Origin: Promethearchaeota archaeon
GTDB lineage: Archaea > Asgardarchaeota > Lokiarchaeia > Sigyniarchaeales > SOKP01
Direction: 5' to 3'
Assembly (NCBI GenBank): GCA_048939995.1
Contig: JBHLOY010000004.1
Span: 160,001 to 224,000 of the forward strand
Length of the DNA: 64,000 nt
Shown: positions 1 through 64,000 of the stretch, one piece after another
Layout of the letters: every line of letters starts with the position of its first letter
Numbering within the stretch: the first letter of the stretch is position 1
Notes under the pieces: generated by a model
The model's database searches: none
The model's input: the letters and a program-made list of their open reading frames with translations, nothing else
What the model was told of the DNA's origin: nothing
Made by a program: the position numbers and the translations under genes

Positions 1-85
1 TTTAGAATCAAAAATCTTTTAGATTAAAATCAATTTTATACTCCTATCTTAGGGTATATTATCAACATATATTGGATTAAGCTTT

Positions 86-1333
86 ATGATAGGGAAAACT
101 CCAAGTAGCATTAAGTCATCAACCAATAGAAAAATATTCAAATATCGAACACTTGCACCACTTTGGATTGCGGTATTTATTGATATAATAGGGTTCTCCA
201 TGATATTACCCATGGCTCCTATTATCGCTGAAGATTTTGGAATAGAAATCTTTCTGATGGGGATCGCTCTTTCAGTAAATGCTATGTTTTCATTTATTTT
301 TGGACCGATATTAGGTAAATTGAGTGACCGATATGGGAGAAAACCATTGCTTTTAGTTTCACAAGCTGGTACGTTTGCAGGATTTTTAATGCTGGCTTTT
401 TCTAACTCTATTTGGATGATTATTATATCGCGCATAGTTGATGGAATTTTTGGTGGTAATTTTCCTATTGCAAAGGCAATTATCGGTGATGAGGTACCAC
501 CGAGAGACAGGAGCATCCAAATGGCAAATATTGGTGTAGCTCATGTATTAGCTTCTCTTATTGGACCTGGTTTAGGAGGTACTCTCTATTATATTGGTGG
601 GATATTGCTCCCTGGTTTGTTTGCTGCGGGATTATCGTTATTTACAATGATAATAACAGTGTTTATATTAGAAGAAACTTGGCCTAAATCAAAACGTAAG
701 CAATATCATGATATAAAGACTACAATTGTAGTTAAAATTAGAAAAAATAAAGTTGCAATGTTTTATTTAACGTTATTTGGGTTTCATACTGCTTCTTTCA
801 TGATTGCTATGGCATCATTATCATTTTTCGCTAGAATTGTATTTGGATTGAATGAATTCGAAATTGGTCTTTTATTGATGATTTCTGGGATTTTCCGGGC
901 AATAATTAGATTTACTCTTTTCAAACCAGCTATTAACAGATTTGGAGAGAATAACGCAATCCTCCTTGGATTAGCCATGTTTCTATTCTCATTCTTAATT
1001 GTAGGTTTTTCTATTTCAGTTATCATGTTCTTTATATTGATTTTGATAATTAGTTTTGCTGCATCTTTAACGAGAGGGCCATTAAATAGTAAAATCAGCC
1101 AATCGGTTTCACCTAGAGAACAAGGAAAAATTAATGGTTTTTCCTCTGGATTGGATAGCTTTGCACAAATTATTGGACCTTTAACTGGGACTTTTATGCT
1201 TAACTTTTTTGCTCCCTATTTCTTAAGCTTTGTATTAGGTTCAATCGCTTTAGTTCCTTTTCTCATGGGATTTAAAAAAATGGAATCAAAAAAGGATAGA
1301 TTGGCTAACCAAGAATTAACAATCGATCTATAA
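86..1333 (+). CDS. MFS transporter, TetA/DHA1-like
   Basis: ~12 TM helices; motif A GKLSDRYGRKP; GIFGGN and GPGLGG motifs. Confidence 0.9.
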   Translation: MIGKTPSSIKSSTNRKIFKYRTLAPLWIAVFIDIIGFSMILPMAPIIAEDFGIEIFLMGIALSVNAMFSFIFGPILGKLSDRYGRKPLLLVSQAGTFAGFLMLAFSNSIWMIIISRIVDGIFGGNFPIAKAIIGDEVPPRDRSIQMANIGVAHVLASLIGPGLGGTLYYIGGILLPGLFAAGLSLFTMIITVFILEETWPKSKRKQYHDIKTTIVVKIRKNKVAMFYLTLFGFHTASFMIAMASLSFFARIVFGLNEFEIGLLLMISGIFRAIIRFTLFKPAINRFGENNAILLGLAMFLFSFLIVGFSISVIMFFILILIISFAASLTRGPLNSKISQSVSPREQGKINGFSSGLDSFAQIIGPLTGTFMLNFFAPYFLSFVLGSIALVPFLMGFKKMESKKDRLANQELTIDL

Positions 1334-2200
1334 TTTTTTGTTTAAGACTTTTGCTCTTAGAAAATCTATGATATACTTATTAACTTCTGGAGCTTTTTCT
1401 AGAATAGATTGATGTGCTGCATTTTCTATTATTATCAACTTGCTGTTTGGAATTTGTTCATGCATTTTTAAATTCACTAATTTAGGTGTTGTTTTGTCTT
1501 TTTCAGCGCATAAAATAAGAACATCATTCTTAATTTCATGAAGTCTATTATATACTGTATGTGTTTTTACAGCTGCTAGTTGGTTTTTTATATCATCCAC
1601 AGTGGTAGGATTTGAAAGTCTTTCTTCCACAAGATCCTCAACTGACCATATATTATGAAACTTTCTTTTTGGATTTTGTACCATTAATTTCCAGAAAGGA
1701 CGTGAATAACTATACTTAGCACCTTGTAAAAAGTTATTCATGGGATCTTTCATAAATTTTTTTAGACCTTCAATAGCATTATTTTGATACATCTCAAAAC
1801 CTTTATCATTGAAGGTATTTGTAGTTTTAAGTCCAGGAAATGTATTTATCAAGACAATCTTATTCACTCGATTGGGATATTTCAACACAAAGTTTTGTAC
1901 TATCATTCCCCCAAACGAATGACCAATTATATGGGCTTTTTCCACCTTCAGGTAATCCATTAATGCATTTATGTCATCGGCATAAAGTTCCATAGTATAT
2001 GGTCCTTCTGGTCTATCCGATTTGCCAGCACCTCTGTTATCAAGTCGTATTACTTTGAAATATTTAGAAAAATCTCCTACTTGCGCACGAAAATGTTCCT
2101 TCTTATCACCAAACCCATGCACTAAAATGACTGGATATCCTTCACCTAATATTTCATAACAAATTTTAATACCATTTACCTTAGCGTAAGCTTCAGTCAT
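1328..2200 (-). CDS. alpha/beta hydrolase (tandem paralog 3)
   Basis: HGF oxyanion motif, GHSFGG nucleophile elbow, Asp (EKDK) and His (AAHQ). Confidence 0.9.
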   Translation of the reverse strand: MTEAYAKVNGIKICYEILGEGYPVILVHGFGDKKEHFRAQVGDFSKYFKVIRLDNRGAGKSDRPEGPYTMELYADDINALMDYLKVEKAHIIGHSFGGMIVQNFVLKYPNRVNKIVLINTFPGLKTTNTFNDKGFEMYQNNAIEGLKKFMKDPMNNFLQGAKYSYSRPFWKLMVQNPKRKFHNIWSVEDLVEERLSNPTTVDDIKNQLAAVKTHTVYNRLHEIKNDVLILCAEKDKTTPKLVNLKMHEQIPNSKLIIIENAAHQSILEKAPEVNKYIIDFLRAKVLNKKL

Positions 2201-2212
2201 ACTTTAAAACAT

Positions 2213-3064
2213 TTATTCCTTTAAAAATTGAATTATCGTTTTATTTACTTCAGGTGCTTTCGAGAGAGGAGAATTATGCCCCGCAAATTCAATTTGTTTT
2301 AAACTGCTATTTGGAATTGCCTTCTGCATTTCAATCATTGATTTACTAGAAGTTAATCTATCATGAGAAGAAGCAATCAACAAGGTTGGGTTTTTAACCT
2401 GTTTTAATTCTTCATATGTTATTGGTGGAAAGAGCGCATAAGATTGATTTATTATATCTTGAGGAGTTAGAGGATTTAAATTTTGAAGGGCTATTAAATC
2501 TTCAACTGACCATAAATCATGGAATTTTTTTTTAGGATTTGCTTCCATTTCTTTTCTAAATTTAATATAAAAACCTAAATGTGCACTTTTCCAAAATGCT
2601 TTCACTTGATCTATTTTTCTATATTCTAATTCTGCTAAATGATTATCTCTGATTATCTCAACACCTTTTTCGTCTGGGGCTCCTCTCACAGTATTAATCA
2701 AAACTAGCTTGTCTATATAACGAGGGTATTTAACTGCAAATTTTTGAACTATAATCCCTCCCATTGACCATCCGATAACATGAGCTTTCTCTATTTTTAG
2801 GTATTCCATTAACCCTTTAACGTCATCAGCAAGTATGTCCAAACTATTTGGTTTGTTTGGACGATCAGACTTACCCCCATTTCTATTATCAAATCTAATT
2901 ACTCTAAAATGTTCAGATAAAGGGTTCCACTGTCCGATCCACCATTCTTTTTGGCCTCCAAATCCATGTACTAATAGAACTGGGTATCCTTCACCCTTTT
3001 CTTCATAACATATCTTAATATTATTAACATCTGCATAGGATTCGTTCATTTTTACCACCTTCAT
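2213..3064 (-). CDS. alpha/beta hydrolase (tandem paralog 2)
   Basis: HGF, GWSMGG, SHDR, AGHN. Confidence 0.9.
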   Translation of the reverse strand: MKVVKMNESYADVNNIKICYEEKGEGYPVLLVHGFGGQKEWWIGQWNPLSEHFRVIRFDNRNGGKSDRPNKPNSLDILADDVKGLMEYLKIEKAHVIGWSMGGIIVQKFAVKYPRYIDKLVLINTVRGAPDEKGVEIIRDNHLAELEYRKIDQVKAFWKSAHLGFYIKFRKEMEANPKKKFHDLWSVEDLIALQNLNPLTPQDIINQSYALFPPITYEELKQVKNPTLLIASSHDRLTSSKSMIEMQKAIPNSSLKQIEFAGHNSPLSKAPEVNKTIIQFLKE

Positions 3065-3903
3065 TAACTTTTCAGAAAATTGATAATATTTTGATTAACT
3101 TCAGGAGCTTTTTCTTTTGGCGATCCATGACCTGCCTTTTCGATTACTATAAACTTACTATTAGGTATTCTTTCATAAATTTGCAGATTTACAGCTTTGG
3201 GCATTTGTTTATCTTTTTCAGCACAAATAATTAAAGTTTCATTCTTAATCCCATGTAATCTATCTAAAATATTATGATTTCCAAGTGCATAACCTTGATT
3301 TCTTATATCTTTTGGTGTAGCAGGACGAAAAGTTGTATCTTTAATTAAATCTTCTGTTGAAAAAAGACCAAAAAATTTCTTTTTCATATCTTCTTTCATC
3401 ATTTTCCTAAATTTTAGAGTATAACCACTAGGAGCAGAATCAAAAAATGCTTTAACGGGGTCATTTAACCTATTATTATATTTATCGATTTGACCATCCA
3501 AATATACATTTAATCCTGATTTATTCTCCGGCCATTTAGCTATCGTATTGATCAAAATAAGCTTCTTTACTCTAGATGGATATCTTACCGCGAAATGTTG
3601 TGCAATCATGCCACCAAAAGATTGCCCAATAATATGTGCTTTTTCAATTTTTAGAAAAATCATTAGTTCATTTAGATCATCAGCAAATAATTCCATTGTG
3701 TATGGTTGATCTGGGCGATCTGAAGCTCCTGATCCACGATTATCATATCTAATTACTTTAAAATGTTTAGATAAAGGACCGAATTGAGGTAACCAACTTT
3801 CTTTTTTAGATGCAAACCCGTGAATTAGAAAAAGGGGATCCCCTTCACCCTGAATCTCATAACAAATTTTAATTCCGTTTACATCCGCGAATAATTCAGT
3901 CAT
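3064..3903 (-). CDS. alpha/beta hydrolase (tandem paralog 1)
   Basis: HGF, GQSFGG, EKDK, AGHG. Confidence 0.9.
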   Translation of the reverse strand: MTELFADVNGIKICYEIQGEGDPLFLIHGFASKKESWLPQFGPLSKHFKVIRYDNRGSGASDRPDQPYTMELFADDLNELMIFLKIEKAHIIGQSFGGMIAQHFAVRYPSRVKKLILINTIAKWPENKSGLNVYLDGQIDKYNNRLNDPVKAFFDSAPSGYTLKFRKMMKEDMKKKFFGLFSTEDLIKDTTFRPATPKDIRNQGYALGNHNILDRLHGIKNETLIICAEKDKQMPKAVNLQIYERIPNSKFIVIEKAGHGSPKEKAPEVNQNIINFLKS

Positions 3904-3977
3904 AATTTAGCTAAATTATGGATTAAAAAATAATATTTCTATTTTAAATAAAAAGATTATGATAACTGGTTCTTTCT

Positions 3978-5030
3978 TCAGATTTTTGTAATTGATCTTC
4001 CACAGGTCTTACAATTTCCTTCAGAATCTAAATTTAGGATACTAATTGTATATCCAGAACGTTTAATTACCAATTCTGAACAATTAGGGCAATAAGTACT
4101 TTCATATTTTGAGTTTAATAAATTTCCTAGATAAACATATTCTAATCCCTCTCCTTTCGCAATTTCATATGCTTCATATAACAGTTTTTCTTTTGTAGGA
4201 TTATATAGATCATAGTCATGTGATTTATATTGTGGATAAAAGCGACTTAGATGGAGTGGAGTTTCTTGACCTAAATCATTTAAAATTCTCTGTGAGATTT
4301 CTTCTATAACTTTTTTTTCTGTATTAAAATTTTCGATCAAAAGTGTGGTTATTTCAACATGTACCCCCGATTCTTTTGCAAACTTAGCATTTCTCCATAT
4401 ATTCTCAATATCTGCTCCGCAAAATCTCTTAACCATCTTAGCATTCCCTTTAATGTCAATATTCATTGCATCTAATCCGTGTTTAATTAAATCTTGTAAA
4501 ACAAACTCAGTCATATAACCATTAGTTACATAAGTATTGTATAGACCTTGCGCTTTAGCTAATTTAAAAACTTCCAGGGAATATTCAAAAAGTAACGTAG
4601 GTTCATTAAAAGAAATTGAAGTTCCCTGGCAATTATACTGCATTGCTATATCTATTAGGGTTTCGGGAGGGATATAATTTTTAAACTTTTTAGCTATTTT
4701 AAAGATATCTTCTTTAGGATGTGAAAGATGATGATTCTGGCACCAAAAGCAGCTAAAATTACATCCATATGTCCCAACTGTGATAGCAGTTGAACCTGGA
4801 TAAAAATGATAGAGGGGTTTCTTTTCAATTGGATTAAAAGATAACGCTGGAATTAAGCCATATACAATAGTATAAATCTCACCATCAATATTTGTTCGGG
4901 TTTGGCAAAAACCTGAATTTCCAATAGCAATTTTACATTTGCGCTCGCAAATAAAACATTGAGATATCTTATCATTAAGTTTTTCTTGATATTTCGATCT
5001 CTTTTGAAATTTTGGATTAACTAAATCCAT
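3978..5030 (-). CDS. amrS: AmmeMemoRadiSam-system radical SAM enzyme (PFL-activase-like)
   Basis: N-terminal CxxC..C..C, PIEKKPLYHF, CNFSCFWCQN radical SAM motif, C-terminal CPNC..CKTC. Confidence 0.88.
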   Translation of the reverse strand: MDLVNPKFQKRSKYQEKLNDKISQCFICERKCKIAIGNSGFCQTRTNIDGEIYTIVYGLIPALSFNPIEKKPLYHFYPGSTAITVGTYGCNFSCFWCQNHHLSHPKEDIFKIAKKFKNYIPPETLIDIAMQYNCQGTSISFNEPTLLFEYSLEVFKLAKAQGLYNTYVTNGYMTEFVLQDLIKHGLDAMNIDIKGNAKMVKRFCGADIENIWRNAKFAKESGVHVEITTLLIENFNTEKKVIEEISQRILNDLGQETPLHLSRFYPQYKSHDYDLYNPTKEKLLYEAYEIAKGEGLEYVYLGNLLNSKYESTYCPNCSELVIKRSGYTISILNLDSEGNCKTCGRSITKI

Positions 5031-5041
5031 AAACTCTCAAT

Positions 5042-5323
5042 CTAAATTTTATGTAGATGATAGACATCAGGAGGTTTTTCTTCCCACTCTTCAAAAGGAT
5101 CATCTTTTACAGCATCTATCATTGCTGGTCTTGCTGCTAGCCAGTCCTCTTTTGAATCCCAAATAGCAAGTCCAACTAAAATGTTTTTATCTTCATCCTT
5201 GGTGGTATGAGCCATAATAAGTCCCTTCTTTTTTTCCATAGCTCTACCAAAGCGATGCATAGAATCAATTAAAAGTGATTCCTTTCCTTTTTGTGGATAA
5301 TGAATCGACATGTGAACAAACAT
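5042..5323 (-). CDS. ABM (antibiotic biosynthesis monooxygenase)/Dabb-fold protein
   Basis: 93 aa, ferredoxin-like pattern with WDSKEDW. Confidence 0.65.
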   Translation of the reverse strand: MFVHMSIHYPQKGKESLLIDSMHRFGRAMEKKKGLIMAHTTKDEDKNILVGLAIWDSKEDWLAARPAMIDAVKDDPFEEWEEKPPDVYHLHKI

Positions 5324-5547
5324 AACCTTCTACCTCATTAATTTACTTAGATTTGAAAATAATTCGTAATAAATGAAATAATCTAGAAAATAGACTTTTC
5401 ATTAAGGGTAAATTTAGGACATGCCTAATAATTTTTAGTAACAAATATTGCTTTTGTAAAAACGTTATTTTATTTAGATGAAAATTATCTTATTTAATAT
5501 TAGTTAAACTCAATATAAACTTTTAAGTATCGACTTTTAATTTGCTT

Positions 5548-6363
5548 TTAAGATGCCAGGATTAAAATCAGAATATATATAAATATCAAATTCCCTAAAA
5601 TTATCCCTGTGTCTTTTAACGAAGTTCTTCCTAATAAATCCTTTCTTGGTTTTCTGAAAATATATAATACTCCAAAAGGGAATATCAAAACTGGTAAAAC
5701 AAATAAATATTGAGTAATAATGATTGAGGTAAGGCTTATTCCTAAGGTAACTAATGAAGCAATCCACATAACAATCTGAGAAGATCTTGGTTTTAGTCTA
5801 GATAAAGCATCTCCATCAATCATTTCGTGCAACATTTGTCCAACAAACCCAGCAGCGGCTACTGGTATAATTATTAGCCATTCAGATATGCTAAGGTTTG
5901 GAAAATAACTCAAAAGTGTATCTCCTGCGTTTATCTTTACCATAAAGTAAGGTAAGAAAATATGAGATATGCCTAGTATTATATGGTTAATTATTACCAA
6001 TTTTTTGAAAAAGCAATAAAAGATAACCATGAATACAATTATTGCTAAGTAAACAGCTAAAATTGGGGTGTTAAAAATTTCATTCACAAAACATAAGGTT
6101 CCCAAAGTAAAAGAACTTAAAGCAAGAACTAATATTTCCTTACGTTGATAACCTTTAATCCGCTCCAGAGTTTCCTTTTCTTTAGGATTTTTCATATCAA
6201 TAACATCATTGAGTGTATTTCCCGTAATTGCATAGAAACCAAAACCAGCCAAAATCCAAATGTGAGTGATAATATCATAATTGTTAAGATATATGCATAA
6301 TAAACAAGGTATAAGAACAGAAAACAGATATTCAGCTCTAAGCAGTTTAAAACCCTTACTCAT
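5548..6363 (-). CDS. UbiA-family membrane prenyltransferase
   Basis: multi-TM; NTLNDVID Asp-rich motif; second acidic motif HEMIDGD. Confidence 0.7.
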   Translation of the reverse strand: MSKGFKLLRAEYLFSVLIPCLLCIYLNNYDIITHIWILAGFGFYAITGNTLNDVIDMKNPKEKETLERIKGYQRKEILVLALSSFTLGTLCFVNEIFNTPILAVYLAIIVFMVIFYCFFKKLVIINHIILGISHIFLPYFMVKINAGDTLLSYFPNLSISEWLIIIPVAAAGFVGQMLHEMIDGDALSRLKPRSSQIVMWIASLVTLGISLTSIIITQYLFVLPVLIFPFGVLYIFRKPRKDLLGRTSLKDTGIILGNLIFIYILILILAS

Positions 6364-6448
6364 AAAAAAAATACTCCTAAAATTGGTTTTATGTTTTAAT
6401 TTTAATTATTATTAAATTTAAGATTTTCAGAATTTATATCTTCAACAA

Positions 6449-7249
6449 TTAAAAGTACATCCTGATTGCTAAACCTATTAATACTATAGCAACAAAAAAC
6501 TGAAGATATACTTTTGGCATTTTTTTAGAAATTTTAGCTCCAATAATTGAGCCAAGAATTGCCCCAATCGCTATAATTAAACCTATTAAATAATTAATTT
6601 GCCCCAGAATACTTTTTATAATTGTATTATAGATAGCTGTAAGGAAAATAATAGATGTTGATATGGCTGTAGCATTATGAATTGGATATGCTAAAATAAT
6701 ATTAAGTACAGGTGTGTTTATGATTCCCCCTCCAATTCCTAGTAAATTAGCTGCAAATCCAGCCAATATAAATAACGGAATAGAGCTTTTAAGATTTGAT
6801 TTATATTCATGATCATTTAAAGAAAAATCTTGTTGAACTAGATCCTTTTTCTGTGAAGATCTATTAGTTTGGATTGCTTTATATATCATATTTCCTCCTG
6901 CAATGAGTAGAGTTGATGCAAATATCATTTTCAGAACCATATTATCAATTTGGATAAATAAAAAGAGTATGGTGCATAAAATACTCCCTAAAATAGAGAA
7001 TACAGCAAAAATTAATGAAAGTCTAATAGTTGTTCGTTTTTGTCTTAAATAGGTTATAAATCCTGCAGAAGATGACAATAAGATTACAAAGGTTGAGGTA
7101 TCAACAGCAATATTGATAGGAATTAGAAGTAATAAAGTAATAAATGTGACAAAAAACACCCCTCCACCAACACCGGCAATTACGCTAACGAATCCTGCTA
7201 AAAAGCCTAGGATTAATAAGAGGATAACTTGTAAAAAATCCATAAACAA
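6449..7249 (-). CDS. TauE/SafE (TSUP) sulfite-exporter family permease
   Basis: duplicated GVGGG / GIGGG motifs, 8 TM. Confidence 0.88.
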   Translation of the reverse strand: MFMDFLQVILLLILGFLAGFVSVIAGVGGGVFFVTFITLLLLIPINIAVDTSTFVILLSSSAGFITYLRQKRTTIRLSLIFAVFSILGSILCTILFLFIQIDNMVLKMIFASTLLIAGGNMIYKAIQTNRSSQKKDLVQQDFSLNDHEYKSNLKSSIPLFILAGFAANLLGIGGGIINTPVLNIILAYPIHNATAISTSIIFLTAIYNTIIKSILGQINYLIGLIIAIGAILGSIIGAKISKKMPKVYLQFFVAIVLIGLAIRMYF

Positions 7250-7373
7250 ATAAATACCCGATTTATCATAAATCTTCTCAAAAGGTAAATAAAAGAAAAA
7301 ATTAAAAATTAAATTCTAAAAAAGTTACTAATTTAGTAAGAGTATAATCTTAGATTATAACCTAAAAAGATAG

Positions 7374-7778
7374 TTGTTTCAGTCTATGCCCGATACCGAC
7401 GAAAATAAACTTGTCGTTAAACTTATTAAATGTTCTCGTTGCGGTAATCCTTTTATGATTAAAAAAGGAGAAAAAAGATCGGGTGAATTAATATGTGATA
7501 ATTGTATTAAGTTAGAACAAAGGAAGCGGCAATTATCGGATTCAATAATAGAATCTCAAAAGAAAATTGAAATTTCGATTGAGGAAATTAAAAATGAATT
7601 AAAATTAGCTAAATCATACTATAGAAAAGAATTCTTTAAAGAGAAGATTAAGGCTCAATCAGAAGCCCTGACTAAATCAGTCGAACTTCTACAAAAGATA
7701 AAAGAAACTAATGATGAAAAATATATTGAAGAATATAAGAAACTATTTGAGAAAATAAGAGAATCTTATCCAGACTAA
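7374..7778 (+). CDS. hypothetical zinc-ribbon + coiled-coil protein
   Basis: CSRC...CDNC followed by K/E-rich heptads; ATG at 7386 is an alternative start. Confidence 0.65.
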   Translation: MFQSMPDTDENKLVVKLIKCSRCGNPFMIKKGEKRSGELICDNCIKLEQRKRQLSDSIIESQKKIEISIEEIKNELKLAKSYYRKEFFKEKIKAQSEALTKSVELLQKIKETNDEKYIEEYKKLFEKIRESYPD

Positions 7779-8503
7779 ATTTTTTTTAGATAATAACAGA
7801 AAACTGGTATAAATAAGAAATAATTGCCTAAATCAATACTGGATCTTATTAGATTCAAATCAAATTGTTTTAAATTCAAAACCTCTTGAAAGAAGTCAAT
7901 TTCTTTATGCATGCTATCTTTGTCAATATTTGGAATCCATGGAAAACTAATACAGAGATGTTCAATAACTTTAAATTGATTTGAGAAAAATTGATTTAAT
8001 TTTCTTCCAACTGCAGGATCTGCTCCTAAATTTTTTAGGTTGTAAATTATTTCCATTCTTAAACTGGTATCAGGATGTTCAACTAAACCTCCAAAGTCGG
8101 GTTCCCCTAAAATTAAAAAAATGCCTTTATCCTCCAAGATTCTATAAATCTCTGAAAATGACTTTCGCAAATCCTTTATCCAGAGAAAGCTGAAATATGA
8201 TATAACTATATCGAAAGCTTTATCGTTGAATGTATTATTGGAAATATCCATAACCTCCAATATTGCTTTAATCATATTCTTTTCAAGATTGACCCTCGCA
8301 TATTCAATTTTAACTTCGTCATTATCTATACCATGTAATTTTAAACTATATTTAACTCCTATTTCTTTTAATAATTCTCCTGTACTGCATCCTATATGCA
8401 ATAAAGTATCTTTGTGTGAAAAAGTTGCCTTATTATACAAATTATCTCGCAATTCAGCTGTCCATTTTAGCTGTTCACTGAATCTTAAATCCCATTTCAT
8501 CAT
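7775..8503 (-). CDS. class I SAM-dependent methyltransferase
   Basis: LLHIGCSTG motif I variant, GID, FDIV, RILEDKG. Confidence 0.75.
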   Translation of the reverse strand: MMKWDLRFSEQLKWTAELRDNLYNKATFSHKDTLLHIGCSTGELLKEIGVKYSLKLHGIDNDEVKIEYARVNLEKNMIKAILEVMDISNNTFNDKAFDIVISYFSFLWIKDLRKSFSEIYRILEDKGIFLILGEPDFGGLVEHPDTSLRMEIIYNLKNLGADPAVGRKLNQFFSNQFKVIEHLCISFPWIPNIDKDSMHKEIDFFQEVLNLKQFDLNLIRSSIDLGNYFLFIPVFCYYLKKI

Positions 8504-8690
8504 TTCAATCTAAGAATTAAAAATATATAGTCTTAATTAAAAATATATCAAGTCTTCTATTTAAAAAGCTAGTCTATTGATACTTTAAAACAATTTTTAA
8601 TTTTTTTTAGTATTGTTTTTATAGAATCTACATTTCTAATTTAATTAAGTTGGATTTTTTTTAACAACCATAATATGCTAATTTTGGATT

Positions 8691-9101
8691 ATGCCTATAA
8701 ATCAAATTTCTGTATACCTTCCTAACAAACCTGGGCAACTTGCGGAATTTTTTGAGGCTTTAATGAACAATAAGATTTATATAAGGTCCTTAACAGTAGC
8801 TGAGACTGAAGAATACGGTTTGTTATTGCTTTTAGTGGATCAATTCGAAAAATGCGTTCGGCTTTTAGAAGATTCAGATATATTATTTTCGATTACTGAA
8901 GTTGTAGCTGTTAGAATTTCTGATAATATTTCAGCCCTCTATAAAATCGCTAAATTACTAGGAACGAATGATGTCAATATAGAATATCTTTATACGAGCA
9001 TAATTGATGATCAACCCTTAATCATTTTTAGATTAAATGATAATGAAAATGGTGCTGAAATTCTAAAGAAGAATGGTTATTCTGTAATTGAACATTTATA
9101 G
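8691..9101 (+). CDS. tandem ACT-domain protein (type often found beside aryl-CoA ligases)
   Basis: QISVYLPNKPGQLA and VNIEYLY ACT motifs. Confidence 0.85.
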   Translation: MPINQISVYLPNKPGQLAEFFEALMNNKIYIRSLTVAETEEYGLLLLLVDQFEKCVRLLEDSDILFSITEVVAVRISDNISALYKIAKLLGTNDVNIEYLYTSIIDDQPLIIFRLNDNENGAEILKKNGYSVIEHL

Positions 9102-9108
9102 AAATATT

Positions 9109-11640
9109 CTAAAAAAGATCATCATCTAACTCTTCATTTCCTTCGGGAAATCTTCCGAATTCCTGCATAAACTGTTGTAATAATTCACTTTCTCTCTTAG
9201 TGTACATTGGATCCTCTTCATAATTAAAATAACATGCCTTCTTATTAGCCTTTAATTGTTCTTCAATAGCTAAACGCAAATTAGGAGTTCCTTGTATTAA
9301 AATAATTTCTTTATTCTCATTTAAAACTTGAACTACACCTTCAATTTCAGGGATTGATTGAATATTTTCATTTGTGAACTCCACCCATTTTTGAGGGGGA
9401 AGCACTACAGGAGAAATATGAAACCGCAGATCACATCTTAAACATCTACTTGTTTCATTTAAAGCTAAAGTCTCGTCAAACCCTAATTCAATTTCATTAA
9501 AGGTATCATAGCGCTCTTTTAAGTCTAAAAGAGGCATCTTTTCTCGTGGTTTGTCATAAAAACTTTCATCACGACCCAAATTAGGGTTAGGAACACCCTG
9601 CTCAATAAATACATCTTCTATTTCACCAGTTCCTCCTAGATATTTATCAATTGAAGAAGCAGCTTTTTTTCCCATCGCGATTGCATCAACTACAGAGCTT
9701 GGACTCTCTATTACCTCTCCACCTGCAAAAATCCCAGAGATATTTGTTTGTAAAGTTTCTTTATTTACCTCAATCAAACCTGACGCTGTGATTTTAATTC
9801 GGTTATCACTCCCTAATAATCTTAAATCAGGGATTTGTCCTATTGCCAATATTATCATCTCAGTATTAACAGACTTTATATTATTATTATCAAAAATGGG
9901 ATCAAATGCATTATTATCATCATACACAGAATCGCAATGGATCAACTCAACTTCAGAAATTTTTCCTTCTTTTTCGACAATTCTTTTTGGCCCCCAAGAG
10001 CAATCAAGTATTATACCTTCATCGCACGCTTTTTGAATTTCCCATTCATGAGCAGGCATTTCTTCTCTACATTCTAAACAAGTTAATTGCACATTTTTAG
10101 CTCCTAGTCGTTTAGCAGTTAAAGCTACATCTATAGCTACATTTCCTCCACCAACAACAATAACATCATCATTTACGTTCACGTTTTCACCAAGATTAAC
10201 TCGTTTAAGAAAATCAAGGCCCCATAGTATATTAGGTAGATTTAAACCTTCAATATTTAATTTTTTAGTATTTTGGGCACCATTAGCTAAGAAAAGTGCA
10301 TCAAAACCCGCTTTTTTCAAATCTTCAAGAGATAGATGTTCTCCCACGACTTTATCTGTTTGAATTTCAATTCCTATGCTTAAGATGTGGTCAAAATCTT
10401 TTTGAAGAACAGATCGTGGTAAACGATATTCGGGAATACCCAAATTTAACATCCCTCCCAAATAAGAATTAGCTTCAAAAACAGTTACTGAATGCCCTAA
10501 TCTCCTTAAATAATATGCTGCTGTTAATCCAGATGGTCCCGAACCAACTACTGCTACTTTCTTATTAGTTGAAGGTTTAATAATTATTTTTGATCTCCAT
10601 ATTTCACCGTCATGATCCATTGCAAAACGTTTTAATGCACATATAGCAATTGCTTCATTAAGTTGGTTTCGACGGCATTCATTTTCACACTCATGAAAGC
10701 ACACCCTTCCAAGAACAGAGGGGAATGGTGTTTTTTCACGTATAACTGCCGCAGCTTCACTATAATTCTTCTCCGAAATTAATCTTATGTATCTTGGGAC
10801 ATCAATACCTAATGGACAAGCTTCTTTGCAGGGAACTAGTAGTTTTTCTCGTTCTGCCCAGAGGATATCCTTATCAGTAAGAGCTCCTGTAGGACAAATT
10901 TCTACACAAGCTCCGCAAAATTTACAACCAGATTCTTTAAGTGAAGGAGCAAGAGTCCCAACTATAGTTTCTCCATTTGAAAAAACAAAACCTAATGCTT
11001 CAACACCACGGAGATCACGACATACTCTGACACATCTAGTACACCCAATACATAACTCATAGTTTCTCATGAAAAGAGGCTCATTTTCTACAATGGGGCG
11101 ACCTTGGGGTCTATAACGAGGAGTATCTTCCCTAATTCCAATATATTCTGCAACTTTTTGTAATTCACATCGTCCTAAAATTGGACAACATCTTTCCTCA
11201 ATGGGAACGTTAGGAGAGCAAGGTTCGCGGCTGCAACCTTCACGTTGTGCACAAATTAAACAGGCATGAGGATGATTTGATATGATATTCATCAATTTTT
11301 CACGACGAAAAGCTTGGATATCTGGTGTGTCCGTTAAAATTATCATTCCTTCTTCTACTATTGTATTGCAGGATGTAACTAATCCTTCTGTTCCTTCTAT
11401 TTTTACTACACAAATTTGGCATCCTTGATGTTCTTGAGATTCGGAATTTTCAAATTTAATATCTCCTTGGAAAATTTCATTAGTTGGCTTTAAACCTATT
11501 AAAGGTGGCAAATCAGGGTAGGCACAGAGACTAGGAATATATAGACCTGAATTTAACGATACTTCTAATATATTACTTCCTTTCTTAGTCTCAATCTTAA
11601 TACCATTAATTGTTATTGATATAGTTTCCATGGTGAACAC
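9109..11640 (-). CDS. bzdV: BzdV-like NAD(P)H:ferredoxin oxidoreductase (2Fe-2S/4Fe-4S + GltD-like FAD/NAD(P) domain + C-terminal GIY-YIG-like domain)
   Basis: NuoG-like Fe-S N-terminus, CIGCTRC and CKFCGAC ferredoxin motifs, VVGSGPSG and VVGGGNVA, RCLRC; last gene of the bzd operon. Confidence 0.8.
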   Translation of the reverse strand: MFTMETISITINGIKIETKKGSNILEVSLNSGLYIPSLCAYPDLPPLIGLKPTNEIFQGDIKFENSESQEHQGCQICVVKIEGTEGLVTSCNTIVEEGMIILTDTPDIQAFRREKLMNIISNHPHACLICAQREGCSREPCSPNVPIEERCCPILGRCELQKVAEYIGIREDTPRYRPQGRPIVENEPLFMRNYELCIGCTRCVRVCRDLRGVEALGFVFSNGETIVGTLAPSLKESGCKFCGACVEICPTGALTDKDILWAEREKLLVPCKEACPLGIDVPRYIRLISEKNYSEAAAVIREKTPFPSVLGRVCFHECENECRRNQLNEAIAICALKRFAMDHDGEIWRSKIIIKPSTNKKVAVVGSGPSGLTAAYYLRRLGHSVTVFEANSYLGGMLNLGIPEYRLPRSVLQKDFDHILSIGIEIQTDKVVGEHLSLEDLKKAGFDALFLANGAQNTKKLNIEGLNLPNILWGLDFLKRVNLGENVNVNDDVIVVGGGNVAIDVALTAKRLGAKNVQLTCLECREEMPAHEWEIQKACDEGIILDCSWGPKRIVEKEGKISEVELIHCDSVYDDNNAFDPIFDNNNIKSVNTEMIILAIGQIPDLRLLGSDNRIKITASGLIEVNKETLQTNISGIFAGGEVIESPSSVVDAIAMGKKAASSIDKYLGGTGEIEDVFIEQGVPNPNLGRDESFYDKPREKMPLLDLKERYDTFNEIELGFDETLALNETSRCLRCDLRFHISPVVLPPQKWVEFTNENIQSIPEIEGVVQVLNENKEIILIQGTPNLRLAIEEQLKANKKACYFNYEEDPMYTKRESELLQQFMQEFGRFPEGNEELDDDLF

Positions 11641-11733
11641 TCTCTAAATAAAATTAATCATATAATTAATTACTTTTTAGTAATTTGAAAAATATAGACA
11701 AGATTTAACCGTGAATTTACAAAACACAAAAAA

Positions 11734-12021
11734 TTACCAAGAGTGAAGAATTGCTTTTGGTTCACAAGCTTTCACACATGGCAATTCTTTTCTTTCACCA
11801 CGTTTACAAGGAGCACATGAATACTTTATTTTCTTGCGATGGTTTTCAGAAACTACTGCAATTATCTCATCACCTAGTGGATCCAACTCATTTTCACCCA
11901 TTTCAAGAACTCCTTCTGGACATGCATTAACACATTTTCCACATGAATTGCATAAATCTGTATCAATAGTTATAAAATATTCTCCTGAACCATCCTTGTA
12001 GCCATAATTCGCTTTTGTCAT
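11734..12021 (-). CDS. bzdM: ferredoxin of the bzd-type benzoyl-CoA reductase
   Basis: ANYGYKDGSGEYFITIDT signature; CxxCxxCxxxCP; CAPC..CVKAC. Confidence 0.9.
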   Translation of the reverse strand: MTKANYGYKDGSGEYFITIDTDLCNSCGKCVNACPEGVLEMGENELDPLGDEIIAVVSENHRKKIKYSCAPCKRGERKELPCVKACEPKAILHSW

Positions 12022-12037
12022 TTGATTGCCTCATACT

Positions 12038-12925
12038 TTAAGCTTTTTTTTGTTCTTTTTCAATTAAGGCTTTAGCAAATAAAGCGGCTCCAATTGCACC
12101 AGCAAGTTGAGGATCAATGTTTGGTTCGGGAGCTTTAAGTTTCAACTCATCTTCGATTCTTTTAACAACCCCAATATTTTTAGCAATTCCCCCTGTTATA
12201 GCAAATTTCTCTTCTATACCGAGTCGTAATAACAGAGTTACCACTCGATGTGCCATAGCTGAACAATATGCCGCTAACACTTTTTCTTTTGGCCAGCCTT
12301 TTCTAAGTAATCCCACAGCTTCTGATTTTGCGAATACAACGCATGTACTACTTACTGGTTCCGGTTCTTCATCAACTTCTAACGACATTTTCCCAACATC
12401 ATTAATGTGTACTTGAAGTAAATCTGCAAAAACTTCCATTCCTCTACCTGTTCCTGCTGCGCATTTATCATTCATGAGGAATGCAGTTACTTTCCCTCGA
12501 CTATCGCATCGTATCGCTTTACAATCCTGACCACCCATATCTAAGACCGTTCTGATCTCAGGACCATAGATAAAGTTTGCTCCTCTCGCGTGACAAGCTA
12601 TTTCTGTGATTGCTCTCTTTGCAAATGGAACATTTACACGACCATATCCAGTTCCTACAACGTATTGAATCTTATCTAAAGTTAGACCAGTAGCCTCAAG
12701 CGCCCATTCCATTGCATTTTTGGCACTATCTGGACTATTTGATCCAGTACGCATACTGGAATAACAATAAATTTCTCCATCTACCATTATAACAGCTTGA
12801 GTACTTACTGATCCAACATCTACTCCTGCTGAAATGATCTCGCCTTTTTCCCAATCTAAATCAGGATTTGTATACCTAGATTCAGTCCATCTCCAATATT
12901 CTTTTTCAGATTCTGCATTTGACAT
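12038..12925 (-). CDS. bzdQ: benzoyl-CoA reductase ATP-binding subunit Q
   Basis: EYWRW N-terminus, GVDVGSVS, EIACHARG, DMGGQD, NDKCAAGTG; start moved to ATG 12925 behind a GGAGGT RBS. Confidence 0.93.
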   Translation of the reverse strand: MSNAESEKEYWRWTESRYTNPDLDWEKGEIISAGVDVGSVSTQAVIMVDGEIYCYSSMRTGSNSPDSAKNAMEWALEATGLTLDKIQYVVGTGYGRVNVPFAKRAITEIACHARGANFIYGPEIRTVLDMGGQDCKAIRCDSRGKVTAFLMNDKCAAGTGRGMEVFADLLQVHINDVGKMSLEVDEEPEPVSSTCVVFAKSEAVGLLRKGWPKEKVLAAYCSAMAHRVVTLLLRLGIEEKFAITGGIAKNIGVVKRIEDELKLKAPEPNIDPQLAGAIGAALFAKALIEKEQKKA

Positions 12926-12929
12926 TATT

Positions 12930-13715
12930 TTAACCTCCAATTTTATCTTGAGCTACTAAAGCTGCTCCTAATGCACTTACATATTCTGGGGCTACACCAT
13001 CTTTAGGTACTAAGAGTTCAAAACCTAGGTTCTTATTCATTGCATCTACAAAACCAATATTATTAGCAACACCCCCTATCAATGCGACCTCTTTTTCAAT
13101 ACCAATTTGACGTACCATGCTTGTATTCCTATCAGCAATTGCATCATGAACTGCTCGAATTATATCTTCCTTTGAAGTTTTTTGATGAATCAATGATACG
13201 ACTTCAGATTCCGCAAAAATTGTACATTGAGCATTCATAGGTATTTGTTTTGTTGATTTTAAAGAAAGTTCTCCCATAAGTTTGATATCTACTTCTAGTG
13301 CTCTTGACATAGCTTCTATGAACGCTCCAGCTCCAGCAGCGCATTTCTCATTTATTCCAAAATCTTTAACTTTTCCATTTTCATCGATTTTTACAACTAA
13401 TCCTTCTTCCGCCCCAATATCAATAATAGTACGAGCTGAGGGGAATAAAAAGAAGGTACCACGACCATCACAGGTCACAGTTGTTAAACTATCATTTGCG
13501 AAAGAAATTGCTTCCATCCCAGCTCCAGTTACAGTAATATGTTTAATATCTTCGCGATTTATTCCTGCTTCTTTGATAGCATTATCTAAAGCCTGTTTTG
13601 CTGATTCTTCTTGATCAAATCCGCTTAAAACGGAAGCAGTTGATAAAACACTTTCTTCTTTTAAAAGAACAACTTTTGTATTTTTAGACCCACAATCTAT
13701 TCCTGCTGTTATCAT
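12930..13715 (-). CDS. bzdP: benzoyl-CoA reductase ATP-binding subunit P
   Basis: ITAGIDCG, DIGAEEG, NEKCAAGAG, NAQCTIFAESE. Confidence 0.93.
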   Translation of the reverse strand: MITAGIDCGSKNTKVVLLKEESVLSTASVLSGFDQEESAKQALDNAIKEAGINREDIKHITVTGAGMEAISFANDSLTTVTCDGRGTFFLFPSARTIIDIGAEEGLVVKIDENGKVKDFGINEKCAAGAGAFIEAMSRALEVDIKLMGELSLKSTKQIPMNAQCTIFAESEVVSLIHQKTSKEDIIRAVHDAIADRNTSMVRQIGIEKEVALIGGVANNIGFVDAMNKNLGFELLVPKDGVAPEYVSALGAALVAQDKIGG

Positions 13716-13729
13716 ATCATCCCACTCTC

Positions 13730-14203
13730 TTAATTGTTTTTTAAATTTTTATTATAAATTGTTGTATTTATTTTAATAGGACTTAATCGATTTATAAAAA
13801 AGACTAATATTATATCAAAAATCATCAAAAAGGGTAGAGGAAAAATAATTGGATATAGATTTTCTCCTTGTGAATTAAGTATAAACATTGCTGGTAATGA
13901 TAATATTAAAGGAATCATCTCACTGATGAAACCAATTAAAATAAAACGCTTCATATTATATTTTCCAATAATCAATAAAAAGATCTCTACCAAAAAAATC
14001 ACTCTAAAAAAACAATAAAGTAAATAATACTGGAAAGCACTAAAAATTCTAATTGAATACCAAGCTGGACTTAATGGAATTTCCCATACCATTGAAATAA
14101 TAGAATTAGGTCCTGGACCTAGATCTATATGAAGACCAAAAGGAGTGAAGAAAACTACCAAAATTGCAAAAACCGCTATTATAAAAGATATGTAGCGTTT
14201 CAT
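13730..14203 (-). CDS. hypothetical membrane protein (about 4 TM) inserted in the bzd operon
   Basis: 157-aa hydrophobic ORF filling the bzdO-bzdP gap on the same strand. Confidence 0.7.
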   Translation of the reverse strand: MKRYISFIIAVFAILVVFFTPFGLHIDLGPGPNSIISMVWEIPLSPAWYSIRIFSAFQYYLLYCFFRVIFLVEIFLLIIGKYNMKRFILIGFISEMIPLILSLPAMFILNSQGENLYPIIFPLPFLMIFDIILVFFINRLSPIKINTTIYNKNLKNN

Positions 14204-14229
14204 TGTAATCTTTTATATTAATTTTAATT

Positions 14230-15543
14230 TTATAAATTCATTTTTTCAATTCCTAGTGATTCCATAAAAGCATCAACACGCTTCATAGTTCGTTCAAGAT
14301 CGAACTCTCTTTCATCTCCCATGTTTCCTTCAAATGGCATTGTTGGAATTCCTGCCTTTTGAATTGCTAATCGATTTTCTGCAATTCCGAGGCTTAATCC
14401 CTCACATCCTCTATTAAAATGCAGAAAAACTCCGTCTAACTTCCATTCTTTTGCGATTCTTATCATCATATCAGATTTTAGTCTTGGATGATAAAAGTGT
14501 TGCCATTCTGGTTTACTTAAATTCCATTCAGCTAGAGCACGTAAAGCGTCGTCTCTATTTGTTAATTCAATATCTGGTATAGATCTTGGTCCCCACGTTC
14601 CGTCCTCTTTTACTTCCCATAGTCCAATAAGACCAAAAGTATAGAGACTTCCAACAGAAACGCAACCATATTGCTCTAAATATCTAAAAATTCTTAAAAA
14701 CGCCCAAGGTGGTTGAGTATCTGTCATAATACGGCATTGTTCATTCCCTACAGCAGCTATACCTCTTGCAACACGATCTTTTACTTCTGGATATAATTCC
14801 TTTTCATAAAAATCTGCCGTCCATTGGGCTGATTTTCTTAGGGTACCAAGAACATATAATGAATACATGGACTTCTCATCTAATGGAGCAGGTATCGCTT
14901 TATTAAGCTCACAAATTGCTGCCCAATAATGACATGAACGAAATTCATTTTGAACTGCTTTAATTAAAAGCTCATCGTCATAATCTCTTCCAGTTACTTG
15001 CTCCAGCCATTTTATACCATCGTGCATTTGTCCAACAATATAGTTTATCTTATGTTCAGTTAATTCTTCATATGGTCCTACGGATACATCAATGCTAAAC
15101 ATGGGAATTCCCCCCTCAAGGTCGCTTGCTACTTGATACCATTTAGCATGTGAACAACAAATATGATCTTGCCAAATAAAATCTGGTTTAGGGAATTCTT
15201 CTGAAAATTGGGGCCATGCATACTTGTTGAGTAAAATAGATCCCCAATAATTACGCATATAAGAACATAAATCCCTTGCAAAACCTTTCGCTTCAGTTGC
15301 TTCATGACATTCTAAAGCAAATTTATCATCGAATGCTACAGTTGCACCATAAGGTTCCCCAGTTAAAGAATAGACATCCTCTCCTAAACCAGCAGGAATC
15401 GCATCAAAAGACCATGCTCCTCCTACCCATCTGATCCCACCTTTATCATGAGCTTCAGCAAAATCTTTATAATAATTTTCTCTAAGAATTTTAGCTTTAT
15501 TCCAACACTTTAATGGTTCCGTTGGATATTTTGTTTCTTTCAT
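14230..15543 (-). CDS. bzdO: benzoyl-CoA reductase subunit O
   Basis: [47 protein letters not shown]. Confidence 0.95.
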
Positions 15544-15561
15544 TTATATTCCTCCATTTTT

Positions 15562-16686
15562 TTAAAAAAGATCCTCTTCTCTAATAATTTCAAGAAATGC
15601 CTCAACACGAGTTTTAAACTGACCAATAGGTACAGTGACATCAAATTCAAGGAAAAGAGTTTGAATATTAAGGTCATTTTCTAAAGTTTCTTTGATTACT
15701 ACGGTATCAAGTTCATGAGGGTCGCAAAATTTCATTTGCATTATGATTGCTCCTTGGACATTATATTCTTTCGCTAATTGAAGAATACGATCTAGTCTTT
15801 TACGTTGAGGCCAATCCTTACTTGGACATGGTGTACGTTTCACATACCTTTCAGCAATTGAAACTAGTGGATTTCCATTGGTGTTTACCTCTGTATTAAA
15901 ATATCTAGTACCAGTGCAGTGATCATCAATAACAAATCTTGCACCTAAATCCTCCACCATTGCTACAAATTCAGTATCATCATCTTCAGATCCTAATATC
16001 ATTAAGCGCTCACCTGGCTCATTTAAGGTTCTTGATGGTAGTTTTTGCAAAAGTTCCTCTAATGCTTTATTATGTTCTCTTTTATCTACCATTTGTGAAG
16101 AAACCACCATATGCATTGCTTCAAGACCCGTTAAAGGAGGATTAGGATTTTTTCTAAATTCATATACTTGCTGCAATAGTTGTCTGTTCTTGTTCATTAT
16201 ATCAATTCCTCGTCGAATGTCATCATCTGTAATTTCTTTGCCTGTCCATTTTTCAACTGCTTTCTTAAATGATGTTAATTCTTCTGTTAGATAAGGAACT
16301 GCATGACTGCTTTGAACATTCATCGGGTGTGGTAGATAATATGAAAAATCCACTGGGATATGTAATTCCCAACTTGTGAAAGCTTGCCTAATATGGAGAC
16401 AGCTTTGTGCTATCATAATGCCATCAAGATAGTCATATCTCCCTTTTAATCCCTGCGCTAAACAATCCCTACAGAAAGGGCAAAACATTGCAAAAATATG
16501 CGGTTCAGAGACATCTTGTGGCTCATGACTTCCCAAAATTCTTACTGGTAAAATATCTGCTGCATAGAGAATTTCTTCGGGTACATATGTACAGAAATAT
16601 CCGATTACTTTTCCCCCAGTACGTTCTTTCCATTTTTTTGCATAATCATGACGTGATTCATACCAATCTTTAAACTGATCAAACAC
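15562..16686 (-). CDS. bzdN: benzoyl-CoA reductase subunit N
   Basis: CTYVPEE, MFCPFCRDCLAQG, DDHCTGTRYF, KFCDPHE; GTG start with AGGAGG RBS. Confidence 0.95.
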   Translation of the reverse strand: MFDQFKDWYESRHDYAKKWKERTGGKVIGYFCTYVPEEILYAADILPVRILGSHEPQDVSEPHIFAMFCPFCRDCLAQGLKGRYDYLDGIMIAQSCLHIRQAFTSWELHIPVDFSYYLPHPMNVQSSHAVPYLTEELTSFKKAVEKWTGKEITDDDIRRGIDIMNKNRQLLQQVYEFRKNPNPPLTGLEAMHMVVSSQMVDKREHNKALEELLQKLPSRTLNEPGERLMILGSEDDDTEFVAMVEDLGARFVIDDHCTGTRYFNTEVNTNGNPLVSIAERYVKRTPCPSKDWPQRKRLDRILQLAKEYNVQGAIIMQMKFCDPHELDTVVIKETLENDLNIQTLFLEFDVTVPIGQFKTRVEAFLEIIREEDLF

Positions 16687-16794
16687 TTTTAATGCCTCCT
16701 ATTAGATGGAATCAAAAAACATTCTTATCATAAATATCCCCTTGATTCACATTATTTTTGAAAGTAAAAATTAAATTAAAAATTTTATTAACCT

Positions 16795-17841
16795 CTATTT
16801 TTGACATAACATTATGATTCTAATTCCTTCTCCTCGACGCATCACGTCGAAAGCTTCATTAATTTCTGAAAGTGGAAATTTATGAGTGATTAATGGTTTA
16901 AGTTGAAGTGAACCATTCTTAACCAAATCAATAATATGTGGATAATCAACAGGGCGACAACCAAGGCTTCCCATAATTTCCATCTCTCGGAACATTACAC
17001 GGCCAATATCAAACTCGTCCCAACGTTCAGGTGAATATCCCACAGCAACTAAGCGACCTCCCGTTCTCAAGCTGTTAAAAGCTTGTTTCATAGTTGTGGG
17101 GTTACCAATTGCCTCAAAAGCAATATCTGCTCCTCCTCCCGTAATTTTTCTTATTACTCCTACTATCTCTCTTTCATCCTTATCTTTAGCTAAAATCGTT
17201 TCTACAGCTCCAATTTGTTTAGCGATCTCTAACTTTTTAGGGACAATGTCAACAGCTATAGGTAACCCTCCCGCTACTTTAATATTTTGAACCACATTTA
17301 AACCTATGCCACCGCATCCTATAACCACCGCCCAATCTCCAGGTCTTACTTGACCTCGATTCTTTACAGCATGGTAAGGTGTTGATACTGCATCCGAAAT
17401 AATACAGCTTTCTTCTAATGACAATTCAGTAGGGAGATGAACTACATCTTTTATCGGAACTTTAATTTGCTGAGCAAATCCGCCATTAATATGATTCCCA
17501 AGCATTATCTGATTAAGGCAGATATTTTCTCTACCCGTTCTGCAGTTAACACAGTACCCGCAAGAGAGTACCGCAGGAATGATCACGTGATCTCCTCTTT
17601 TAAAACTTTTTATATCCTCGCTTATATCTTTGATACGTCCTGAAATTTCATGTCCTAATATTAGAGGAGGCCGCTTAACTGTAGGTACTCCATGTTCTAA
17701 ATAACCAAAATCTGTATGACAAACGCCACAGGCTTCTATCTCTATAATAACTTGACCTAGCTCGTCAGAAATATTTGGATCAGGATAATTATTATCTATC
17801 TTTAAGGGTTCCTTAACTTTTTCAAATATTGCGGCTTTCAT
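16795..17841 (-). CDS. had: 6-hydroxycyclohex-1-ene-1-carbonyl-CoA dehydrogenase (BzdX/Had)
   Basis: Zn-ADH (CGVCHTD, GHEISG, CGYCVNC..C, GCGGIG); GVPT..PPLILGHE; GSLGCRPVDY; operon context. Confidence 0.88.
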   Translation of the reverse strand: MKAAIFEKVKEPLKIDNNYPDPNISDELGQVIIEIEACGVCHTDFGYLEHGVPTVKRPPLILGHEISGRIKDISEDIKSFKRGDHVIIPAVLSCGYCVNCRTGRENICLNQIMLGNHINGGFAQQIKVPIKDVVHLPTELSLEESCIISDAVSTPYHAVKNRGQVRPGDWAVVIGCGGIGLNVVQNIKVAGGLPIAVDIVPKKLEIAKQIGAVETILAKDKDEREIVGVIRKITGGGADIAFEAIGNPTTMKQAFNSLRTGGRLVAVGYSPERWDEFDIGRVMFREMEIMGSLGCRPVDYPHIIDLVKNGSLQLKPLITHKFPLSEINEAFDVMRRGEGIRIIMLCQK

Positions 17842-17909
17842 CCTAAATTCCTACATTTTGTTGTATTGTTATAATAATTTAAATATAATTGTTATTAAAT
17901 TTAATAAAA

Positions 17910-18689
17910 TTAACGATTCTGCCAATTGGGTGATCGTTTCTCTAGAAATGCTAGTAAACCTTCATTTGCATCATGAGTAGACATTAGTTCCTTAAGATAA
18001 AATTCTTCAATTTCATCTAATATTCTATCAAAATCGAACTTTAAAGCTTTATTAAATGCTTTCTTTGTATATTGTAATACAATTGTACTTAAATTCTCAA
18101 AAGATTCTATATATTGTGCAAATTGTTGTTCATATGATTCGATTGGGAAAATTTGGTTAGAAATCCCAAGCCTATGAGCTTCATTTGCATCAATAATTTC
18201 ACCTAACATAATAAGTTCAAAAGCTTTTTTATTCCCGATAATATGAGGAAAAGCTAATACAGCTATAGGTGGAAATACTCCTACTTTTATTTCAGGTTGC
18301 CCAAATTTTGCTTTATCTGAGGAAAGTACAATATCACAAAATAAGGCAATTTCGCATCCTCCTCCAAGAGCGGCCCCTTTAACACTTGCTATGATTGGAC
18401 ATTTAATCTTGTTAAGTTTTCTAAAAATCCCATGGAATTCCTTGATCATTCTTGATGCTTTTTCACCAATATGGTCACCTACATCAACCCCTGCTGAAAA
18501 TGCTTTTCCATTATGATCAAAAATAACTAGCTTTAGTGAATCATCTTCTATAAATGTTTCAAGAGCTTCGTTGATTTGTTCCATCATCCGAATTGTTAGA
18601 ATATTTAATGGACCATTATTAAATGTAATCTTTCCGATACTATTGGTTTTTTCAACGATAATTAAATCAGTCATCAAATTTTCACTCAA
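17910..18689 (-). CDS. dch: cyclohexa-1,5-diene-1-carbonyl-CoA hydratase (BzdW/Dch)
   Basis: crotonase FSAGVDVGDH, GGGCE, QPEIKVGVFPP; operon context. Confidence 0.88.
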   Translation of the reverse strand: MSENLMTDLIIVEKTNSIGKITFNNGPLNILTIRMMEQINEALETFIEDDSLKLVIFDHNGKAFSAGVDVGDHIGEKASRMIKEFHGIFRKLNKIKCPIIASVKGAALGGGCEIALFCDIVLSSDKAKFGQPEIKVGVFPPIAVLAFPHIIGNKKAFELIMLGEIIDANEAHRLGISNQIFPIESYEQQFAQYIESFENLSTIVLQYTKKAFNKALKFDFDRILDEIEEFYLKELMSTHDANEGLLAFLEKRSPNWQNR

Positions 18690-18699
18690 TATTGCTATT

Positions 18700-19668
18700 T
18701 TACTTTAATTTAGCTCCACATTTTCCGCAAAAAGCAAAATCGGAAGGTAAATTTTTTGCTTGGCAAGAAGGGCATGTTACAGAAGGTGGACCCCATAAAA
18801 ACTCAGGATGAGGACTTTCTCTTACTCCTCGGTAATTTGGAGGGCGTTTTTCCACAAATGCTGACATTCCTTCAAGCGGTTCCCATGAAGCATAATGAAT
18901 TGATAACCAATCTTTTGCATGACCAATTGTCTGGTGCCAAACAAAATCTTTCCAAAAGTTAACCTGTTGTTTTGTATATCTCATGCATTCTGGAAATTTG
19001 TCAATTAGTTTCTCACACATCTTATCAATTGCCTCATCTATTTCCGCATAAGGTACTACTTCATTTATTAAGCCCCATTCCAACGCTTTCTGTGCTGAAA
19101 TAGGCTCACATAAATATAGGATTTCTCTTGCTCGTCGATCACCAACTATAATAGGTAACCATTGTGTAGCACCTCCACACGCTACAGAACCGACTCTTGT
19201 TCCAACTTGTCGAATAGTGGCATGTTCTGCAGCAATGGCTAAATCACATGCCATATTCCATTCATTACCACCACCTGCGACAATACCATTAATCCGTGCT
19301 ATGGTAGGTTTACCTATATTTCGGAAAACATCATGAGCTTCTTGAAAAATGCTCATCCATTTCCAATATTCAGCAGGTTGTACAGTAAATCTCTCTTGAT
19401 ATTCTTTTACATCACCACCTGTACAGAATGCTTTTTCACCGGCACCAGTCAAAATTATGACTGCTACTTTATTATCCCATGCGGCATCATGAAAAGCTTC
19501 AATCATTTCCATTAATGTAAGAGTTGAATAAGCATTGTAGACCTCTGGGCGGTTAATTGTGACTGTTGCCTTCCACCCTTTTTTCTCATAAATGATTTCT
19601 TTAAAGTTAAATTCTTTTGGATCTTTAGCGGTAAAATTTGGACTTTTTGTATATGTCATTACAAACAC
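18700..19668 (-). CDS. oah: 6-oxocyclohex-1-ene-1-carbonyl-CoA hydrolase (BzdY/Oah)
   Basis: FCTGGDVKE, GGGNEW, GSVACGGATQWLP, C-terminal CPSC..FCGKC ribbon; ATG 19659 is an alternative start. Confidence 0.9.
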   Translation of the reverse strand: MFVMTYTKSPNFTAKDPKEFNFKEIIYEKKGWKATVTINRPEVYNAYSTLTLMEMIEAFHDAAWDNKVAVIILTGAGEKAFCTGGDVKEYQERFTVQPAEYWKWMSIFQEAHDVFRNIGKPTIARINGIVAGGGNEWNMACDLAIAAEHATIRQVGTRVGSVACGGATQWLPIIVGDRRAREILYLCEPISAQKALEWGLINEVVPYAEIDEAIDKMCEKLIDKFPECMRYTKQQVNFWKDFVWHQTIGHAKDWLSIHYASWEPLEGMSAFVEKRPPNYRGVRESPHPEFLWGPPSVTCPSCQAKNLPSDFAFCGKCGAKLK

Positions 19669-19872
19669 TTCAATACTTTTTGATTTCTTATATTTTTATT
19701 ACTATTCTTAGATAATTCTACAACTTCATTTAAAATTTGTTAATAGGATAACTTAAGTGGGAATAAAATACCATTAAGGATACGATTTATGTATAAATTA
19801 AAAAGGATAAGATTTAAACTAAACATTATAATTATATTTATTGCCAAGGAGTAAAATATAGAATAGAACTGA

Positions 19873-20130
19873 ATGCTTGTGGTCTCAAAAAAAGAAAAAC
19901 ATGAGGAAGAAAAAGAGGTAAATCTTCGACTTAGAGGGAAAGATTGGGAACGGGGATTTACAGTGGAAGAGAATAGAGTAAATGAATATGTAGAATTATA
20001 TGAATCCATTGGTTATGAAGTACGTGTTGAACCTGCTGTCCCTGACGAACAGGAGGAGTGCCAAACTTGTTTAAAGGCAGATTTTAATAATTTGCGAACA
20101 ATTTATATCAAACGAAAAGAAACTGACTAA
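19873..20130 (+). CDS. small acidic hypothetical protein with CxxC
   Basis: 85 aa; WERGF..YESIGYEVRVEP..CQTC; first gene of the divergent arm. Confidence 0.75.
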   Translation: MLVVSKKEKHEEEKEVNLRLRGKDWERGFTVEENRVNEYVELYESIGYEVRVEPAVPDEQEECQTCLKADFNNLRTIYIKRKETD

Positions 20131-20188
20131 TTTAAATGAATGATATTTTTAGTTAATATTTTTATCTACTTTTTCATTAGATAAATTT

Positions 20189-20629
20189 ATGTCCAAAACG
20201 AATATCGTAAAATTTGAAGATTATGAAGAAGGGACTTCAGCCTCTTGTAGTAAGACTATTACTGAAGCGGACGTAACCTTATTTGCAGGAATCAGTGGAG
20301 ATTTTAATCCTCTTCACGTAAATGAAGAGTTTGCAAAAACTCAAATGTTTGGAAAAAGAGTGGTACACGGAGCATTTAGTTCTGCTTTAATCTCAGCAGT
20401 ACTTGGCGTTCATTTATTTGGTCCTGGAGCTCTTTATGCATCTCAAAAGGTGATCTTTAAAAAACCTGTGTTTATAGGAGATACTTTAACTGCGGTCGCG
20501 ACTGTGACAAAGAAATACACTAAAGAAGGAAAAAGTGGAGTACTACAATTTCTGGATGTGGAAACTAAAGTACTTAATCAGAAAAATGAAGTAGTAACTG
20601 ATGGAGAGGCACAAGTTTTAATTATGTAA
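20189..20629 (+). CDS. MaoC/PhaJ-type (R)-enoyl-CoA hydratase
   Basis: FAGISGDFNPLH hydratase-2 motif, VHG, PVFIGD. Confidence 0.92.
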   Translation: MSKTNIVKFEDYEEGTSASCSKTITEADVTLFAGISGDFNPLHVNEEFAKTQMFGKRVVHGAFSSALISAVLGVHLFGPGALYASQKVIFKKPVFIGDTLTAVATVTKKYTKEGKSGVLQFLDVETKVLNQKNEVVTDGEAQVLIM

Positions 20630-20630
20630 C

Positions 20631-20646
20631 TTTTTTTTTCTTTTTT
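20631..20646 (+). terminator. oligo-T tract (archaeal-type intrinsic terminator candidate)
   Basis: T9-C-T6 immediately after the stop codon. Confidence 0.5.
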
Positions 20647-20664
20647 AACAGATTCACTATTGAA

Positions 20665-20682
20665 TTCCCATAAATATGGGAA
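20665..20682. promoter_or_regulatory. perfect inverted repeat TTCCCATA-AA-TATGGGAA, candidate operator
   Basis: 8-bp arms with a 2-nt spacer, ~200 bp upstream of the acyl-CoA ligase. Confidence 0.4.
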
Positions 20683-20884
20683 AAGGAAAAACTTATTATT
20701 TAAAATAAATGTTAAAAATCAAATTAAAATATGTTTAGAAATCGTTCTGAATCGTAATATAGATTAGATAGTCACTTCGGAAAGGATTTTATATAAATTT
20801 TCAAAATATAGCATTCAATTACTTGTTTAACAACATAAATTTAAACAGATTAATAAAATGTAATACTTAGTAGAGGATAAGAGA

Positions 20885-22456
20885 ATGTCATGGCTTAATA
20901 TTGGCGAGATGATTAAGGTTAATGCATCTAAATATCCAGATAAACTTGCATTAAAAGATGCAAAACGTAAACTAACATTCAAGGAATTAAATGAAAGGAC
21001 TAATAAACTTGCGAATGGCTTTCTCAAATTGGGACTAAAAAAAGGTGATAAGATCGCTATTTTATCAAATAATTCAATAGAATTCATGGAAACTTATGCT
21101 GCCGCGGCTAAAGGAGGATTTATAATTGTCCCTTTAAACTTTCGTCTACATCCTGAGGAAATTTCTTTCATTATTAACAATTCTGATTCAATTTATTTGA
21201 TTGTAGATTCACGGTTCAAAGAAGCAACCGAACAAATTTGGATGAGAGCTAAAGAATTAGGATTAGATGAAGTTAAACGCATATTAATAGCGGATAATCC
21301 TGCTAATGGTTGGTTACTTTATGAAGAAATTATAGAAATGGGAATTAGTTCATATCCACCTTTAAAAATTAGTCCAGAAGATACATGGGTTATTCTTTAT
21401 ACTTCAGGAACAACCGGGACACCGAAAGGAGTAGTACGATCTCATCGCTCTTACATTGCCTTTTTCTTAATTAATGAAGCGGAATTTTCTTTCACACCCC
21501 AAGATTATGGAATGATCTTGATGCCATTGTCTCATGTGAATTCTACCTTCTACTCATTCGTATTTACATATTTAGGAGCACCGGTTTATATTCATATTGA
21601 GTATAAATTCGATCCTGAAGAGGTATTAAAAATTATTGACAATGAAAAAATTACGTTTACTTCGATGATACCTACTCATTATAATTTAATACTAAGTCTC
21701 CCAGAAAACATAAAGAAAAAATATAATCTCAATTCTATTCGGGCTCTTTTAACCTCTTCAGCTCCTGCAACAAAACAAATGAAGCTAGAGGTAATGAATC
21801 TCTTTAATAGAGCGAAACTTTTTGAGGCATATGGTTCAACTGAGGCAGGACTTGTCACAATCTTAAGACCCGAAGATCAAATGAATAAACTGGGATCTAT
21901 TGGGAAGGAATGCATCGGAACTGATAGCATTCAAATACTTGATGAAGATGGAAAACCTGTACCTTTAGGTGAAATAGGTGAGTTATATTCTCGGGGGCCT
22001 CAAATGTTTGATAAATATTATAAGTTGCCAGAAAAGACTGAAGACTCTTTTAGAGGTGAATTCTTTACAGCGGGTGATATGGCTAAGAAGGATGAGGATG
22101 GCTTTTATTATCTAGTAGATAGAAAAGCAAATATGATTATTACAGGGGGGGAACATGTTTATCCTTCTGAAGTGGAAAAAATCATTATTTCTCATCCATT
22201 GGTTATTGAATGTGCTGTAATTGGTTTACAAGACTACAAATGGGGGGAGAAAGTAACTGCATTTTGCATTTTAAACAAGGAGGCTTTGATTCCAGATGAT
22301 ATTAATAAAGATATACGCACTTTTTGTGAAAAAAGATTAGCACGATTTAAAATACCTAAAGAAGTTTTTATAATCAACTCTGATGAAATGCCTAGAACAG
22401 GCTCAGGAAAGGTGATCCATCGAATATTACGAGAACGATATGATAAAAAAATCTAA
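20885..22456 (+). CDS. AMP-forming acyl-CoA synthetase (substrate unknown)
   Basis: YTSGTTGTPKG, YGSTEAG, AGD..DRK, PRTGSGK. Confidence 0.92.
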   Translation: MSWLNIGEMIKVNASKYPDKLALKDAKRKLTFKELNERTNKLANGFLKLGLKKGDKIAILSNNSIEFMETYAAAAKGGFIIVPLNFRLHPEEISFIINNSDSIYLIVDSRFKEATEQIWMRAKELGLDEVKRILIADNPANGWLLYEEIIEMGISSYPPLKISPEDTWVILYTSGTTGTPKGVVRSHRSYIAFFLINEAEFSFTPQDYGMILMPLSHVNSTFYSFVFTYLGAPVYIHIEYKFDPEEVLKIIDNEKITFTSMIPTHYNLILSLPENIKKKYNLNSIRALLTSSAPATKQMKLEVMNLFNRAKLFEAYGSTEAGLVTILRPEDQMNKLGSIGKECIGTDSIQILDEDGKPVPLGEIGELYSRGPQMFDKYYKLPEKTEDSFRGEFFTAGDMAKKDEDGFYYLVDRKANMIITGGEHVYPSEVEKIIISHPLVIECAVIGLQDYKWGEKVTAFCILNKEALIPDDINKDIRTFCEKRLARFKIPKEVFIINSDEMPRTGSGKVIHRILRERYDKKI

Positions 22457-22492
22457 ATAATTATAAAAATAAAAAAATTAGAAGTATAAACC

Positions 22493-23701
22493 ATGCCTTT
22501 TAAAAATGCTTATATACCATATGGTCAATATTGGAGTACTCCCTTTTGTAGATGGCAAGGAAGTTTCCAAAATCTTCATGCAATAAAGTTTGCAGCAGAA
22601 CTGACCTCCAAGTTCTTGAACGATAATAAAATATCACCAAATGAATTTGATGAATTATTATTAGGTATTACTATTCCCCAACTCAACTGCTTTTATGGGG
22701 GACCGTGGTTAGCAAGTTTAATTGGTGCTGAACATATAACCGCACCTATTATAAGTCAAGCATGCGCTACTGGAACAAATTCAGTTTCAATCGCTGCACA
22801 AAGTATAGAAGCGGGACTAAATAAAAATGTTCTTATTGTATGTACAGATCGCTGTTCAAATGGACCTCATTTGGCTTATCCTAACCCAGAAGCCCCTGGT
22901 AATACTTTAGATTCAGAAAATTGGGTATGGGATAATTTTGGGTATGACCCGTATGCTAAGAATTCAATGATTCAAACCGGTGAGAATGTTGCAAAAGAGG
23001 TAGGTATAACAAAAGGGGAACAAGATGAAGTCACTATCTTACGTTATAAACAATATCAAGATTCTTTAAAGGACGATAGAGCATTCCAGAAAAAGTATAT
23101 AATAGGGCCTATCGAGGTAAAAGATCGTTCAGGGAGAAAAGTTATAGCTACTGTAAATGGAGATGAGGGAATTTATCCAACTACCATGGAAGGCCTTTCT
23201 AAACTTAGACCTGTACTTCCAGATGGAACTATTACGTATGGAACTCAAACTCATCCAGCTGATGGTAATTGTGGTATGATTGTCACCACTCAAGAAAAAG
23301 CAGCAAAAATGAGAAAGAGAGAAGATATTGAAGTGAGAGTTATTTCTTATGGTGATTATAAAACAAAGAAAGGTTATATGGCTATGGCTATTGTTCCTGC
23401 AGCAAAATTAGCTTTAGAAAGAGCTGGAATTTCAATAGAAGATGTATCTGTGATAAAAACACACAATCCTTTTGCTGTAAATGATATATATTTTTCTAGA
23501 GAGATGGATATTGATTGGAAGTTGATGAATAATTATGGAAGCTCACTTATATTTGGGCATCCACAGGCACCTACCATGCTGAGAATAATTATAGAACTGA
23601 TTGAAGAATTAGTTGAGAAGGGTGGGGGTTACGGTTTAGCAGATGGATGTGCAGCTGGTGATACTGCTGCCGCATTAATTTTAAATGTAAAAGTAGGCTA
23701 A
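22493..23701 (+). CDS. thiolase (type often linked to benzoyl-CoA lower pathway)
   Basis: YIPYG.YWSTPF.RWQG, QACATG Cys, GHP, GCAAGD. Confidence 0.85.
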   Translation: MPFKNAYIPYGQYWSTPFCRWQGSFQNLHAIKFAAELTSKFLNDNKISPNEFDELLLGITIPQLNCFYGGPWLASLIGAEHITAPIISQACATGTNSVSIAAQSIEAGLNKNVLIVCTDRCSNGPHLAYPNPEAPGNTLDSENWVWDNFGYDPYAKNSMIQTGENVAKEVGITKGEQDEVTILRYKQYQDSLKDDRAFQKKYIIGPIEVKDRSGRKVIATVNGDEGIYPTTMEGLSKLRPVLPDGTITYGTQTHPADGNCGMIVTTQEKAAKMRKREDIEVRVISYGDYKTKKGYMAMAIVPAAKLALERAGISIEDVSVIKTHNPFAVNDIYFSREMDIDWKLMNNYGSSLIFGHPQAPTMLRIIIELIEELVEKGGGYGLADGCAAGDTAAALILNVKVG

Positions 23702-23764
23702 AATTAATCCTATTATTTATTTTTATTTTAAGTTCAAAATAATATAAAAATTAAGGCACGAGTA

Positions 23765-24997
23765 ATGCTTAGAAAGAAAATACACGCGGTTAAAGAATTA
23801 AATAAAATAATGTCAGAGTACTATCATGACCTAGATCGTGCTTCAAGAACCAATGATAAAAAAATTGCTTGGTGTTCGAGTGTTGGTCCTGCAGAAATTC
23901 TAAGAAGTCTAGATTTTAAAGTATATTTTCCCGAGAATCACAGTGCTATGTTAGGAGCTTCTAGAATGGCCACGGATTTAATTCCGTATGCTAATGCAAT
24001 CGGTTATTCCCCTGAGATTTGCTCATATCTCACTGCTGATATCGGTGCTTATTTAAAAAAAGAAACAGCATTAACTAAAGCCTACTCGGATATTAAAAGT
24101 GTTCCAAAACCAGATGTTTTGGTCTACAACACTAACCAATGTCGAGAGGTTCAAGATTGGTTCAACTGGTTTGCTAATGAATTCAAAGCACCCCTATTAG
24201 GTATTTCTACTCCCAGAACAGTTGGAAAGGTTACGCGTGCACATGTCAACTTTATAGGACAGCAGATGGAACAACTTATTCAGCAATTAGAAGACATTTC
24301 AATGATTGATTTTGAACTTAAAAAACTTAAAGATGTAGTGTTACTTTCTCGAGAATGTTCCGAATTATGGAAAAAAATCTTAGACACAGCAGCTACGATA
24401 CCTTCTCCATTTACGTTTTTTGATGGGACAATCCATATGAGCCCTGCTGTGGTTTTGAGAGGAACTAGCCAAGCTGTAGAATATTATAAAATTTTATTAG
24501 TTGAACTACAACAGAGAGTAAAAGACCATATTGGAGCGGTAGAGAATGAACGTTATAGGCTCTACTGGGAAGGGATGCCTATCTGGGGTAGATTGAAACA
24601 CTATTCTGAATTATTTGCTAGCCTCAATACCTGCATAGTTGCTTCAACTTATTGTAATAGCTGGATTTTCACAGCTTTTAATGAAAATGATCCCATTAGA
24701 AGTATGGCAAAAGCATATACTGAACTCTTTATAGTACGATCAGACGAATATAAAGAAATTTACCTAAATAAGATGATAAATTTATTTAAAGCAGATGGTA
24801 TTATCTTTCATGATGCAAGGACTTGTCCACATAATACAAACAGTCGCTATGGAATGCCACAAAGAATTGAACTCCAAGCAAGAATCCCTAGCTTGATCTT
24901 AAACGGAGACCTGAATGACTTAAGGTGCCTTTCTGATGAGCAATCCAAAACTAGTATAGAGGCATTTATAGAACAGTTAGAAGAATTAAAAGAATAA
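23765..24997 (+). CDS. 2-hydroxyacyl-CoA dehydratase / BCR alpha-type (HgdA/FldB/BzdO-like) subunit
   Basis: FPENH, EICSY, NQC, RTC cluster-ligand pattern; EAFIE C-terminus. Confidence 0.85.
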   Translation: MLRKKIHAVKELNKIMSEYYHDLDRASRTNDKKIAWCSSVGPAEILRSLDFKVYFPENHSAMLGASRMATDLIPYANAIGYSPEICSYLTADIGAYLKKETALTKAYSDIKSVPKPDVLVYNTNQCREVQDWFNWFANEFKAPLLGISTPRTVGKVTRAHVNFIGQQMEQLIQQLEDISMIDFELKKLKDVVLLSRECSELWKKILDTAATIPSPFTFFDGTIHMSPAVVLRGTSQAVEYYKILLVELQQRVKDHIGAVENERYRLYWEGMPIWGRLKHYSELFASLNTCIVASTYCNSWIFTAFNENDPIRSMAKAYTELFIVRSDEYKEIYLNKMINLFKADGIIFHDARTCPHNTNSRYGMPQRIELQARIPSLILNGDLNDLRCLSDEQSKTSIEAFIEQLEELKE

Positions 24998-25020
24998 AGC
25001 CTAATAAGAGAGAATAAAAA

Positions 25021-25491
25021 ATGGTAAATAAAATCAAAGCTATTGAAATTAAAAATTATATCGGCAAAGAATTTGTGACAAAATGGTACAAAGTAAGTCA
25101 AGTTGAAATAAACAAATTTGCAGATCTTACAAAAGATCATCAATACATTCATATCAACCCTGAAAAAGCAAAAGCTTCCATTTATGGAAAAACTGTGGCT
25201 CATGGTTTCTTTGTTTTATCTATGTTGGGATTCTTTACTTTACAGGATGGTGAAAGAGATTCAATGCAATTCTATGTTATAGATGCAAAAGCAATAATCA
25301 ATTACGGTTTTGATAAAATAAGATTTATTTCTCCTGTTCCTGTTGGAGCCTATATTCGAGATGTATCTTATATTTCAAAAGTAGAATTGGTAAAACAAGG
25401 TATGAAATTCACTTCACACCATACAATAGAAATACGAGGACAAGAAAAACCTGCACTTGTTGCAGATTGGATTAATTTACTTATCCTATAG
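25021..25491 (+). CDS. MaoC/NodN-type dehydratase
   Basis: FADLTKDHQYIH, AHG, INYGFDKIRFISPV. Confidence 0.9.
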   Translation: MVNKIKAIEIKNYIGKEFVTKWYKVSQVEINKFADLTKDHQYIHINPEKAKASIYGKTVAHGFFVLSMLGFFTLQDGERDSMQFYVIDAKAIINYGFDKIRFISPVPVGAYIRDVSYISKVELVKQGMKFTSHHTIEIRGQEKPALVADWINLLIL

Positions 25492-25517
25492 ACTAATTTT
25501 TTTTAAAATTTTGACTC

Positions 25518-25799
25518 TCATCCGCCAACTAGTGGAGGAGAGATAACTATTTGATCTCCATCTTTTAGTTTGGTATCTAAATCTTCTAAAAATAAATAAT
25601 TTCTCCCATTTACTAAAATAACTACATGAGACTCTAAATTTCCATACTTATCTACAAAATTTTTCCTTATTTTTTTTCTATGTTCACCCATGAATTGTTC
25701 AATTACTTCTTTTAGAGTTTCAACATTTGAATAATTGATCTCAGTTAAACCAACATCTGCAGAAAATATTGTCATCAACTTAAGTATGACATTTGCCAT
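25518..25799 (-). CDS. MoaD/ThiS/SAMP ubiquitin-like sulfur carrier
   Basis: ILVNGR...DGD..PPLVGG C-terminal diglycine. Confidence 0.9.
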   Translation of the reverse strand: MANVILKLMTIFSADVGLTEINYSNVETLKEVIEQFMGEHRKKIRKNFVDKYGNLESHVVILVNGRNYLFLEDLDTKLKDGDQIVISPPLVGG

Positions 25800-25930
25800 T
25801 AAATCTTAAATATTTTAATGACATTAAAAATTTTATTCAATAGAATTATAAAGAATAATCACAAGGTTAAAAATATCTCTTAGATATTTTCAAATAAGCT
25901 ATTAAAACCTTCTCAGTCTAAATTACGTAA

Positions 25931-27466
25931 ATGAATTCCAAGGATAAAATCGTTAAAAAATTAAATCAAATTTTAGAGAAAGGTCAAATATTAACAGATT
26001 TGGAAGATCAATACGTTTATTCCTTTGAAAAAGTCTTTTTAAATCAGAATCTCACGAAACCTGATATTGTGATAAGGTCCCCCTCACTAGATGAAGAAAA
26101 GAAGATAAAGGATTTAGCTGAACAAGAAGGTCTGATTTTAATTGAGAGGGGAAGAAGACCTTTATCAACTTTACACAAACCAGCTACACCCATAATTTTA
26201 TTAGATAATATAGAAATCCCAGTTCTTGATTCATGTTCCGAAGCGGTTCAAAGCACTAATTTATTCACGAATTTGAACATAGGAGGGTATGGAACCTATA
26301 AAAATATTGCGTTGGCAGTACAGAATTTGCTTTCAGGGAAGACTTTAAGTAATTGTCAAAAATGCAAAACATGCAGTGGATATTGTACCGTTAACCAATC
26401 CTTTAATGGAATTGAAACATGGTCGTCGAAAGGAAGATTACTTATAATAAGAGGAATCATGCGTGGAGATTTGCTATTTTCAGAAAAGGTTGCTAATATA
26501 ATATATAATTGTACTAAATGTGGTCTTTGCTTTGCTCAATGTTTTCAAAATTTAGAGCTTCACGAGGCTATAATGTATCTAAGGCATCAGCTAAGAAAAG
26601 AAAATCTAGCACCGCAAATTTTTCATCAAACAAACGAAAATATTTTAAAGTATGGAAACCCTAGCGCTATACCATCTAATAGGCGTCTTTCCAAAATAAA
26701 AAATTATTCTGGATCAAGTCTCAAAGCACAAAAAGAAAACCTTTGCTGGTTAGGGTGTACAGTTGCAACTCGAACTCCTAAAACTGCTCAATCACTCATT
26801 AATATCTTAAACCAAATGAAAATTGATTATACAACATTAGGAAATGATGAAGGATGTTGTGGTTATGTCTTAATATCAACAGGATTATGGGCTGAAGCAA
26901 GAAGGGTCGCTGAGGAGGTTGTAGAAAGAGTTGAAAGAACCAAGGCTAAAACCTTAATAACTCCTTGTTCAGGTTGTTATTACACTTTTACAAGACTTTA
27001 TCCCGAGATTCTTAATGTTCAAATGCCATGTAATATACTTCATACATCTCAATTTCTTGAAAATGCTATAAAGAATGAACAAATCAACCTTACACCATTA
27101 AACTTTAATATTACTTATCATGATCCATGTTCACTTGGAAGACATAGTCAAATTTACGACCCCCCGCGCAATGTGTTAAAAGCAATACCTAATTTGAATT
27201 TAATTGAAATGTCAAAGAATAAAAATTGTGCGCGATGTTGTGGAGGCGGAGGTGGATTATGGTCTTATAATAATACAATAAGCCTAGAATCAACTCAAAC
27301 TAGATTGAAGGAAGATTTACCTAAAGATGTGAATATTTTAACGACAGCTTGTCCTCAATGTCAAATCAACTTCCGGTTTGCCTCACATGCGAAAAATAGT
27401 ATAAATAAGTCATTAAAAATTTATGATATTACAGAAATATTTGAATTAGCTATGCAGAATGAATAA
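25931..27466 (+). CDS. HdrD/GlcF-like Fe-S oxidoreductase (two CCG domains) with a vestigial FAD-binding N-terminus
   Basis: CQKCKTC..C and CTKCGLC..C; GCCG, PCSGC, HDPC, CCGGGGG, TACPQC. Confidence 0.85.
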   Translation: MNSKDKIVKKLNQILEKGQILTDLEDQYVYSFEKVFLNQNLTKPDIVIRSPSLDEEKKIKDLAEQEGLILIERGRRPLSTLHKPATPIILLDNIEIPVLDSCSEAVQSTNLFTNLNIGGYGTYKNIALAVQNLLSGKTLSNCQKCKTCSGYCTVNQSFNGIETWSSKGRLLIIRGIMRGDLLFSEKVANIIYNCTKCGLCFAQCFQNLELHEAIMYLRHQLRKENLAPQIFHQTNENILKYGNPSAIPSNRRLSKIKNYSGSSLKAQKENLCWLGCTVATRTPKTAQSLINILNQMKIDYTTLGNDEGCCGYVLISTGLWAEARRVAEEVVERVERTKAKTLITPCSGCYYTFTRLYPEILNVQMPCNILHTSQFLENAIKNEQINLTPLNFNITYHDPCSLGRHSQIYDPPRNVLKAIPNLNLIEMSKNKNCARCCGGGGGLWSYNNTISLESTQTRLKEDLPKDVNILTTACPQCQINFRFASHAKNSINKSLKIYDITEIFELAMQNE

Positions 27467-27469
27467 GAA

Positions 27470-27625
27470 TTATTTTGCCAGCCCTCGAACTTTAGGTTGT
27501 CCTGGCCAAGGCCATGAAATTCTATATGTGATATTACAATGAGGACAAGTAGCTTCTTTTGCATTTTCTTGAACTGAAAAACGCTTCAGACAATTCATGC
27601 ATCGACATTTAGCATCTTCACTCAT
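27470..27625 (-). CDS. 51-aa zinc-ribbon protein absent from the ORF track
   Basis: hand translation MSEDAKCRCMNCLKRFSVQENAKEATCPHCNITYRISWPWPGQPKVRGLAK*; stop abuts the convergent gene's stop. Confidence 0.75.
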   Translation of the reverse strand: MSEDAKCRCMNCLKRFSVQENAKEATCPHCNITYRISWPWPGQPKVRGLAK

Positions 27626-27898
27626 ATATAGATCGCTTATTGTTCTATAATCCTTGGTTAGTTTTATGTTATATGTTTCTTATTATATTTAATATTTTAA
27701 ATTATTTTTCTACCTATTTGTTTTTGTTGAATTATTTAAATCTAATGGATGATTTAAATAAAAGGTAAAATATATTAATTTTATAAGTGGATACTATAAT
27801 TAAATTTATTTCAGAGTTTAGTTCTGTACTTTCTGCGGGCATATTTTCCCATCGCACTAAAAACGTGATACATTTCGCTTTAATAAAATTAGGCATTA

Positions 27899-27905
27899 GA
27901 GGTGG
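27899..27905 (+). promoter_or_regulatory. RBS GAGGTGG for aor
   Basis: 6 nt upstream of the in-frame ATA at 27912. Confidence 0.55.
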
Positions 27906-27911
27906 AAAACT

Positions 27912-29801
27912 ATAGTTTGGAATAGAAAAATCGCTTATATTAATCTATCTACTGGAGAAATTAATACAAAAAATATTCCAAGATCAATTCGGAAAAAGTA
28001 TTTAGGCGGTAGGGGTATAAATATGTACCTACTTTATAATCATCTTTTACCTGGCATTGACCCCTTAAGTCCTGAAAATGTCTTACTTGTAGGTACTGGT
28101 TTACTTACAGGAATTCCTGCGCTAGGGAGTGGGAGATGTGATATTTCAGCGAAATCGCCATTAACTGGTGCTATTGGTGATTCCAATATAGGAGGTTTTT
28201 TTGCCCCTGAAATGAGAATGGCCGGATTTGACCATCTTGTTATTACTGGAAAAGCTGAGAAGCCTAGTTATCTTTTCATTAATGATGAGAATATAGAAAT
28301 ACGAGATGCCAGTAATATTTGGGGTAAAAATACATTTGAAACACAAGGTTTAATACGTTCAAAAAATGGAGATGAGGAGATTAAATCGTTAGTAATAGGT
28401 AAAGCAGGTGAAAATCTTGTACGCTTTGCTAATGTGAGAACAGGAATGAAAAATTCTGCGGGACGAACTGGTATGGGGTGTGTTATGGGTTCCAAAAATC
28501 TTAAAGCTATTTCAGCTCGTGGAACATTGGATATTGAATTTACTTACCCCGATGAGTTGTTAGAGTATTGCAGAGATATTATCGAGATGGTTATGAAGAA
28601 TCGATACTCTCGAGCAGCTTCCAAATGGGGAACTCTCGTTATATATAGCACAACTAATACAACTGGATTAATTAGAACCAAAAATTTTCAATTAAACCAA
28701 TTAGAAAAAGGATGGGATATTGAACCCGAAGAGATGGATAAATACACCATAGGTATGTCTGGTTGTTATGGTTGTCCTGTTAGCTGTAGACACCGTTATA
28801 TATTGAAAGAGGGAGCTTTTGCTCCCATTTTTGCAGAAGGTCCGGAATATACCTCTCTTGGGGCATTTGGTACTATGGTCGATTGCAAAAAGATGGAGAC
28901 AATTCTTATAGCAAATCATCTTGTTAACAAATATGGTTTGGATACTTTAGAAACAGGGGGCCTTATTGCTTGGGCGATGGAACTTTATGAGAAAGGCATA
29001 ATAAATGAAAAAGTTACCGAGGGCTTAAAACTCGAATGGGGTAATGAAGAAGTACTTTATGAATTGATTAAAAAAATTACTTATCGCGAAGGTTTTGGTA
29101 ATATTTTGGCAGATGGATTTAAGAGCGCAATAACGAAAATAGGTAAAGAATCTGAGTATTATGCAATTGAAGTAAAAGGGATGAGTAATTTACACTCAGA
29201 TGAACGTCCCACACCCAGTCTAGCCTTGGGGATCACTACATCGACGAGAGGAGCTGATCATCTAAGAGGACGTCCAGCTATCGATCTCTATGGATTGCCA
29301 GAAGATTTTCTGGAAGAAATTTATGGAGGTAAGATGTCTTCTGATTATAGATCATATGTAGGTAAGAGTCGTATGGTTTGGTGGCAAGAGCTCTTATACG
29401 CAGTAACTGATTCACTTGGTACTTGTAAATTTCAAACGGTTTTTCTGGCTGTTCATGCTCCAAAATGGGAAGAATTCTCAAGATTGATTAAACTAGCTAC
29501 GGGGATGGAGTTTTCTGTTTCTGAACTTATGGAAATTGGTGAAAGAATTTACACAATTGAAAGATTATTCAATAATCGGGAAGGCTTTTCACGCAAAGAT
29601 GATATCTTGCCAGATAGATATTTTAAAGAAGCAACTCCTATAGGGCTTCCGCGAGTGCAGGGCTTAAAGATAGATTATGATAAATTTCAAAACATGTTAG
29701 ATGATTATTATATCCTTCATGGATGGGATACTGAGGGAGTTCCAACCCAAGAAACACTAGAGAAACTCGAATTAGAGAAAGAACCAACTCACATAATATA
29801 G
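27912..29801 (+). CDS. aor: tungsten/molybdenum aldehyde:ferredoxin oxidoreductase (AOR family); start extended upstream of the ORF-track ATG
   Basis: in-frame extension VWNRKIAYINLSTGEI...YLGGRG; KSPLTG, AGRTGMG, GSKNLKA, CYGCPVSC, GPEY, RGADH. Confidence 0.9.
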   Translation: MVWNRKIAYINLSTGEINTKNIPRSIRKKYLGGRGINMYLLYNHLLPGIDPLSPENVLLVGTGLLTGIPALGSGRCDISAKSPLTGAIGDSNIGGFFAPEMRMAGFDHLVITGKAEKPSYLFINDENIEIRDASNIWGKNTFETQGLIRSKNGDEEIKSLVIGKAGENLVRFANVRTGMKNSAGRTGMGCVMGSKNLKAISARGTLDIEFTYPDELLEYCRDIIEMVMKNRYSRAASKWGTLVIYSTTNTTGLIRTKNFQLNQLEKGWDIEPEEMDKYTIGMSGCYGCPVSCRHRYILKEGAFAPIFAEGPEYTSLGAFGTMVDCKKMETILIANHLVNKYGLDTLETGGLIAWAMELYEKGIINEKVTEGLKLEWGNEEVLYELIKKITYREGFGNILADGFKSAITKIGKESEYYAIEVKGMSNLHSDERPTPSLALGITTSTRGADHLRGRPAIDLYGLPEDFLEEIYGGKMSSDYRSYVGKSRMVWWQELLYAVTDSLGTCKFQTVFLAVHAPKWEEFSRLIKLATGMEFSVSELMEIGERIYTIERLFNNREGFSRKDDILPDRYFKEATPIGLPRVQGLKIDYDKFQNMLDDYYILHGWDTEGVPTQETLEKLELEKEPTHII

Positions 29802-29816
29802 TAAAGAGGGATTAAC

Positions 29817-30305
29817 ATGGCAAAGATTTTGTTTGTTGATACAGAAAAATGCACAGGATGCCGATTGTGTGAGAATGTGTGTTCAATTTCCCATGAAAAA
29901 GTAAGTAATCCAAATAGAGCAAGAATCCATATCGTAAAATGGGAAAATGCTGGATTATACATCCCAATGGTCTGTCAGCAATGTGAAACACCTATTTGTG
30001 AAACAGTTTGTCCTATGAGTGCAATAAGCAGAGATCAAAAAACAGGAGCTATGCTTATCAATGAAGACTTATGCGTAGGGTGTAAAATGTGTGTTATGTT
30101 TTGTCCATTGGGGGGCGTTGGAATAGATAAAAGTAGAAAAATATTGAAATGTGACCTTTGTGAAGGAGATCCAATCTGTGTAAAGTTTTGTATTCCTGGA
30201 GCACTTCAATATTTAGATGCAAACGCACTTAATTTACAAAAAAGAAGAGTAGCAGCAGAAAAATTATCAGAATTAATGAAGAAATTATTAGATATATCAA
30301 TTTAA
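29817..30305 (+). CDS. 4x[4Fe-4S] electron-transfer subunit (DmsB/HydN-like) of the AOR
   Basis: four Cys clusters (CTGCRLC..C, CQQC..C..CP, CVGCKMC..CP, CDLC..C..C). Confidence 0.9.
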   Translation: MAKILFVDTEKCTGCRLCENVCSISHEKVSNPNRARIHIVKWENAGLYIPMVCQQCETPICETVCPMSAISRDQKTGAMLINEDLCVGCKMCVMFCPLGGVGIDKSRKILKCDLCEGDPICVKFCIPGALQYLDANALNLQKRRVAAEKLSELMKKLLDISI

Positions 30306-30329
30306 AATTAATTTTAAAGAAGATTAATT

Positions 30330-31280
30330 ATGGAGAAAACTTTTAAATTTGGAATTATTGGTATAGGTCCAACAGGAGGAATTTTAGCAGCACATCTTGC
30401 CAAAGCAGGCCATAATGTGGTATTAGTTGATGTCTATAAGAGCCATATGGATATGATTAAAAAAAAGGGATTGACCATAACTAATCTAAAAGAATTTAAT
30501 GCAAAATACTCCGAAGAAAATATTTGTTATTCAATAGACGAACTTCATAATAAAGAAGTAGATACTTTATTTATTGCTGTAAAAGCATCTCGTTTAAATG
30601 AGATCTTACCTCAAATTAAAAGTATTGTAAAACCAACCACTACTTTAATTAGTCTGCAGAATGGATTTGACACAGAAGAACTTATAGCAAAATACGGAGG
30701 TGTAGAAAACACAATTCGAGTAGTTGTTAATTATGCTGGAAACTTAATAGAAGAAGGTGTTATTAGGATGTCTTTCTTCAACCCTCCAAATTATATCGGC
30801 GTTTTATCCACTCAAGCTGAAAATAAGGCTAAAAAACTAGCTGAAATCATCACTTCAGCTGGATTAGATACCAAATTTACTCCAGATATAAAAAAGTACG
30901 AATGGAAGAAATGCATATTGAATTGTATTAGTCCTGTATGTGTCACGACTCGTACAACCATGAAACAAACCATGGGATTTAGTGACACGAGAGATCTTTG
31001 TAGAGAAATATTACGCGAATGTATTGAGGTTGCTAAAGCACGAGGTATTAATTACGAACCAGACTTTTTAGATAAAGCCATGGAATATTTGGATAAAGCA
31101 GGACATCACAGAGTCTCGATGGAGGCAGATATAGATGCTGGAAACCCTTCTGAAATTGATTTTCTTAATGGGAAAATAGTTGAGTATGGAAAGCTTGAAG
31201 GTATTTCTACACCATATAATAAGATCTTTGTCTCTCTAATTAAAGGATGTGAGCTCCCTCCGATCAATCATGAAAGATGA
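30330..31280 (+). CDS. PanE/ApbA-family 2-oxoacid (ketopantoate-like) reductase
   Basis: GIGPTGG, AVKA, LQNG, WKKCILN, SMEAD..SEIDFLNG. Confidence 0.85.
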   Translation: MEKTFKFGIIGIGPTGGILAAHLAKAGHNVVLVDVYKSHMDMIKKKGLTITNLKEFNAKYSEENICYSIDELHNKEVDTLFIAVKASRLNEILPQIKSIVKPTTTLISLQNGFDTEELIAKYGGVENTIRVVVNYAGNLIEEGVIRMSFFNPPNYIGVLSTQAENKAKKLAEIITSAGLDTKFTPDIKKYEWKKCILNCISPVCVTTRTTMKQTMGFSDTRDLCREILRECIEVAKARGINYEPDFLDKAMEYLDKAGHHRVSMEADIDAGNPSEIDFLNGKIVEYGKLEGISTPYNKIFVSLIKGCELPPINHER

Positions 31281-32064
31281 ATATTATTTTGTTGGTATAG
31301 ATGCAGGAACTTCATATACTAAAGCAGTGCTGATAAATATCAAAATGGAGTTGCTAAGCTTTTTTGTTAGACGAACTGGTATTTCTATTGAAGCTTCAAG
31401 TAGTGCTGCGTTTAAAGCGATTCTTTCTAGTGCATCATTATCAAAAATTGATATAAACCATATTACTGCTACAGGATATGGGAAAAGTAAGGTTGATTTT
31501 GCCAATACTTACAAGACTGAAATTAGCTGTCATGCAAAAGGTGCATATCATTATTTTCCCAAGGAGATAACAATTATCGATATAGGAGGACAAGATACTA
31601 AAGTAATCAAACTTGATAATAAAGGCAAGATAATTAGATTTAAAATGAACAGAAAATGTGCTGCAGGAACAGGTGCATTTATCGAGGAGATTGCCCATCA
31701 ACTCGATATTCCACTCACAGAATTAAATAATCTAGCAGCAAAATCTGCTTCAAATGCTCCTCTTGCAAGTTATTGTACAGTTTTTGCTAAAACAGAGATT
31801 CTTTCTCGCATAAAACAAGGGGAGAAAGTTGAAGACTTGCTAAAAAGTGTATTTGGCTCTGTAATTAAAAGAATCATTGAGATGGCCGAACTAGAAGGTA
31901 CGATTGTACTTACTGGTGGAGTAATTGCTCATAATAAAATTATTGGTGAAATATTAAAAAATGAGATTAAATTAAATATTTTAATTCCTCCAAACCCTCA
32001 GTTTATAGGAGCTTTAGGAGCTGCACTGTTTTCTAGACAATATTTTAATTTAAATTTAGAATAA
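31270..32064 (+). CDS. HgdC/FldI/HadI-type ATP-dependent dehydratase activator
   Basis: GIDAGTS, TGYG, EISCHAKG, DIGGQD, MNRKCAAGTG, CTVFA; ATG overlapping the panE-like stop preferred over 31249. Confidence 0.9.
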   Translation: MKDEYYFVGIDAGTSYTKAVLINIKMELLSFFVRRTGISIEASSSAAFKAILSSASLSKIDINHITATGYGKSKVDFANTYKTEISCHAKGAYHYFPKEITIIDIGGQDTKVIKLDNKGKIIRFKMNRKCAAGTGAFIEEIAHQLDIPLTELNNLAAKSASNAPLASYCTVFAKTEILSRIKQGEKVEDLLKSVFGSVIKRIIEMAELEGTIVLTGGVIAHNKIIGEILKNEIKLNILIPPNPQFIGALGAALFSRQYFNLNLE

Positions 32065-32080
32065 GAAAAAAGAAAAAAGT

Positions 32081-32599
32081 TTAACTTATTAATTTTTGGC
32101 GTTCTTGTCTAGCTTTTTTTGTGTTTTTATTCGTAACATAAAATCCAATAAAGTATGCAATCAAAATAAGAATGAATAAGGATAATGCTGCTAAATAATA
32201 ATATCGTCCTAGTTCACCAATCATGTCCATAATAATCCATTTGAGTAACCATGACGCTAATCCTCCAACTGTCATAAAAATGATGTCAAATAAGGCATTG
32301 CTGAAAGAGTCTCTTCTGTTTTCATATTTTAATCCTAATTTCCATAGAATTGTATTCTCAATAATTTCCCATCCTATTGCAACTATAATAACAAAAATCA
32401 GTAGATAATACCAAGGCATAGTCGCAGGTCCTACAAAATACTCCCATAGATTTATAATCAATGAAAAAATAGTAAAACTAGCAATTCCGAAGGCAATATG
32501 ACCCCAACTATAATAATCTAAAGGAGAACGTCCAACGTAATCTTCTAAAAGTCCCAAGAAAGGGACATAATATTCTTTATCAGAGTTTTGACTTGACAT
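32081..32599 (-). CDS. membrane protein with H..WE..E..D motif (DUF2585/VanZ-like)
   Basis: DYYSWGH, WEIIEN, DS..N..FD; about 4 TM. Confidence 0.65.
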   Translation of the reverse strand: MSSQNSDKEYYVPFLGLLEDYVGRSPLDYYSWGHIAFGIASFTIFSLIINLWEYFVGPATMPWYYLLIFVIIVAIGWEIIENTILWKLGLKYENRRDSFSNALFDIIFMTVGGLASWLLKWIIMDMIGELGRYYYLAALSLFILILIAYFIGFYVTNKNTKKARQERQKLIS

Positions 32600-32773
32600 G
32601 TCAAATCACATTAAGATTTATATATTCTGAAGAAATTAAACATAAATACTACATCTCTTACCAATTAATAAATTTAAGTGGTTTTTATTTGAAAAAATGC
32701 AATCTAGTTTTCGTGAATTAGTTTAGATAGTACATGAAATGAGTCAATCTTAAAAATAGATGGGTTATAGTTC

Positions 32774-32820
32774 ATTAAAACACATATTAAGTAAACTATT
32801 AGAGTAATAGGTGTTTTAAT
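32774..32820. other. intergenic hairpin
   Basis: ATTAAAACAC-ATATTA ... TAATAG-GTGTTTTAAT, 16-bp stem with one mismatch. Confidence 0.35.
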
Positions 32821-33470
32821 TGTAATTAGAAATGCATTAAGATTATTTCTATAAATGAATTATTACGAATTTAATAGAATGGGATTTATGGTAAACTACA
32901 CTAGAGATTTGACAGTTATGCTAAGAGTTTTTGCTTATTAAGTTCTTAATAAAATGTTATTTTGAATGGGTCAGTAACTTCAGTATTGAAAATTTGTGCG
33001 TAAATTGGGTTTGTATATTTAAAAAAAATTGCACTATGTCCTATGAATTATGAGAAAAATTTTTTTTTTTTATTAAAATTATGAACCAACTTAGCTTTTC
33101 TATAGAGAAATAGGAGCATGGTTCTAAATTAGTGGATATAGTATTTCAAATATATTTGTAAAATGTAAATTTATCGAATATTTAAACAGAACGTTTATTA
33201 AATCGACGAAAACTTTTTATAGTTGGGTCACTATTGTGAATATTGTAGAAAAAAAGTTTTTTCTATCAATGTAGTGGAATGTCAAATTTTGGCCATAATT
33301 ATTCCTCCACGAATTCGGCTTAAAATATCATTCCATTACAACTTTTTTTCTTCTTTTGAATTGCTCATTTACCATTATATTGATTTAAAGAAATATTTCC
33401 TTTAACTTTAAATTAACAATTAAATCTAATGGCAGATTTATGGTAAATCTTAGAACATAAAAATATGATT

Positions 33471-34667
33471 TTATTCTTCAATTCCTGTTTTTTTAATTTC
33501 ATCTATAAGGATAGGTATAAATTTGTGTAAATCAGCTACAATTCCATAATGAGCAACATTGAAGATGGGAGCATTGGGATCCTTATTGATGGCAACTATT
33601 ATTTCAGAATTTTGCATTCCGACTAAATGTTGAATTGCTCCAGAAACTCCACAGGCTATATACAATTTTGGGGAGACGGTTTTACCTGTTTGTCCAATTT
33701 GTCTATCTTGCTCTAACCAGTTTAATTCAATGGTTACTCTGGATCCACCTAATTCGGCACCTAATTCTCTAGCTAAATCCTCAATTAATTTGAACCCTTC
33801 TTTTGATCCAACTCCTCTTCCACCTGCTACTATAATGTCAGCATCCTCTAAATTCACTTGTTTTCTCTCCATATTAATTATTTTTACAATTTTAGAAACA
33901 GAATCCTTTTCTTTATATTCCTTTTCAATAATTTTAACATTTACTTGTTTTGGATGATCTTTGTTAATTTTGAAAATACCTGGTCTCACTGTTGCCATTT
34001 GAGGTCTACTCGTTGGAGTTCTAATGGTAGCCATTATGTTTCCACCAAAAGTAGGTCGAGTTTGCATTAAGTTTCTAGTCTTTTTTTCAATATCTAGACC
34101 AGTACAATCTGCTGTTAATCCTGCATTTAATCTTTTCGCAACTCTTGGTGCAAAATCTCTTCCTGTTGGAGTGGCACCAATTAATACAATTTCTGGTTTA
34201 TATTCTTTAATTAATTCTGTTATAATATTAACATATAAATCTGAATAATAATCTTTTAGTATAGGTGACTTTACATAAATTACATCATCTGCCCCAAATT
34301 CACCAAATTTTTTTAATTCATTATCTAGCTTATCCCCCAATAAGATTAAAGTTAGTTTTACATCTAATATTCCTGCTAGTTCTTGCCCTTTACCTAAAAG
34401 TTGATAAGCTACTTTATTAATTTCTTGCTTAAAATGTTCGGCAATAACCCAAATCCCCCTATACTGACTTTTATCTACTTTATCAATATACTTTTCATGT
34501 TCTAAAGTAATAGCTTCGACTGAACAAGCATCCACACAAACTCCACATAAATTACAATCTTTTGTAATTACTGCTTTATTATTAATAACTTCAATCCCAC
34601 CATATGGGCATGAATTTACACAAGATTGGCACCCAGTGCATAATTCAGTATCAATTTTTATGCTCAT
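33471..34667 (-). CDS. etfA: ETF alpha subunit with N-terminal 2x[4Fe-4S] ferredoxin domain (CarE-like)
   Basis: CTGCQSC..CP, CNLCGVC..C; GLTADCT, RPTFGG, QIGQTG, GVSGAIQH. Confidence 0.93.
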   Translation of the reverse strand: MSIKIDTELCTGCQSCVNSCPYGGIEVINNKAVITKDCNLCGVCVDACSVEAITLEHEKYIDKVDKSQYRGIWVIAEHFKQEINKVAYQLLGKGQELAGILDVKLTLILLGDKLDNELKKFGEFGADDVIYVKSPILKDYYSDLYVNIITELIKEYKPEIVLIGATPTGRDFAPRVAKRLNAGLTADCTGLDIEKKTRNLMQTRPTFGGNIMATIRTPTSRPQMATVRPGIFKINKDHPKQVNVKIIEKEYKEKDSVSKIVKIINMERKQVNLEDADIIVAGGRGVGSKEGFKLIEDLARELGAELGGSRVTIELNWLEQDRQIGQTGKTVSPKLYIACGVSGAIQHLVGMQNSEIIVAINKDPNAPIFNVAHYGIVADLHKFIPILIDEIKKTGIEE

Positions 34668-34679
34668 TATATCTTCCTC

Positions 34680-35483
34680 TTATATCACTTTATCGTTCTT
34701 TAGATGCTTTATCAAATTTCTTGATATCTCCTCATGAGTGCCCCAAAGTTTTATATGTTCTCCTTTTCTTTCAGGGATGAATATCTTCCAGACTTCTGTC
34801 ATTGAACCATCTAGTCCAACCTCATTTTTATTAGCTTTTAAATCTTTAGCATTCCAAAAAATTATTTGCTTTTTTTGGTAGGCATCCACAATTCCCTTTA
34901 AACCCGGATTTCGTGGCGTATTGATATCCTTTAGTACTGATATCAAAGCGGGCAATTTTGTTTCAATTACTACCACTTCTTCTGGTCTAAAAGCTCTCTC
35001 TACAACTAATTTCTCTCCTTCTAATTGAAAATTTAATACGTATGTAATTTGAGGAATCTCCAGTTCTTCTGCTAATTCAGGACCAACTTGAGCAGTGTCT
35101 CCGTCAATTGCTTGAGTTCCACAAATTACTAAATATTTTTCGTCTCTTAATTCGAGTAATATTTTTTTAATTGCTAATGCTAAAGTATGAGAAGTTGCTA
35201 AAGTGTCGGCGCCAGCAAAAGTTCTATCAGTTAATAGATATGCTTTATCAGCACCCATAGATAAAGCTTCCCGTAAAGCCTGTTCTGCTTGTGGAGGTCC
35301 CATACTTATAGCTATTATTTCACTCCCATACTTTTCTCTTATTGTGAGGGCCAATTCAATGGCATGCTTATCATGTGGATTAACAATTGAAGGAATTCCA
35401 GAACGAACTAAGGTATTAGTTTTAGGATCTATTTTTACTTCTGAAACTCCGGGAACTTGCTTAATACAGACGAAGATTTTCAA
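34680..35483 (-). CDS. etfB: ETF beta subunit
   Basis: CIKQVP, NPHD, GADTLAT, QAIDGDTAQVG; TTG start. Confidence 0.93.
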   Translation of the reverse strand: MKIFVCIKQVPGVSEVKIDPKTNTLVRSGIPSIVNPHDKHAIELALTIREKYGSEIIAISMGPPQAEQALREALSMGADKAYLLTDRTFAGADTLATSHTLALAIKKILLELRDEKYLVICGTQAIDGDTAQVGPELAEELEIPQITYVLNFQLEGEKLVVERAFRPEEVVVIETKLPALISVLKDINTPRNPGLKGIVDAYQKKQIIFWNAKDLKANKNEVGLDGSMTEVWKIFIPERKGEHIKLWGTHEEISRNLIKHLKNDKVI

Positions 35484-35636
35484 AAATTATCACATAAAGA
35501 GCCTTTCTTACTAATATTAAATATTTAACCACATATAAACCGTATTTTTTCATTTAGATTCATTTTCTTACAAATATTTCAATAATTCTCTGTAACTGAC
35601 CATTATTTCGAATATAAAAAAATTATAAAAAAAGGA

Positions 35637-36803
35637 TCAAAATTTTGTTCTTAACATATGATTTGCGATCACCATTCTCTGGATTTCACTTGTTCCCTCA
35701 TAAATCTCACCCATTTTCGCGTCCCTAAACATCCTTTCAACTGGATAAGCTTTCATTAGCCCATATCCTCCATGAATTTGAACTGCTTGATGAGCTGCCA
35801 TCATACCTGCTTCAGACGCGACCAATTTAGCCATTGATGCTGTTAATCCATAATCCATCCCCTGATCGCACATCCATGCTGCTTTATAAGTCAATAGCCG
35901 AGAAGATTCTACAGCCGTACTTATATCAGCAATTTTCCATTGAATTCCTTGAAAATTAGCAATCTTTTGACCAAATTGTTCCCGTTCATTTGCATATTTA
36001 ACTGCGGCTTCTAAACAACCTTGAGCTAAACCAAGGCATTGAGCAGCAATAGTTATTCTTCCATAATCAAGTATCTGGAGTCCTAATTTAAATCCAGACC
36101 CTACTTGTCCTAAAATGTTTTCTTGAGGAACTCTAACATTATCAAATACCAATTCAGAGGTATTTGAAGCTCTCACTCCTAACTTATCCTCCTTAACTCC
36201 CACAGAATAACCTGGTGTATCAGTATCTACAATAAATATTGTTAATTCTTTTCTAGCTCCTTTTTCTCCGGTTTTAGCTACTACTAACAATGTCTCTGCA
36301 ATCCCTCCATTAGTAGCAAAAATCTTACTTCCATTAAGTATATATTCATCTTTGTCTTTTTCAGCAGTTAATTGTACTCCCCCCGCATCAGATCCAGCGT
36401 TTGCTTCAGTTAAACAAAAGGCACCAATCTTGTTCCCCTTTGCAAGATCAATAAGAAAATTTTGTCGTTGTTCTTCAGTTCCAAATATATAAACTGGGTA
36501 GGTACATACGCTACAATGAACTCCAGTTGTAATAGACCATGATGCGTCTACTCTACCTATTTCCTCAGTGATGATAGCAAAAGCTATCGTATCATTGTGT
36601 AGACCAGCACCACCATATTCTTCAGGGATACACGATCCAAAATAGTTCATTTCTTTCATTTTTTCCATAACATTAGGGTCCAATTCAGATTTTTGATCAG
36701 ATTCTTGAGCTACAGGAACAATATACTGTTCACAGAATTCTCTGGTCTTTTCTCTAATCATTTTCTGCTTCTCAGTTAACGAAAAATCCATATAAATCAT
36801 CAA
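35637..36803 (-). CDS. acyl-CoA dehydrogenase (Bcd/CarC-like)
   Basis: FCLTEANAGSD, LNGSKIF.TN, KLGVRAS, QIHGGYG, IYEGTSEIQR. Confidence 0.93.
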   Translation of the reverse strand: MMIYMDFSLTEKQKMIREKTREFCEQYIVPVAQESDQKSELDPNVMEKMKEMNYFGSCIPEEYGGAGLHNDTIAFAIITEEIGRVDASWSITTGVHCSVCTYPVYIFGTEEQRQNFLIDLAKGNKIGAFCLTEANAGSDAGGVQLTAEKDKDEYILNGSKIFATNGGIAETLLVVAKTGEKGARKELTIFIVDTDTPGYSVGVKEDKLGVRASNTSELVFDNVRVPQENILGQVGSGFKLGLQILDYGRITIAAQCLGLAQGCLEAAVKYANEREQFGQKIANFQGIQWKIADISTAVESSRLLTYKAAWMCDQGMDYGLTASMAKLVASEAGMMAAHQAVQIHGGYGLMKAYPVERMFRDAKMGEIYEGTSEIQRMVIANHMLRTKF

Positions 36804-36844
36804 TTTTTAGTTTTTTACATGTAATATTACTATCTAATTAAAAT

Positions 36845-36862
36845 ATTTTAAACGATTAAATA
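36845..36862. promoter_or_regulatory. near-palindromic operator candidate TATTTAA-ACGA-TTAAATA (copy 1)
   Basis: 17 bp identical to 42086-42102; upstream of acd-etfBA and the divergent MBL gene. Confidence 0.5.
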
Positions 36863-36910
36863 ATTAAATAAATTATTATAATTAAATCTGGTATATCCAT
36901 TATTTGAATT

Positions 36911-37726
36911 ATGAATGATAAGAACCAATATTTCAAGGTTTCTAAATATAAAGATCATCTATATGTGATTAATGAAAATATCTCGATTGTTCATCCCGTT
37001 TATACTAATGACCCTCTTAATATGTACTTACTTTTAGGAAGACACTCCGCTGTTTTACTTGATACTGGATGCGGATTGTATCCTTTAAAACCAGTTGTAA
37101 ATAAACTGATTGGTAAAAGGAAGTTATTAGTGTGCTGTACCCATGCACATTTTGATCACGTGCTTGGTAATTTTGAATTTGATGAAGTTTTTATACATGA
37201 AAATGAAAAGTCTATTATTTCAAAATCCTATGATGTATCTTACCTTAAAGATTCGCCAAATGAAATTGTTAAAATATATGAAAAACAAAACTTCCTAATT
37301 CCTCCAGCACTTAATATTAAATCTTTAAGAGATGGAGATACTTTTGATTTGGGTGGAATTAAAATTGAGGTTATCCATTGCCCAGGACATTCTCCGGGAT
37401 CTATATGCTTATTAACAACTAATAACGAGCTCTTCACTAGTGATGTAGCGTATTATGGAGATCAGTTCTTACCAAAAAGAGATGATTTACCTCAAGTGCT
37501 CGAAAGTCTCTCTAAGTTGATAGATATATGCAATGAAAAAGAAATTTCAGATCTTTATCCATCTCATAGAAATTATCCTTGTGATATTACACTTTTGACT
37601 GATCTACATAGAGGTATTAAGAATATTGAAAACCTTTGGAATAGTAAAAAAAAGTTTGAATTTTTCAACAGGTGGCAAATTGATGATCCCACTGGTAAAT
37701 TCCGGTATTACATTTCAATGGATTAA
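36911..37726 (+). CDS. metallo-beta-lactamase-fold hydrolase
   Basis: LDTG, THAHFDH, PGHSPG, SD, PSH. Confidence 0.9.
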   Translation: MNDKNQYFKVSKYKDHLYVINENISIVHPVYTNDPLNMYLLLGRHSAVLLDTGCGLYPLKPVVNKLIGKRKLLVCCTHAHFDHVLGNFEFDEVFIHENEKSIISKSYDVSYLKDSPNEIVKIYEKQNFLIPPALNIKSLRDGDTFDLGGIKIEVIHCPGHSPGSICLLTTNNELFTSDVAYYGDQFLPKRDDLPQVLESLSKLIDICNEKEISDLYPSHRNYPCDITLLTDLHRGIKNIENLWNSKKKFEFFNRWQIDDPTGKFRYYISMD

Positions 37727-37865
37727 GAGCTAATATACGCAATAAATACTGAGCCTTTAAAAAAAAATCCCCCTCGGAGTAAATTTCTTATAGTTTGAAT
37801 TAATAATGTTTAAAAAGTGTATACTGCTCTTTCAAGTATAATTTTAATACTAATGGATTTTATAA

Positions 37866-38567
37866 ATGGTTATTATGAGTGATGAAACCAACTTGCCATC
37901 TGAAAGTAAGATTAAAAATGATATTAAGAAAGAAGAGAAAGTATATTTGAGGAACTATTCTAAGGTTGTTTTCTTTTATCCACTCTGCATTACATCTTTA
38001 ATATTGTTTCTAATACAGTATTTTATAGGAGTTAATGAACCTGGACTTGGAGCAATTTGGATTACAGTTTTTTTTACCAATTTGTTTGTTATAGCTTTTG
38101 ACACCTCATCGATAAAATTCTTTATATTGCTCTTAGCTGCTATTATTTTAATATTATTATTCACTTTTCTTTTCCATCCAGAAGTGATAATTTCAGAATT
38201 ATTGTCTTTTGAGGTTAACATTATCATGAGCTATCAATTTTATTTGGCTTCCACTGCGACTTTAGTAGTTACTATTTTAATAGCCTGGATAGCGACTCGA
38301 TTTGATTATTGGAAATTAGAAAGAAATGAAGTAATCCATAAAAAAGGGATATTTGTTTCTGCTGTAAGGTATCCCACAAAAAGTCTACGTATTAAAAAGG
38401 AAATTCCTGATATCTTTGAGCTTTTATTATTAAGATCAGGTTCAATTCAGTTGTTTTTAGGAAATAACGAAGTAATCCATCTTGATACTATTTTAAATAT
38501 CAATCGAAAAGCAAAACAGATTGATTTTCTACTAAGTGATATTGAAGTGGAACTTGATATAACTTAA
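37866..38567 (+). CDS. membrane protein with a C-terminal bacterial PH-like domain
   Basis: about 4 TM then beta-rich HKKG..GSIQL segment. Confidence 0.55.
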   Translation: MVIMSDETNLPSESKIKNDIKKEEKVYLRNYSKVVFFYPLCITSLILFLIQYFIGVNEPGLGAIWITVFFTNLFVIAFDTSSIKFFILLLAAIILILLFTFLFHPEVIISELLSFEVNIIMSYQFYLASTATLVVTILIAWIATRFDYWKLERNEVIHKKGIFVSAVRYPTKSLRIKKEIPDIFELLLLRSGSIQLFLGNNEVIHLDTILNINRKAKQIDFLLSDIEVELDIT

Positions 38568-38592
38568 ATTATTTCAATAACATTTATATTTT

Positions 38593-39843
38593 CTAATTTT
38601 TATCGAGTTTTAATATTAAATTCTCTGTAAGGATTAATGTGTTAAGCAAAACTTGGGCACTCACTTTTTTAGAGGTATCCTCTTTACTGTGAGAATATTT
38701 AGCAGCAATTGGCGTTGAAAAGTCTATTGTATCTAACCTAAACAAATGAAATGGAACTGAATCTGTATGAGCTCCAGAAAGTAATGTATGGCCAAGAAGA
38801 GGGATATTTTTTTCTTTAGCGATTTCATTAATATGATTAATTAAGATTGAAGAACTTTTTTTTTTTGGAAAGATTCCATAAGATTTAATATACTCAACGT
38901 TATTTTTATGATTTTGGCATGATATCATATCAAAATTAATTTGAAATGTATTTTTTTTTGTAAGTTCCTGGAAAGTATCAAGGAAAACTCTAGAGCCCAT
39001 GGTGCCTATTTCTTCTGCAGAAAACTGACAAAACCATAAATTAAAGTTATCCAGAGGTTTATTTTTAAAGTATGAACTTAACATAAAAACTAAACTCATT
39101 CCTGATGCATTATCTAAAGAACCAAGGGATTTATTTCTAGTCCTCGTTAATATAATCATTAAAATTGAAAAAATAATTAAACTTGCAATAGTTATAGTAG
39201 AAATTTCTAAAAATAATAAAAAAGGCTTAAAAAGATTAAAATATAAGTCGACTAAGAAAAAAACAAATAGAATTATAAAAATGATAATTCCCAATTGCCA
39301 TATAGAAAAAAATACTACCCGCCAAACTGTCTTAAATGTTTGAGACTTGGAATCTAGATGTGCTGATACTATAATATTTCTCGTTGATTCATCATTCTTT
39401 AAATTATTTGCTGGAATTTTTATGAAAACATTCGTTGCTGATACCAAAGTTCCAAAATGTTTTTCCCAGAATCCTTTTAGTTCTGGATGCTTCAACACTT
39501 TTAACATTGAAAGAAAAATAAGTAAAAATATGATGCCTGTAATTATAGCTGAAAATGGGTAAATATATTTAATCAATAATAAAGCAAAAATTAAAACTAT
39601 ATTCATAAACCCAATGATTTTTATAAGTTCTTCAGAATAAAATGTAGAAAACTCAAAATTAAGTGTTTCTATCTGATTCTTTTCATATCCAATATCTTTA
39701 AAAGTGTTAATCGTTAGCTTCACTGCTTCTTTTTCACCTTCGGATCCAGCAAGTCTAGGAAAACTAAATTTTTCTACATATTCCATTAATTTTTTTTCTT
39801 TTTGCATAAAATTATTATCTTTAATCATAAACAAAACCCTCAA
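38593..39843 (-). CDS. membrane-integral M28 peptidase
   Basis: PRLAGS, SAHLDS, DNASG, AEEIG, NFD, HTD, HSKED plus TM hairpins. Confidence 0.85.
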   Translation of the reverse strand: MRVLFMIKDNNFMQKEKKLMEYVEKFSFPRLAGSEGEKEAVKLTINTFKDIGYEKNQIETLNFEFSTFYSEELIKIIGFMNIVLIFALLLIKYIYPFSAIITGIIFLLIFLSMLKVLKHPELKGFWEKHFGTLVSATNVFIKIPANNLKNDESTRNIIVSAHLDSKSQTFKTVWRVVFFSIWQLGIIIFIILFVFFLVDLYFNLFKPFLLFLEISTITIASLIIFSILMIILTRTRNKSLGSLDNASGMSLVFMLSSYFKNKPLDNFNLWFCQFSAEEIGTMGSRVFLDTFQELTKKNTFQINFDMISCQNHKNNVEYIKSYGIFPKKKSSSILINHINEIAKEKNIPLLGHTLLSGAHTDSVPFHLFRLDTIDFSTPIAAKYSHSKEDTSKKVSAQVLLNTLILTENLILKLDKN

Positions 39844-39856
39844 TTTCTATAAAAAA

Positions 39857-41596
39857 TTAAATAAACAATTGCATCAATGATCCAATCCCTAGCATATTTG
39901 AAATTGCAGAACCAAAAAAGATTTGAATAATTATAAAAGAACTAATCATTACAGAACTAAATTTTCCAGTTTTTTCATAAACCAGTGAATTTATTATAAT
40001 TACAGCTAAAAAGATAAAATATGTTACAAGCAGAGCCTCTATGATAAATATTTGGAACGACAAGGCCATTAAGATTAAAACATTAACTATGGCAAGAAAA
40101 CTAGTAAATATTGTCTTTTTAAAGGGCGTTCTGATAAAATATAGTCTAGGAAAAATTATTTTTCTATAAAAAAGTTCTATTGCTAAATAAAAGGGATAGA
40201 TAGAATAAGCTAATATTAAAGAAATAATATTTACTGGTGAGAAAAATGCGAATGGATAACTTAAAGAATATGAAATATAAAAAATGAGAAAAATAAAAGC
40301 TGAAATAAAAGAAAATGATAAAACATTCTTATGGAATTGTGATTTTATTTCATCTTTAAGGCGGTTCTCTATATATTCACTTATACCTTGACCAATTCTT
40401 TCTGCTGTTAAAATATATTTTAAAAAAATTACACAAAAATGAATTAATATTATAATTATGGGTGCAATGATTATACCAATGATTCCTAATATTGAATAGA
40501 ATATTATCCAAATACTAATAAATCCAATAAAATAGAGAATAATTGTAAGGACCTCTTTGAGAATTAACTTCTTATTTGGTTTTATATCATTTCTAGCAGG
40601 TATCTTTTTTTGGGAGTCTTCTTCAAAATTAAATGAAAAGAACTTTGAGCTATACCTTATTAATCTTAATGATGTGATAAATGAACCAACTATACCTAAT
40701 AAAAGTAAAGTTAGAGAATATTTGTAGGATAATAGAATGGGGCCATTAATCATAGTAGATCCAAAAAATTTCGATTCTAACCAACTAATTGTACTTAAAA
40801 GAACTTTGTCAGAAAATAAATAATGGGCTCCTCCAAATAAATGTTCAGTAATATTTATTAAAGTACAATTAGTTAATTTTTGAGCTAATAAAGCATTTTC
40901 TTTATAGGATACGGTTGTATCATAAATAGATTGGATTACTAAAAGATTGGATGGGTTTGAACTATTAATTATATTTGCAGGATTATATTTCAAAAAATCC
41001 TCATTTAGCTCAATTCCTGATATTTCAGCACTAAAGTTTACTACACCAGCCCACGTAATCGTAACTTTAAAGCGAGCATCTAATGCGCTGTTCATTAAGG
41101 CGACTGCTCCACCTAATGAATGCCCAACTATTGCTATTTGGGAAGAGTTAATTCTATTATAAAAAGACAGCCTTTCTATAACATCTAATAATTTAGAACA
41201 ATCTTGGGCAATTGCTGGTACTCTGGTTCTATTTCGATAGGGTTCCGTATTAATATCTAAAAGGTGGCCCGTACTTTCTCCACCACCACGATAATCTATA
41301 GAGGCTACATAAAAACCTCTTTTAGTTAATTCATTTGGTATTCTAATGTCTAAATCTTTTTGACTCCCTAGCCCATGGGCATATATCACTAATGGAGCTT
41401 CACTTTGAAAATCTATATGGTTAGTAGGATGATATAGATTCGCATAAATTTTAGCCCCTGAAGATTCAAACTCAATTCTCTCATAATAGATATAGGATTC
41501 AAATCTATTGGAATAAAGTAAAATCAATATTACTATATAAAATAATAGGGAAGCAACAAGTACTTTATGCTTTTTAAGATTTCTAAATAAATTCAT
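39857..41596 (-). CDS. alpha/beta hydrolase with N-terminal anchor and multi-TM C-terminal domain
   Basis: AHG, DYRGGGES, GHSLGG, D and H; hydrophobic C-terminal half. Confidence 0.85.
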   Translation of the reverse strand: MNLFRNLKKHKVLVASLLFYIVILILLYSNRFESYIYYERIEFESSGAKIYANLYHPTNHIDFQSEAPLVIYAHGLGSQKDLDIRIPNELTKRGFYVASIDYRGGGESTGHLLDINTEPYRNRTRVPAIAQDCSKLLDVIERLSFYNRINSSQIAIVGHSLGGAVALMNSALDARFKVTITWAGVVNFSAEISGIELNEDFLKYNPANIINSSNPSNLLVIQSIYDTTVSYKENALLAQKLTNCTLINITEHLFGGAHYLFSDKVLLSTISWLESKFFGSTMINGPILLSYKYSLTLLLLGIVGSFITSLRLIRYSSKFFSFNFEEDSQKKIPARNDIKPNKKLILKEVLTIILYFIGFISIWIIFYSILGIIGIIIAPIIIILIHFCVIFLKYILTAERIGQGISEYIENRLKDEIKSQFHKNVLSFSFISAFIFLIFYISYSLSYPFAFFSPVNIISLILAYSIYPFYLAIELFYRKIIFPRLYFIRTPFKKTIFTSFLAIVNVLILMALSFQIFIIEALLVTYFIFLAVIIINSLVYEKTGKFSSVMISSFIIIQIFFGSAISNMLGIGSLMQLFI

Positions 41597-41700
41597 AATG
41601 CTTCCTTTTCTAACGATTAATAAAATTTCTTTATAACAAAAATTCTAAATCTAGATTTAGAAATCCAATCAGATTATGGTATGGAAATATTTTATTGAAT

Positions 41701-41883
41701 TTAAGATCTTTTCCCTCTCTTTTTACAACAATCAGAACATAAAAATTCTGTAAATGCTATGAAGCCACAATCCTCCATATAACAATCCCACATCTTTGTC
41801 TCTTCGTTAAACGAAATACTATATCCACAATCTAAGGGTAATGATTCCACTGTTCTACCACAATTACTGCATTTTAAAGTCAT
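41701..41883 (-). CDS. 60-aa Cys-rich small protein
   Basis: CSNC..C..C..C..CSDCC; GGTGA RBS upstream (tcacc at 41891-41895). Confidence 0.7.
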   Translation of the reverse strand: MTLKCSNCGRTVESLPLDCGYSISFNEETKMWDCYMEDCGFIAFTEFLCSDCCKKRGKRS

Positions 41884-42085
41884 TTATTTATCACCTTTAA
41901 TATTCTATGCTATAAAGACGAATTTAAATCTTCTTATAATATTTTAAGTAAAAACTTTCAGAAAATAGCTAAAATGAAAAGTTAAAAACCATCTTTCTTT
42001 ATAGGATATAATTTCTCTACCTCTAATTGGTTAAATTGAGTTAAAAACATTAGTTCAGTTTCAGAAAAGTCAATAATTTAAACTA

Positions 42086-42102
42086 ATTTAAACGATTAAA
42101 TA
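42086..42102. promoter_or_regulatory. operator candidate ATTTAAACGATTAAATA (copy 2)
   Basis: identical to 36846-36862; ~70 bp upstream of the mutase; an extra half-site ATTTAAAC lies just upstream. Confidence 0.5.
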
Positions 42103-42169
42103 TTTTAGTAAATAACAATAAATTAACTTATTATATCAATTAAATGAAATAAAATTATGTGATTATCTC

Positions 42170-43843
42170 TTGTTTGACAAAAATTATCTGTATAGATTAG
42201 AATTAAAAAAGCAAGAATGGGAAGAAAAGTATAAAAAATTAAAGGAAAGAGATGTAAAGTTCGTTACTGATTCAGAAATCCCGATTAAACCTCTTTACAC
42301 TCCATTGGATGTAAAAGGTGATTATTTTGAAAAGGTAGGACTTCCCGGTGAACCTCCATATACAAGGGGAGTTTATCCTTCCATGTATAGAGGGCAATTA
42401 TGGACAATGAGATTATTTTCTGGTCATGGAACACCCGAAGAAACTAATAAAAGATGGAAATATTTATATGAAAACGGAGAAACAGGTTTTAGCGCGGCTG
42501 TTGATGCATTAACATTTAATGGGATCGATCCAACTAACCCAGATGGAGCACCTGAAGTAGGAACCTCTGGCGTTCCATTGTATTGTATTGACAGTCTTTT
42601 TGCTCTTACTGAAGATATTCCAATAGACAAAGTTAGCGTTGCTTTAGTTGTTGAACCATTTACTTGTGCACCAGTTTGTTCAATGTACTTTAATATGGCA
42701 AAAATGCGAGGATATGATATCAAAACCTTAATGGGAACTACTCAAAATGATATTTTAACTATGACTGTAGGATATATTCCTTATAAAAATTGCCCCCCAA
42801 ATCATTTGCTTCGAGTTGCTTGCGATTTTATTGAATGGACTATTGCACAAAAGAATGTACCAAAATGGCATCCAATTAATTTTACGGGATATAATTATCG
42901 AGAAGGCGGAATTGATGCTATTCAAGAGCTTGGTTTCGTATTTGGAAGTGCCTGTTCTCATATTGATAATTTAGTAGAAAGGGGTTGGAAAGCTGATGAT
43001 TTTGTAGGAAGATTGGCTTTTCATTTGGCTGCTCATAAGGATTTTTTTGAAGAGATCGCGAAATTCCGTGCAGCAAGACGAATTTGGTATAAATTGATGA
43101 AGGATAAATATGATGTTAAGGACAAGAAGAACCTCGCATTTAGATTTCATGTACAAACTGCAGGAAGTTCGTTAACTGCTCAGCTTCCTATGATTAATAT
43201 AGTCCGTACAGCGATTCAAGGATTAGAAGCTAATTTAGGTGGGTGTCAATCTTTGCATACCAATTCTTACGATGAAGCTATTTGTTTACCATCTGAAGAG
43301 GCAGCTCTTGTTGCTTTAAGAACTCAACAAGTAGTTGCTGATGAGACAAGAGTCACTAATACCATAGATCCCTTGGCTGGAAGCTATTATGTAGAATGGT
43401 TAACTGATGAGGTGGAAGAAAGAGTATGGAAATACCTCGATAAAATTCAGGGAGTTGGATCTATAGATAAAGCATTATCTACAGGGTGGTTATATAAAGA
43501 GATGAGAGATGCTTTTCATAAGAGACGGATGCGTATTGAAAAGGGAGAAGAAATTATGCTTGGAGTTAATAAATATCCTGTATCATACGATACTGTGACT
43601 GATGTGTTTAGAACTAATAAAGAAGCAATTGATATTGAAGTAAATCGTATTAATAAATTGAAAGCACGTAGAGACAACGCAAAATTAGAAAAGATTATGG
43701 ATAAATTACGTAATGCATGTGAAAAAGAAGAAAATGTGATGCCTTTAGTAATGGAAGCAACTAGAGAAGGTGCAACAGTTGGAGAAGTTTGTGATATTTA
43801 TCGAGAAATTTGGGGTATCTGGGAGCCCCCATTAGCTATTTAA
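42170..43843 (+). CDS. B12-dependent acyl-CoA mutase large subunit (MCM/ICM family, atypical active site)
   Basis: PGEPPYTRG.Y..MY, WTMR, QND, FEEIAKFRAAR, QSLHTNSYDE, DPLAGSY. Confidence 0.92.
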   Translation: MFDKNYLYRLELKKQEWEEKYKKLKERDVKFVTDSEIPIKPLYTPLDVKGDYFEKVGLPGEPPYTRGVYPSMYRGQLWTMRLFSGHGTPEETNKRWKYLYENGETGFSAAVDALTFNGIDPTNPDGAPEVGTSGVPLYCIDSLFALTEDIPIDKVSVALVVEPFTCAPVCSMYFNMAKMRGYDIKTLMGTTQNDILTMTVGYIPYKNCPPNHLLRVACDFIEWTIAQKNVPKWHPINFTGYNYREGGIDAIQELGFVFGSACSHIDNLVERGWKADDFVGRLAFHLAAHKDFFEEIAKFRAARRIWYKLMKDKYDVKDKKNLAFRFHVQTAGSSLTAQLPMINIVRTAIQGLEANLGGCQSLHTNSYDEAICLPSEEAALVALRTQQVVADETRVTNTIDPLAGSYYVEWLTDEVEERVWKYLDKIQGVGSIDKALSTGWLYKEMRDAFHKRRMRIEKGEEIMLGVNKYPVSYDTVTDVFRTNKEAIDIEVNRINKLKARRDNAKLEKIMDKLRNACEKEENVMPLVMEATREGATVGEVCDIYREIWGIWEPPLAI

Positions 43844-43857
43844 TTGAGGTGCTTAAG

Positions 43858-44256
43858 TTGAGCGATAAAAAGATACGAATTCTAATGTCTAAACCAGGAA
43901 TAGATGGCCACTGGCGCGGAGGAATCGTAGTATCACGTGCTTTAAGGGATGCTGGAATGGAATTAATATTTGGAGGGTTCCAGAATGTAGAGCAAATTGT
44001 AGAAGCTGCTATCCAGGAAGATGTAGACGTAATAGGTCTGAGTATCCACTCTGGGGCGCATTTTGCGTATACTCAAAACGTAATTGATCTTTTAAAAGAA
44101 CGAGGTGTGTTCGATCATATAATGATCCTTGTTGGTGGGGTAATACCAGCTAAAGATTTCAATAAGTTAAAGGAAATGGGTGTTGCGAACGTGTATGGTC
44201 CTGGATCAATGACTTCAGATATAGTAGATTTTATAAGAACACATGTCAAAAAATAA
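43858..44256 (+). CDS. acyl-CoA mutase cobalamin-binding small subunit
   Basis: KPGIDGHWRG (DxHxxG), LRDAG.E, GLS, GGVIP; TTG start behind a GAGGTG RBS. Confidence 0.9.
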   Translation: MSDKKIRILMSKPGIDGHWRGGIVVSRALRDAGMELIFGGFQNVEQIVEAAIQEDVDVIGLSIHSGAHFAYTQNVIDLLKERGVFDHIMILVGGVIPAKDFNKLKEMGVANVYGPGSMTSDIVDFIRTHVKK

Positions 44257-44307
44257 AAAAAACATGTAATATTTTTTTAATTTGTCTAATTTAAATAGCC
44301 TTTCATT

Positions 44308-45300
44308 TTGCGGGGAAATATAAGTTTGAAAGATATGCATGATATCGATAATCTGGTAGAAAAATTTAAGAAGAAAGATAAAATAGCATTAGCAAGGTTA
44401 ATTTCTGTCATTGAAAATGAACCTGAAGAGGTTTATGAGATTTTTAAACGTTTTGAAGGTATTAAACATGATTCTTATATTATAGGAATAACAGGTTCTC
44501 CAGGTGTAGGCAAAAGTACTCTAACTGGGGCATTAACCCAAAGATTTTTAGAAGAGGGTAAATCTGTTGGAATAATTTGTGTAGACCCGACATCTCCTTT
44601 CAGTGGAGGTGCTTTTTTAGGCGATCGTGTGCGAATGTCTAACATCTCTTTACATCCAAATGTATTTTTACGTAGTCTTGCTTCAAGAGGCTATAAAGGC
44701 GGAATTTCAAGAGCAGTTTTTGATATTAGCCTTTTATATGAGGCATGGGGGATGGATATAATAATTATAGAGACGGTGGGCGTTGGACAAGCAGAGTTTG
44801 ATGTATATGATCTAGCATATACTATTGTTGTTGTTCTTGTGCCTGGATATGGCGATGCAATTCAAATGCAGAAAGCAGGGATTATTGAAATAGGTGATAT
44901 TTATGATATTAACAAAAAAGATTTGGGTGGAGAAGATATAGCAGTTCAAATCGAAATGATGCTTGATGATACGATTTTTCAAAGTGGTTGGAGGCCACCA
45001 GTAATTATGACAGATGCGATTAATAGTGAGGGAATTGAAGAACTTCTCCAAAATATTAAGGATCATAAAAATCATGTTGAATTGTCAGGACTTATAAATG
45101 AGAAGAGAAAAACCCGTTTTAGGTATAAAATTAAGGAATTAATCTATTCTAAGGTGGAAGAATTAGTCTCTAAAAGTCTCATTGATGAAAATGAGATTAA
45201 TAACATAATAAACAATGCGTTAGATGATGGGAAATTTAAAATTTATCGTTCTATCCATGATAAATTTGAAAATATTAACTTTGAAATAAAAAAGAAATAA
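44308..45300 (+). CDS. meaB: MeaB/ArgK GTPase chaperone
   Basis: GITGSPGVGKST, VDPTSPFSGGAFLGDR, ETVGVGQ, NKKD. Confidence 0.93.
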   Translation: MRGNISLKDMHDIDNLVEKFKKKDKIALARLISVIENEPEEVYEIFKRFEGIKHDSYIIGITGSPGVGKSTLTGALTQRFLEEGKSVGIICVDPTSPFSGGAFLGDRVRMSNISLHPNVFLRSLASRGYKGGISRAVFDISLLYEAWGMDIIIIETVGVGQAEFDVYDLAYTIVVVLVPGYGDAIQMQKAGIIEIGDIYDINKKDLGGEDIAVQIEMMLDDTIFQSGWRPPVIMTDAINSEGIEELLQNIKDHKNHVELSGLINEKRKTRFRYKIKELIYSKVEELVSKSLIDENEINNIINNALDDGKFKIYRSIHDKFENINFEIKKK

Positions 45301-45302
45301 AA

Positions 45303-46082
45303 TTAATTTGATAAGAAATTCATAACTATTTCATTGAATTCCTCTGGTTTCTCAATAGCAACAGCATGTCCAGCATCTTTAATTTCTATAAACTTTGCGT
45401 TTGGAAGTAGTGCAGTGTATTCTTCTTTAATGGAAGAAGGAGCATAATCTTGATCAGATCCAATAATCAATGTTGGACATTTAATCTTGTCTAAGTGATC
45501 TCGAATACTCCAGCCAATTAATGCACGCATTGCTGAAAGATATGCTTTCTTATCATTTTCTTGCCATCTTTCGATTAATTTCTGACGCAAATCTTCTTGC
45601 TCAGGTTTTATAAACAATCTTGGGGCAAGAACTTGTCCCATTTTTTTCATTCCGACTAATCTTACGATAGAAATGCGCTTAAATGCTTCTAATTTCATCT
45701 TAAATGAGTCTGCTGGTATTTCAATACCCGCATTAACAATTATAAGGCTTTTCACTAATTCGGGATAATCTACAGCAAATTGAAATGCAATTCCTCCTCC
45801 TAAGGATATTCCTAGAATATGTGTTGAAGTAACCCCTATTATTTCAAGTAATTCTGCAATATCTTTGGCAAACATCTGCATATTATAAGGTCCCTTCGGT
45901 TTGTCTGTTTTTCCATGGCCTCTAAGATCTATGGTGATAACCTGATATTTCTGAGAAAAAGTTGGTACTTGAAATTCCCAATCACGAGTGCTTGAACCTA
46001 ATCCATGAATCAATAGTAAGGGTTCACCCTCTCCAGTCGACTCATAGTACATTTTAATATCACTAACCTTCTGTTTTGGCAT
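45303..46082 (-). CDS. alpha/beta hydrolase (enol-lactonase-like)
   Basis: HGLGSS, DLRGHG, GISLGG, AGH; start at ATG of MPKQ. Confidence 0.88.
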   Translation of the reverse strand: MPKQKVSDIKMYYESTGEGEPLLLIHGLGSSTRDWEFQVPTFSQKYQVITIDLRGHGKTDKPKGPYNMQMFAKDIAELLEIIGVTSTHILGISLGGGIAFQFAVDYPELVKSLIIVNAGIEIPADSFKMKLEAFKRISIVRLVGMKKMGQVLAPRLFIKPEQEDLRQKLIERWQENDKKAYLSAMRALIGWSIRDHLDKIKCPTLIIGSDQDYAPSSIKEEYTALLPNAKFIEIKDAGHAVAIEKPEEFNEIVMNFLSN

Positions 46083-46425
46083 AAAAAGACCTGTTAATAT
46101 TTTTGTGATTAATATTAATTCAATCTTATGACATTTAAAAGGTTTGTAAAGGCTAGATAAGTGCACCTAATCAATTAAATGAGAAAGAAAAAACTCATTG
46201 AAATAATAGAATTAGGTAAATAAATTCCAATAAATTGTAATTTAAAAAATATTTTGTAATTTGCCTTTTCCTCTCTCTTGTTTTGGGCAGCTTAAATTTC
46301 ATTAATGGATCCTTCCATTTTTTTTAGGGTAATAAATTATACTTTGTATTACAAGTGCACCAATAAGTTTTATAAGCATGATATTAACTTTCTTGTTAAG
46401 TCCATAAATTATGGAGTGAAAAAAA

Positions 46426-47001
46426 ATGAGTTATAGAAGTGACAAAATTAAAAATAAGATAATATCAATCACAACTAGCCTCTCTTCAATTTTTATTCCA
46501 ATTTTTCAGTATGTACCCGCAACCGCAGTATGGTTTGGTATAATGAGTGTTCCAATTGTTGCTTACATTTTCTACTTCTTTCAAAATCCAAGCATTCTAA
46601 TTTACGATTTACTGTTTCTATTTAGGACACCAGGGATATACATCACTTTGTTTGGTTTTACAATTTATTTATATTCTTTTATTTTTCAATTGACTCATAG
46701 AAAACAATTAATTAATAAAGGACCTTATAAAATTATTAGACACCCTCAATATGTTGCATTTATAATTATGACTTTTGGGATGACGTTAGTTGTATTTCAA
46801 ACTACCCCAATATCGTATTTTCCTATATTAGACACCTATTCAGTTATTTTAATTATTTGGCTTATAGAAGTTCTGGCTTATATAATATTGGCTAAAATTG
46901 AAGATTTTGCTTTGAAGTATAAGTTTGGTGATGAGTTTATTGAGTATAAAAATTCTGTGGGTTTTATGTTACCGCGTATTGCTCTAAAAAAGAAGCATTA
47001 G
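46426..47001 (+). CDS. ICMT/PEMT-family membrane methyltransferase
   Basis: LINKGPYKIIRHPQY, ED..L..KFG.EF.EY. Confidence 0.8.
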   Translation: MSYRSDKIKNKIISITTSLSSIFIPIFQYVPATAVWFGIMSVPIVAYIFYFFQNPSILIYDLLFLFRTPGIYITLFGFTIYLYSFIFQLTHRKQLINKGPYKIIRHPQYVAFIIMTFGMTLVVFQTTPISYFPILDTYSVILIIWLIEVLAYIILAKIEDFALKYKFGDEFIEYKNSVGFMLPRIALKKKH

Positions 47002-47055
47002 TGGATATAAAAAAATAAATTTAAAGTCTTTAATTAACCATTTTTTTTATTTAAT

Positions 47056-47814
47056 ATGGGTTGGAAAGAAAAGGTATGGAAATATAGTCGGTTGTTTTAT
47101 GTCAAACTATCTATAATAATTTCTTTCATTTTTATTTCTTTATTAGCTATTATTGTCCTTGTTTCTTCATATGGAGTGTTTTTTGAACCGAGCGATTATA
47201 TATGGTTATTGGTTGGAGCTTTATCATTTTTCATTATAATTTTAATATCTTACTTTATTGTTATAACTGTTAATCAATACAAGGACTATTTCAGAAGAAA
47301 AAGTATTATATCTGAAAGATTCACCTATTTAACTTTCGATGATGTATTTAAGAATGAGAAACGGAAAAAAATAATCGAAAGAATTCTAACTGAACCTGGA
47401 ATTCACAATAATGAGCTCCTTAGACAATGTAATTTACAAAAAGGGCAATTACAATGGCATCTTGAAGTACTTTTAGAGTATGGGATAATAAAAAAAGAAA
47501 AGTTAGGGCAATATATTACATTTTTTCCAACATTCACAGATAAGACACAAGAAAAAAGCCTACGTAGACTAATTGCTAAATCAAAAACTACCTTAGAGAT
47601 TTTAGATCTTATTGAAAATAATCCTGGGATTAATTCATTTTCAATCGCTAAAAAATTAAATATCACTCGAAGCTCTGTAAAGTATCATATTGATAAATTA
47701 TCAAGAAAGAATATAATTTCATTATTCCGTCAAGGAAGAGAAATAAAATTATTTATAAATCAGGAAGAAATTCCAGCACTAAACTCATTATCATCTAAAA
47801 GGCTGAACGATTGA
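47056..47814 (+). CDS. membrane-anchored tandem winged-helix transcriptional regulator
   Basis: 2 N-terminal TMs; two wHTH (PGIHNNEL..LQWHL; NPGI..IAKKL..VKYHI). Confidence 0.8.
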   Translation: MGWKEKVWKYSRLFYVKLSIIISFIFISLLAIIVLVSSYGVFFEPSDYIWLLVGALSFFIIILISYFIVITVNQYKDYFRRKSIISERFTYLTFDDVFKNEKRKKIIERILTEPGIHNNELLRQCNLQKGQLQWHLEVLLEYGIIKKEKLGQYITFFPTFTDKTQEKSLRRLIAKSKTTLEILDLIENNPGINSFSIAKKLNITRSSVKYHIDKLSRKNIISLFRQGREIKLFINQEEIPALNSLSSKRLND

Positions 47815-47877
47815 TTGGAGATATAATCGATGAGATCCAATCAGAATAATGAGCTTTTTCAATTCTTTTTTATCCTT

Positions 47878-48756
47878 TTATTTTAATAATTTAGGAAACT
47901 TATTTTCCATTTTTAATTCTTCTTGAATAATTTCATTCAATAAATCTTCTCGTTCTTTTCCAGCAAGCACTTCTAATTTTCTAATGCTTAATGGATCAAC
48001 TCTTTCCCTTAAAATTTTGATTTCATTTACAGTAGGAGGTGTCGTCTTTTTTAGATTATCGTTAATTAATAATTCAAATCCTGTTGATTCTTTTACACTT
48101 TCAATGCTTACACCCGGATGAATAGATATGACTCTCATACTTTTACTTACTTTATCAAAGTCTAAATAAGCTAAATTTGTTATTACGCATTGAGGACCGG
48201 AACCTCCACATATAGATGATTTACCATCTTGAAATCCTACTCCTGAAATAAAAAATAGCTTCTCAGTTGGAACAAAGGTTCTTGTATCATGTCGAGGAGT
48301 ATATAAAAATGAACCGCGAGAATAAAACATACTAAAATCTGCTATTCCAGCACAACCAGGAAGTCTAACTTTGGGTTTTTCCCAATTTCCTATACAGATG
48401 TTATTAGTATTTCCATATTGATCGATTTGTGCTGGTCTAAAAAATTCTATAGTTGTTAATTTATCAGAAGGTAATGATTCAAGTGTGCATTCTACTGAAT
48501 TTTGGAATCGATAAGCTCTAGCTGTATTCATTTCTAAATAGAGAAGAGACACTTGACGAGGCTCTAAAACAAATGTATTACCCATAATATAATGATAAAT
48601 AGCATCAGTTGCATGGGTTAGTTTCGCTAAAGTAAAAGCAGCCCAGACCATAGGAGTGGCAACACCAACAATCATAACATCATCATTTCTTACCTCCCTT
48701 GCCATTAAGATTGTCATTATTTCATCTACACTATAATCTTTTGAATATTCAGTCAT
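47878..48756 (-). CDS. family I CoA-transferase beta subunit (GctB/CatJ-like)
   Basis: AQIDQYGNTN, RLPG..G, VITNL, SIHPGV; true start MTEYS at 48756. Confidence 0.85.
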   Translation of the reverse strand: MTEYSKDYSVDEIMTILMAREVRNDDVMIVGVATPMVWAAFTLAKLTHATDAIYHYIMGNTFVLEPRQVSLLYLEMNTARAYRFQNSVECTLESLPSDKLTTIEFFRPAQIDQYGNTNNICIGNWEKPKVRLPGCAGIADFSMFYSRGSFLYTPRHDTRTFVPTEKLFFISGVGFQDGKSSICGGSGPQCVITNLAYLDFDKVSKSMRVISIHPGVSIESVKESTGFELLINDNLKKTTPPTVNEIKILRERVDPLSIRKLEVLAGKEREDLLNEIIQEELKMENKFPKLLK

Positions 48757-48772
48757 TTTTTCCCTCTTTAAT

Positions 48773-49573
48773 CTAACTTTTAATCCAATCATTAATTGCA
48801 ATTTTAACAGAGCGGCGCATTTCCTTTGAGTAATCTGCAGCCAATTTTGCAAAATAAAATTTTTGTCCTATATTTTTAGCATATTTTATATAATAGCCTC
48901 GTTCCACTCCTTCAAACATTTCGTTAAAATCTTGTTTATTTAATCTTTTATATTGGTTAATGAAATGAATAAATTTTTGAGGAAATCGAGGTTGTAATGG
49001 AATATGCTCCTTATCACCTTTAGGGTAACCAAAACAGACCATAGTGATAGGAAATACCCATTTAGACAAGTTAAGAAGCTCACGATGGATTTCAATATTT
49101 TCTATAATATCACCAATATAACATGAACCGATCCCTAAAGCTTCAGCTGTTATTACCGCATTTTGGGCTGCAATTAAGGCATCGCAACAAGCAAGAAGTA
49201 AATCAGATTCTTGAGGTGTCTCAAAATTCAAACCCATCTCAGCGCATAATTCTTCTACCTCGCAAACATTAAAATAATCCCACCATCTTTGCATATCAGC
49301 TAGAAATACTAAGACTAAAGGTGCCTTAGCTATGTGAGGTTGATTATCGCATGTTTTCGCTAATTTATTTTTTATGTCTTGGTCAGTCACTTGAATAATA
49401 GAATAAAACATCATATTTCCTGCTGTTGGTGCTCTCATTGCTCCATGGATAATTAAATCTATTTCTTCTTGGCTAAGATTTTTTGAATTGTATGCGCGAA
49501 TTGTTCTTCTCTTCTCTATTAAATCTATCGTTTGATAATCTTTTTTATTTATTTTCATATTAACACACATCAA
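48773..49573 (-). CDS. NfsA/FRP-like flavin nitroreductase
   Basis: RRTIRAY, APTAGN, DNQP, AQN..AEALGIGSCYIG, GYP. Confidence 0.88.
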   Translation of the reverse strand: MMCVNMKINKKDYQTIDLIEKRRTIRAYNSKNLSQEEIDLIIHGAMRAPTAGNMMFYSIIQVTDQDIKNKLAKTCDNQPHIAKAPLVLVFLADMQRWWDYFNVCEVEELCAEMGLNFETPQESDLLLACCDALIAAQNAVITAEALGIGSCYIGDIIENIEIHRELLNLSKWVFPITMVCFGYPKGDKEHIPLQPRFPQKFIHFINQYKRLNKQDFNEMFEGVERGYYIKYAKNIGQKFYFAKLAADYSKEMRRSVKIAINDWIKS

Positions 49574-49581
49574 TACTAATT

Positions 49582-50442
49582 TTATAACAATATATTAAGA
49601 ATAGTTTGTATTCCTCCTGCTTCCTCGAGATATTGCGTATGATTCTTACCAAAAATGAACTTATTTTTATATTCTTCAAATGTCAATTTAAGATATTCTT
49701 GAATATGGAGAGGATCAAATGTATATATGGGATAACAACTTGTAGGATGCGCTCCAAATGGAGACCTGACTACTGCACTAGTAGTTTGCATCGGAAGTTG
49801 AGCTTTTCCAGGTGAATACCTAATATCTTCAGTTTCAACAAGTTTTTCACATATAATTATTGTTTTTTTGGCTGTTTTTGCCATATCATCGTCCATCCAA
49901 ACTGCTCCAGCAATATTTCCATTTCCGCACTCATCAGCATAAGGTACATGCAAAATAGCAACATCCAAATCAATTTTAGGGACTGCCATAACTTGAACTC
50001 CTGAACCAAGTGGATCTTCAATTTGTTTAATATCTTTTCGAACTTTAGAAAAATCAGTACCGATAATCCCTTTCAAAGGCATAAAAGGTACTTTTAGATA
50101 AGACGCTCTTAATCCTAAAGCAATCGTCGCCTCACTTTCTTCAGATATCTTAACAGAACCAGATTCTACCGCGTTCTTATAGTTAGGAGCCATACCAAAT
50201 ATTTCAACTGAAACGAAACATGATTTTACCTCAGAAACACATTCAGCTCCAATTAACATATCCACTTCAATTCCACCCACAAAAGTGCATATTGTTAATT
50301 TCTTTTTATTTTGTTTAATAATCTCCCTACAGGCACTAATTGGTTTTCTCCAAAATGACAATCCTCCAAATCCAACAAGATCACCATCTTGAATGAATGT
50401 TGAGACGGCATCACTTAAGGACATTAATTTACTTTTTCTCAT
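49582..50442 (-). CDS. family I CoA-transferase alpha subunit (GctA/CatI-like)
   Basis: SKLMSLSDAV..I.DGD..GG, PFMP, DVAILH..AD..GN, PFGAHPT. Confidence 0.88.
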   Translation of the reverse strand: MRKSKLMSLSDAVSTFIQDGDLVGFGGLSFWRKPISACREIIKQNKKKLTICTFVGGIEVDMLIGAECVSEVKSCFVSVEIFGMAPNYKNAVESGSVKISEESEATIALGLRASYLKVPFMPLKGIIGTDFSKVRKDIKQIEDPLGSGVQVMAVPKIDLDVAILHVPYADECGNGNIAGAVWMDDDMAKTAKKTIIICEKLVETEDIRYSPGKAQLPMQTTSAVVRSPFGAHPTSCYPIYTFDPLHIQEYLKLTFEEYKNKFIFGKNHTQYLEEAGGIQTILNILL

Positions 50443-50568
50443 TAGTAATCTCTCGATACAAAAATAGCTATAATAAAATACTTTACAATTATAATTTTTT
50501 ATCTAATTAAAATTAATATGAATATAGTTAATTATTCTAATTTTGGATTGTGAAAATATTAAGTATAT

Positions 50569-51336
50569 TTAATTCTTTTTCACTTTTTCTAATTGTTCTT
50601 TTAATTTGATAAAGTATTCGGGAGTTCCCAACTTAAAAGGGATGGGATAACGAGTTCCAAATTTGTGAGTTTCTTCCATTCCATGAATTATATCATTAAT
50701 CAAAGCAAATGGGATTGAAGCTATTAAATCTGAATCTTTTGCCATTCCATAACGACGATCCCCTAAGCACGGAAAAGCAATTTGTAAATCATCTGTCAAT
50801 ATGGGATTTGAAATTGTATCGGCGCACACTCCATCACAAAATGTTGTTATTGAAATTCTCCCCCCTTTTTTCCATAAATATCCTTGGATAATGCGCATAA
50901 TCTGAGCTGAGTTTCCCCAAATCAATAATAAATCCGGCTTGAAATCTATTCGATGCAAAGCCCCAGCAACAATAGCATTGTATTTACCAAATGGAATTTT
51001 AGGAATACTTGCTGTAGTTTTTTTGGCAGCCTCTTTAGTTTCATTATATCTTCCGATGAAAAAAGCCCCTTCCTCAAAAAGTTTATGTGATCCTTCAAAT
51101 CCAAGCGATATTCCAGCGAGAGGACATAGATTATCCTCTTTTGTGCAACCCATTGTCCATCCATAATATCGTGCATAACTAAAAATTTGACAAATAACTA
51201 ATTTCTCTTCAGGTTTTTTAAGAAATTTTATTTTGTCAAGTTCTTTTGAATCTTCTAATAGCTTGACGCCAATAGGAAAAGTACTTAATCGTAAGTATTT
51301 ATTTAATTTAGTATCTAATTGTTTTAAATCTTCCAT
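50569..51336 (-). CDS. DUF169 family protein
   Basis: L.TFPIGVK, ICQ..AR, CP, GVCAD, PCLGDR. Confidence 0.8.
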   Translation of the reverse strand: MEDLKQLDTKLNKYLRLSTFPIGVKLLEDSKELDKIKFLKKPEEKLVICQIFSYARYYGWTMGCTKEDNLCPLAGISLGFEGSHKLFEEGAFFIGRYNETKEAAKKTTASIPKIPFGKYNAIVAGALHRIDFKPDLLLIWGNSAQIMRIIQGYLWKKGGRISITTFCDGVCADTISNPILTDDLQIAFPCLGDRRYGMAKDSDLIASIPFALINDIIHGMEETHKFGTRYPIPFKLGTPEYFIKLKEQLEKVKKN

Positions 51337-51352
51337 AAAATCTTCTCATTTA

Positions 51353-52474
51353 TTATATTTTTAGGATCTTACTCTTTCTTTGACTTATTCTGTCAAATAA
51401 ATCGTCCATAGTTGGAAATGGCATAAATTGCTTATCTTTCTTTTTTAATTCAATTGCTTCTGAAGGACACTTTACAATGCAATTTCCACATCCAATACAA
51501 CGTTTCTGAATAATAGATGATAATTCATTTTCCAAAATAATTGCTTCCATCGGACAAGTCTCCTTGCATGTTCCACAACCTGTACAGAGTTCAGGATCCA
51601 CTTCAGCAAAATAGTTTGAAATTGTTAGTTGTCCTGGATTTGGAAGCTTCACATATCTGGATAAGGATTCACAACAACAACTACAACAACTACAAATAAA
51701 ACATAACTGTTGAGAATTATCTGGTTGAAGGACTAATCCATCTTCTTGGTTTTGTAGTAAGATGTTTAGTGCTTCATCCTTTGTTATTTCACGTCCCCAA
51801 CCTTGCTCGATATAAAGTTTAGCTCCGAAACCGAATCCTAGACAAAGTTCTCTCCGTGAAGTAAGTTCACATGATTCTTCCATAATGTCTTTCAATTGCC
51901 TACAAATACAATTAGTAACCATAAATGGACCTTCAGTAGTTTCAATAAGTTCTTTCAAATCATCATAAAAGCTGACATTTTGTTTAATATTGATACTTTT
52001 TTCAACTGGTATTGTACGCAATTGAGCTCCTTTCACTCGGAATGCTTCTTTTAGCCATCCTTCATCAAAATAATCGTGGAAATCTTTAATGAACTCTTTG
52101 GGAAAGTTATCAAGCTTATTCACTTGGAATTCAAATATTCCAACCATTAAAAGTGCATTACCATAGAACTTAACACCATTTTCTTTTTTGAACATGATTA
52201 GACCCTTTTTAGTCATACAATCAAGTTTCTCTTCTAAGTCCTCCTTCGAGATATTTTTATTTTTAACTCGCTCATAGATAGTGTCTAATGTTTCGAGATC
52301 ACGATTCCAGCCAAATCGTAATAACATAGCAGTTTCAGCTTCATCAGGACTAAATAAATGCTTTAATAATCGTATATCAGATCCTGATTTGGTTCGTGGA
52401 AAACCAATGGGCATTTTATCAAGATGTAATTGAAGTCTTCTGTAAACATCTTTCTCCTCTGTATTTGAACTCAT
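51353..52474 (-). CDS. 4Fe-4S dicluster protein with Cys-rich central domain
   Basis: CICR, ICSCCSCCC, CTGCGTC..CP, CIGCGNC..CP. Confidence 0.82.
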   Translation of the reverse strand: MSSNTEEKDVYRRLQLHLDKMPIGFPRTKSGSDIRLLKHLFSPDEAETAMLLRFGWNRDLETLDTIYERVKNKNISKEDLEEKLDCMTKKGLIMFKKENGVKFYGNALLMVGIFEFQVNKLDNFPKEFIKDFHDYFDEGWLKEAFRVKGAQLRTIPVEKSINIKQNVSFYDDLKELIETTEGPFMVTNCICRQLKDIMEESCELTSRRELCLGFGFGAKLYIEQGWGREITKDEALNILLQNQEDGLVLQPDNSQQLCFICSCCSCCCESLSRYVKLPNPGQLTISNYFAEVDPELCTGCGTCKETCPMEAIILENELSSIIQKRCIGCGNCIVKCPSEAIELKKKDKQFMPFPTMDDLFDRISQRKSKILKI

Positions 52475-52664
52475 ATTTAGATTCTTGACCCTTTTTTATA
52501 TAAAAAATAATTAAATGATGAAATATTTCCAATCTTAAATTTATTTTTTATTCCTTTTTAAACTAAAAAGAAGGATTATTATTAGTAAAATAGGCAAAGT
52601 TTAAACCACATTTAATCTGATTCTGTCTCTTCTTGCATCTAAATTAAATTCGATCTATCTCACA

Positions 52665-53981
52665 TCATAATGAATCAGTTGGATTTACTTTTCTATTTTT
52701 AATAGTTCTCTTATTTATAATCAGACCGATAGTAATGATTAAAACTACAAAAACCAATATATATATACTTGGAATTTCTCCATCTGTTACTGATGTTACA
52801 ATTCCCCCATCTCTAATAAGCCAATTAAAATTATTAATAATAGCTTGTTTTGCATCCTTGGCTGCACTACTATATTTGGAGGAACCTGCATCAAAAGTTA
52901 CATTAAATCGCAAGGAAAGTTGCGACCAACCTATTAATAATTGATCATAATTCGAGGTCGATAGTGCAACCCCATAGAACATATAATCCATATTTTTCAC
53001 ATTTGAGACGTTCCAATTACCGAGAGGCTGATCAAACGAAGGAGCAAAACAGAACATGAATCTCATTGTATTTACGCTCGGGACATCCCAGTTGCCCAGG
53101 GGTTGATTGAATGATGAAGCAAAATAGAATATATAATCCATATTTGTCACATTTGAGACATTCCAGTCACCTATGGGTTGGTTGAATGAGGATGAGTCGG
53201 TAAACATATAACTCATGTCATTCACACTCGAGACATCCCAGTCACCAAGGTATTGATTGAATGAAGAAGCTCCATGGAACATGAATCTCATAGTTGTCAC
53301 TCTGGAGACATTCCAGTTATCGATGGATATATTGAATGAAGAAGCTCCATAGAACATAAAATCCATATTAGTGACCTTGGAGGTGTCCCAATTATTCATA
53401 TTACCATTGCTACTTAAACTGGGGCAATTCCTAAAAGCAGAATGTAAACTTGTTGTTCCCGTTAAATTTATATCATCAGTTGCAGTAAGTGCTAAATTAG
53501 AACATCCTGAAAAATATTTTTCTGAATTTCCTAATTGCAAGCAACCCCATTGTTGAATTTGGAGTATCTTTAGCTTATCACCCCCGAAACCAAATCTCCA
53601 TCCAATAATAGTTCCCATGATGCTTATAGTATATACTCCTTCGGAATTATAGGTGTGTATAGCAGTAGGTTGATCCCAATTTATGATTGTATCATTGTTC
53701 ATATCCCCCCATTCTACTGTGAAATTATATGTTCCACTCGATTCTAATGGTAGGCATACTTGATTGCTACTGCTAGAACCCTCACTTATCTTTGTTGTAT
53801 CCCAGACAGAGATAAACTCTTTCGGGTTTGATGCGACAGGATTATGTGAATCTAAGTCGGTGGTAGCTCTTTTTAGCTCATAAAAGGGATACTCATGAGT
53901 CGAAATACTCAAGGATATCGATAGTAAGACTATAGATACTACACATAGTTTTGTTAATTTAAATTTTTTCAAACTAATCAT
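52665..53981 (-). CDS. BspA-like/DUF285 repeat surface protein with PKD-like domain and C-terminal membrane anchor
   Basis: signal peptide; V.WGD..H.Y..G.YTI; 25-aa W.VS.V..M..MF...SFNQ repeats; C-terminal TM plus basic tail. Confidence 0.88.
   Translation of the reverse strand: MISLKKFKLTKLCVVSIVLLSISLSISTHEYPFYELKRATTDLDSHNPVASNPKEFISVWDTTKISEGSSSSNQVCLPLESSGTYNFTVEWGDMNNDTIINWDQPTAIHTYNSEGVYTISIMGTIIGWRFGFGGDKLKILQIQQWGCLQLGNSEKYFSGCSNLALTATDDINLTGTTSLHSAFRNCPSLSSNGNMNNWDTSKVTNMDFMFYGASSFNISIDNWNVSRVTTMRFMFHGASSFNQYLGDWDVSSVNDMSYMFTDSSSFNQPIGDWNVSNVTNMDYIFYFASSFNQPLGNWDVPSVNTMRFMFCFAPSFDQPLGNWNVSNVKNMDYMFYGVALSTSNYDQLLIGWSQLSLRFNVTFDAGSSKYSSAAKDAKQAIINNFNWLIRDGGIVTSVTDGEIPSIYILVFVVLIITIGLIINKRTIKNRKVNPTDSL
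52975..53395 (-). repeat. 75-bp coding tandem repeats (about 6 imperfect units)
   Basis: e.g. atataatccatattt recurs 150 bp apart and gaacatgaatctcat 225 bp apart. Confidence 0.8.
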
Positions 53982-54335
53982 TTTTTACTGTCTTTTGTAA
54001 AATACTGGACTTCTTCAAGAATATTATTAGAAAATAGAATTTTTAAATCTTTTTCAAAGTTAATAATTAGAAAAAAATTTCTAAAATAATTTAATTAAAA
54101 TATTTTTATCGCTTCTCTTTTGGTGATTTATAGATAATTGCAGCATTGACGGCTCTCCTTCATCAATTATTTTATCATAATGTAAATTACAACACTCTTG
54201 AGACTATAGTATCTTTAAAAATGTGCATTGAAAAATATAGAAAATTTAAATTTTATTCAATTTAAATCATTTTTATTGATTAAAGATTATTATTAATATT
54301 TAACTTATATTTGACATTTTATTTGGTGATTAAAA

Positions 54336-54872
54336 ATAACTCGAAAAAGGCTGACTATTGGCTTAGTGCAATGTTACTTTGGAAGAGGTAAAGGAAAGAC
54401 TACAGCCGCATTAGGTCAAGGATTTCGTGCTACTGGACAAGGTTTCAAAGTTTACATGATTCAATTTATGAAGGGTTGGGACAAATATGGAGAGGTGAAT
54501 GCAATTAAAAATACAGATAATTTTGAACTTAAACAATTTGGTACACCCGATCTTATTTCTGAACCAAGAGAAATCGACTATGAGGAGGCTAAAAAAGCAT
54601 TGAAATTTGCTGAAGAAATTATTACGAGTGATAAATATGATATAGTAATTTTAGATGAGATCGGGGTTGCTATCGAATATAATTTGATTGCGGTTGAAGA
54701 AGTCTTGGAATTAATAAATAAAAAACCCGAAAAAGTTGAATTAATATTGACTGGTGGTCCTAATATACATCCCAAGATAAAAGAAAGAGCTGACTTATTA
54801 ACTGAAATGAGGATGATTAAACATTATTACTCTTCAAAAGGGATCACTGCAAGGTTAGGTATTGAATATTAA
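54336..54872 (+). CDS. cobO: cob(I)alamin adenosyltransferase CobO/BtuR (start possibly ATA 54336)
   Basis: GLVQCYFGRGKGKTTAALG, IQFMKG, ILDE, ELILTG, ADLLTEM..KH, GIEY. Confidence 0.9.
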   Translation: MTRKRLTIGLVQCYFGRGKGKTTAALGQGFRATGQGFKVYMIQFMKGWDKYGEVNAIKNTDNFELKQFGTPDLISEPREIDYEEAKKALKFAEEIITSDKYDIVILDEIGVAIEYNLIAVEEVLELINKKPEKVELILTGGPNIHPKIKERADLLTEMRMIKHYYSSKGITARLGIEY

Positions 54873-54892
54873 TAAGAAATTTAATTAAAAAA

Positions 54893-55645
54893 ATGGATAT
54901 TAATAAACTTTATAGGAAAATTATAAGTGATCTAGAAAAGGAAGCCATTAGTAAATTTAAATCAAAGGATGATTATTTAAGTTGGAATCATGAAGTTTTC
55001 AACAAATATGGATATAGAGCTTATAACTTAAGTGTACCAGAAATAGACAATATAGTTAAGAAATATCATAATCAATTTAAAATGCTTTCCTTTGATGAAA
55101 GGTTAGAGTTATCAAGTAAATTTTACAAATCGGGATATATTGGACAAACTAGCTTTGGATTACAAATTCTAAAAATTAGTCTACCAGAATTAAGACCCAA
55201 ATATTTTGATTATCTTGATGAAATTGTTAGCACTTTTACTGGTTGGGGTCCAACAGATTCTTTTTCTCTCTATATAATGCAACCTTTGTTAAAGAGATAT
55301 CCTAATGAAGTAAAAAAATTGTTAGAAAAGTGGAATGATTCTCAGCATCTATGGAAAAAACGAGCAAGTGTCGTTGTTTTTACAAGAAAAGTTGGAGCTA
55401 GTGGTGAACACCTAGATTATCTCCTAAAATTATGTGATAATTTAATATGGAATAATGAGGATTTAGTAAGAAAAGCAGTTGGTTGGGCACTTAAAGATAA
55501 TATGGTTGGAAAAAATAAAGAAAAAGTGTTAAATTATATTAAAGAATTGAGGAAAAAGGGTGTTTCATCAACAATAACTCTTTATTCAATTCGAAGATTA
55601 AAAGGAAAAGAAAGAAAAGAAATCTTAAGAATTAAACCAAAATAG
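54893..55645 (+). CDS. AlkD-like DNA alkylation repair (HEAT-repeat) protein
   Basis: W..TD, W.KRAS, EDLVRKAVGWALK. Confidence 0.8.
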   Translation: MDINKLYRKIISDLEKEAISKFKSKDDYLSWNHEVFNKYGYRAYNLSVPEIDNIVKKYHNQFKMLSFDERLELSSKFYKSGYIGQTSFGLQILKISLPELRPKYFDYLDEIVSTFTGWGPTDSFSLYIMQPLLKRYPNEVKKLLEKWNDSQHLWKKRASVVVFTRKVGASGEHLDYLLKLCDNLIWNNEDLVRKAVGWALKDNMVGKNKEKVLNYIKELRKKGVSSTITLYSIRRLKGKERKEILRIKPK

Positions 55646-55687
55646 AAATCAATAAAAAAATTATAGAAATAATAATTATCTCATAAT

Positions 55688-56050
55688 ATGAATGAAAAAA
55701 TAGAAAATAGATTAATAGCTTATTGTGGTATTGATTGTGGAAGGTGCAACATTTATCTTGCTCCCAATAATCCTAAGATTGCTAAAGACTTAATAAGAAC
55801 TTTTGAAGGTGCGTGGGATAATGTTAAACCAGAAGATTTTTCGTGTAGTACTTGTAGAGGTCCAATTGATGAATGTTGGAGTTCAGAGTGTTGGATTCGA
55901 GATTGTTGTTCTAAGATAAAAAAACTAAATTATTGTTATGAATGTGATGAATTTCCTTGTGCTAATCTAGAGAAATGGGCTTTAAAAAGCAAAGGTTATA
56001 AAAAAGCACTAAACAGACTCAGGAAAATGAAAGGCCTTGATTTTAAATAA
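55688..56050 (+). CDS. DUF3795 Cys-rich protein
   Basis: IAYCGIDC..C, C.TCR, C.IR.C, CYEC.EFPC. Confidence 0.8.
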   Translation: MNEKIENRLIAYCGIDCGRCNIYLAPNNPKIAKDLIRTFEGAWDNVKPEDFSCSTCRGPIDECWSSECWIRDCCSKIKKLNYCYECDEFPCANLEKWALKSKGYKKALNRLRKMKGLDFK

Positions 56051-56738
56051 AAAACCCTTTGATAATTAAAATTCCCCCTAAATTAAATAGAATTAAGGCA
56101 AGACTCTCAGTTAACATTTCTTCAGAAATGCCACCAATTAAATTTGATGCGAGTCCAATAACGACTATAATTATTCCTACAAAAAACCATTGTAATCTTT
56201 TTTTAGTTCCTCCTTCAACCTTTTTAGTCATCATTGCATATTTGCATATAACATAAATCGCTAAACTAATCCTTAGAAGATTTACCAAAGAGAACCATAT
56301 TAAAGCAGCACCAGTAGTCAAAGTATCAACCATACCCTGTTCATACAAACTTAGGTTCAAAGATGGTCTCCATATAAAGAATCCAAAACTCATTAGGATA
56401 AATAAAATCATCATTGTTCCGAAATATTTAATACTCATAGCTACTTTTTGGGATTTTTCTAAGATAAAAACTGTCATTACCAAGGATATAGGAATGAAAT
56501 TGAAAAAGATTTGAGCTGGAATCCTGATTGAAATAATGAGAGACTCACATCCACCACAAAATATCAAATGATAAATTAGATATAACAAAAATCCAAAAGA
56601 AGCAGAGTAGAAAAATAGCGCAAACCATCTATTTAGCCAATTTGTTCGATTTAAGCGTAGTTCAATAAACCCTCCTATAAATGTAATTATAACTGTTATC
56701 CCTACAATAATCATTTCTAAAATATAGAAACCAATCAT
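56043..56738 (-). CDS. stand-alone 7TM membrane protein (HisKA_7TM-like)
   Basis: seven hydrophobic segments; LNRWFALFF after TM1; no cytoplasmic output domain. Confidence 0.6.
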   Translation of the reverse strand: MIGFYILEMIIVGITVIITFIGGFIELRLNRTNWLNRWFALFFYSASFGFLLYLIYHLIFCGGCESLIISIRIPAQIFFNFIPISLVMTVFILEKSQKVAMSIKYFGTMMILFILMSFGFFIWRPSLNLSLYEQGMVDTLTTGAALIWFSLVNLLRISLAIYVICKYAMMTKKVEGGTKKRLQWFFVGIIIVVIGLASNLIGGISEEMLTESLALILFNLGGILIIKGFFI

Positions 56739-56912
56739 CAGTATTTTACCCTTTTAATATTAAAACATAATAATGACTTATAATAATTTTAAATTTACCT
56801 TTCTTGATTAAAAAAACAATATCTTTAAGTTTTAAATAATAAAAAATTAGATATATCAAATATAAAATATTTTCTATTCATTTATTCAATACTCCAATTT
56901 TGATGTTTACAT

Positions 56913-58547
56913 ATGCCCAAATGCTTTGTGATATCTCCCATCCGTGTAGATAAATATGATCAAGTTTTTAATCAAATTATTAAACCAGCGATGGAAAATT
57001 GTGGAATAGAAACATTCTGTGAAACGAAATTAACCAATAAAGTATTTGATTTAATACCCACCTATGATCTATGTATAATAATTCATTCAAAAGATCATCC
57101 GTTAATATATTATCAAACTGCTATCGCTAAATGTGCTGGCAAGCCTCTTATCTTCTTGAAGGCAAAAGGAGAGTCCCTCCCATTCCACCTCAATAATGAA
57201 CATAATGTAAATTACGATCTAAAGGATTTAACTCAATTAAATGTTGAGGATGTCATTAATGATATAATTAATAGAGTAAAAGAAATTGAATTAAATGATT
57301 GGGAGGCCCTCCAACCATTTAACTTCGAAAAGATCCAAAAAATTAAAGATTCAATTCAAAAAGATAATTCAAAAAAATGTTATATAATTCAACCTATTGG
57401 CCGGGAAGGATCAGATACGTGGGAACACATTGATAGCGTATTTAATTATATAATTAAACCAGGATTAAAAAAGTTCGATCTTAAACCTTATACAATTATG
57501 GACTTAAAATCTAAGGTAACATCATTCGAACCTGGATTGCTATCAGAACGAAAACTTAGATTATTATCTGAAAATAGCCTTGAAATCTTATCTGAACAAG
57601 TTTACAAAGCAATTTTGACTATGGACCTATGCATCGCAATCTTAACCTACCCAGATCCAAATGTATTCTTTGAATTAGGTATGGCACATTTTGAATCTCG
57701 ACCGGTTATTAAATTAATGGATAAGGAGACTTATAGAAACTATCCTTTTGTTCTAAGAAAGAAAAAAGATCTAATTTTATATACTTATCAATATTTATCT
57801 TTAAAAAGCGTATTTTATGATAAAACGTATACCAGTCAGATTTTAGATTACATTAAGGATTTAGAAGTCGCAGATTGGAGAGTTCAGAATTTTCGTTTTA
57901 AAGATATCGTTATTGAAAATGAATTTAACAAATATATCAAGAAAAAAATATCACAAACACATAGAGAAATAAAATTTGATAATTTAGCCGCTAAAACTGG
58001 CTTAGAACCTCAAAAGATTGAAGAATTGATTGAGAAATTGATATTAAGAGGAGAATTGGATGCAGAAATTATCAAAAATAAAATTATATTTAAACCATCT
58101 GAAGCTGCTTCAATTGAAGTTGCATCTACAATACCTCCTGGTAAAAAGATTTTAATTTTTATTAGTTATGCTACTAAAGATGCTGATTGGTTTAAGGTTC
58201 AAGAGATTGCAAGATCATTAACTACTTACCACGAAATAGAGAAAGTCTTTTATTGGCAAGAGGACATGAAAGACAACATTTATGAATATATGGATGAATA
58301 TTTAGGTAAATGTGATCTTATGCTCCTATTTTGTTCCCCTAATGCTTTAAAATCTAAACCAATAATGAAAGAATGGACAGCAGCAGATAGTATGGAAATA
58401 CCAATTATTCCTGTCTTTTTTAGCTCAGAACATATACCCCCACTTTTGAAATCAAGATTAGGCGTTAAATTTTTTCCTTTTGAGTTTGAGAAAAATGTAA
58501 GTAAAATTCATGATCTAATCATTAAAAAGTGTGAGGAAAAAACCTAA
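56913..58547 (+). CDS. multidomain protein: two nucleoside-deoxyribosyltransferase-like domains + PCI-like winged helix + TIR
   Basis: CFVISPI and CYIIQPI repeats; PNVFFELGMA; FDNLA..IEKLILRGELDAEI; IFISYA..D, SPNALKS...KEW, IIPVF. Confidence 0.8.
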   Translation: MPKCFVISPIRVDKYDQVFNQIIKPAMENCGIETFCETKLTNKVFDLIPTYDLCIIIHSKDHPLIYYQTAIAKCAGKPLIFLKAKGESLPFHLNNEHNVNYDLKDLTQLNVEDVINDIINRVKEIELNDWEALQPFNFEKIQKIKDSIQKDNSKKCYIIQPIGREGSDTWEHIDSVFNYIIKPGLKKFDLKPYTIMDLKSKVTSFEPGLLSERKLRLLSENSLEILSEQVYKAILTMDLCIAILTYPDPNVFFELGMAHFESRPVIKLMDKETYRNYPFVLRKKKDLILYTYQYLSLKSVFYDKTYTSQILDYIKDLEVADWRVQNFRFKDIVIENEFNKYIKKKISQTHREIKFDNLAAKTGLEPQKIEELIEKLILRGELDAEIIKNKIIFKPSEAASIEVASTIPPGKKILIFISYATKDADWFKVQEIARSLTTYHEIEKVFYWQEDMKDNIYEYMDEYLGKCDLMLLFCSPNALKSKPIMKEWTAADSMEIPIIPVFFSSEHIPPLLKSRLGVKFFPFEFEKNVSKIHDLIIKKCEEKT

Positions 58548-58662
58548 TATAAAGTCATGCCTTAATTTTCAAATTTTTTTAAAAAATAAAAAATAAAATA
58601 ATTCAAAGATTCCATAAGTTAAAATACAATTTTATTTCGAATAAAAAACTTAAGATGATAAT

Positions 58663-59922
58663 ATGGCAAAATTAGCAAGACAAGTTGCTGTGGTTGGAGC
58701 AGGAATGAGTAAATTTGGTCAATGGTTTCCAACAAAAAGAAATCCAGATTTATGGATTGATGCCTGGTTAGATGCTGTTAGCAAAACAGATAATGGGATA
58801 GAACCTAAAGATGTTGATGCATGTTATGTAGGTAATTATTCATCAGATTTATTTAATCATCAAGGACACTTAGGTCCTCAAATGGCAAATCTTGTTGGGC
58901 TAACACCAAAACCCGCTCCAAGAATGGAGGGTGCTTGTGCAAGTAGTGGAGTCGCTCTACGACAAGCAATTATAGCAATAGCATCAGGAATTCATGATGT
59001 AATTGCGGTATGTGGTGTTGAGAGTATGACAGAAGTTTCGACAACATTAGTGACCGACACATTAGCTACCGCATCAGATAATTTGTTCGAATATCCTGCT
59101 GGAGCTACATTCCCTGGATTATATGCTGCTATCGCTTCAGCCCATTTTCATAAACATGGGACTACTCCAGAAGATTTAATGAGAGTAGCAATTAAAAATC
59201 ACCAGAATGGTAAAGAAAATCCCTATGCCCAAATGCAACAATCCATTGATGATATAATGAAGAGTAAAGTAAAGAAGTTTGAAAGCCAAGGAAAAGAAGC
59301 TCCAGATTGGAAAAATGAATTTGACTTTTTGAAGAGTAGTTCAAATCCATATATCGCTTCACCGCTTCGGTTATTTGATTGTTCTCTCGTGACCGATGGT
59401 GCTGCCTGTGTTTTTTTAGCAGCTAAAGATATCGCAAAAAAGTTTACAGACACACCAATATGGATAACTGGTACAGGTCAAGGAAGTGCATCCTTATCAT
59501 TACATGATAGAGAAAGTATTACAAGTTTTATAGCTGCAAAAGAAGCAGTAAGACAAGCGTATAAAATGTCTGGTTTAAAACCAAATGAAATTCAGATAGC
59601 AGAAGTACACGACTGTTTTACTATAGCAGAGATAGTTGCTCTAGAAGATTTAGGCTTTTACGAAACAGGAAAAGCTGTAGAAGCAATTAAAAATGGAGAA
59701 ACAAGACGTGATGGGGCTTTACCAATTAATACTTCGGGTGGTTTGAAGAGTAAGGGCCATCCAGTTGGAGCTACGGGGGCAGCAATGGTAGTTGAAACGT
59801 TTAAGCAGATGAGAGGTATTGCTGAAAGGAATAGACAAGTTAAATTCGACGTTGAAAGGGCTCTGACTCATAATTTAGGTGGTAGTGGTGGAACCTGTGT
59901 TGTAACTATCTATCAAAAATGA
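58663..59922 (+). CDS. SCP-x-type/archaeal thiolase
   Basis: EGACASS, CSLVTDGA, EVHDCF, INTSGGL.SKGHP. Confidence 0.92.
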   Translation: MAKLARQVAVVGAGMSKFGQWFPTKRNPDLWIDAWLDAVSKTDNGIEPKDVDACYVGNYSSDLFNHQGHLGPQMANLVGLTPKPAPRMEGACASSGVALRQAIIAIASGIHDVIAVCGVESMTEVSTTLVTDTLATASDNLFEYPAGATFPGLYAAIASAHFHKHGTTPEDLMRVAIKNHQNGKENPYAQMQQSIDDIMKSKVKKFESQGKEAPDWKNEFDFLKSSSNPYIASPLRLFDCSLVTDGAACVFLAAKDIAKKFTDTPIWITGTGQGSASLSLHDRESITSFIAAKEAVRQAYKMSGLKPNEIQIAEVHDCFTIAEIVALEDLGFYETGKAVEAIKNGETRRDGALPINTSGGLKSKGHPVGATGAAMVVETFKQMRGIAERNRQVKFDVERALTHNLGGSGGTCVVTIYQK

Positions 59923-59932
59923 GGTGAAAAAG

Positions 59933-60355
59933 ATGTCTGAAGAAAAAGAAATTACGATTCAAAACTATTTAGATTATATGACGAATAATAGGCTTATGGG
60001 TTCTAAGTGCAAGAAATGTAGTGCTAATTATGTTCCTCCAAGAAAATTATGCACTAAATGTAACTCAACAGAGTTAGAATGGGTAGAAATGTCTGGTAAG
60101 GGAAAAATTGCCGCATATTCTTGTATAGGCGTTGGAACAACCTTTATGGTGGGTAAGGGTTATTCTATGAAGAAACCTTATTGTTTTTCAGTTATTAAAC
60201 TTGATGAGGGTCCTATGGTATCGGGCCAATTAATCGGAGTAGATGAGACAAAACCGGAAACAATAAAGATAGAGACTCCTGTGAAAGTTAGCTTTATAAA
60301 AACTGAGCTTCAAGGTGGAGAAACCAGAGTCGATCTAGGCTTTGAACCCATATGA
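59933..60355 (+). CDS. DUF35 Zn-ribbon/OB-fold thiolase partner
   Basis: CKKC..PPR..CTKC, SGKGKI, LDEGP; ATG behind a GAGGTGA RBS. Confidence 0.92.
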   Translation: MSEEKEITIQNYLDYMTNNRLMGSKCKKCSANYVPPRKLCTKCNSTELEWVEMSGKGKIAAYSCIGVGTTFMVGKGYSMKKPYCFSVIKLDEGPMVSGQLIGVDETKPETIKIETPVKVSFIKTELQGGETRVDLGFEPI

Positions 60356-60406
60356 AAAATTAATATAAACCTTTTTTAATTTTTTTTGAATTTAAAATTC
60401 TATTAG

Positions 60407-61594
60407 GTGGAGTCAATTAAAAGGACATATAAGATCATTTCTATAATCTTATTAATTTCAATAATAGCCAGTGGTTTTTTGTTACCTCTTGTCTTGGTAA
60501 ATCGGAATTATATACAAAATATTGATATTGATTTGAAATTCGAAGGAGATAATGCATTTCTTTATGTTCAAGATCAAATAGAAATTAACCAAAGTCATTT
60601 TAGGATTCCTGGCACGCAAGGTAGAGAGAAATGTGCCCAATATTTTATAACTAAATTCCAAGAAATTGATATTAATATAACCTATATACTACATAATTTC
60701 ACAGTTCATTCAATTGATTGTCAAAATGTTTTATTCAAGTTAAATGAAAATTATAACAATATAGTTATATTGGCATCTCATTATGATTCTAGAGCAAAAG
60801 CAACAAAAGATCCAATAATTGGAAATAGAACAAAGCCAGTTCCAGGCGCTAATGACGGAGCAAGTGGATGCGGAGTTTTAGTTGAATTAGCCCGAGTTTT
60901 ATATGAAAAAATAATGAATCTTAGCTGTCAAATCTGGTTTTTATTTTTAGATGGGGAAGATCAAGGCTTTGATTATGATGCTGGTATTGAGGGTTGGGAT
61001 TGGTGCGAAGGATCAAAAGCTTTTGTGAATTCAATTAATAGTTTTTATAACTTCTCAAACGAGTATTTTGATTGCATGATCTTATTAGATATGGTTGGAG
61101 GGGTAAATCTTCAATTTATAAATGAACAGTATTCGACTTCGTCATTATTAGGCGAACTATTCGAAATTGGTCAGCAGTTAGGCTATACATCTCAATTTCC
61201 AAATGATGCATATTCAGCAAGGATAACTGATGACCATGTTGCTTTTGTAAACTATGGAATACCCTCAGCAGACTTAATTATAAAATTTTGGAATAATCCT
61301 GAATGGCCATATCATCATACAGTCCAAGATGATTTATCTAATATCTCAAATATGAGCCTAGACATTACAGGAGAAACAGTTGAACAATTTCTTTATAATA
61401 ACTATCTGATTCTGTTATCTAATGATTATCAAGGCAATTATCCTTGGAAAGAAGATATTAATCTAGTAGATACTGATGTTATAATTACTATAATAATAAT
61501 ATTAGCGTTAATTGGCGTGTCATTCTTATTAATTTTTTCAATAAAATGGATATCTAAGAAAAAAAGAAATGTAAATACCGAAAATACTTATTAG
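60407..61594 (+). CDS. M28 / glutaminyl-cyclase-like Zn peptidase with N- and C-terminal membrane segments
   Basis: HYDSR, GANDGASG, DGED, LLDMVG, DDH, HHT..D. Confidence 0.85.
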   Translation: MESIKRTYKIISIILLISIIASGFLLPLVLVNRNYIQNIDIDLKFEGDNAFLYVQDQIEINQSHFRIPGTQGREKCAQYFITKFQEIDINITYILHNFTVHSIDCQNVLFKLNENYNNIVILASHYDSRAKATKDPIIGNRTKPVPGANDGASGCGVLVELARVLYEKIMNLSCQIWFLFLDGEDQGFDYDAGIEGWDWCEGSKAFVNSINSFYNFSNEYFDCMILLDMVGGVNLQFINEQYSTSSLLGELFEIGQQLGYTSQFPNDAYSARITDDHVAFVNYGIPSADLIIKFWNNPEWPYHHTVQDDLSNISNMSLDITGETVEQFLYNNYLILLSNDYQGNYPWKEDINLVDTDVIITIIIILALIGVSFLLIFSIKWISKKKRNVNTENTY

Positions 61595-62412
61595 AAATAC
61601 ATTCTAAAAGCAAATCCTATCAAAGTTGCTGCTACCAATAGTTGAAGATAAAGATTTGGCATTCTCTTTGAAACATTGGCTCCCAGGAACGCCCCTATAA
61701 TGGATCCTATGCCAAGTGTAAGTCCTAGAGCTAACTCTACTTGACCTATCAATAATTTTGTTATTGAATTATAAATTGCAGTAAAGAAAATTATTGAAGT
61801 GGAAACTGCTGTAGCATAATGAATTGGAAAATTCAAGACTAGATTTAATCCAGGAGTAATAATTACTCCACCTCCAATTCCCAAAAAGTTTGAAATAAAA
61901 CCTGCCAATAAGAAAAGAGGAATAGTAACCCTCATTTTCTCCTTATAATCATAATCTCTCAAAAATGAGAAATCTTCATTAAAACTTATATTATTATTCT
62001 CTTTATGCTGATTATTTGATATTCTGTGATTATGAATACTTTTAAATACCATATATAATCCCGAAGTAAGCAATAAGGTGGCAAACAATATTCTTAGAAT
62101 TACATTATTTATTTCTATAAATAGCAATATTAGTGTGCTTAGTAAACATCCAAGTATAGAAAATCCACTATATATCAAGGAATTCTTTAAATCAGTTCTT
62201 TTCCCTTTTAAGTATGTTAAAAATCCTGAAGCTGAAGTTAATAAGATTATGAAATTTGAGGTATCAATTGAAACATTAATGGGGACTAGAAGGAATATAG
62301 TAATAAAACTAACATAAAAAATACCTCCTCCTTGTCCACTCATAACGCTTATTAATCCAAATATTAACCCACAAAATGATAAAATAATTATAATTTCCCA
62401 TGTAAAATTCAT
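61591..62412 (-). CDS. TauE/SafE (TSUP) permease, paralog of 6449-7249
   Basis: GQGGG / GIGGG; shares IDTS..IILL, IPLF.LAGF, PIH.ATA and RMYF end with the other copy. Confidence 0.88.
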   Translation of the reverse strand: MNFTWEIIIILSFCGLIFGLISVMSGQGGGIFYVSFITIFLLVPINVSIDTSNFIILLTSASGFLTYLKGKRTDLKNSLIYSGFSILGCLLSTLILLFIEINNVILRILFATLLLTSGLYMVFKSIHNHRISNNQHKENNNISFNEDFSFLRDYDYKEKMRVTIPLFLLAGFISNFLGIGGGVIITPGLNLVLNFPIHYATAVSTSIIFFTAIYNSITKLLIGQVELALGLTLGIGSIIGAFLGANVSKRMPNLYLQLLVAATLIGFAFRMYF

Positions 62413-62471
62413 TATAAAATTTCAAATTATAAAAAAAATTTTAACTTTTCCTAAAAAAAATGTGATAAAGA

Positions 62472-62933
62472 GTGGTAAAATACAAAGATATATTGAAAAT
62501 TAGCGAAAATTTTGAGGAAGAATTTTGCAGCGCGATCAATAATAGTCAAGATTATAATCGGGCAGCAAAAGGGTGGGGAGTCGAATTTGAGGGGGCTTTA
62601 CTATGGATGATGGGTGCTAGTGGTGAAATAATTGACAGTTTAAGAATCTTTCTAGATCTTAAGGATGGAAAGTGTTTAGGAATAAACATTTTAGCTCCAA
62701 ATGAAGATATTCCACGAGATGCTATATTAATCTTAAGTGCACCACTTAATATTTGGAAAGAAATGGGTACAAAAAGAATTAATCCAAATCAATTTATTAT
62801 GTCAGGTAGAGTGAAGATTGAGGGGAATATTGCTCTAATGATGAGATATTCTAAAGCTGCGCTTGAATTAGGAAAATTGGCGGGGAAACAAATCTTTTTC
62901 CGAAAACTATTTACTGAATATGATTTAGGCTAA
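62472..62933 (+). CDS. SCP2 sterol/lipid-binding domain protein
   Basis: W.G...DLKDGKC, IMSGRVKIEGNIALMMRY. Confidence 0.8.
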   Translation: MVKYKDILKISENFEEEFCSAINNSQDYNRAAKGWGVEFEGALLWMMGASGEIIDSLRIFLDLKDGKCLGINILAPNEDIPRDAILILSAPLNIWKEMGTKRINPNQFIMSGRVKIEGNIALMMRYSKAALELGKLAGKQIFFRKLFTEYDLG

Positions 62934-62943
62934 ACTAGTAGTA

Positions 62944-63567
62944 TTATTCTTTAATTCCTAAAATAGCCCGATGTTTTGTTTTGTCAATATAAACTTTTAA
63001 TATATCAAAAGAGTGAAAAACTTCATAAATTTCTTCTATTGTAAAAAAATGATGATATAGACCTTTTTCTGGACCTGATAATGGAATAAATGTTCCTTTT
63101 TCTATTTCTTTTAGTTCCCACTCATCAACCTTAGTTCCACCGCTTAATATGGGAAAAGTTATAAATATATACCCCCCTTGTCTTAAAATTCTCTCGATTT
63201 CTTTTATAGTAAATAAGATATCTTTCATCAAATTATGATGAATAACTTGAGTTGAAATAATAGCATCAAAAAAGCCATTTTCAAAAGGAAATTTCTTCTC
63301 GATTCTATGTTGAATTAGTGTTGCTTTTAAATTTTCTTCAATTAACCACTTTCGAGCAATTTCCAAACCTTTAGGTGAAGCATCTACTCCATAAACATCA
63401 AAACCATATTTAGAAAAATAAACTAAATGCCTTCCTGTACCACATCCAATATCGAGTATCTTCTTGCAATTATTTTTTTGAAAAAGTTCCTTTATTTCTC
63501 CCATATTTGGATGTGGTTCTAAGAATGTTTTACCATTCTTAGTAAAAATGAAATTCCAACTATCCAT
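62944..63567 (-). CDS. class I SAM-dependent methyltransferase
   Basis: ILDIGCGTGRH, GVDAS, FDAIIS..VIHH, RILRQGG. Confidence 0.88.
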   Translation of the reverse strand: MDSWNFIFTKNGKTFLEPHPNMGEIKELFQKNNCKKILDIGCGTGRHLVYFSKYGFDVYGVDASPKGLEIARKWLIEENLKATLIQHRIEKKFPFENGFFDAIISTQVIHHNLMKDILFTIKEIERILRQGGYIFITFPILSGGTKVDEWELKEIEKGTFIPLSGPEKGLYHHFFTIEEIYEVFHSFDILKVYIDKTKHRAILGIKE

Positions 63568-63618
63568 ATTGATTTACTCTTTATAATTATATATTAAGAA
63601 TTAGGCAAAATTTAAGTA

Positions 63619-64000
63619 TTATTTACTTTTACGACTTTTTAATTCGTCCCAACATTCCCACATATAGTGACCATACTTTAATTTGAATTCTTCAGCAAAC
63701 TCATTTGTTCTTGGTCTAATAAATTCATAACCATTATGAATACACTCATATGTGACTGGAACTGGTCCTAATACTTCACCATCAACTTGACTGAAATATG
63801 AATCGCCTTGTGAACCTCTCATTTCAACTCTTACTTTCTGACTTCGAAATTCTTTCACATTTGGATGTGGAAGAAGAGACGCAGAATACATTTTCCTAAA
63901 TTGCCTAGCTAATTGAACCTTATCAATATTAACAACACTTATATCAAAAAGACCATCATTAATGTTAGCTCTTTGACAGATAAACATTCCACCTCCATAT
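63619..64000 (-). CDS. diacylglycerol/lipid kinase family protein, C-terminal part (5' end outside the window)
   Basis: YGGGMFIC..ANINDGLFDI, QVDGE. Confidence 0.8.
   Translation of the reverse strand, partial: YGGGMFICQRANINDGLFDISVVNIDKVQLARQFRKMYSASLLPHPNVKEFRSQKVRVEMRGSQGDSYFSQVDGEVLGPVPVTYECIHNGYEFIRPRTNEFAEEFKLKYGHYMWECWDELKSRKSK

Follow-up and report, generated by a model that had tools for sequence, protein, structure and literature searches.

A putative B12-dependent acyl-CoA mutase of Asgard archaea with a predicted substrate pocket unlike those of characterized mutases

A 64,000-nucleotide stretch of contig JBHLOY010000004.1 from a Promethearchaeota archaeon (the window) encodes a predicted acyl-CoA mutase with divergent active-site motifs, and the question raised by this locus is which acyl-CoA the enzyme would rearrange. 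To our knowledge, acyl-CoA mutases have been characterized for only some six specificities, and each newly found one (ICM, ECM, HCM, PCM) led to a pathway or a route of biotechnological use.

The mutase genes and their products

A preliminary description had proposed a B12-dependent acyl-CoA mutase with a small subunit and a MeaB chaperone, and profile searches bear this out, with both accessory genes present and intact (Table 1). The large subunit matched PF01642 across residues 33-549 (E = 5e-163) and scored 544 bits against TIGR00641 (cut-off 304). The small subunit matched PF02310 (E = 1.5e-19) and TIGR00640 (137 bits), and the chaperone matched PF03308 (E = 9e-77) and TIGR00750 (294 bits, cut-off 241). 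Reading of the DNA indicates TTG 43858 (or GTG 43849), just past the large-subunit stop, as the most likely start of the small subunit, rather than 43810; the TTG is preceded by GAGGTG, and small-subunit orthologues, which are 131-134 aa long, start at the equivalent point. An Rfam search of positions 41000-46500 gave no match.

The AF2 model of the large subunit, a check that the preliminary description had suggested, had a pLDDT of 94.1, and its closest fold by Foldseek was 4r3u (HcmA; TM 0.95, rmsd 1.7 Å), with a TM of 0.93 to 1req. Both the full-length substrate-domain profile and the TIM-barrel fold place the protein in the mutase superfamily. The small subunit contains K-P-G-I-D-G-H-W-R-G and GG, and conforms to the His-on cobalamin-binding pattern (Lys-x3-Asp-x-His-x2-Gly, S-x-L, GG) with S-I-H at the S-x-L position. 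In the predicted assembly, the large subunit would supply the TIM barrel, the small subunit would bind B12 in the His-on mode and MeaB would act as loader; the reaction would probably be the 1,2-shift of the CoA-thioester group that is usual for such enzymes.

Table 1 Features of the mutase locus and its surroundings (window positions)
Feature	Position	Strand	Details
EtfA, ferredoxin-fused	33471-34667	-	Pfam
EtfB	34680-35483	-	Pfam
Bcd-type short-chain acyl-CoA dehydrogenase (ACAD)	35637-36803	-	Pfam; best PDB matches Bcd 5ol2_C, 4l1f_A
Second copy of the 16-mer	36847-36862		Identical; between the acd-etfBA operon and an MBL gene
16-nt AT-rich near-palindrome TTTAAACGATTAAATA	42087-42102	.	About 70 nt upstream of the mutase start
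Acyl-CoA mutase large (substrate-binding) subunit	42170-43843	+	557 aa, TTG start; PF01642, TIGR00641
B12-binding small subunit	43858-44256	+	About 132 aa; PF02310, TIGR00640; open frame from 43810
MeaB-type G-protein chaperone	44308-45300	+	PF03308, TIGR00750; probable start 44326 or 44335
GctAB/AibAB-like CoA-transferase-fold pair	47878-48852 and 49582-50442	-	PF01144; PDB 1poi, 5mzw, 6co6
Nitroreductase-family gene	48773-49573	-	Between the two CoA-transferase-fold genes
CobA/CobO/BtuR ATP:corrinoid adenosyltransferase	54366-54872	+	PF02572, E = 2.7e-56 at G000:C13:214360-214869

Active-site residues compared with characterized mutases

The motifs quoted in the preliminary description were all found in the translations: WTMRLFSGH (aa 78-86), AVDA (within SAAVDALT, 108-115), QNDILTMTVGY (192-202) and INFTGYN (236-242) in the large subunit, and DGHWRG in the small subunit. 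Residues were mapped to Propionibacterium shermanii MCM by alignment to 1req, 5req and human MMUT. The mapping is anchored on 5req_A (the 'Y89F mutant') and 1req_A, which differ exactly at the residue aligned to Phe83; Arg207 opposite Tyr202, and His244 opposite Asn242, were obtained by counting along 1req_A. It upholds the earlier reading that Tyr89 is replaced by Phe (Phe83), Arg207 (Tyr202) and Lys202-Glu203 (Thr-Met) are lost, and His244 is replaced by Asn (Asn242), and it places Val111 and Ala113 at the positions of Phe117 and Leu119. The pocket consists of Leu82, Phe83, Val111, Ala113, Thr197, Met198, Tyr202, Phe238 and Asn242.

The Catalytic Site Atlas lists Tyr89, His244, Lys604, Asp608 and His610 for 1REQ (PMC3205055). 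The first two of these five are replaced, and the Lys, Asp and His of the B12 domain are kept in KPGIDGH. The enzyme also shares with MCM (P. shermanii 1REQ, human MMUT, E. coli ScpA) the fold, the CoA-binding N-terminal motifs, Gln197, Tyr243, HxQT, HTNxxDE, the His-on B12 domain and the MeaB partner, but MCM residues Tyr89, Arg207 and His244 are all replaced. In MCM, His244 activates the thioester, and Tyr89 and Arg207 hold the substrate carboxylate. Since both carboxylate holders are gone (Arg207 being Tyr or Phe among orthologues), His244 is Asn, and Phe117 and Leu119 have shrunk, the enzyme cannot be a methylmalonyl-CoA mutase. A substitute carboxylate-binding residue was sought among the clade-invariant positions and none was found; the candidate contact His86 is His, Tyr or Phe among orthologues. 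Tyr202 is Phe in two lineages among 36 orthologous loci, which suggests that its hydroxyl is dispensable and the site hydrophobic. His244 is, as far as we know, kept in every characterized acyl-CoA mutase, and its loss slows MCM, so the Asn enzyme may be slow or use other chemistry.

HcmAB (Aquincola tertiaricarbonis, 4R3U; M. petroleiphilum PM1; X. autotrophicus Xaut_5021) likewise has split subunits with a MeaB-type chaperone, has lost the Tyr89/Arg207 carboxylate pair, and carries Asn in the I-N-x-x-G-Y motif. HcmA is both the best sequence match (E = 3e-128) and the best fold match of the large subunit, but identity is only 36%. HcmA Ile90, Asp117, Gln208, His245 and Lys-Glu correspond to Phe83, Ala110, Tyr202, Asn242 and Thr-Met, HcmB has GHDRG where the Asgard small subunit has GHWRG, and the neighboring 2-HIBA-CoA ligase is absent here. 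Ile90, Asp117 and Gln208, which we take to be the HCM signature, are visible in 4r3u and the plasmid orthologues; the corresponding segments read WTMRQIAGF/STDFDM/KEYMAQ in 4r3u, Mpe and Xaut_5021, versus WTMRLFSGH/SAAVDA/TMTVGY here. ICM (IcmAB, or fused IcmF, 4XC6) resembles the Asgard enzyme in the Phe at the Tyr89 position, in its uncharged pocket, and in a plausible link to butyryl-CoA metabolism. Of the presumed ICM signature, Phe89 plus Gln207, only the Phe is present: Gln207 (Tyr/Phe), His244 (Asn), Lys-Glu, Phe117 and Leu119, all kept in ICM, differ here. Xaut_5043/5044, presumably the pivalyl-CoA mutase (PCM) of Xanthobacter autotrophicus Py2 described by Kitanishi et al. 2015, is similarly diverged from TIGR00641 (477 bits versus 544) and also has split subunits with MeaB and an uncharged pocket, but its pocket differs (Leu89, Gln243, His244), its small subunit has GHDRG, and it belongs to another clade. 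ECM requires a carboxylate-binding Arg, which is absent from the Asgard large subunit by residue comparison. The earlier statement that the combination fits no MCM, ICM, HCM or PCM signature therefore stands, also for IcmF: judged from its residues, the pocket is without every residue that defines the known specificities, Phe89 as in ICM excepted, with the ICM and HCM signatures as we presume them.

Phylogeny, conservation and the Asn244 class

The host genome encodes two further mutases, one MCM-type (QY/R/H) and one ICM-like (QF/Q/H), the latter with its own small subunit and MeaB. These paralogues score 786 and 763 bits against TIGR00641, and HcmA 686. The large subunit does not reach any NCBIfam equivalog cut-off (MCM, NF006944, 434 versus 876; IcmF, NF045497, 227 versus 1500). 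Orthologues of 66-100% identity are found in about 110 of 400 Asgard species genomes. They occur in most genomes of the host's family and in a few further families of Asgards; below them, at 44-47% identity, come the canonical paralogues. The orthologue is absent from two single-contig genomes of family f3 (about 4.4 and 6.0 Mb), presumed to be cultured Asgards. A scan of genome contigs with P0124, the nearest outgroup, returned mostly canonical paralogues, and only Ca. Methanolliviera matched (57%).

In the phylogenetic tree, the mutase clade is monophyletic (support 1.0) and lies outside the MCM, HCM and PCM references, which were E. coli ScpA, HcmA of M. petroleiphilum and X. autotrophicus, and Xaut_5043; the alignment and phylogeny proposed in the preliminary description thus separate it from these, in a tree without ECM, RCM or IcmA. 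As far as sequences can tell, the clade is separate and Asgard-restricted. The pocket signature is invariant or nearly so across the 36 orthologous loci, Tyr202 being the one exception. This conservation and the complete fold rule out decay or pseudogene status, in keeping with the earlier view of an intact scaffold.

The preliminary description had also called the active site unusual. This holds for the pocket as a set, which is unlike the known types, but Asn at position 244 is common among uncharacterized relatives (65 of 259 tree leaves) and requires at least 18 changes on the tree. Wherever position 244 is Asn, the cobalt-binding His is followed by an aromatic residue (H-W-R-G); wherever it is His, the motif is H-D-R-G. 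This pairing is new here and marks a wide uncharacterized class in anaerobes. Its members in Desulfobacterota, Syntrophales, Chloroflexota and Ca. Methanolliviera (loci L060-L072, L079, L086, L121) share with the Asgard enzyme Asn244, Phe238, the loss of Lys202-Glu203 and Arg207, the aromatic residue after the cobalt-binding His, and neighbors (a Glu-less GctAB-like pair, ACAD, SDR), but they are only 40-46% identical to it, with Leu or Phe at 89 and other residues at 116-119 and 202-207. Full-text literature searches turned up no publication that deals with an Asgard-specific mutase or one of the Asn244 type.

Gene neighborhood and candidate substrates

MeaB lies within 10 kb of the mutase in 30 of the 36 orthologous loci. 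The nearby CobO gene mentioned in the preliminary description is indeed a PF02572 gene and the only match to this family in the host genome; it presumably makes AdoCbl for all three mutases, and in four more distant orthologous loci a CobO gene directly follows MeaB. In 13 of 36 loci an orthologous ACAD gene lies on the upstream side of the mutase at a distance of 1.5-9 kb, and in L045 and L054 it is the immediate divergent neighbor; EtfBA is encoded upstream in 11 of the 36. The Bcd-type ACAD and EtfAB are possible pathway partners. The association is confined to a single archaeal family and may for that reason be a matter of shared synteny; these genes might just as well belong functionally to the adjacent benzoyl-CoA-type cluster of the window. 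The window contains two exact copies of the 16-mer and four matches at up to two mismatches, versus 0.66 expected. In three genomes of the same genus its core stands some 80 nt before the mutase gene, and further afield it is not conserved; it is possibly, if tenuously, a shared operator of the mutase and acd-etfBA. The Glu-less CoA-transferase-fold pair, whose β-subunit, when aligned to GctB, lacks Glu at the catalytic position, is another possible partner; the pair occurs in 9 of 36 Asgard loci and directly adjoins Asn244-type mutases of Syntrophales (L079) and Desulfocapsaceae (L121). SDRs are also recurrent neighbors.

We consider it on balance probable that the triad is a working AdoCbl-dependent acyl-CoA mutase acting on an uncharged, largely hydrophobic short acyl-CoA, with its product linked to the Bcd-type ACAD and EtfAB. 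The substrate would probably be one that neither the MCM-type nor the ICM-type paralogue of the cell uses, and we infer that no enzyme of this kind has so far been assigned to it. The straight-chain product would be passed to the neighboring dehydrogenase, or be supplied by it. That the enzyme is instead a second isobutyryl-CoA/butyryl-CoA mutase, with Phe89 and a hydrophobic residue at 207 conferring ICM specificity and valine-derived isobutyryl-CoA passing as butyryl-CoA to oxidation by Bcd-EtfAB, is unlikely. The Phe is the ICM hallmark, the ACAD-Etf linkage and the 16-mer common to both transcription units would suit it, and butyrate and isobutyrate are isomerized by such mutases in anaerobes (PMC10832561). 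Against this, the genome already has the canonical Phe/Gln/His paralogue with its accessory genes, position 207 is Tyr or Phe rather than Gln, His244, Lys202-Glu203, Phe117 and Leu119 are changed as well, with the new states conserved, and the IcmF equivalog score is far below its cut-off. Somewhat more doubtful still is a hydroxyacyl-CoA mutase akin to HCM/RCM, which would interconvert 2-hydroxy-2-methylacyl-CoA and 3-hydroxyacyl-CoA, with Asn242 (and Tyr202) binding the hydroxyl in place of HcmA Asp117, an SDR oxidizing the product and a thiolase cleaving it. HcmA is the closest solved relative (432 bits versus 336 for MCM) and has the same I-N-x-x-G-Y Asn. Two SDR genes directly follow the small subunit in the 69%-identical locus L040 and others are near in L055 and L056; these neighbors of distant orthologues, in place of Acd-Etf, fit a hydroxyacyl substrate better. 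An Asn244-type operon of Desulfocapsaceae carries an SDR, a thiolase and a TRAP binding protein, and genes of the 2-hydroxyacyl-CoA dehydratase family adjoin sister-clade mutases. But the SDR link is seen in few loci, the very lineages that have it carry Phe in place of Tyr202, Phe and Ala stand where HCM has its defining Ile90 and Asp117, and no 2-hydroxyisobutyrate-CoA ligase is adjacent, in contrast to hcm/rcm clusters (PMC7176365).

A carboxylated CoA ester (methylsuccinyl/glutaryl-, ethylmalonyl-, or alkyl/aryl-succinyl-CoA), held by residues other than Arg207 and then decarboxylated by the Glu-less GctAB/AibAB-like pair, is very improbable: no conserved Arg, Lys or His takes the place of Arg207, Lys202 is lost too, His86 varies among orthologues, and a related Desulfobacterota type even has Glu in this segment. 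Such a pathway would, however, account for the adjacency of that pair to Asn244-type mutases in three phyla and accord with the benzoyl-CoA-type cluster in the window, and the mutase-then-decarboxylase order is established for alkylsuccinate (PMC8163825) and indoleacetate (PMC8360864). We give hardly any credence to a catalytically dead protein, or a non-mutase B12-binding relic or regulator. Replacement of two Catalytic Site Atlas residues would be expected of one, but characterized ICM, HCM and PCM likewise lack Tyr89, and the strong purifying conservation over about 110 species genomes, the complete fold (pLDDT 94), the retained cobalt ligand triad, and the MeaB, CobO and nitroreductase accessories dedicated to the mutase all argue for activity.

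With somewhat less than an even chance, the Asgard gene may represent a broad undescribed Asn244/His-Trp class of strict anaerobes, acting on a substrate pair new to mutases, or using a migrating group or an activation other than His244-assisted thioester migration. The changes appear coupled across both corrin faces (Asn244 with loss of Lys202-Glu203; Trp for Asp after the cobalt ligand) and would mark a mechanistically distinct branch. The Asn244/His-Trp pairing across phyla provides enzymologists with a testable sequence rule that delimits a large uncharacterized class, and that class is a natural test of how essential His244 is to the rearrangement. The Asgard clade is present in about a quarter of sampled Asgard species genomes, beside acyl-CoA fermentation genes, and this wide conservation suggests that its reaction would be a step still lacking from reconstructions of carbon metabolism in these archaea.

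A conserved three-gene mutase operon

Three ORFs in the same direction at 42170-45300 encode the large and small subunits of a B12-dependent acyl-CoA mutase (hereafter the Asgard mutase) and MeaB, and constitute a complete, conserved and clade-specific acyl-CoA mutase system. The DNA points to TTG 43858, not 43810, as the most likely start of the small subunit: this codon is preceded by GAGGTG and lies 15 nt past the large-subunit stop. The motifs quoted in the preliminary description (WTMRLFSGH, SAAVDALT, QNDILTMTVGY, INFTGYN, DGHWRG) were all recovered in the translations. The window has a G+C content of about 32%, and its proteins have their closest relatives in Promethearchaeota/Loki-, Hod-, Hermod- and Thorarchaeota MAGs, which places the organism among the Asgard archaea. 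A 60-aa Cys-rich small ORF (CxxC ... CxxCC, zinc-ribbon-like) sits within the 573-nt gap between an alpha/beta-hydrolase gene and the mutase.

Features of the mutase operon and other genes in the window
Feature	Coordinates	Strand	Details
Putative ATPase subunits, two ORFs	12038-13715	-	
HGD-D-family subunits, two genes	14230-16686	-	
Zn-ADH and one confirmed crotonase gene	16795-19668	-	
Second ORF within 16795-19668	17910-18689	-	
CoA ligase, thiolase, lone HGD-D subunit, CCG Fe-S protein, W-AOR, PanE-family reductase, activator ATPase	20885-32064	+	
Cys-rich small ORF	41701-41883	-	
Acyl-CoA mutase large subunit	42170-43843		557 aa; PF01642 E 5e-163; TIGR00641 544 bits
B12-binding small subunit	43858-44256		PF02310; TIGR00640 137 bits
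MeaB	start probably 44326 or 44335		PF03308; TIGR00750 294 bits (cut-off 241)
GctAB/AibAB/IpdAB-like CoA-transferase-fold pair	47878-50442	-	nitroreductase-family gene between the two

The genome contains two further PF01642 genes, one with a methylmalonyl-CoA mutase (MCM) signature (WTMRQYAGF, KEYVARGTY, GYH) and one with an isobutyryl-CoA mutase (ICM)-type signature (WTMRQFAGF, KEYIAQKSW, GYH), the latter with its own small subunit (DGHDRG) and MeaB. With TIGR00641 the two paralogues reach 763 and 786 bits, compared with 544 for the Asgard mutase, 686 for the 2-hydroxyisobutyryl-CoA mutase (HCM) HcmA and 477 for the X. autotrophicus pivalyl-CoA mutase (PCM) candidate. The Asgard mutase reached none of the NCBIfam equivalog cut-offs (MCM, 434/876; IcmF, 227/1500).

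Of 400 Asgard species genomes searched, those with orthologues (66-100% identity) include the majority from the source organism's family and some from a few further families; the next-best matches (44-47%) are canonical MCM- or ICM-type paralogues. Two single-contig genomes of a sister family (~4.4 and 6.0 Mb) yielded paralogues only and no clade member. The related genome G209 has two clade copies, on contigs C58 and C6, which are 90% and 87% identical to the Asgard mutase. An AlphaFold2 model of the large subunit (127 sequences) had a mean pLDDT of 94.1 and a pTM of 0.94, and Foldseek matched it to HcmA (4r3u; TM 0.95, rmsd 1.7 Å) and MCM (1req; 0.93). The gene is thus intact and under selection, in keeping with the earlier statement that it is not decaying.

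A whole-library HMMER search found only fragments as relatives above 50% identity outside the Asgard clade. FastTree trees were built from 150 representatives, 79 named-genome homologs and references comprising E. coli ScpA, HcmA of M. petroleiphilum and X. autotrophicus, Xaut_5043, the genome's own two paralogues, and MCMs encoded near epimerase/carboxyltransferase genes. The Asgard sequences form a monophyletic clade with a support of 1.0 and a long branch, and this clade groups (support 0.99) with uncharacterized sequences of Ca. Methanolliviera, Desulfobacteraceae and Chloroflexota. The MCM/ICM-type, HCM and PCM references fall elsewhere in these trees, which lack ethylmalonyl-CoA mutase, (R)-3-hydroxybutyryl-CoA mutase (RCM) and IcmA references and have weak deep nodes.

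Active-site residues

Residue numbering was calibrated by phmmer alignments to PDB chains. The entry 5req ('Y89F mutant') departs from wild-type 1req precisely at the position aligned to Phe83 of the Asgard mutase, and counting along 1req places Arg207 at Tyr202 and His244 at Asn242. Further changes from MCM are Gln88 to Leu82, Phe117 to Val111, Leu119 to Ala113, Lys202-Glu203 to Thr197-Met198 and Ile240 to Phe238, with a one-residue insertion past the conserved Tyr205. Of the five 1REQ residues listed in the Catalytic Site Atlas (Tyr89, His244, Lys604, Asp608 and His610; PMC3205055), Tyr89 and His244 are replaced, and the other three are retained within K-P-G-I-D-G-H of the small subunit. Gln197, Tyr243, H-x-Q-T, H-T-N-x-x-D-E and the N-terminal CoA-binding motifs PYTRG, SMYRG and WT.R are also retained. 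The pocket residues are invariant in 36 orthologous loci, save for Tyr202, which two lineages replace with Phe; a hydroxyl is thus not required at this position. In the orthologous locus L056 (G161:C83), the small subunit reads G-G-H-F-R-G, with the Asp of D-x-H-x-x-G changed to Gly and the Trp to Phe; its large-subunit signature is unaltered.

B12 domains carry an S-x-L motif. At this position the small subunits of all orthologues have S-I-H (LSIHSGAH); those of the paralogues keep S-x-L. Cobamide choice in MCM is tuned by lower-ligand pocket residues (PMC6759758), and S-I-H may reflect a different lower-ligand preference.

Gene neighborhood

The conserved core is large subunit-small subunit-MeaB, with the small subunit in 35 and MeaB in 30 of the 36 loci. 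A ferredoxin-fused nitroreductase-family gene (9/36) and CobO (4/36) occur 3' of MeaB and are most simply interpreted as cofactor-handling accessories; the CobO described as nearby does lie 9 kb downstream in the source genome. In 13 of 36 loci, a Bcd-type short-chain acyl-CoA dehydrogenase (best PDB matches 5ol2_C and 4l1f), accompanied by EtfB and a ferredoxin-fused EtfA, is encoded 1.5-9 kb upstream of the mutase; in two loci it is directly divergent. In the window, an identical 16-mer precedes both the mutase and dehydrogenase-Etf operons, a motif conserved in close relatives only.

The CoA-transferase-fold pair occurs in 9/36 Asgard loci, and its beta subunit has Tyr instead of Glu at the GctB catalytic position (phmmer alignment). 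Homologous pairs stand directly beside mutases with Asn at position 244 (Asn244-type) in Syntrophales (L079) and Desulfocapsaceae (L121), the latter operon also encoding an SDR, a thiolase and a TRAP binding protein. Two SDR genes lie immediately 3' of the small subunit in the Asgard orthologous locus L040 (69% identity). 2-Hydroxyacyl-CoA dehydratase-family genes, together with an activator, adjoin sister-clade mutases. At locus L060 (Ca. Methanolliviera sp. GoM_asphalt, CABGHH010000011.1), two Asn244-type mutase pairs, tandem or divergent, with three small-subunit genes (H-N, H-F and H-S motifs), directly adjoin two HGD-D subunits and a BcrAD/BadFG activator. The window itself encodes a benzoyl-CoA-reductase-type cluster, hydratases, thiolase, CoA ligase and AOR, and the minus-strand genes at 12038-19668 could comprise a benzoyl-CoA reductase and a Had/Dch/Oah-like set. 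Together, the neighboring genes indicate a setting of anaerobic acyl-CoA catabolism and point to no single common substrate.

Candidate function and the Asn244/His-Trp class

As read from the aligned residues, the pocket excludes MCM and is unmatched to ICM, HCM or PCM. The preliminary description proposed a mutase for a new substrate; the pocket supports a distinct specificity well, and the new substrate remains a candidate. The Asgard mutase would probably catalyze the thioester 1,2-shift typical of the family, acting on a short acyl-CoA that is uncharged and largely hydrophobic, with its product linking to Bcd-EtfAB. A second isobutyryl/butyryl-CoA mutase would share Phe83 with the ICM-type paralogue and is unlikely with a pocket otherwise unmatched to ICM. 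A hydroxyacyl-CoA mutase following HCM or RCM logic, for which the HcmA-like fold and the SDR genes could be cited, seems rather improbable beside a pocket that does not match HCM. It is very doubtful that a dicarboxylyl-CoA is the substrate, its carboxylate bound unconventionally in the absence of Arg207 and then lost by decarboxylation, and a dead protein, despite the two replaced catalytic residues, is hardly credible for an intact gene under selection. To our knowledge, His244 is kept in every characterized acyl-CoA mutase, and its loss from the Asgard mutase may go with a changed mechanism.

Asn occupies position 244 in 65 of 259 tree leaves and is frequent in uncharacterized relatives; Lys202-Glu203 is absent from all Asn244 types. 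Across all fetched loci, including L039-L159 and L060-L121, there is perfect covariation between large-subunit position 244 and the small-subunit residue after the cobalt-binding His. His244 accompanies H-D-R-G in 40/40 cases, and Asn244 accompanies H-W in 42/47 and F, Y, N or S in 5/47, with Asp in 0/47, counts that are inflated by kinship. The rule extends over at least four deep lineages (Asgard, Desulfobacterota/Syntrophales, Chloroflexota and Methanolliviera). Despite the inflated counts, the Asn244/His-Trp rule, which is new from the present analysis, defines a coherent, undescribed class of acyl-CoA mutase-like enzymes.

Follow-up and report, generated by a model that had tools for sequence, protein, structure and literature searches.

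The window (the whole 64,000-nucleotide stretch of DNA that was analyzed) carries a gene in which two repeats resembling nucleoside 2-deoxyribosyltransferases (NDT), a PCI-type winged helix and a C-terminal TIR domain follow one another in a single chain, and which lies beside a divergently transcribed gene for a 7TM protein (Table 1). The translated product is matched in Pfam by TIR_2 at residues 415–522 (E 1.5e-15; 58.2 bits against a cut-off of 28) and by PCI at residues 330–388 (24 bits against a cut-off of 22); Nuc_deoxyrib_tr (PF05014) gives a weak match at residues 228–273, with 14 bits, below its gathering cut-off of 28.8. An assembly artefact or chance fusion is ruled out by 13 full-length homologs, 12 of them at 70–81% identity and one (P0014) at ~53%, and by independently assembled contigs from other studies that span the repeat 2, winged-helix and TIR junctions; no indels are listed within the ORF, and the four-domain gene is confirmed as genuine and conserved.

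Table 1. Features of the locus and further TIR genes of the same genome.
Feature	Position	Strand	Remarks
Stand-alone 7TM protein, 231 aa, HisKA_7TM-like fold	56043..56738	-	divergent from the tandem-NDT/TIR gene
Two conserved AT-rich intergenic blocks	56767-56799, 56826-56848 (region 56767..56848)		
Whole tandem-NDT/TIR gene	56913..58547	+	544 aa: NDT-like repeat 1, repeat 2, winged helix, linker, TIR
Repeat 1 (aa 1-132), NDT/DrHyd fold	56913..57308	+	Gln68 at 57114-57116 instead of Glu
Repeat 2 (aa 153-325), NDT/DrHyd fold	57369..57887	+	Tyr157, Asp197, Glu254 (57672-57674)
PCI-type winged helix and one preceding helix (aa 328-395)	57894..58097	+	
Low-confidence linker (aa 396-409)	58098..58139	+	pLDDT <50
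TIR domain, Lokiarchaeial expanded family	58140..58544	+	Glu487 at 58371-58373
Other TIR genes in this genome	C13:106701-108197, C17:476428-477660, C17:346982-348238, C3:86700-90383		

A structural model of the whole chain (pTM 0.67) has a disordered linker before the TIR domain, which is probably flexible, and a complex prediction for two copies of residues 1–400 scored 0.00, a value that speaks neither for nor against self-assembly. A PDB search with the single protein sequence gave no match, a weak search among proteins of 953–2720 residues found no longer fusion, and a search of viral contigs with two sequence patterns found no relatives. The four-domain architecture has no match in the protein catalogues searched, and no Asgard or Loki TIR combined with PCI or with 7TM is described in the literature searched, where subscription papers were thinly covered; as the first-pass annotation had proposed, the combination seems undescribed, and every part of it is of a known kind.

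The NDT-like repeats, winged helix and TIR domain

Residues 1–135 and 150–328 are homologous to one another (BLASTP, 24%, E 2e-11), and a profile built from 80 single-domain NDT-like proteins matches both (repeat 1 at E 1e-30, repeat 2 at E 3e-28), which bears out the earlier reading of two tandem NDT-like domains. Each has the five-stranded Rossmann-like fold and the homology to DNPH1, MilB and NDT that define the NDT/DrHyd superfamily; by fold, repeat 1 is nearest to MilB (Z 13.0, rmsd 2.7, 126 aligned) and repeat 2 to the 2'-deoxyribosyltransferase 7o62 (Z 12.2, rmsd 3.0, 130 aligned), with TIR domains tied close behind. Against solved structures, the best match of the repeat-family profile is DNPH1/Rcl (E 7e-4), with a CMP N-glycosidase as a weak further match. 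The family comprises 2617 representatives at E 0.001, mostly single-domain NDT-like proteins, and the degenerate tandem head is confined to one 50% cluster out of 1.84 billion representatives.

Gln68 and Glu254 occupy the same profile column, in which 99% of the family has Glu, and each is invariant in the 14 full-length rows; they are the Gln in the degenerate motif of the first repeat (PLIYYQTA) and the catalytic-type Glu of the second (PNVFFELG), both noted from the sequence earlier. With Gln in place of the catalytic Glu of an active NDT/DrHyd enzyme, repeat 1 is predicted to be catalytically dead. The state of the remaining pocket was scored on 13 polar columns that at least 85% of the 157 single-domain members share, a set derived from relatives that were retrieved with this query. 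At least 10 of the 13 residues are kept by 156 of the 157 single-domain relatives; repeat 1, in which the BB-loop is shortened, has 4–5 left, and repeat 2, in which the BB-loop carries an insertion of ~25 residues, has 5–7 (one more if Asp197 is registered by hand). Having lost so many pocket residues, repeat 1 may be purely structural. Repeat 2 lacks the complete polar pocket of the family (strand-1 Ser, RxD, NPN, PFD, Arg) though Glu254 is present: it has lost Ser in strand 1, Arg in RxD and Asp in PFD, and its earlier designation as a second active head is not supported. It may still be an enzyme, since Tyr157, Asp197 and Glu254 are kept in 14 of 14 full-length rows, but enzymatic activity of repeat 2 is, on balance, doubtful.

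DNPH1 and MilB both form dimers in which the neighbouring subunit completes the active site; the DNPH1 variant E104Q, which has the same Glu-to-Gln exchange as repeat 1, binds substrate without cleaving it (PMC10603095). [quoted passage not shown] When residues 1–330 are modelled alone, the pTM rises to 0.87; in the model the pair appears as one rigid unit, and this value together with the homology suggests a DNPH1-like geometry, in which the pair would be a single-chain pseudo-dimer serving mainly for binding. In a quick tree the stem branches of the repeats are long (1.54 and 1.23; median tip 0.38), and the tree is compatible with duplication as well as with fusion of two relatives as their origin; the repeats are now under purifying selection (dN/dS 0.11–0.20).

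Several related proteins share parts of this head. Two tandem NDT-like proteins with neither winged helix nor TIR (P0103, L061:2103-3080, located after a Tle1-like lipase gene, and P0222) have Glu in both copies and retain 9–13 of the 13 polar positions, so the tandem arrangement alone is not the cause of the residue loss. Intact single NDT-like proteins of 326–330 residues, with all family residues, are encoded in sister genomes (L018:2195-3175, L019:6773-7765 and L020:907-1887); the quick tree places repeat 1 beside them (support 86), and the genes in L018 and L019 adjoin an ORF assigned by eye as NAD-synthetase-like. An Atlas cluster of 427-residue bacterial proteins also resembles the repeat pair (TM 0.66).

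The winged-helix profile, compared with solved structures, ranks eIF3c (E 1.7e-5), CSN4 and Rpn3 first, and PF01399 is matched by all 14 full-length rows. In the model a single helix (residues 328–349) stands between repeat 2 and the winged helix, and the N-terminal helical-repeat half of a PCI domain is absent, so that the middle domain is, as modelled, the winged-helix half only; the PCI-like winged helix of the first-pass annotation is retained, and the PCI scaffold that was attached to it is not. The same piece stands between leucine-rich repeat (LRR) heads and TIR in LRR-WH-TIR relatives, a recurrence that marks it as a putative reusable spacer.

The C-terminal domain, which had been read as a TIR with an NADase-type Glu (KEW), is indeed one: its fold is close to the MAL TIR (Z 15.3, rmsd 3.0, 131 aligned) and to SARM1 (Z 14.7), adaptor TIRs being among the top matches and tied with SARM1, and Glu487 in helix C is invariant, together with the strand-A Ser, in all 62 TIR rows. 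The aromatic position of the WxxxE motif is Pro483, and Pro or Ala is found there in 54 of the 62 rows; every tested cyclising TIR has this aromatic (bioRxiv 10.1101/2022.05.07.491051), and its absence argues for linear ADP-ribose over a cyclic signal. The Glu alone is no guarantee of TIR activity, as TLR2 and IL-1R9/10 illustrate (bioRxiv 10.64898/2026.04.20.719644). The TIR is the most constrained domain (dN/dS 0.09–0.13), and NADase activity is fairly probable.

This TIR belongs to a Lokiarchaeial family of C-terminal TIR domains of which no description was found in the literature searched. A search at E 1e-20 detected the family in 24 of 201 genomes of the phylum, with at most 10 matches each; of these genomes, leaving aside the window's own, 20 belong to its taxonomic family. 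Members of the TIR family, at 55–67% identity to this TIR, carry LRR, Roc GTPase, WD40, TPR or 7TM heads. The same genome encodes four more TIR proteins, three with membrane heads and one with a long WD40 head. In the distant homolog P0014 (L024:1389-3008) the same head is joined to a TIR from another clade that keeps the catalytic Glu, and identity to the window protein falls to 23% in the TIR against 57–67% in the other domains; just past the 7TM gene, at the end of that contig, lies a gene ending in a Lokiarchaeial-type TIR. P0017 (L062:921-2411) and P0198 are a second NDT-like/TIR fusion, with an intact NDT-like domain, the same Lokiarchaeial TIR and a middle domain resembling that of the 326-residue single-NDT proteins; the gene upstream of P0017 encodes a member of the isochorismatase family, which includes nicotinamidases.

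Genomic setting and evolution of the locus

In the window and at most homologous loci the gene is flanked by CobA, AlkD-like and DUF3795 genes on one side and by a thiolase-ChsH2-M28 peptidase block on the other. Among the 42 genomes of the genus, 4 carry it, and the searches of other genera gave none; Hodarchaeota and Hermodarchaeota labels at NCBI on homologs of 80% identity were considered as a sign of a wider range and rejected, one such contig being from a genome of the same GTDB genus. The narrow range (one subclade of one genus) marks the protein as a late, lineage-specific shuffle that is not ancestral to the TIR or PCI proteins of eukaryotes. In close relatives the site is empty or refilled: genome G010 preserves pieces of the 7TM gene and of the TIR end, fused to each other; in G018 a remnant of the 7TM gene is accompanied by an MFS transporter; and in G244 the gene pair lies elsewhere and has lost both 5' ends and the intergenic region. 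Two natural deletions (L064:5565-7545 and L046:7591-7807) have taken out the intergenic region between the two genes and impaired both of them. At least three separate lesions and two relocations are recorded in all. A DUF285-repeat surface protein with a PKD-like part in the window (52665-53981, minus strand), missing at this position from the homologous loci read, is another variable insert.

The GC content of 0.297 (25th percentile) and the GC3 (64th percentile) are those of native DNA and rule out a recent foreign island, and dN/dS of 0.09–0.27 in every domain, measured on the closer pairs, rules out diversifying selection. Loss and movement are what an accessory or conflict gene would show; a fast-evolving defence island would not be expected at such a site or under such selection.

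The 7TM neighbour has a HisKA_7TM-like fold (TM 0.77–0.82) and belongs to a family of mostly Promethearchaeota proteins that lack Pfam assignments; it also resembles a class A GPCR cluster (TM 0.72). Neither this neighbour nor the wider TIR family figures in the first-pass annotation. The AT-rich blocks between the two genes, of which the one at 56826-56848 persists in the most distant locus, are a probable divergent promoter region. At every locus examined, at three different chromosomal sites, the 7TM gene is adjacent and faces away, and in two genomes it is co-deleted with the tandem-NDT/TIR gene. Profile-profile comparison finds a remote likeness between it and the membrane heads of 7TM-TIR fusions (HH probability 85%, E 6e-6); a direct HMM search gave no such link. 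Close 7TM homologs in genomes that lack the tandem-NDT/TIR gene are widespread (12 of 36 genomes of the genus) and the gene-adjacent copies form one clade (support 83/76), so that a functional link between the two genes is only suggestive.

Candidate mechanisms

The repeats share their fold, Glu position and two-unit body with DNPH1/Rcl, MilB, BlsM and the nucleoside 2-deoxyribosyltransferases of the DrHyd branch (PMC9503650), from which the protein differs in having both copies in one chain, one of them with Gln and both missing pocket residues, in its score against PF05014 (14 bits versus 28.8), and in the fused winged helix and TIR. With the PCI subunits of eIF3, the COP9 signalosome and the proteasome lid (PF01399) it has winged-helix sequence in common; here, however, the helical-repeat half is missing and a single copy stands as a spacer before the TIR. 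In type VIII Thoeris, too, a TIR is combined with a DrHyd-type domain (ThsB TIR and ThsI CMP-hydrolase-TPR; bioRxiv 10.64898/2025.12.03.692087), but as two genes in defence islands, with cADPR produced by the TIR and the hydrolase acting as effector, whereas the present protein is one chain with degenerate hydrolase domains, no TPR and no defence context. Other members of the Lokiarchaeial TIR family share the TIR, and the tandem degenerate NDT head is peculiar to this cluster. SARM1 and the bacterial TIR_2 NADases AbTir, BtTir and TcpB have the same fold, the Glu and the order of a regulatory head, a spacer and a TIR at the C terminus; they differ in their ARM/SAM or coiled-coil heads, in the BB-loop, in having the WxxxE aromatic, and in that the activity of the present TIR is a prediction. 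SARM1 is a nucleotide-gated TIR, and by analogy the protein would work most like a ligand-gated TIR NADase.

The reading preferred here, to which an even chance is given, is a cytosolic nucleotide-binding sensor that gates a TIR NADase and is switched by clustering; its ligand binding, clustering, NADase activity and biological trigger we infer as follows. The repeat pair, a DNPH1/MilB/NDT dimer in single-chain form with catalysis mostly abandoned, would bind a nucleotide or nucleoside; binding would alter clustering of the protein, by itself or together with further TIR proteins of its family; clustering would turn on the TIR, which would cleave NAD+ to linear ADP-ribose and not to a cyclic isomer; and the output would be signalling or growth arrest. 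The trigger might be viral, at somewhat less than an even chance, and would otherwise be metabolic or another stress.

An immune role of any kind is likewise possible but falls a little short of an even chance, and its more specific form, the first-pass proposal of an effector in which both repeat 2 and the TIR are active heads, with repeat 1 as sensor and assembly through the winged helix, is unlikely. Glu254 and Glu487 are both invariant, but 40% of repeat-2 columns are invariant and one invariant Glu therefore says little, and repeat 2 is without roughly half of the polar residues that the family conserves; the helical half of a PCI domain is absent. The PADLOC model PDLC00733 ('Effector, TIR') is matched by 80 of 80 single-domain NDT-like members and not by the full protein, for which PADLOC and NCBIfam gave no match, and the protein is, by these profiles, a member of no catalogued defence system. 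Patchy presence (4/42) with repeated lesions and relocation, the proven anti-phage pairing of a TIR with a CMP hydrolase in type VIII Thoeris, and the emergence in the same lineage of a second NDT-like/TIR fusion (P0017, P0198) would suit such an effector; yet no defence genes lie beside any locus read, nor any cognate cyclase, effector or defence-island neighbours of the Thoeris, CBASS, Pycsar or retron kinds, and the housekeeping neighbourhood, native composition and purifying selection count against the immune role as first stated.

A two-gene receptor system, in which the 7TM protein would detect an external signal and bring in the soluble protein for the TIR output, as a split form of a 7TM-TIR fusion, is compatible with the nucleotide-sensor reading and, in itself, quite unlikely. 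The constant adjacency at three sites, the co-deletion in two genomes, the HisKA_7TM-like fold and the remote likeness to 7TM-TIR heads found in the same genomes all point to it; divergent neighbours, however, share deletions physically, membrane proteins align by hydrophobicity, the single clade of adjacent copies makes the link one historical event, and many genomes carry close 7TM homologs and lack the gene. If instead the three Rossmann-like domains only bind, the protein would be a non-catalytic scaffold whose TIR acts with membrane TIR proteins in the manner of MyD88 or MAL, as the tied adaptor TIR matches, the missing WxxxE aromatic and the four other family TIRs of the genome (three membrane-bound) might suggest; the invariance of Glu487 and the strand-A Ser (62/62) and the unrelated TIR of P0014, which would break family TIR-TIR contacts yet keep the chemistry, make this decidedly improbable. 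A housekeeping nucleotide-salvage or pool-sanitising hydrolase, with repeat 2 active on a deoxynucleoside or dNMP and the remainder a regulatory tail, would accord with the housekeeping site and with a Tyr in repeat 2 where the family has Phe (register inferred), a position that in DNPH1 and MilB sets the preference for deoxyribose or ribose (PMC10603095), but the gene is absent from most of the genus and repeatedly lost and the TIR is its best conserved part, so that this explanation is extremely improbable.

A broader reading, itself unlikely as a whole, would place the protein in a Lokiarchaeial TIR network in which receptors and cytosolic sensors share an NAD-cleaving output; as a nucleotide-gated member, possibly coupled to the adjacent GPCR-fold receptor, it would be a hydrolase dimer turned ligand sensor, with a SARM1-like logic built independently. 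The protein is soluble, has 544 residues and offers three testable residues (Gln68, Glu254 and Glu487); if the reading as a sensor-gated NADase is true, it would provide a first biochemical handle on Asgard archaeal TIR signalling and a clean case of an enzyme dimer converted into a single-chain sensor.
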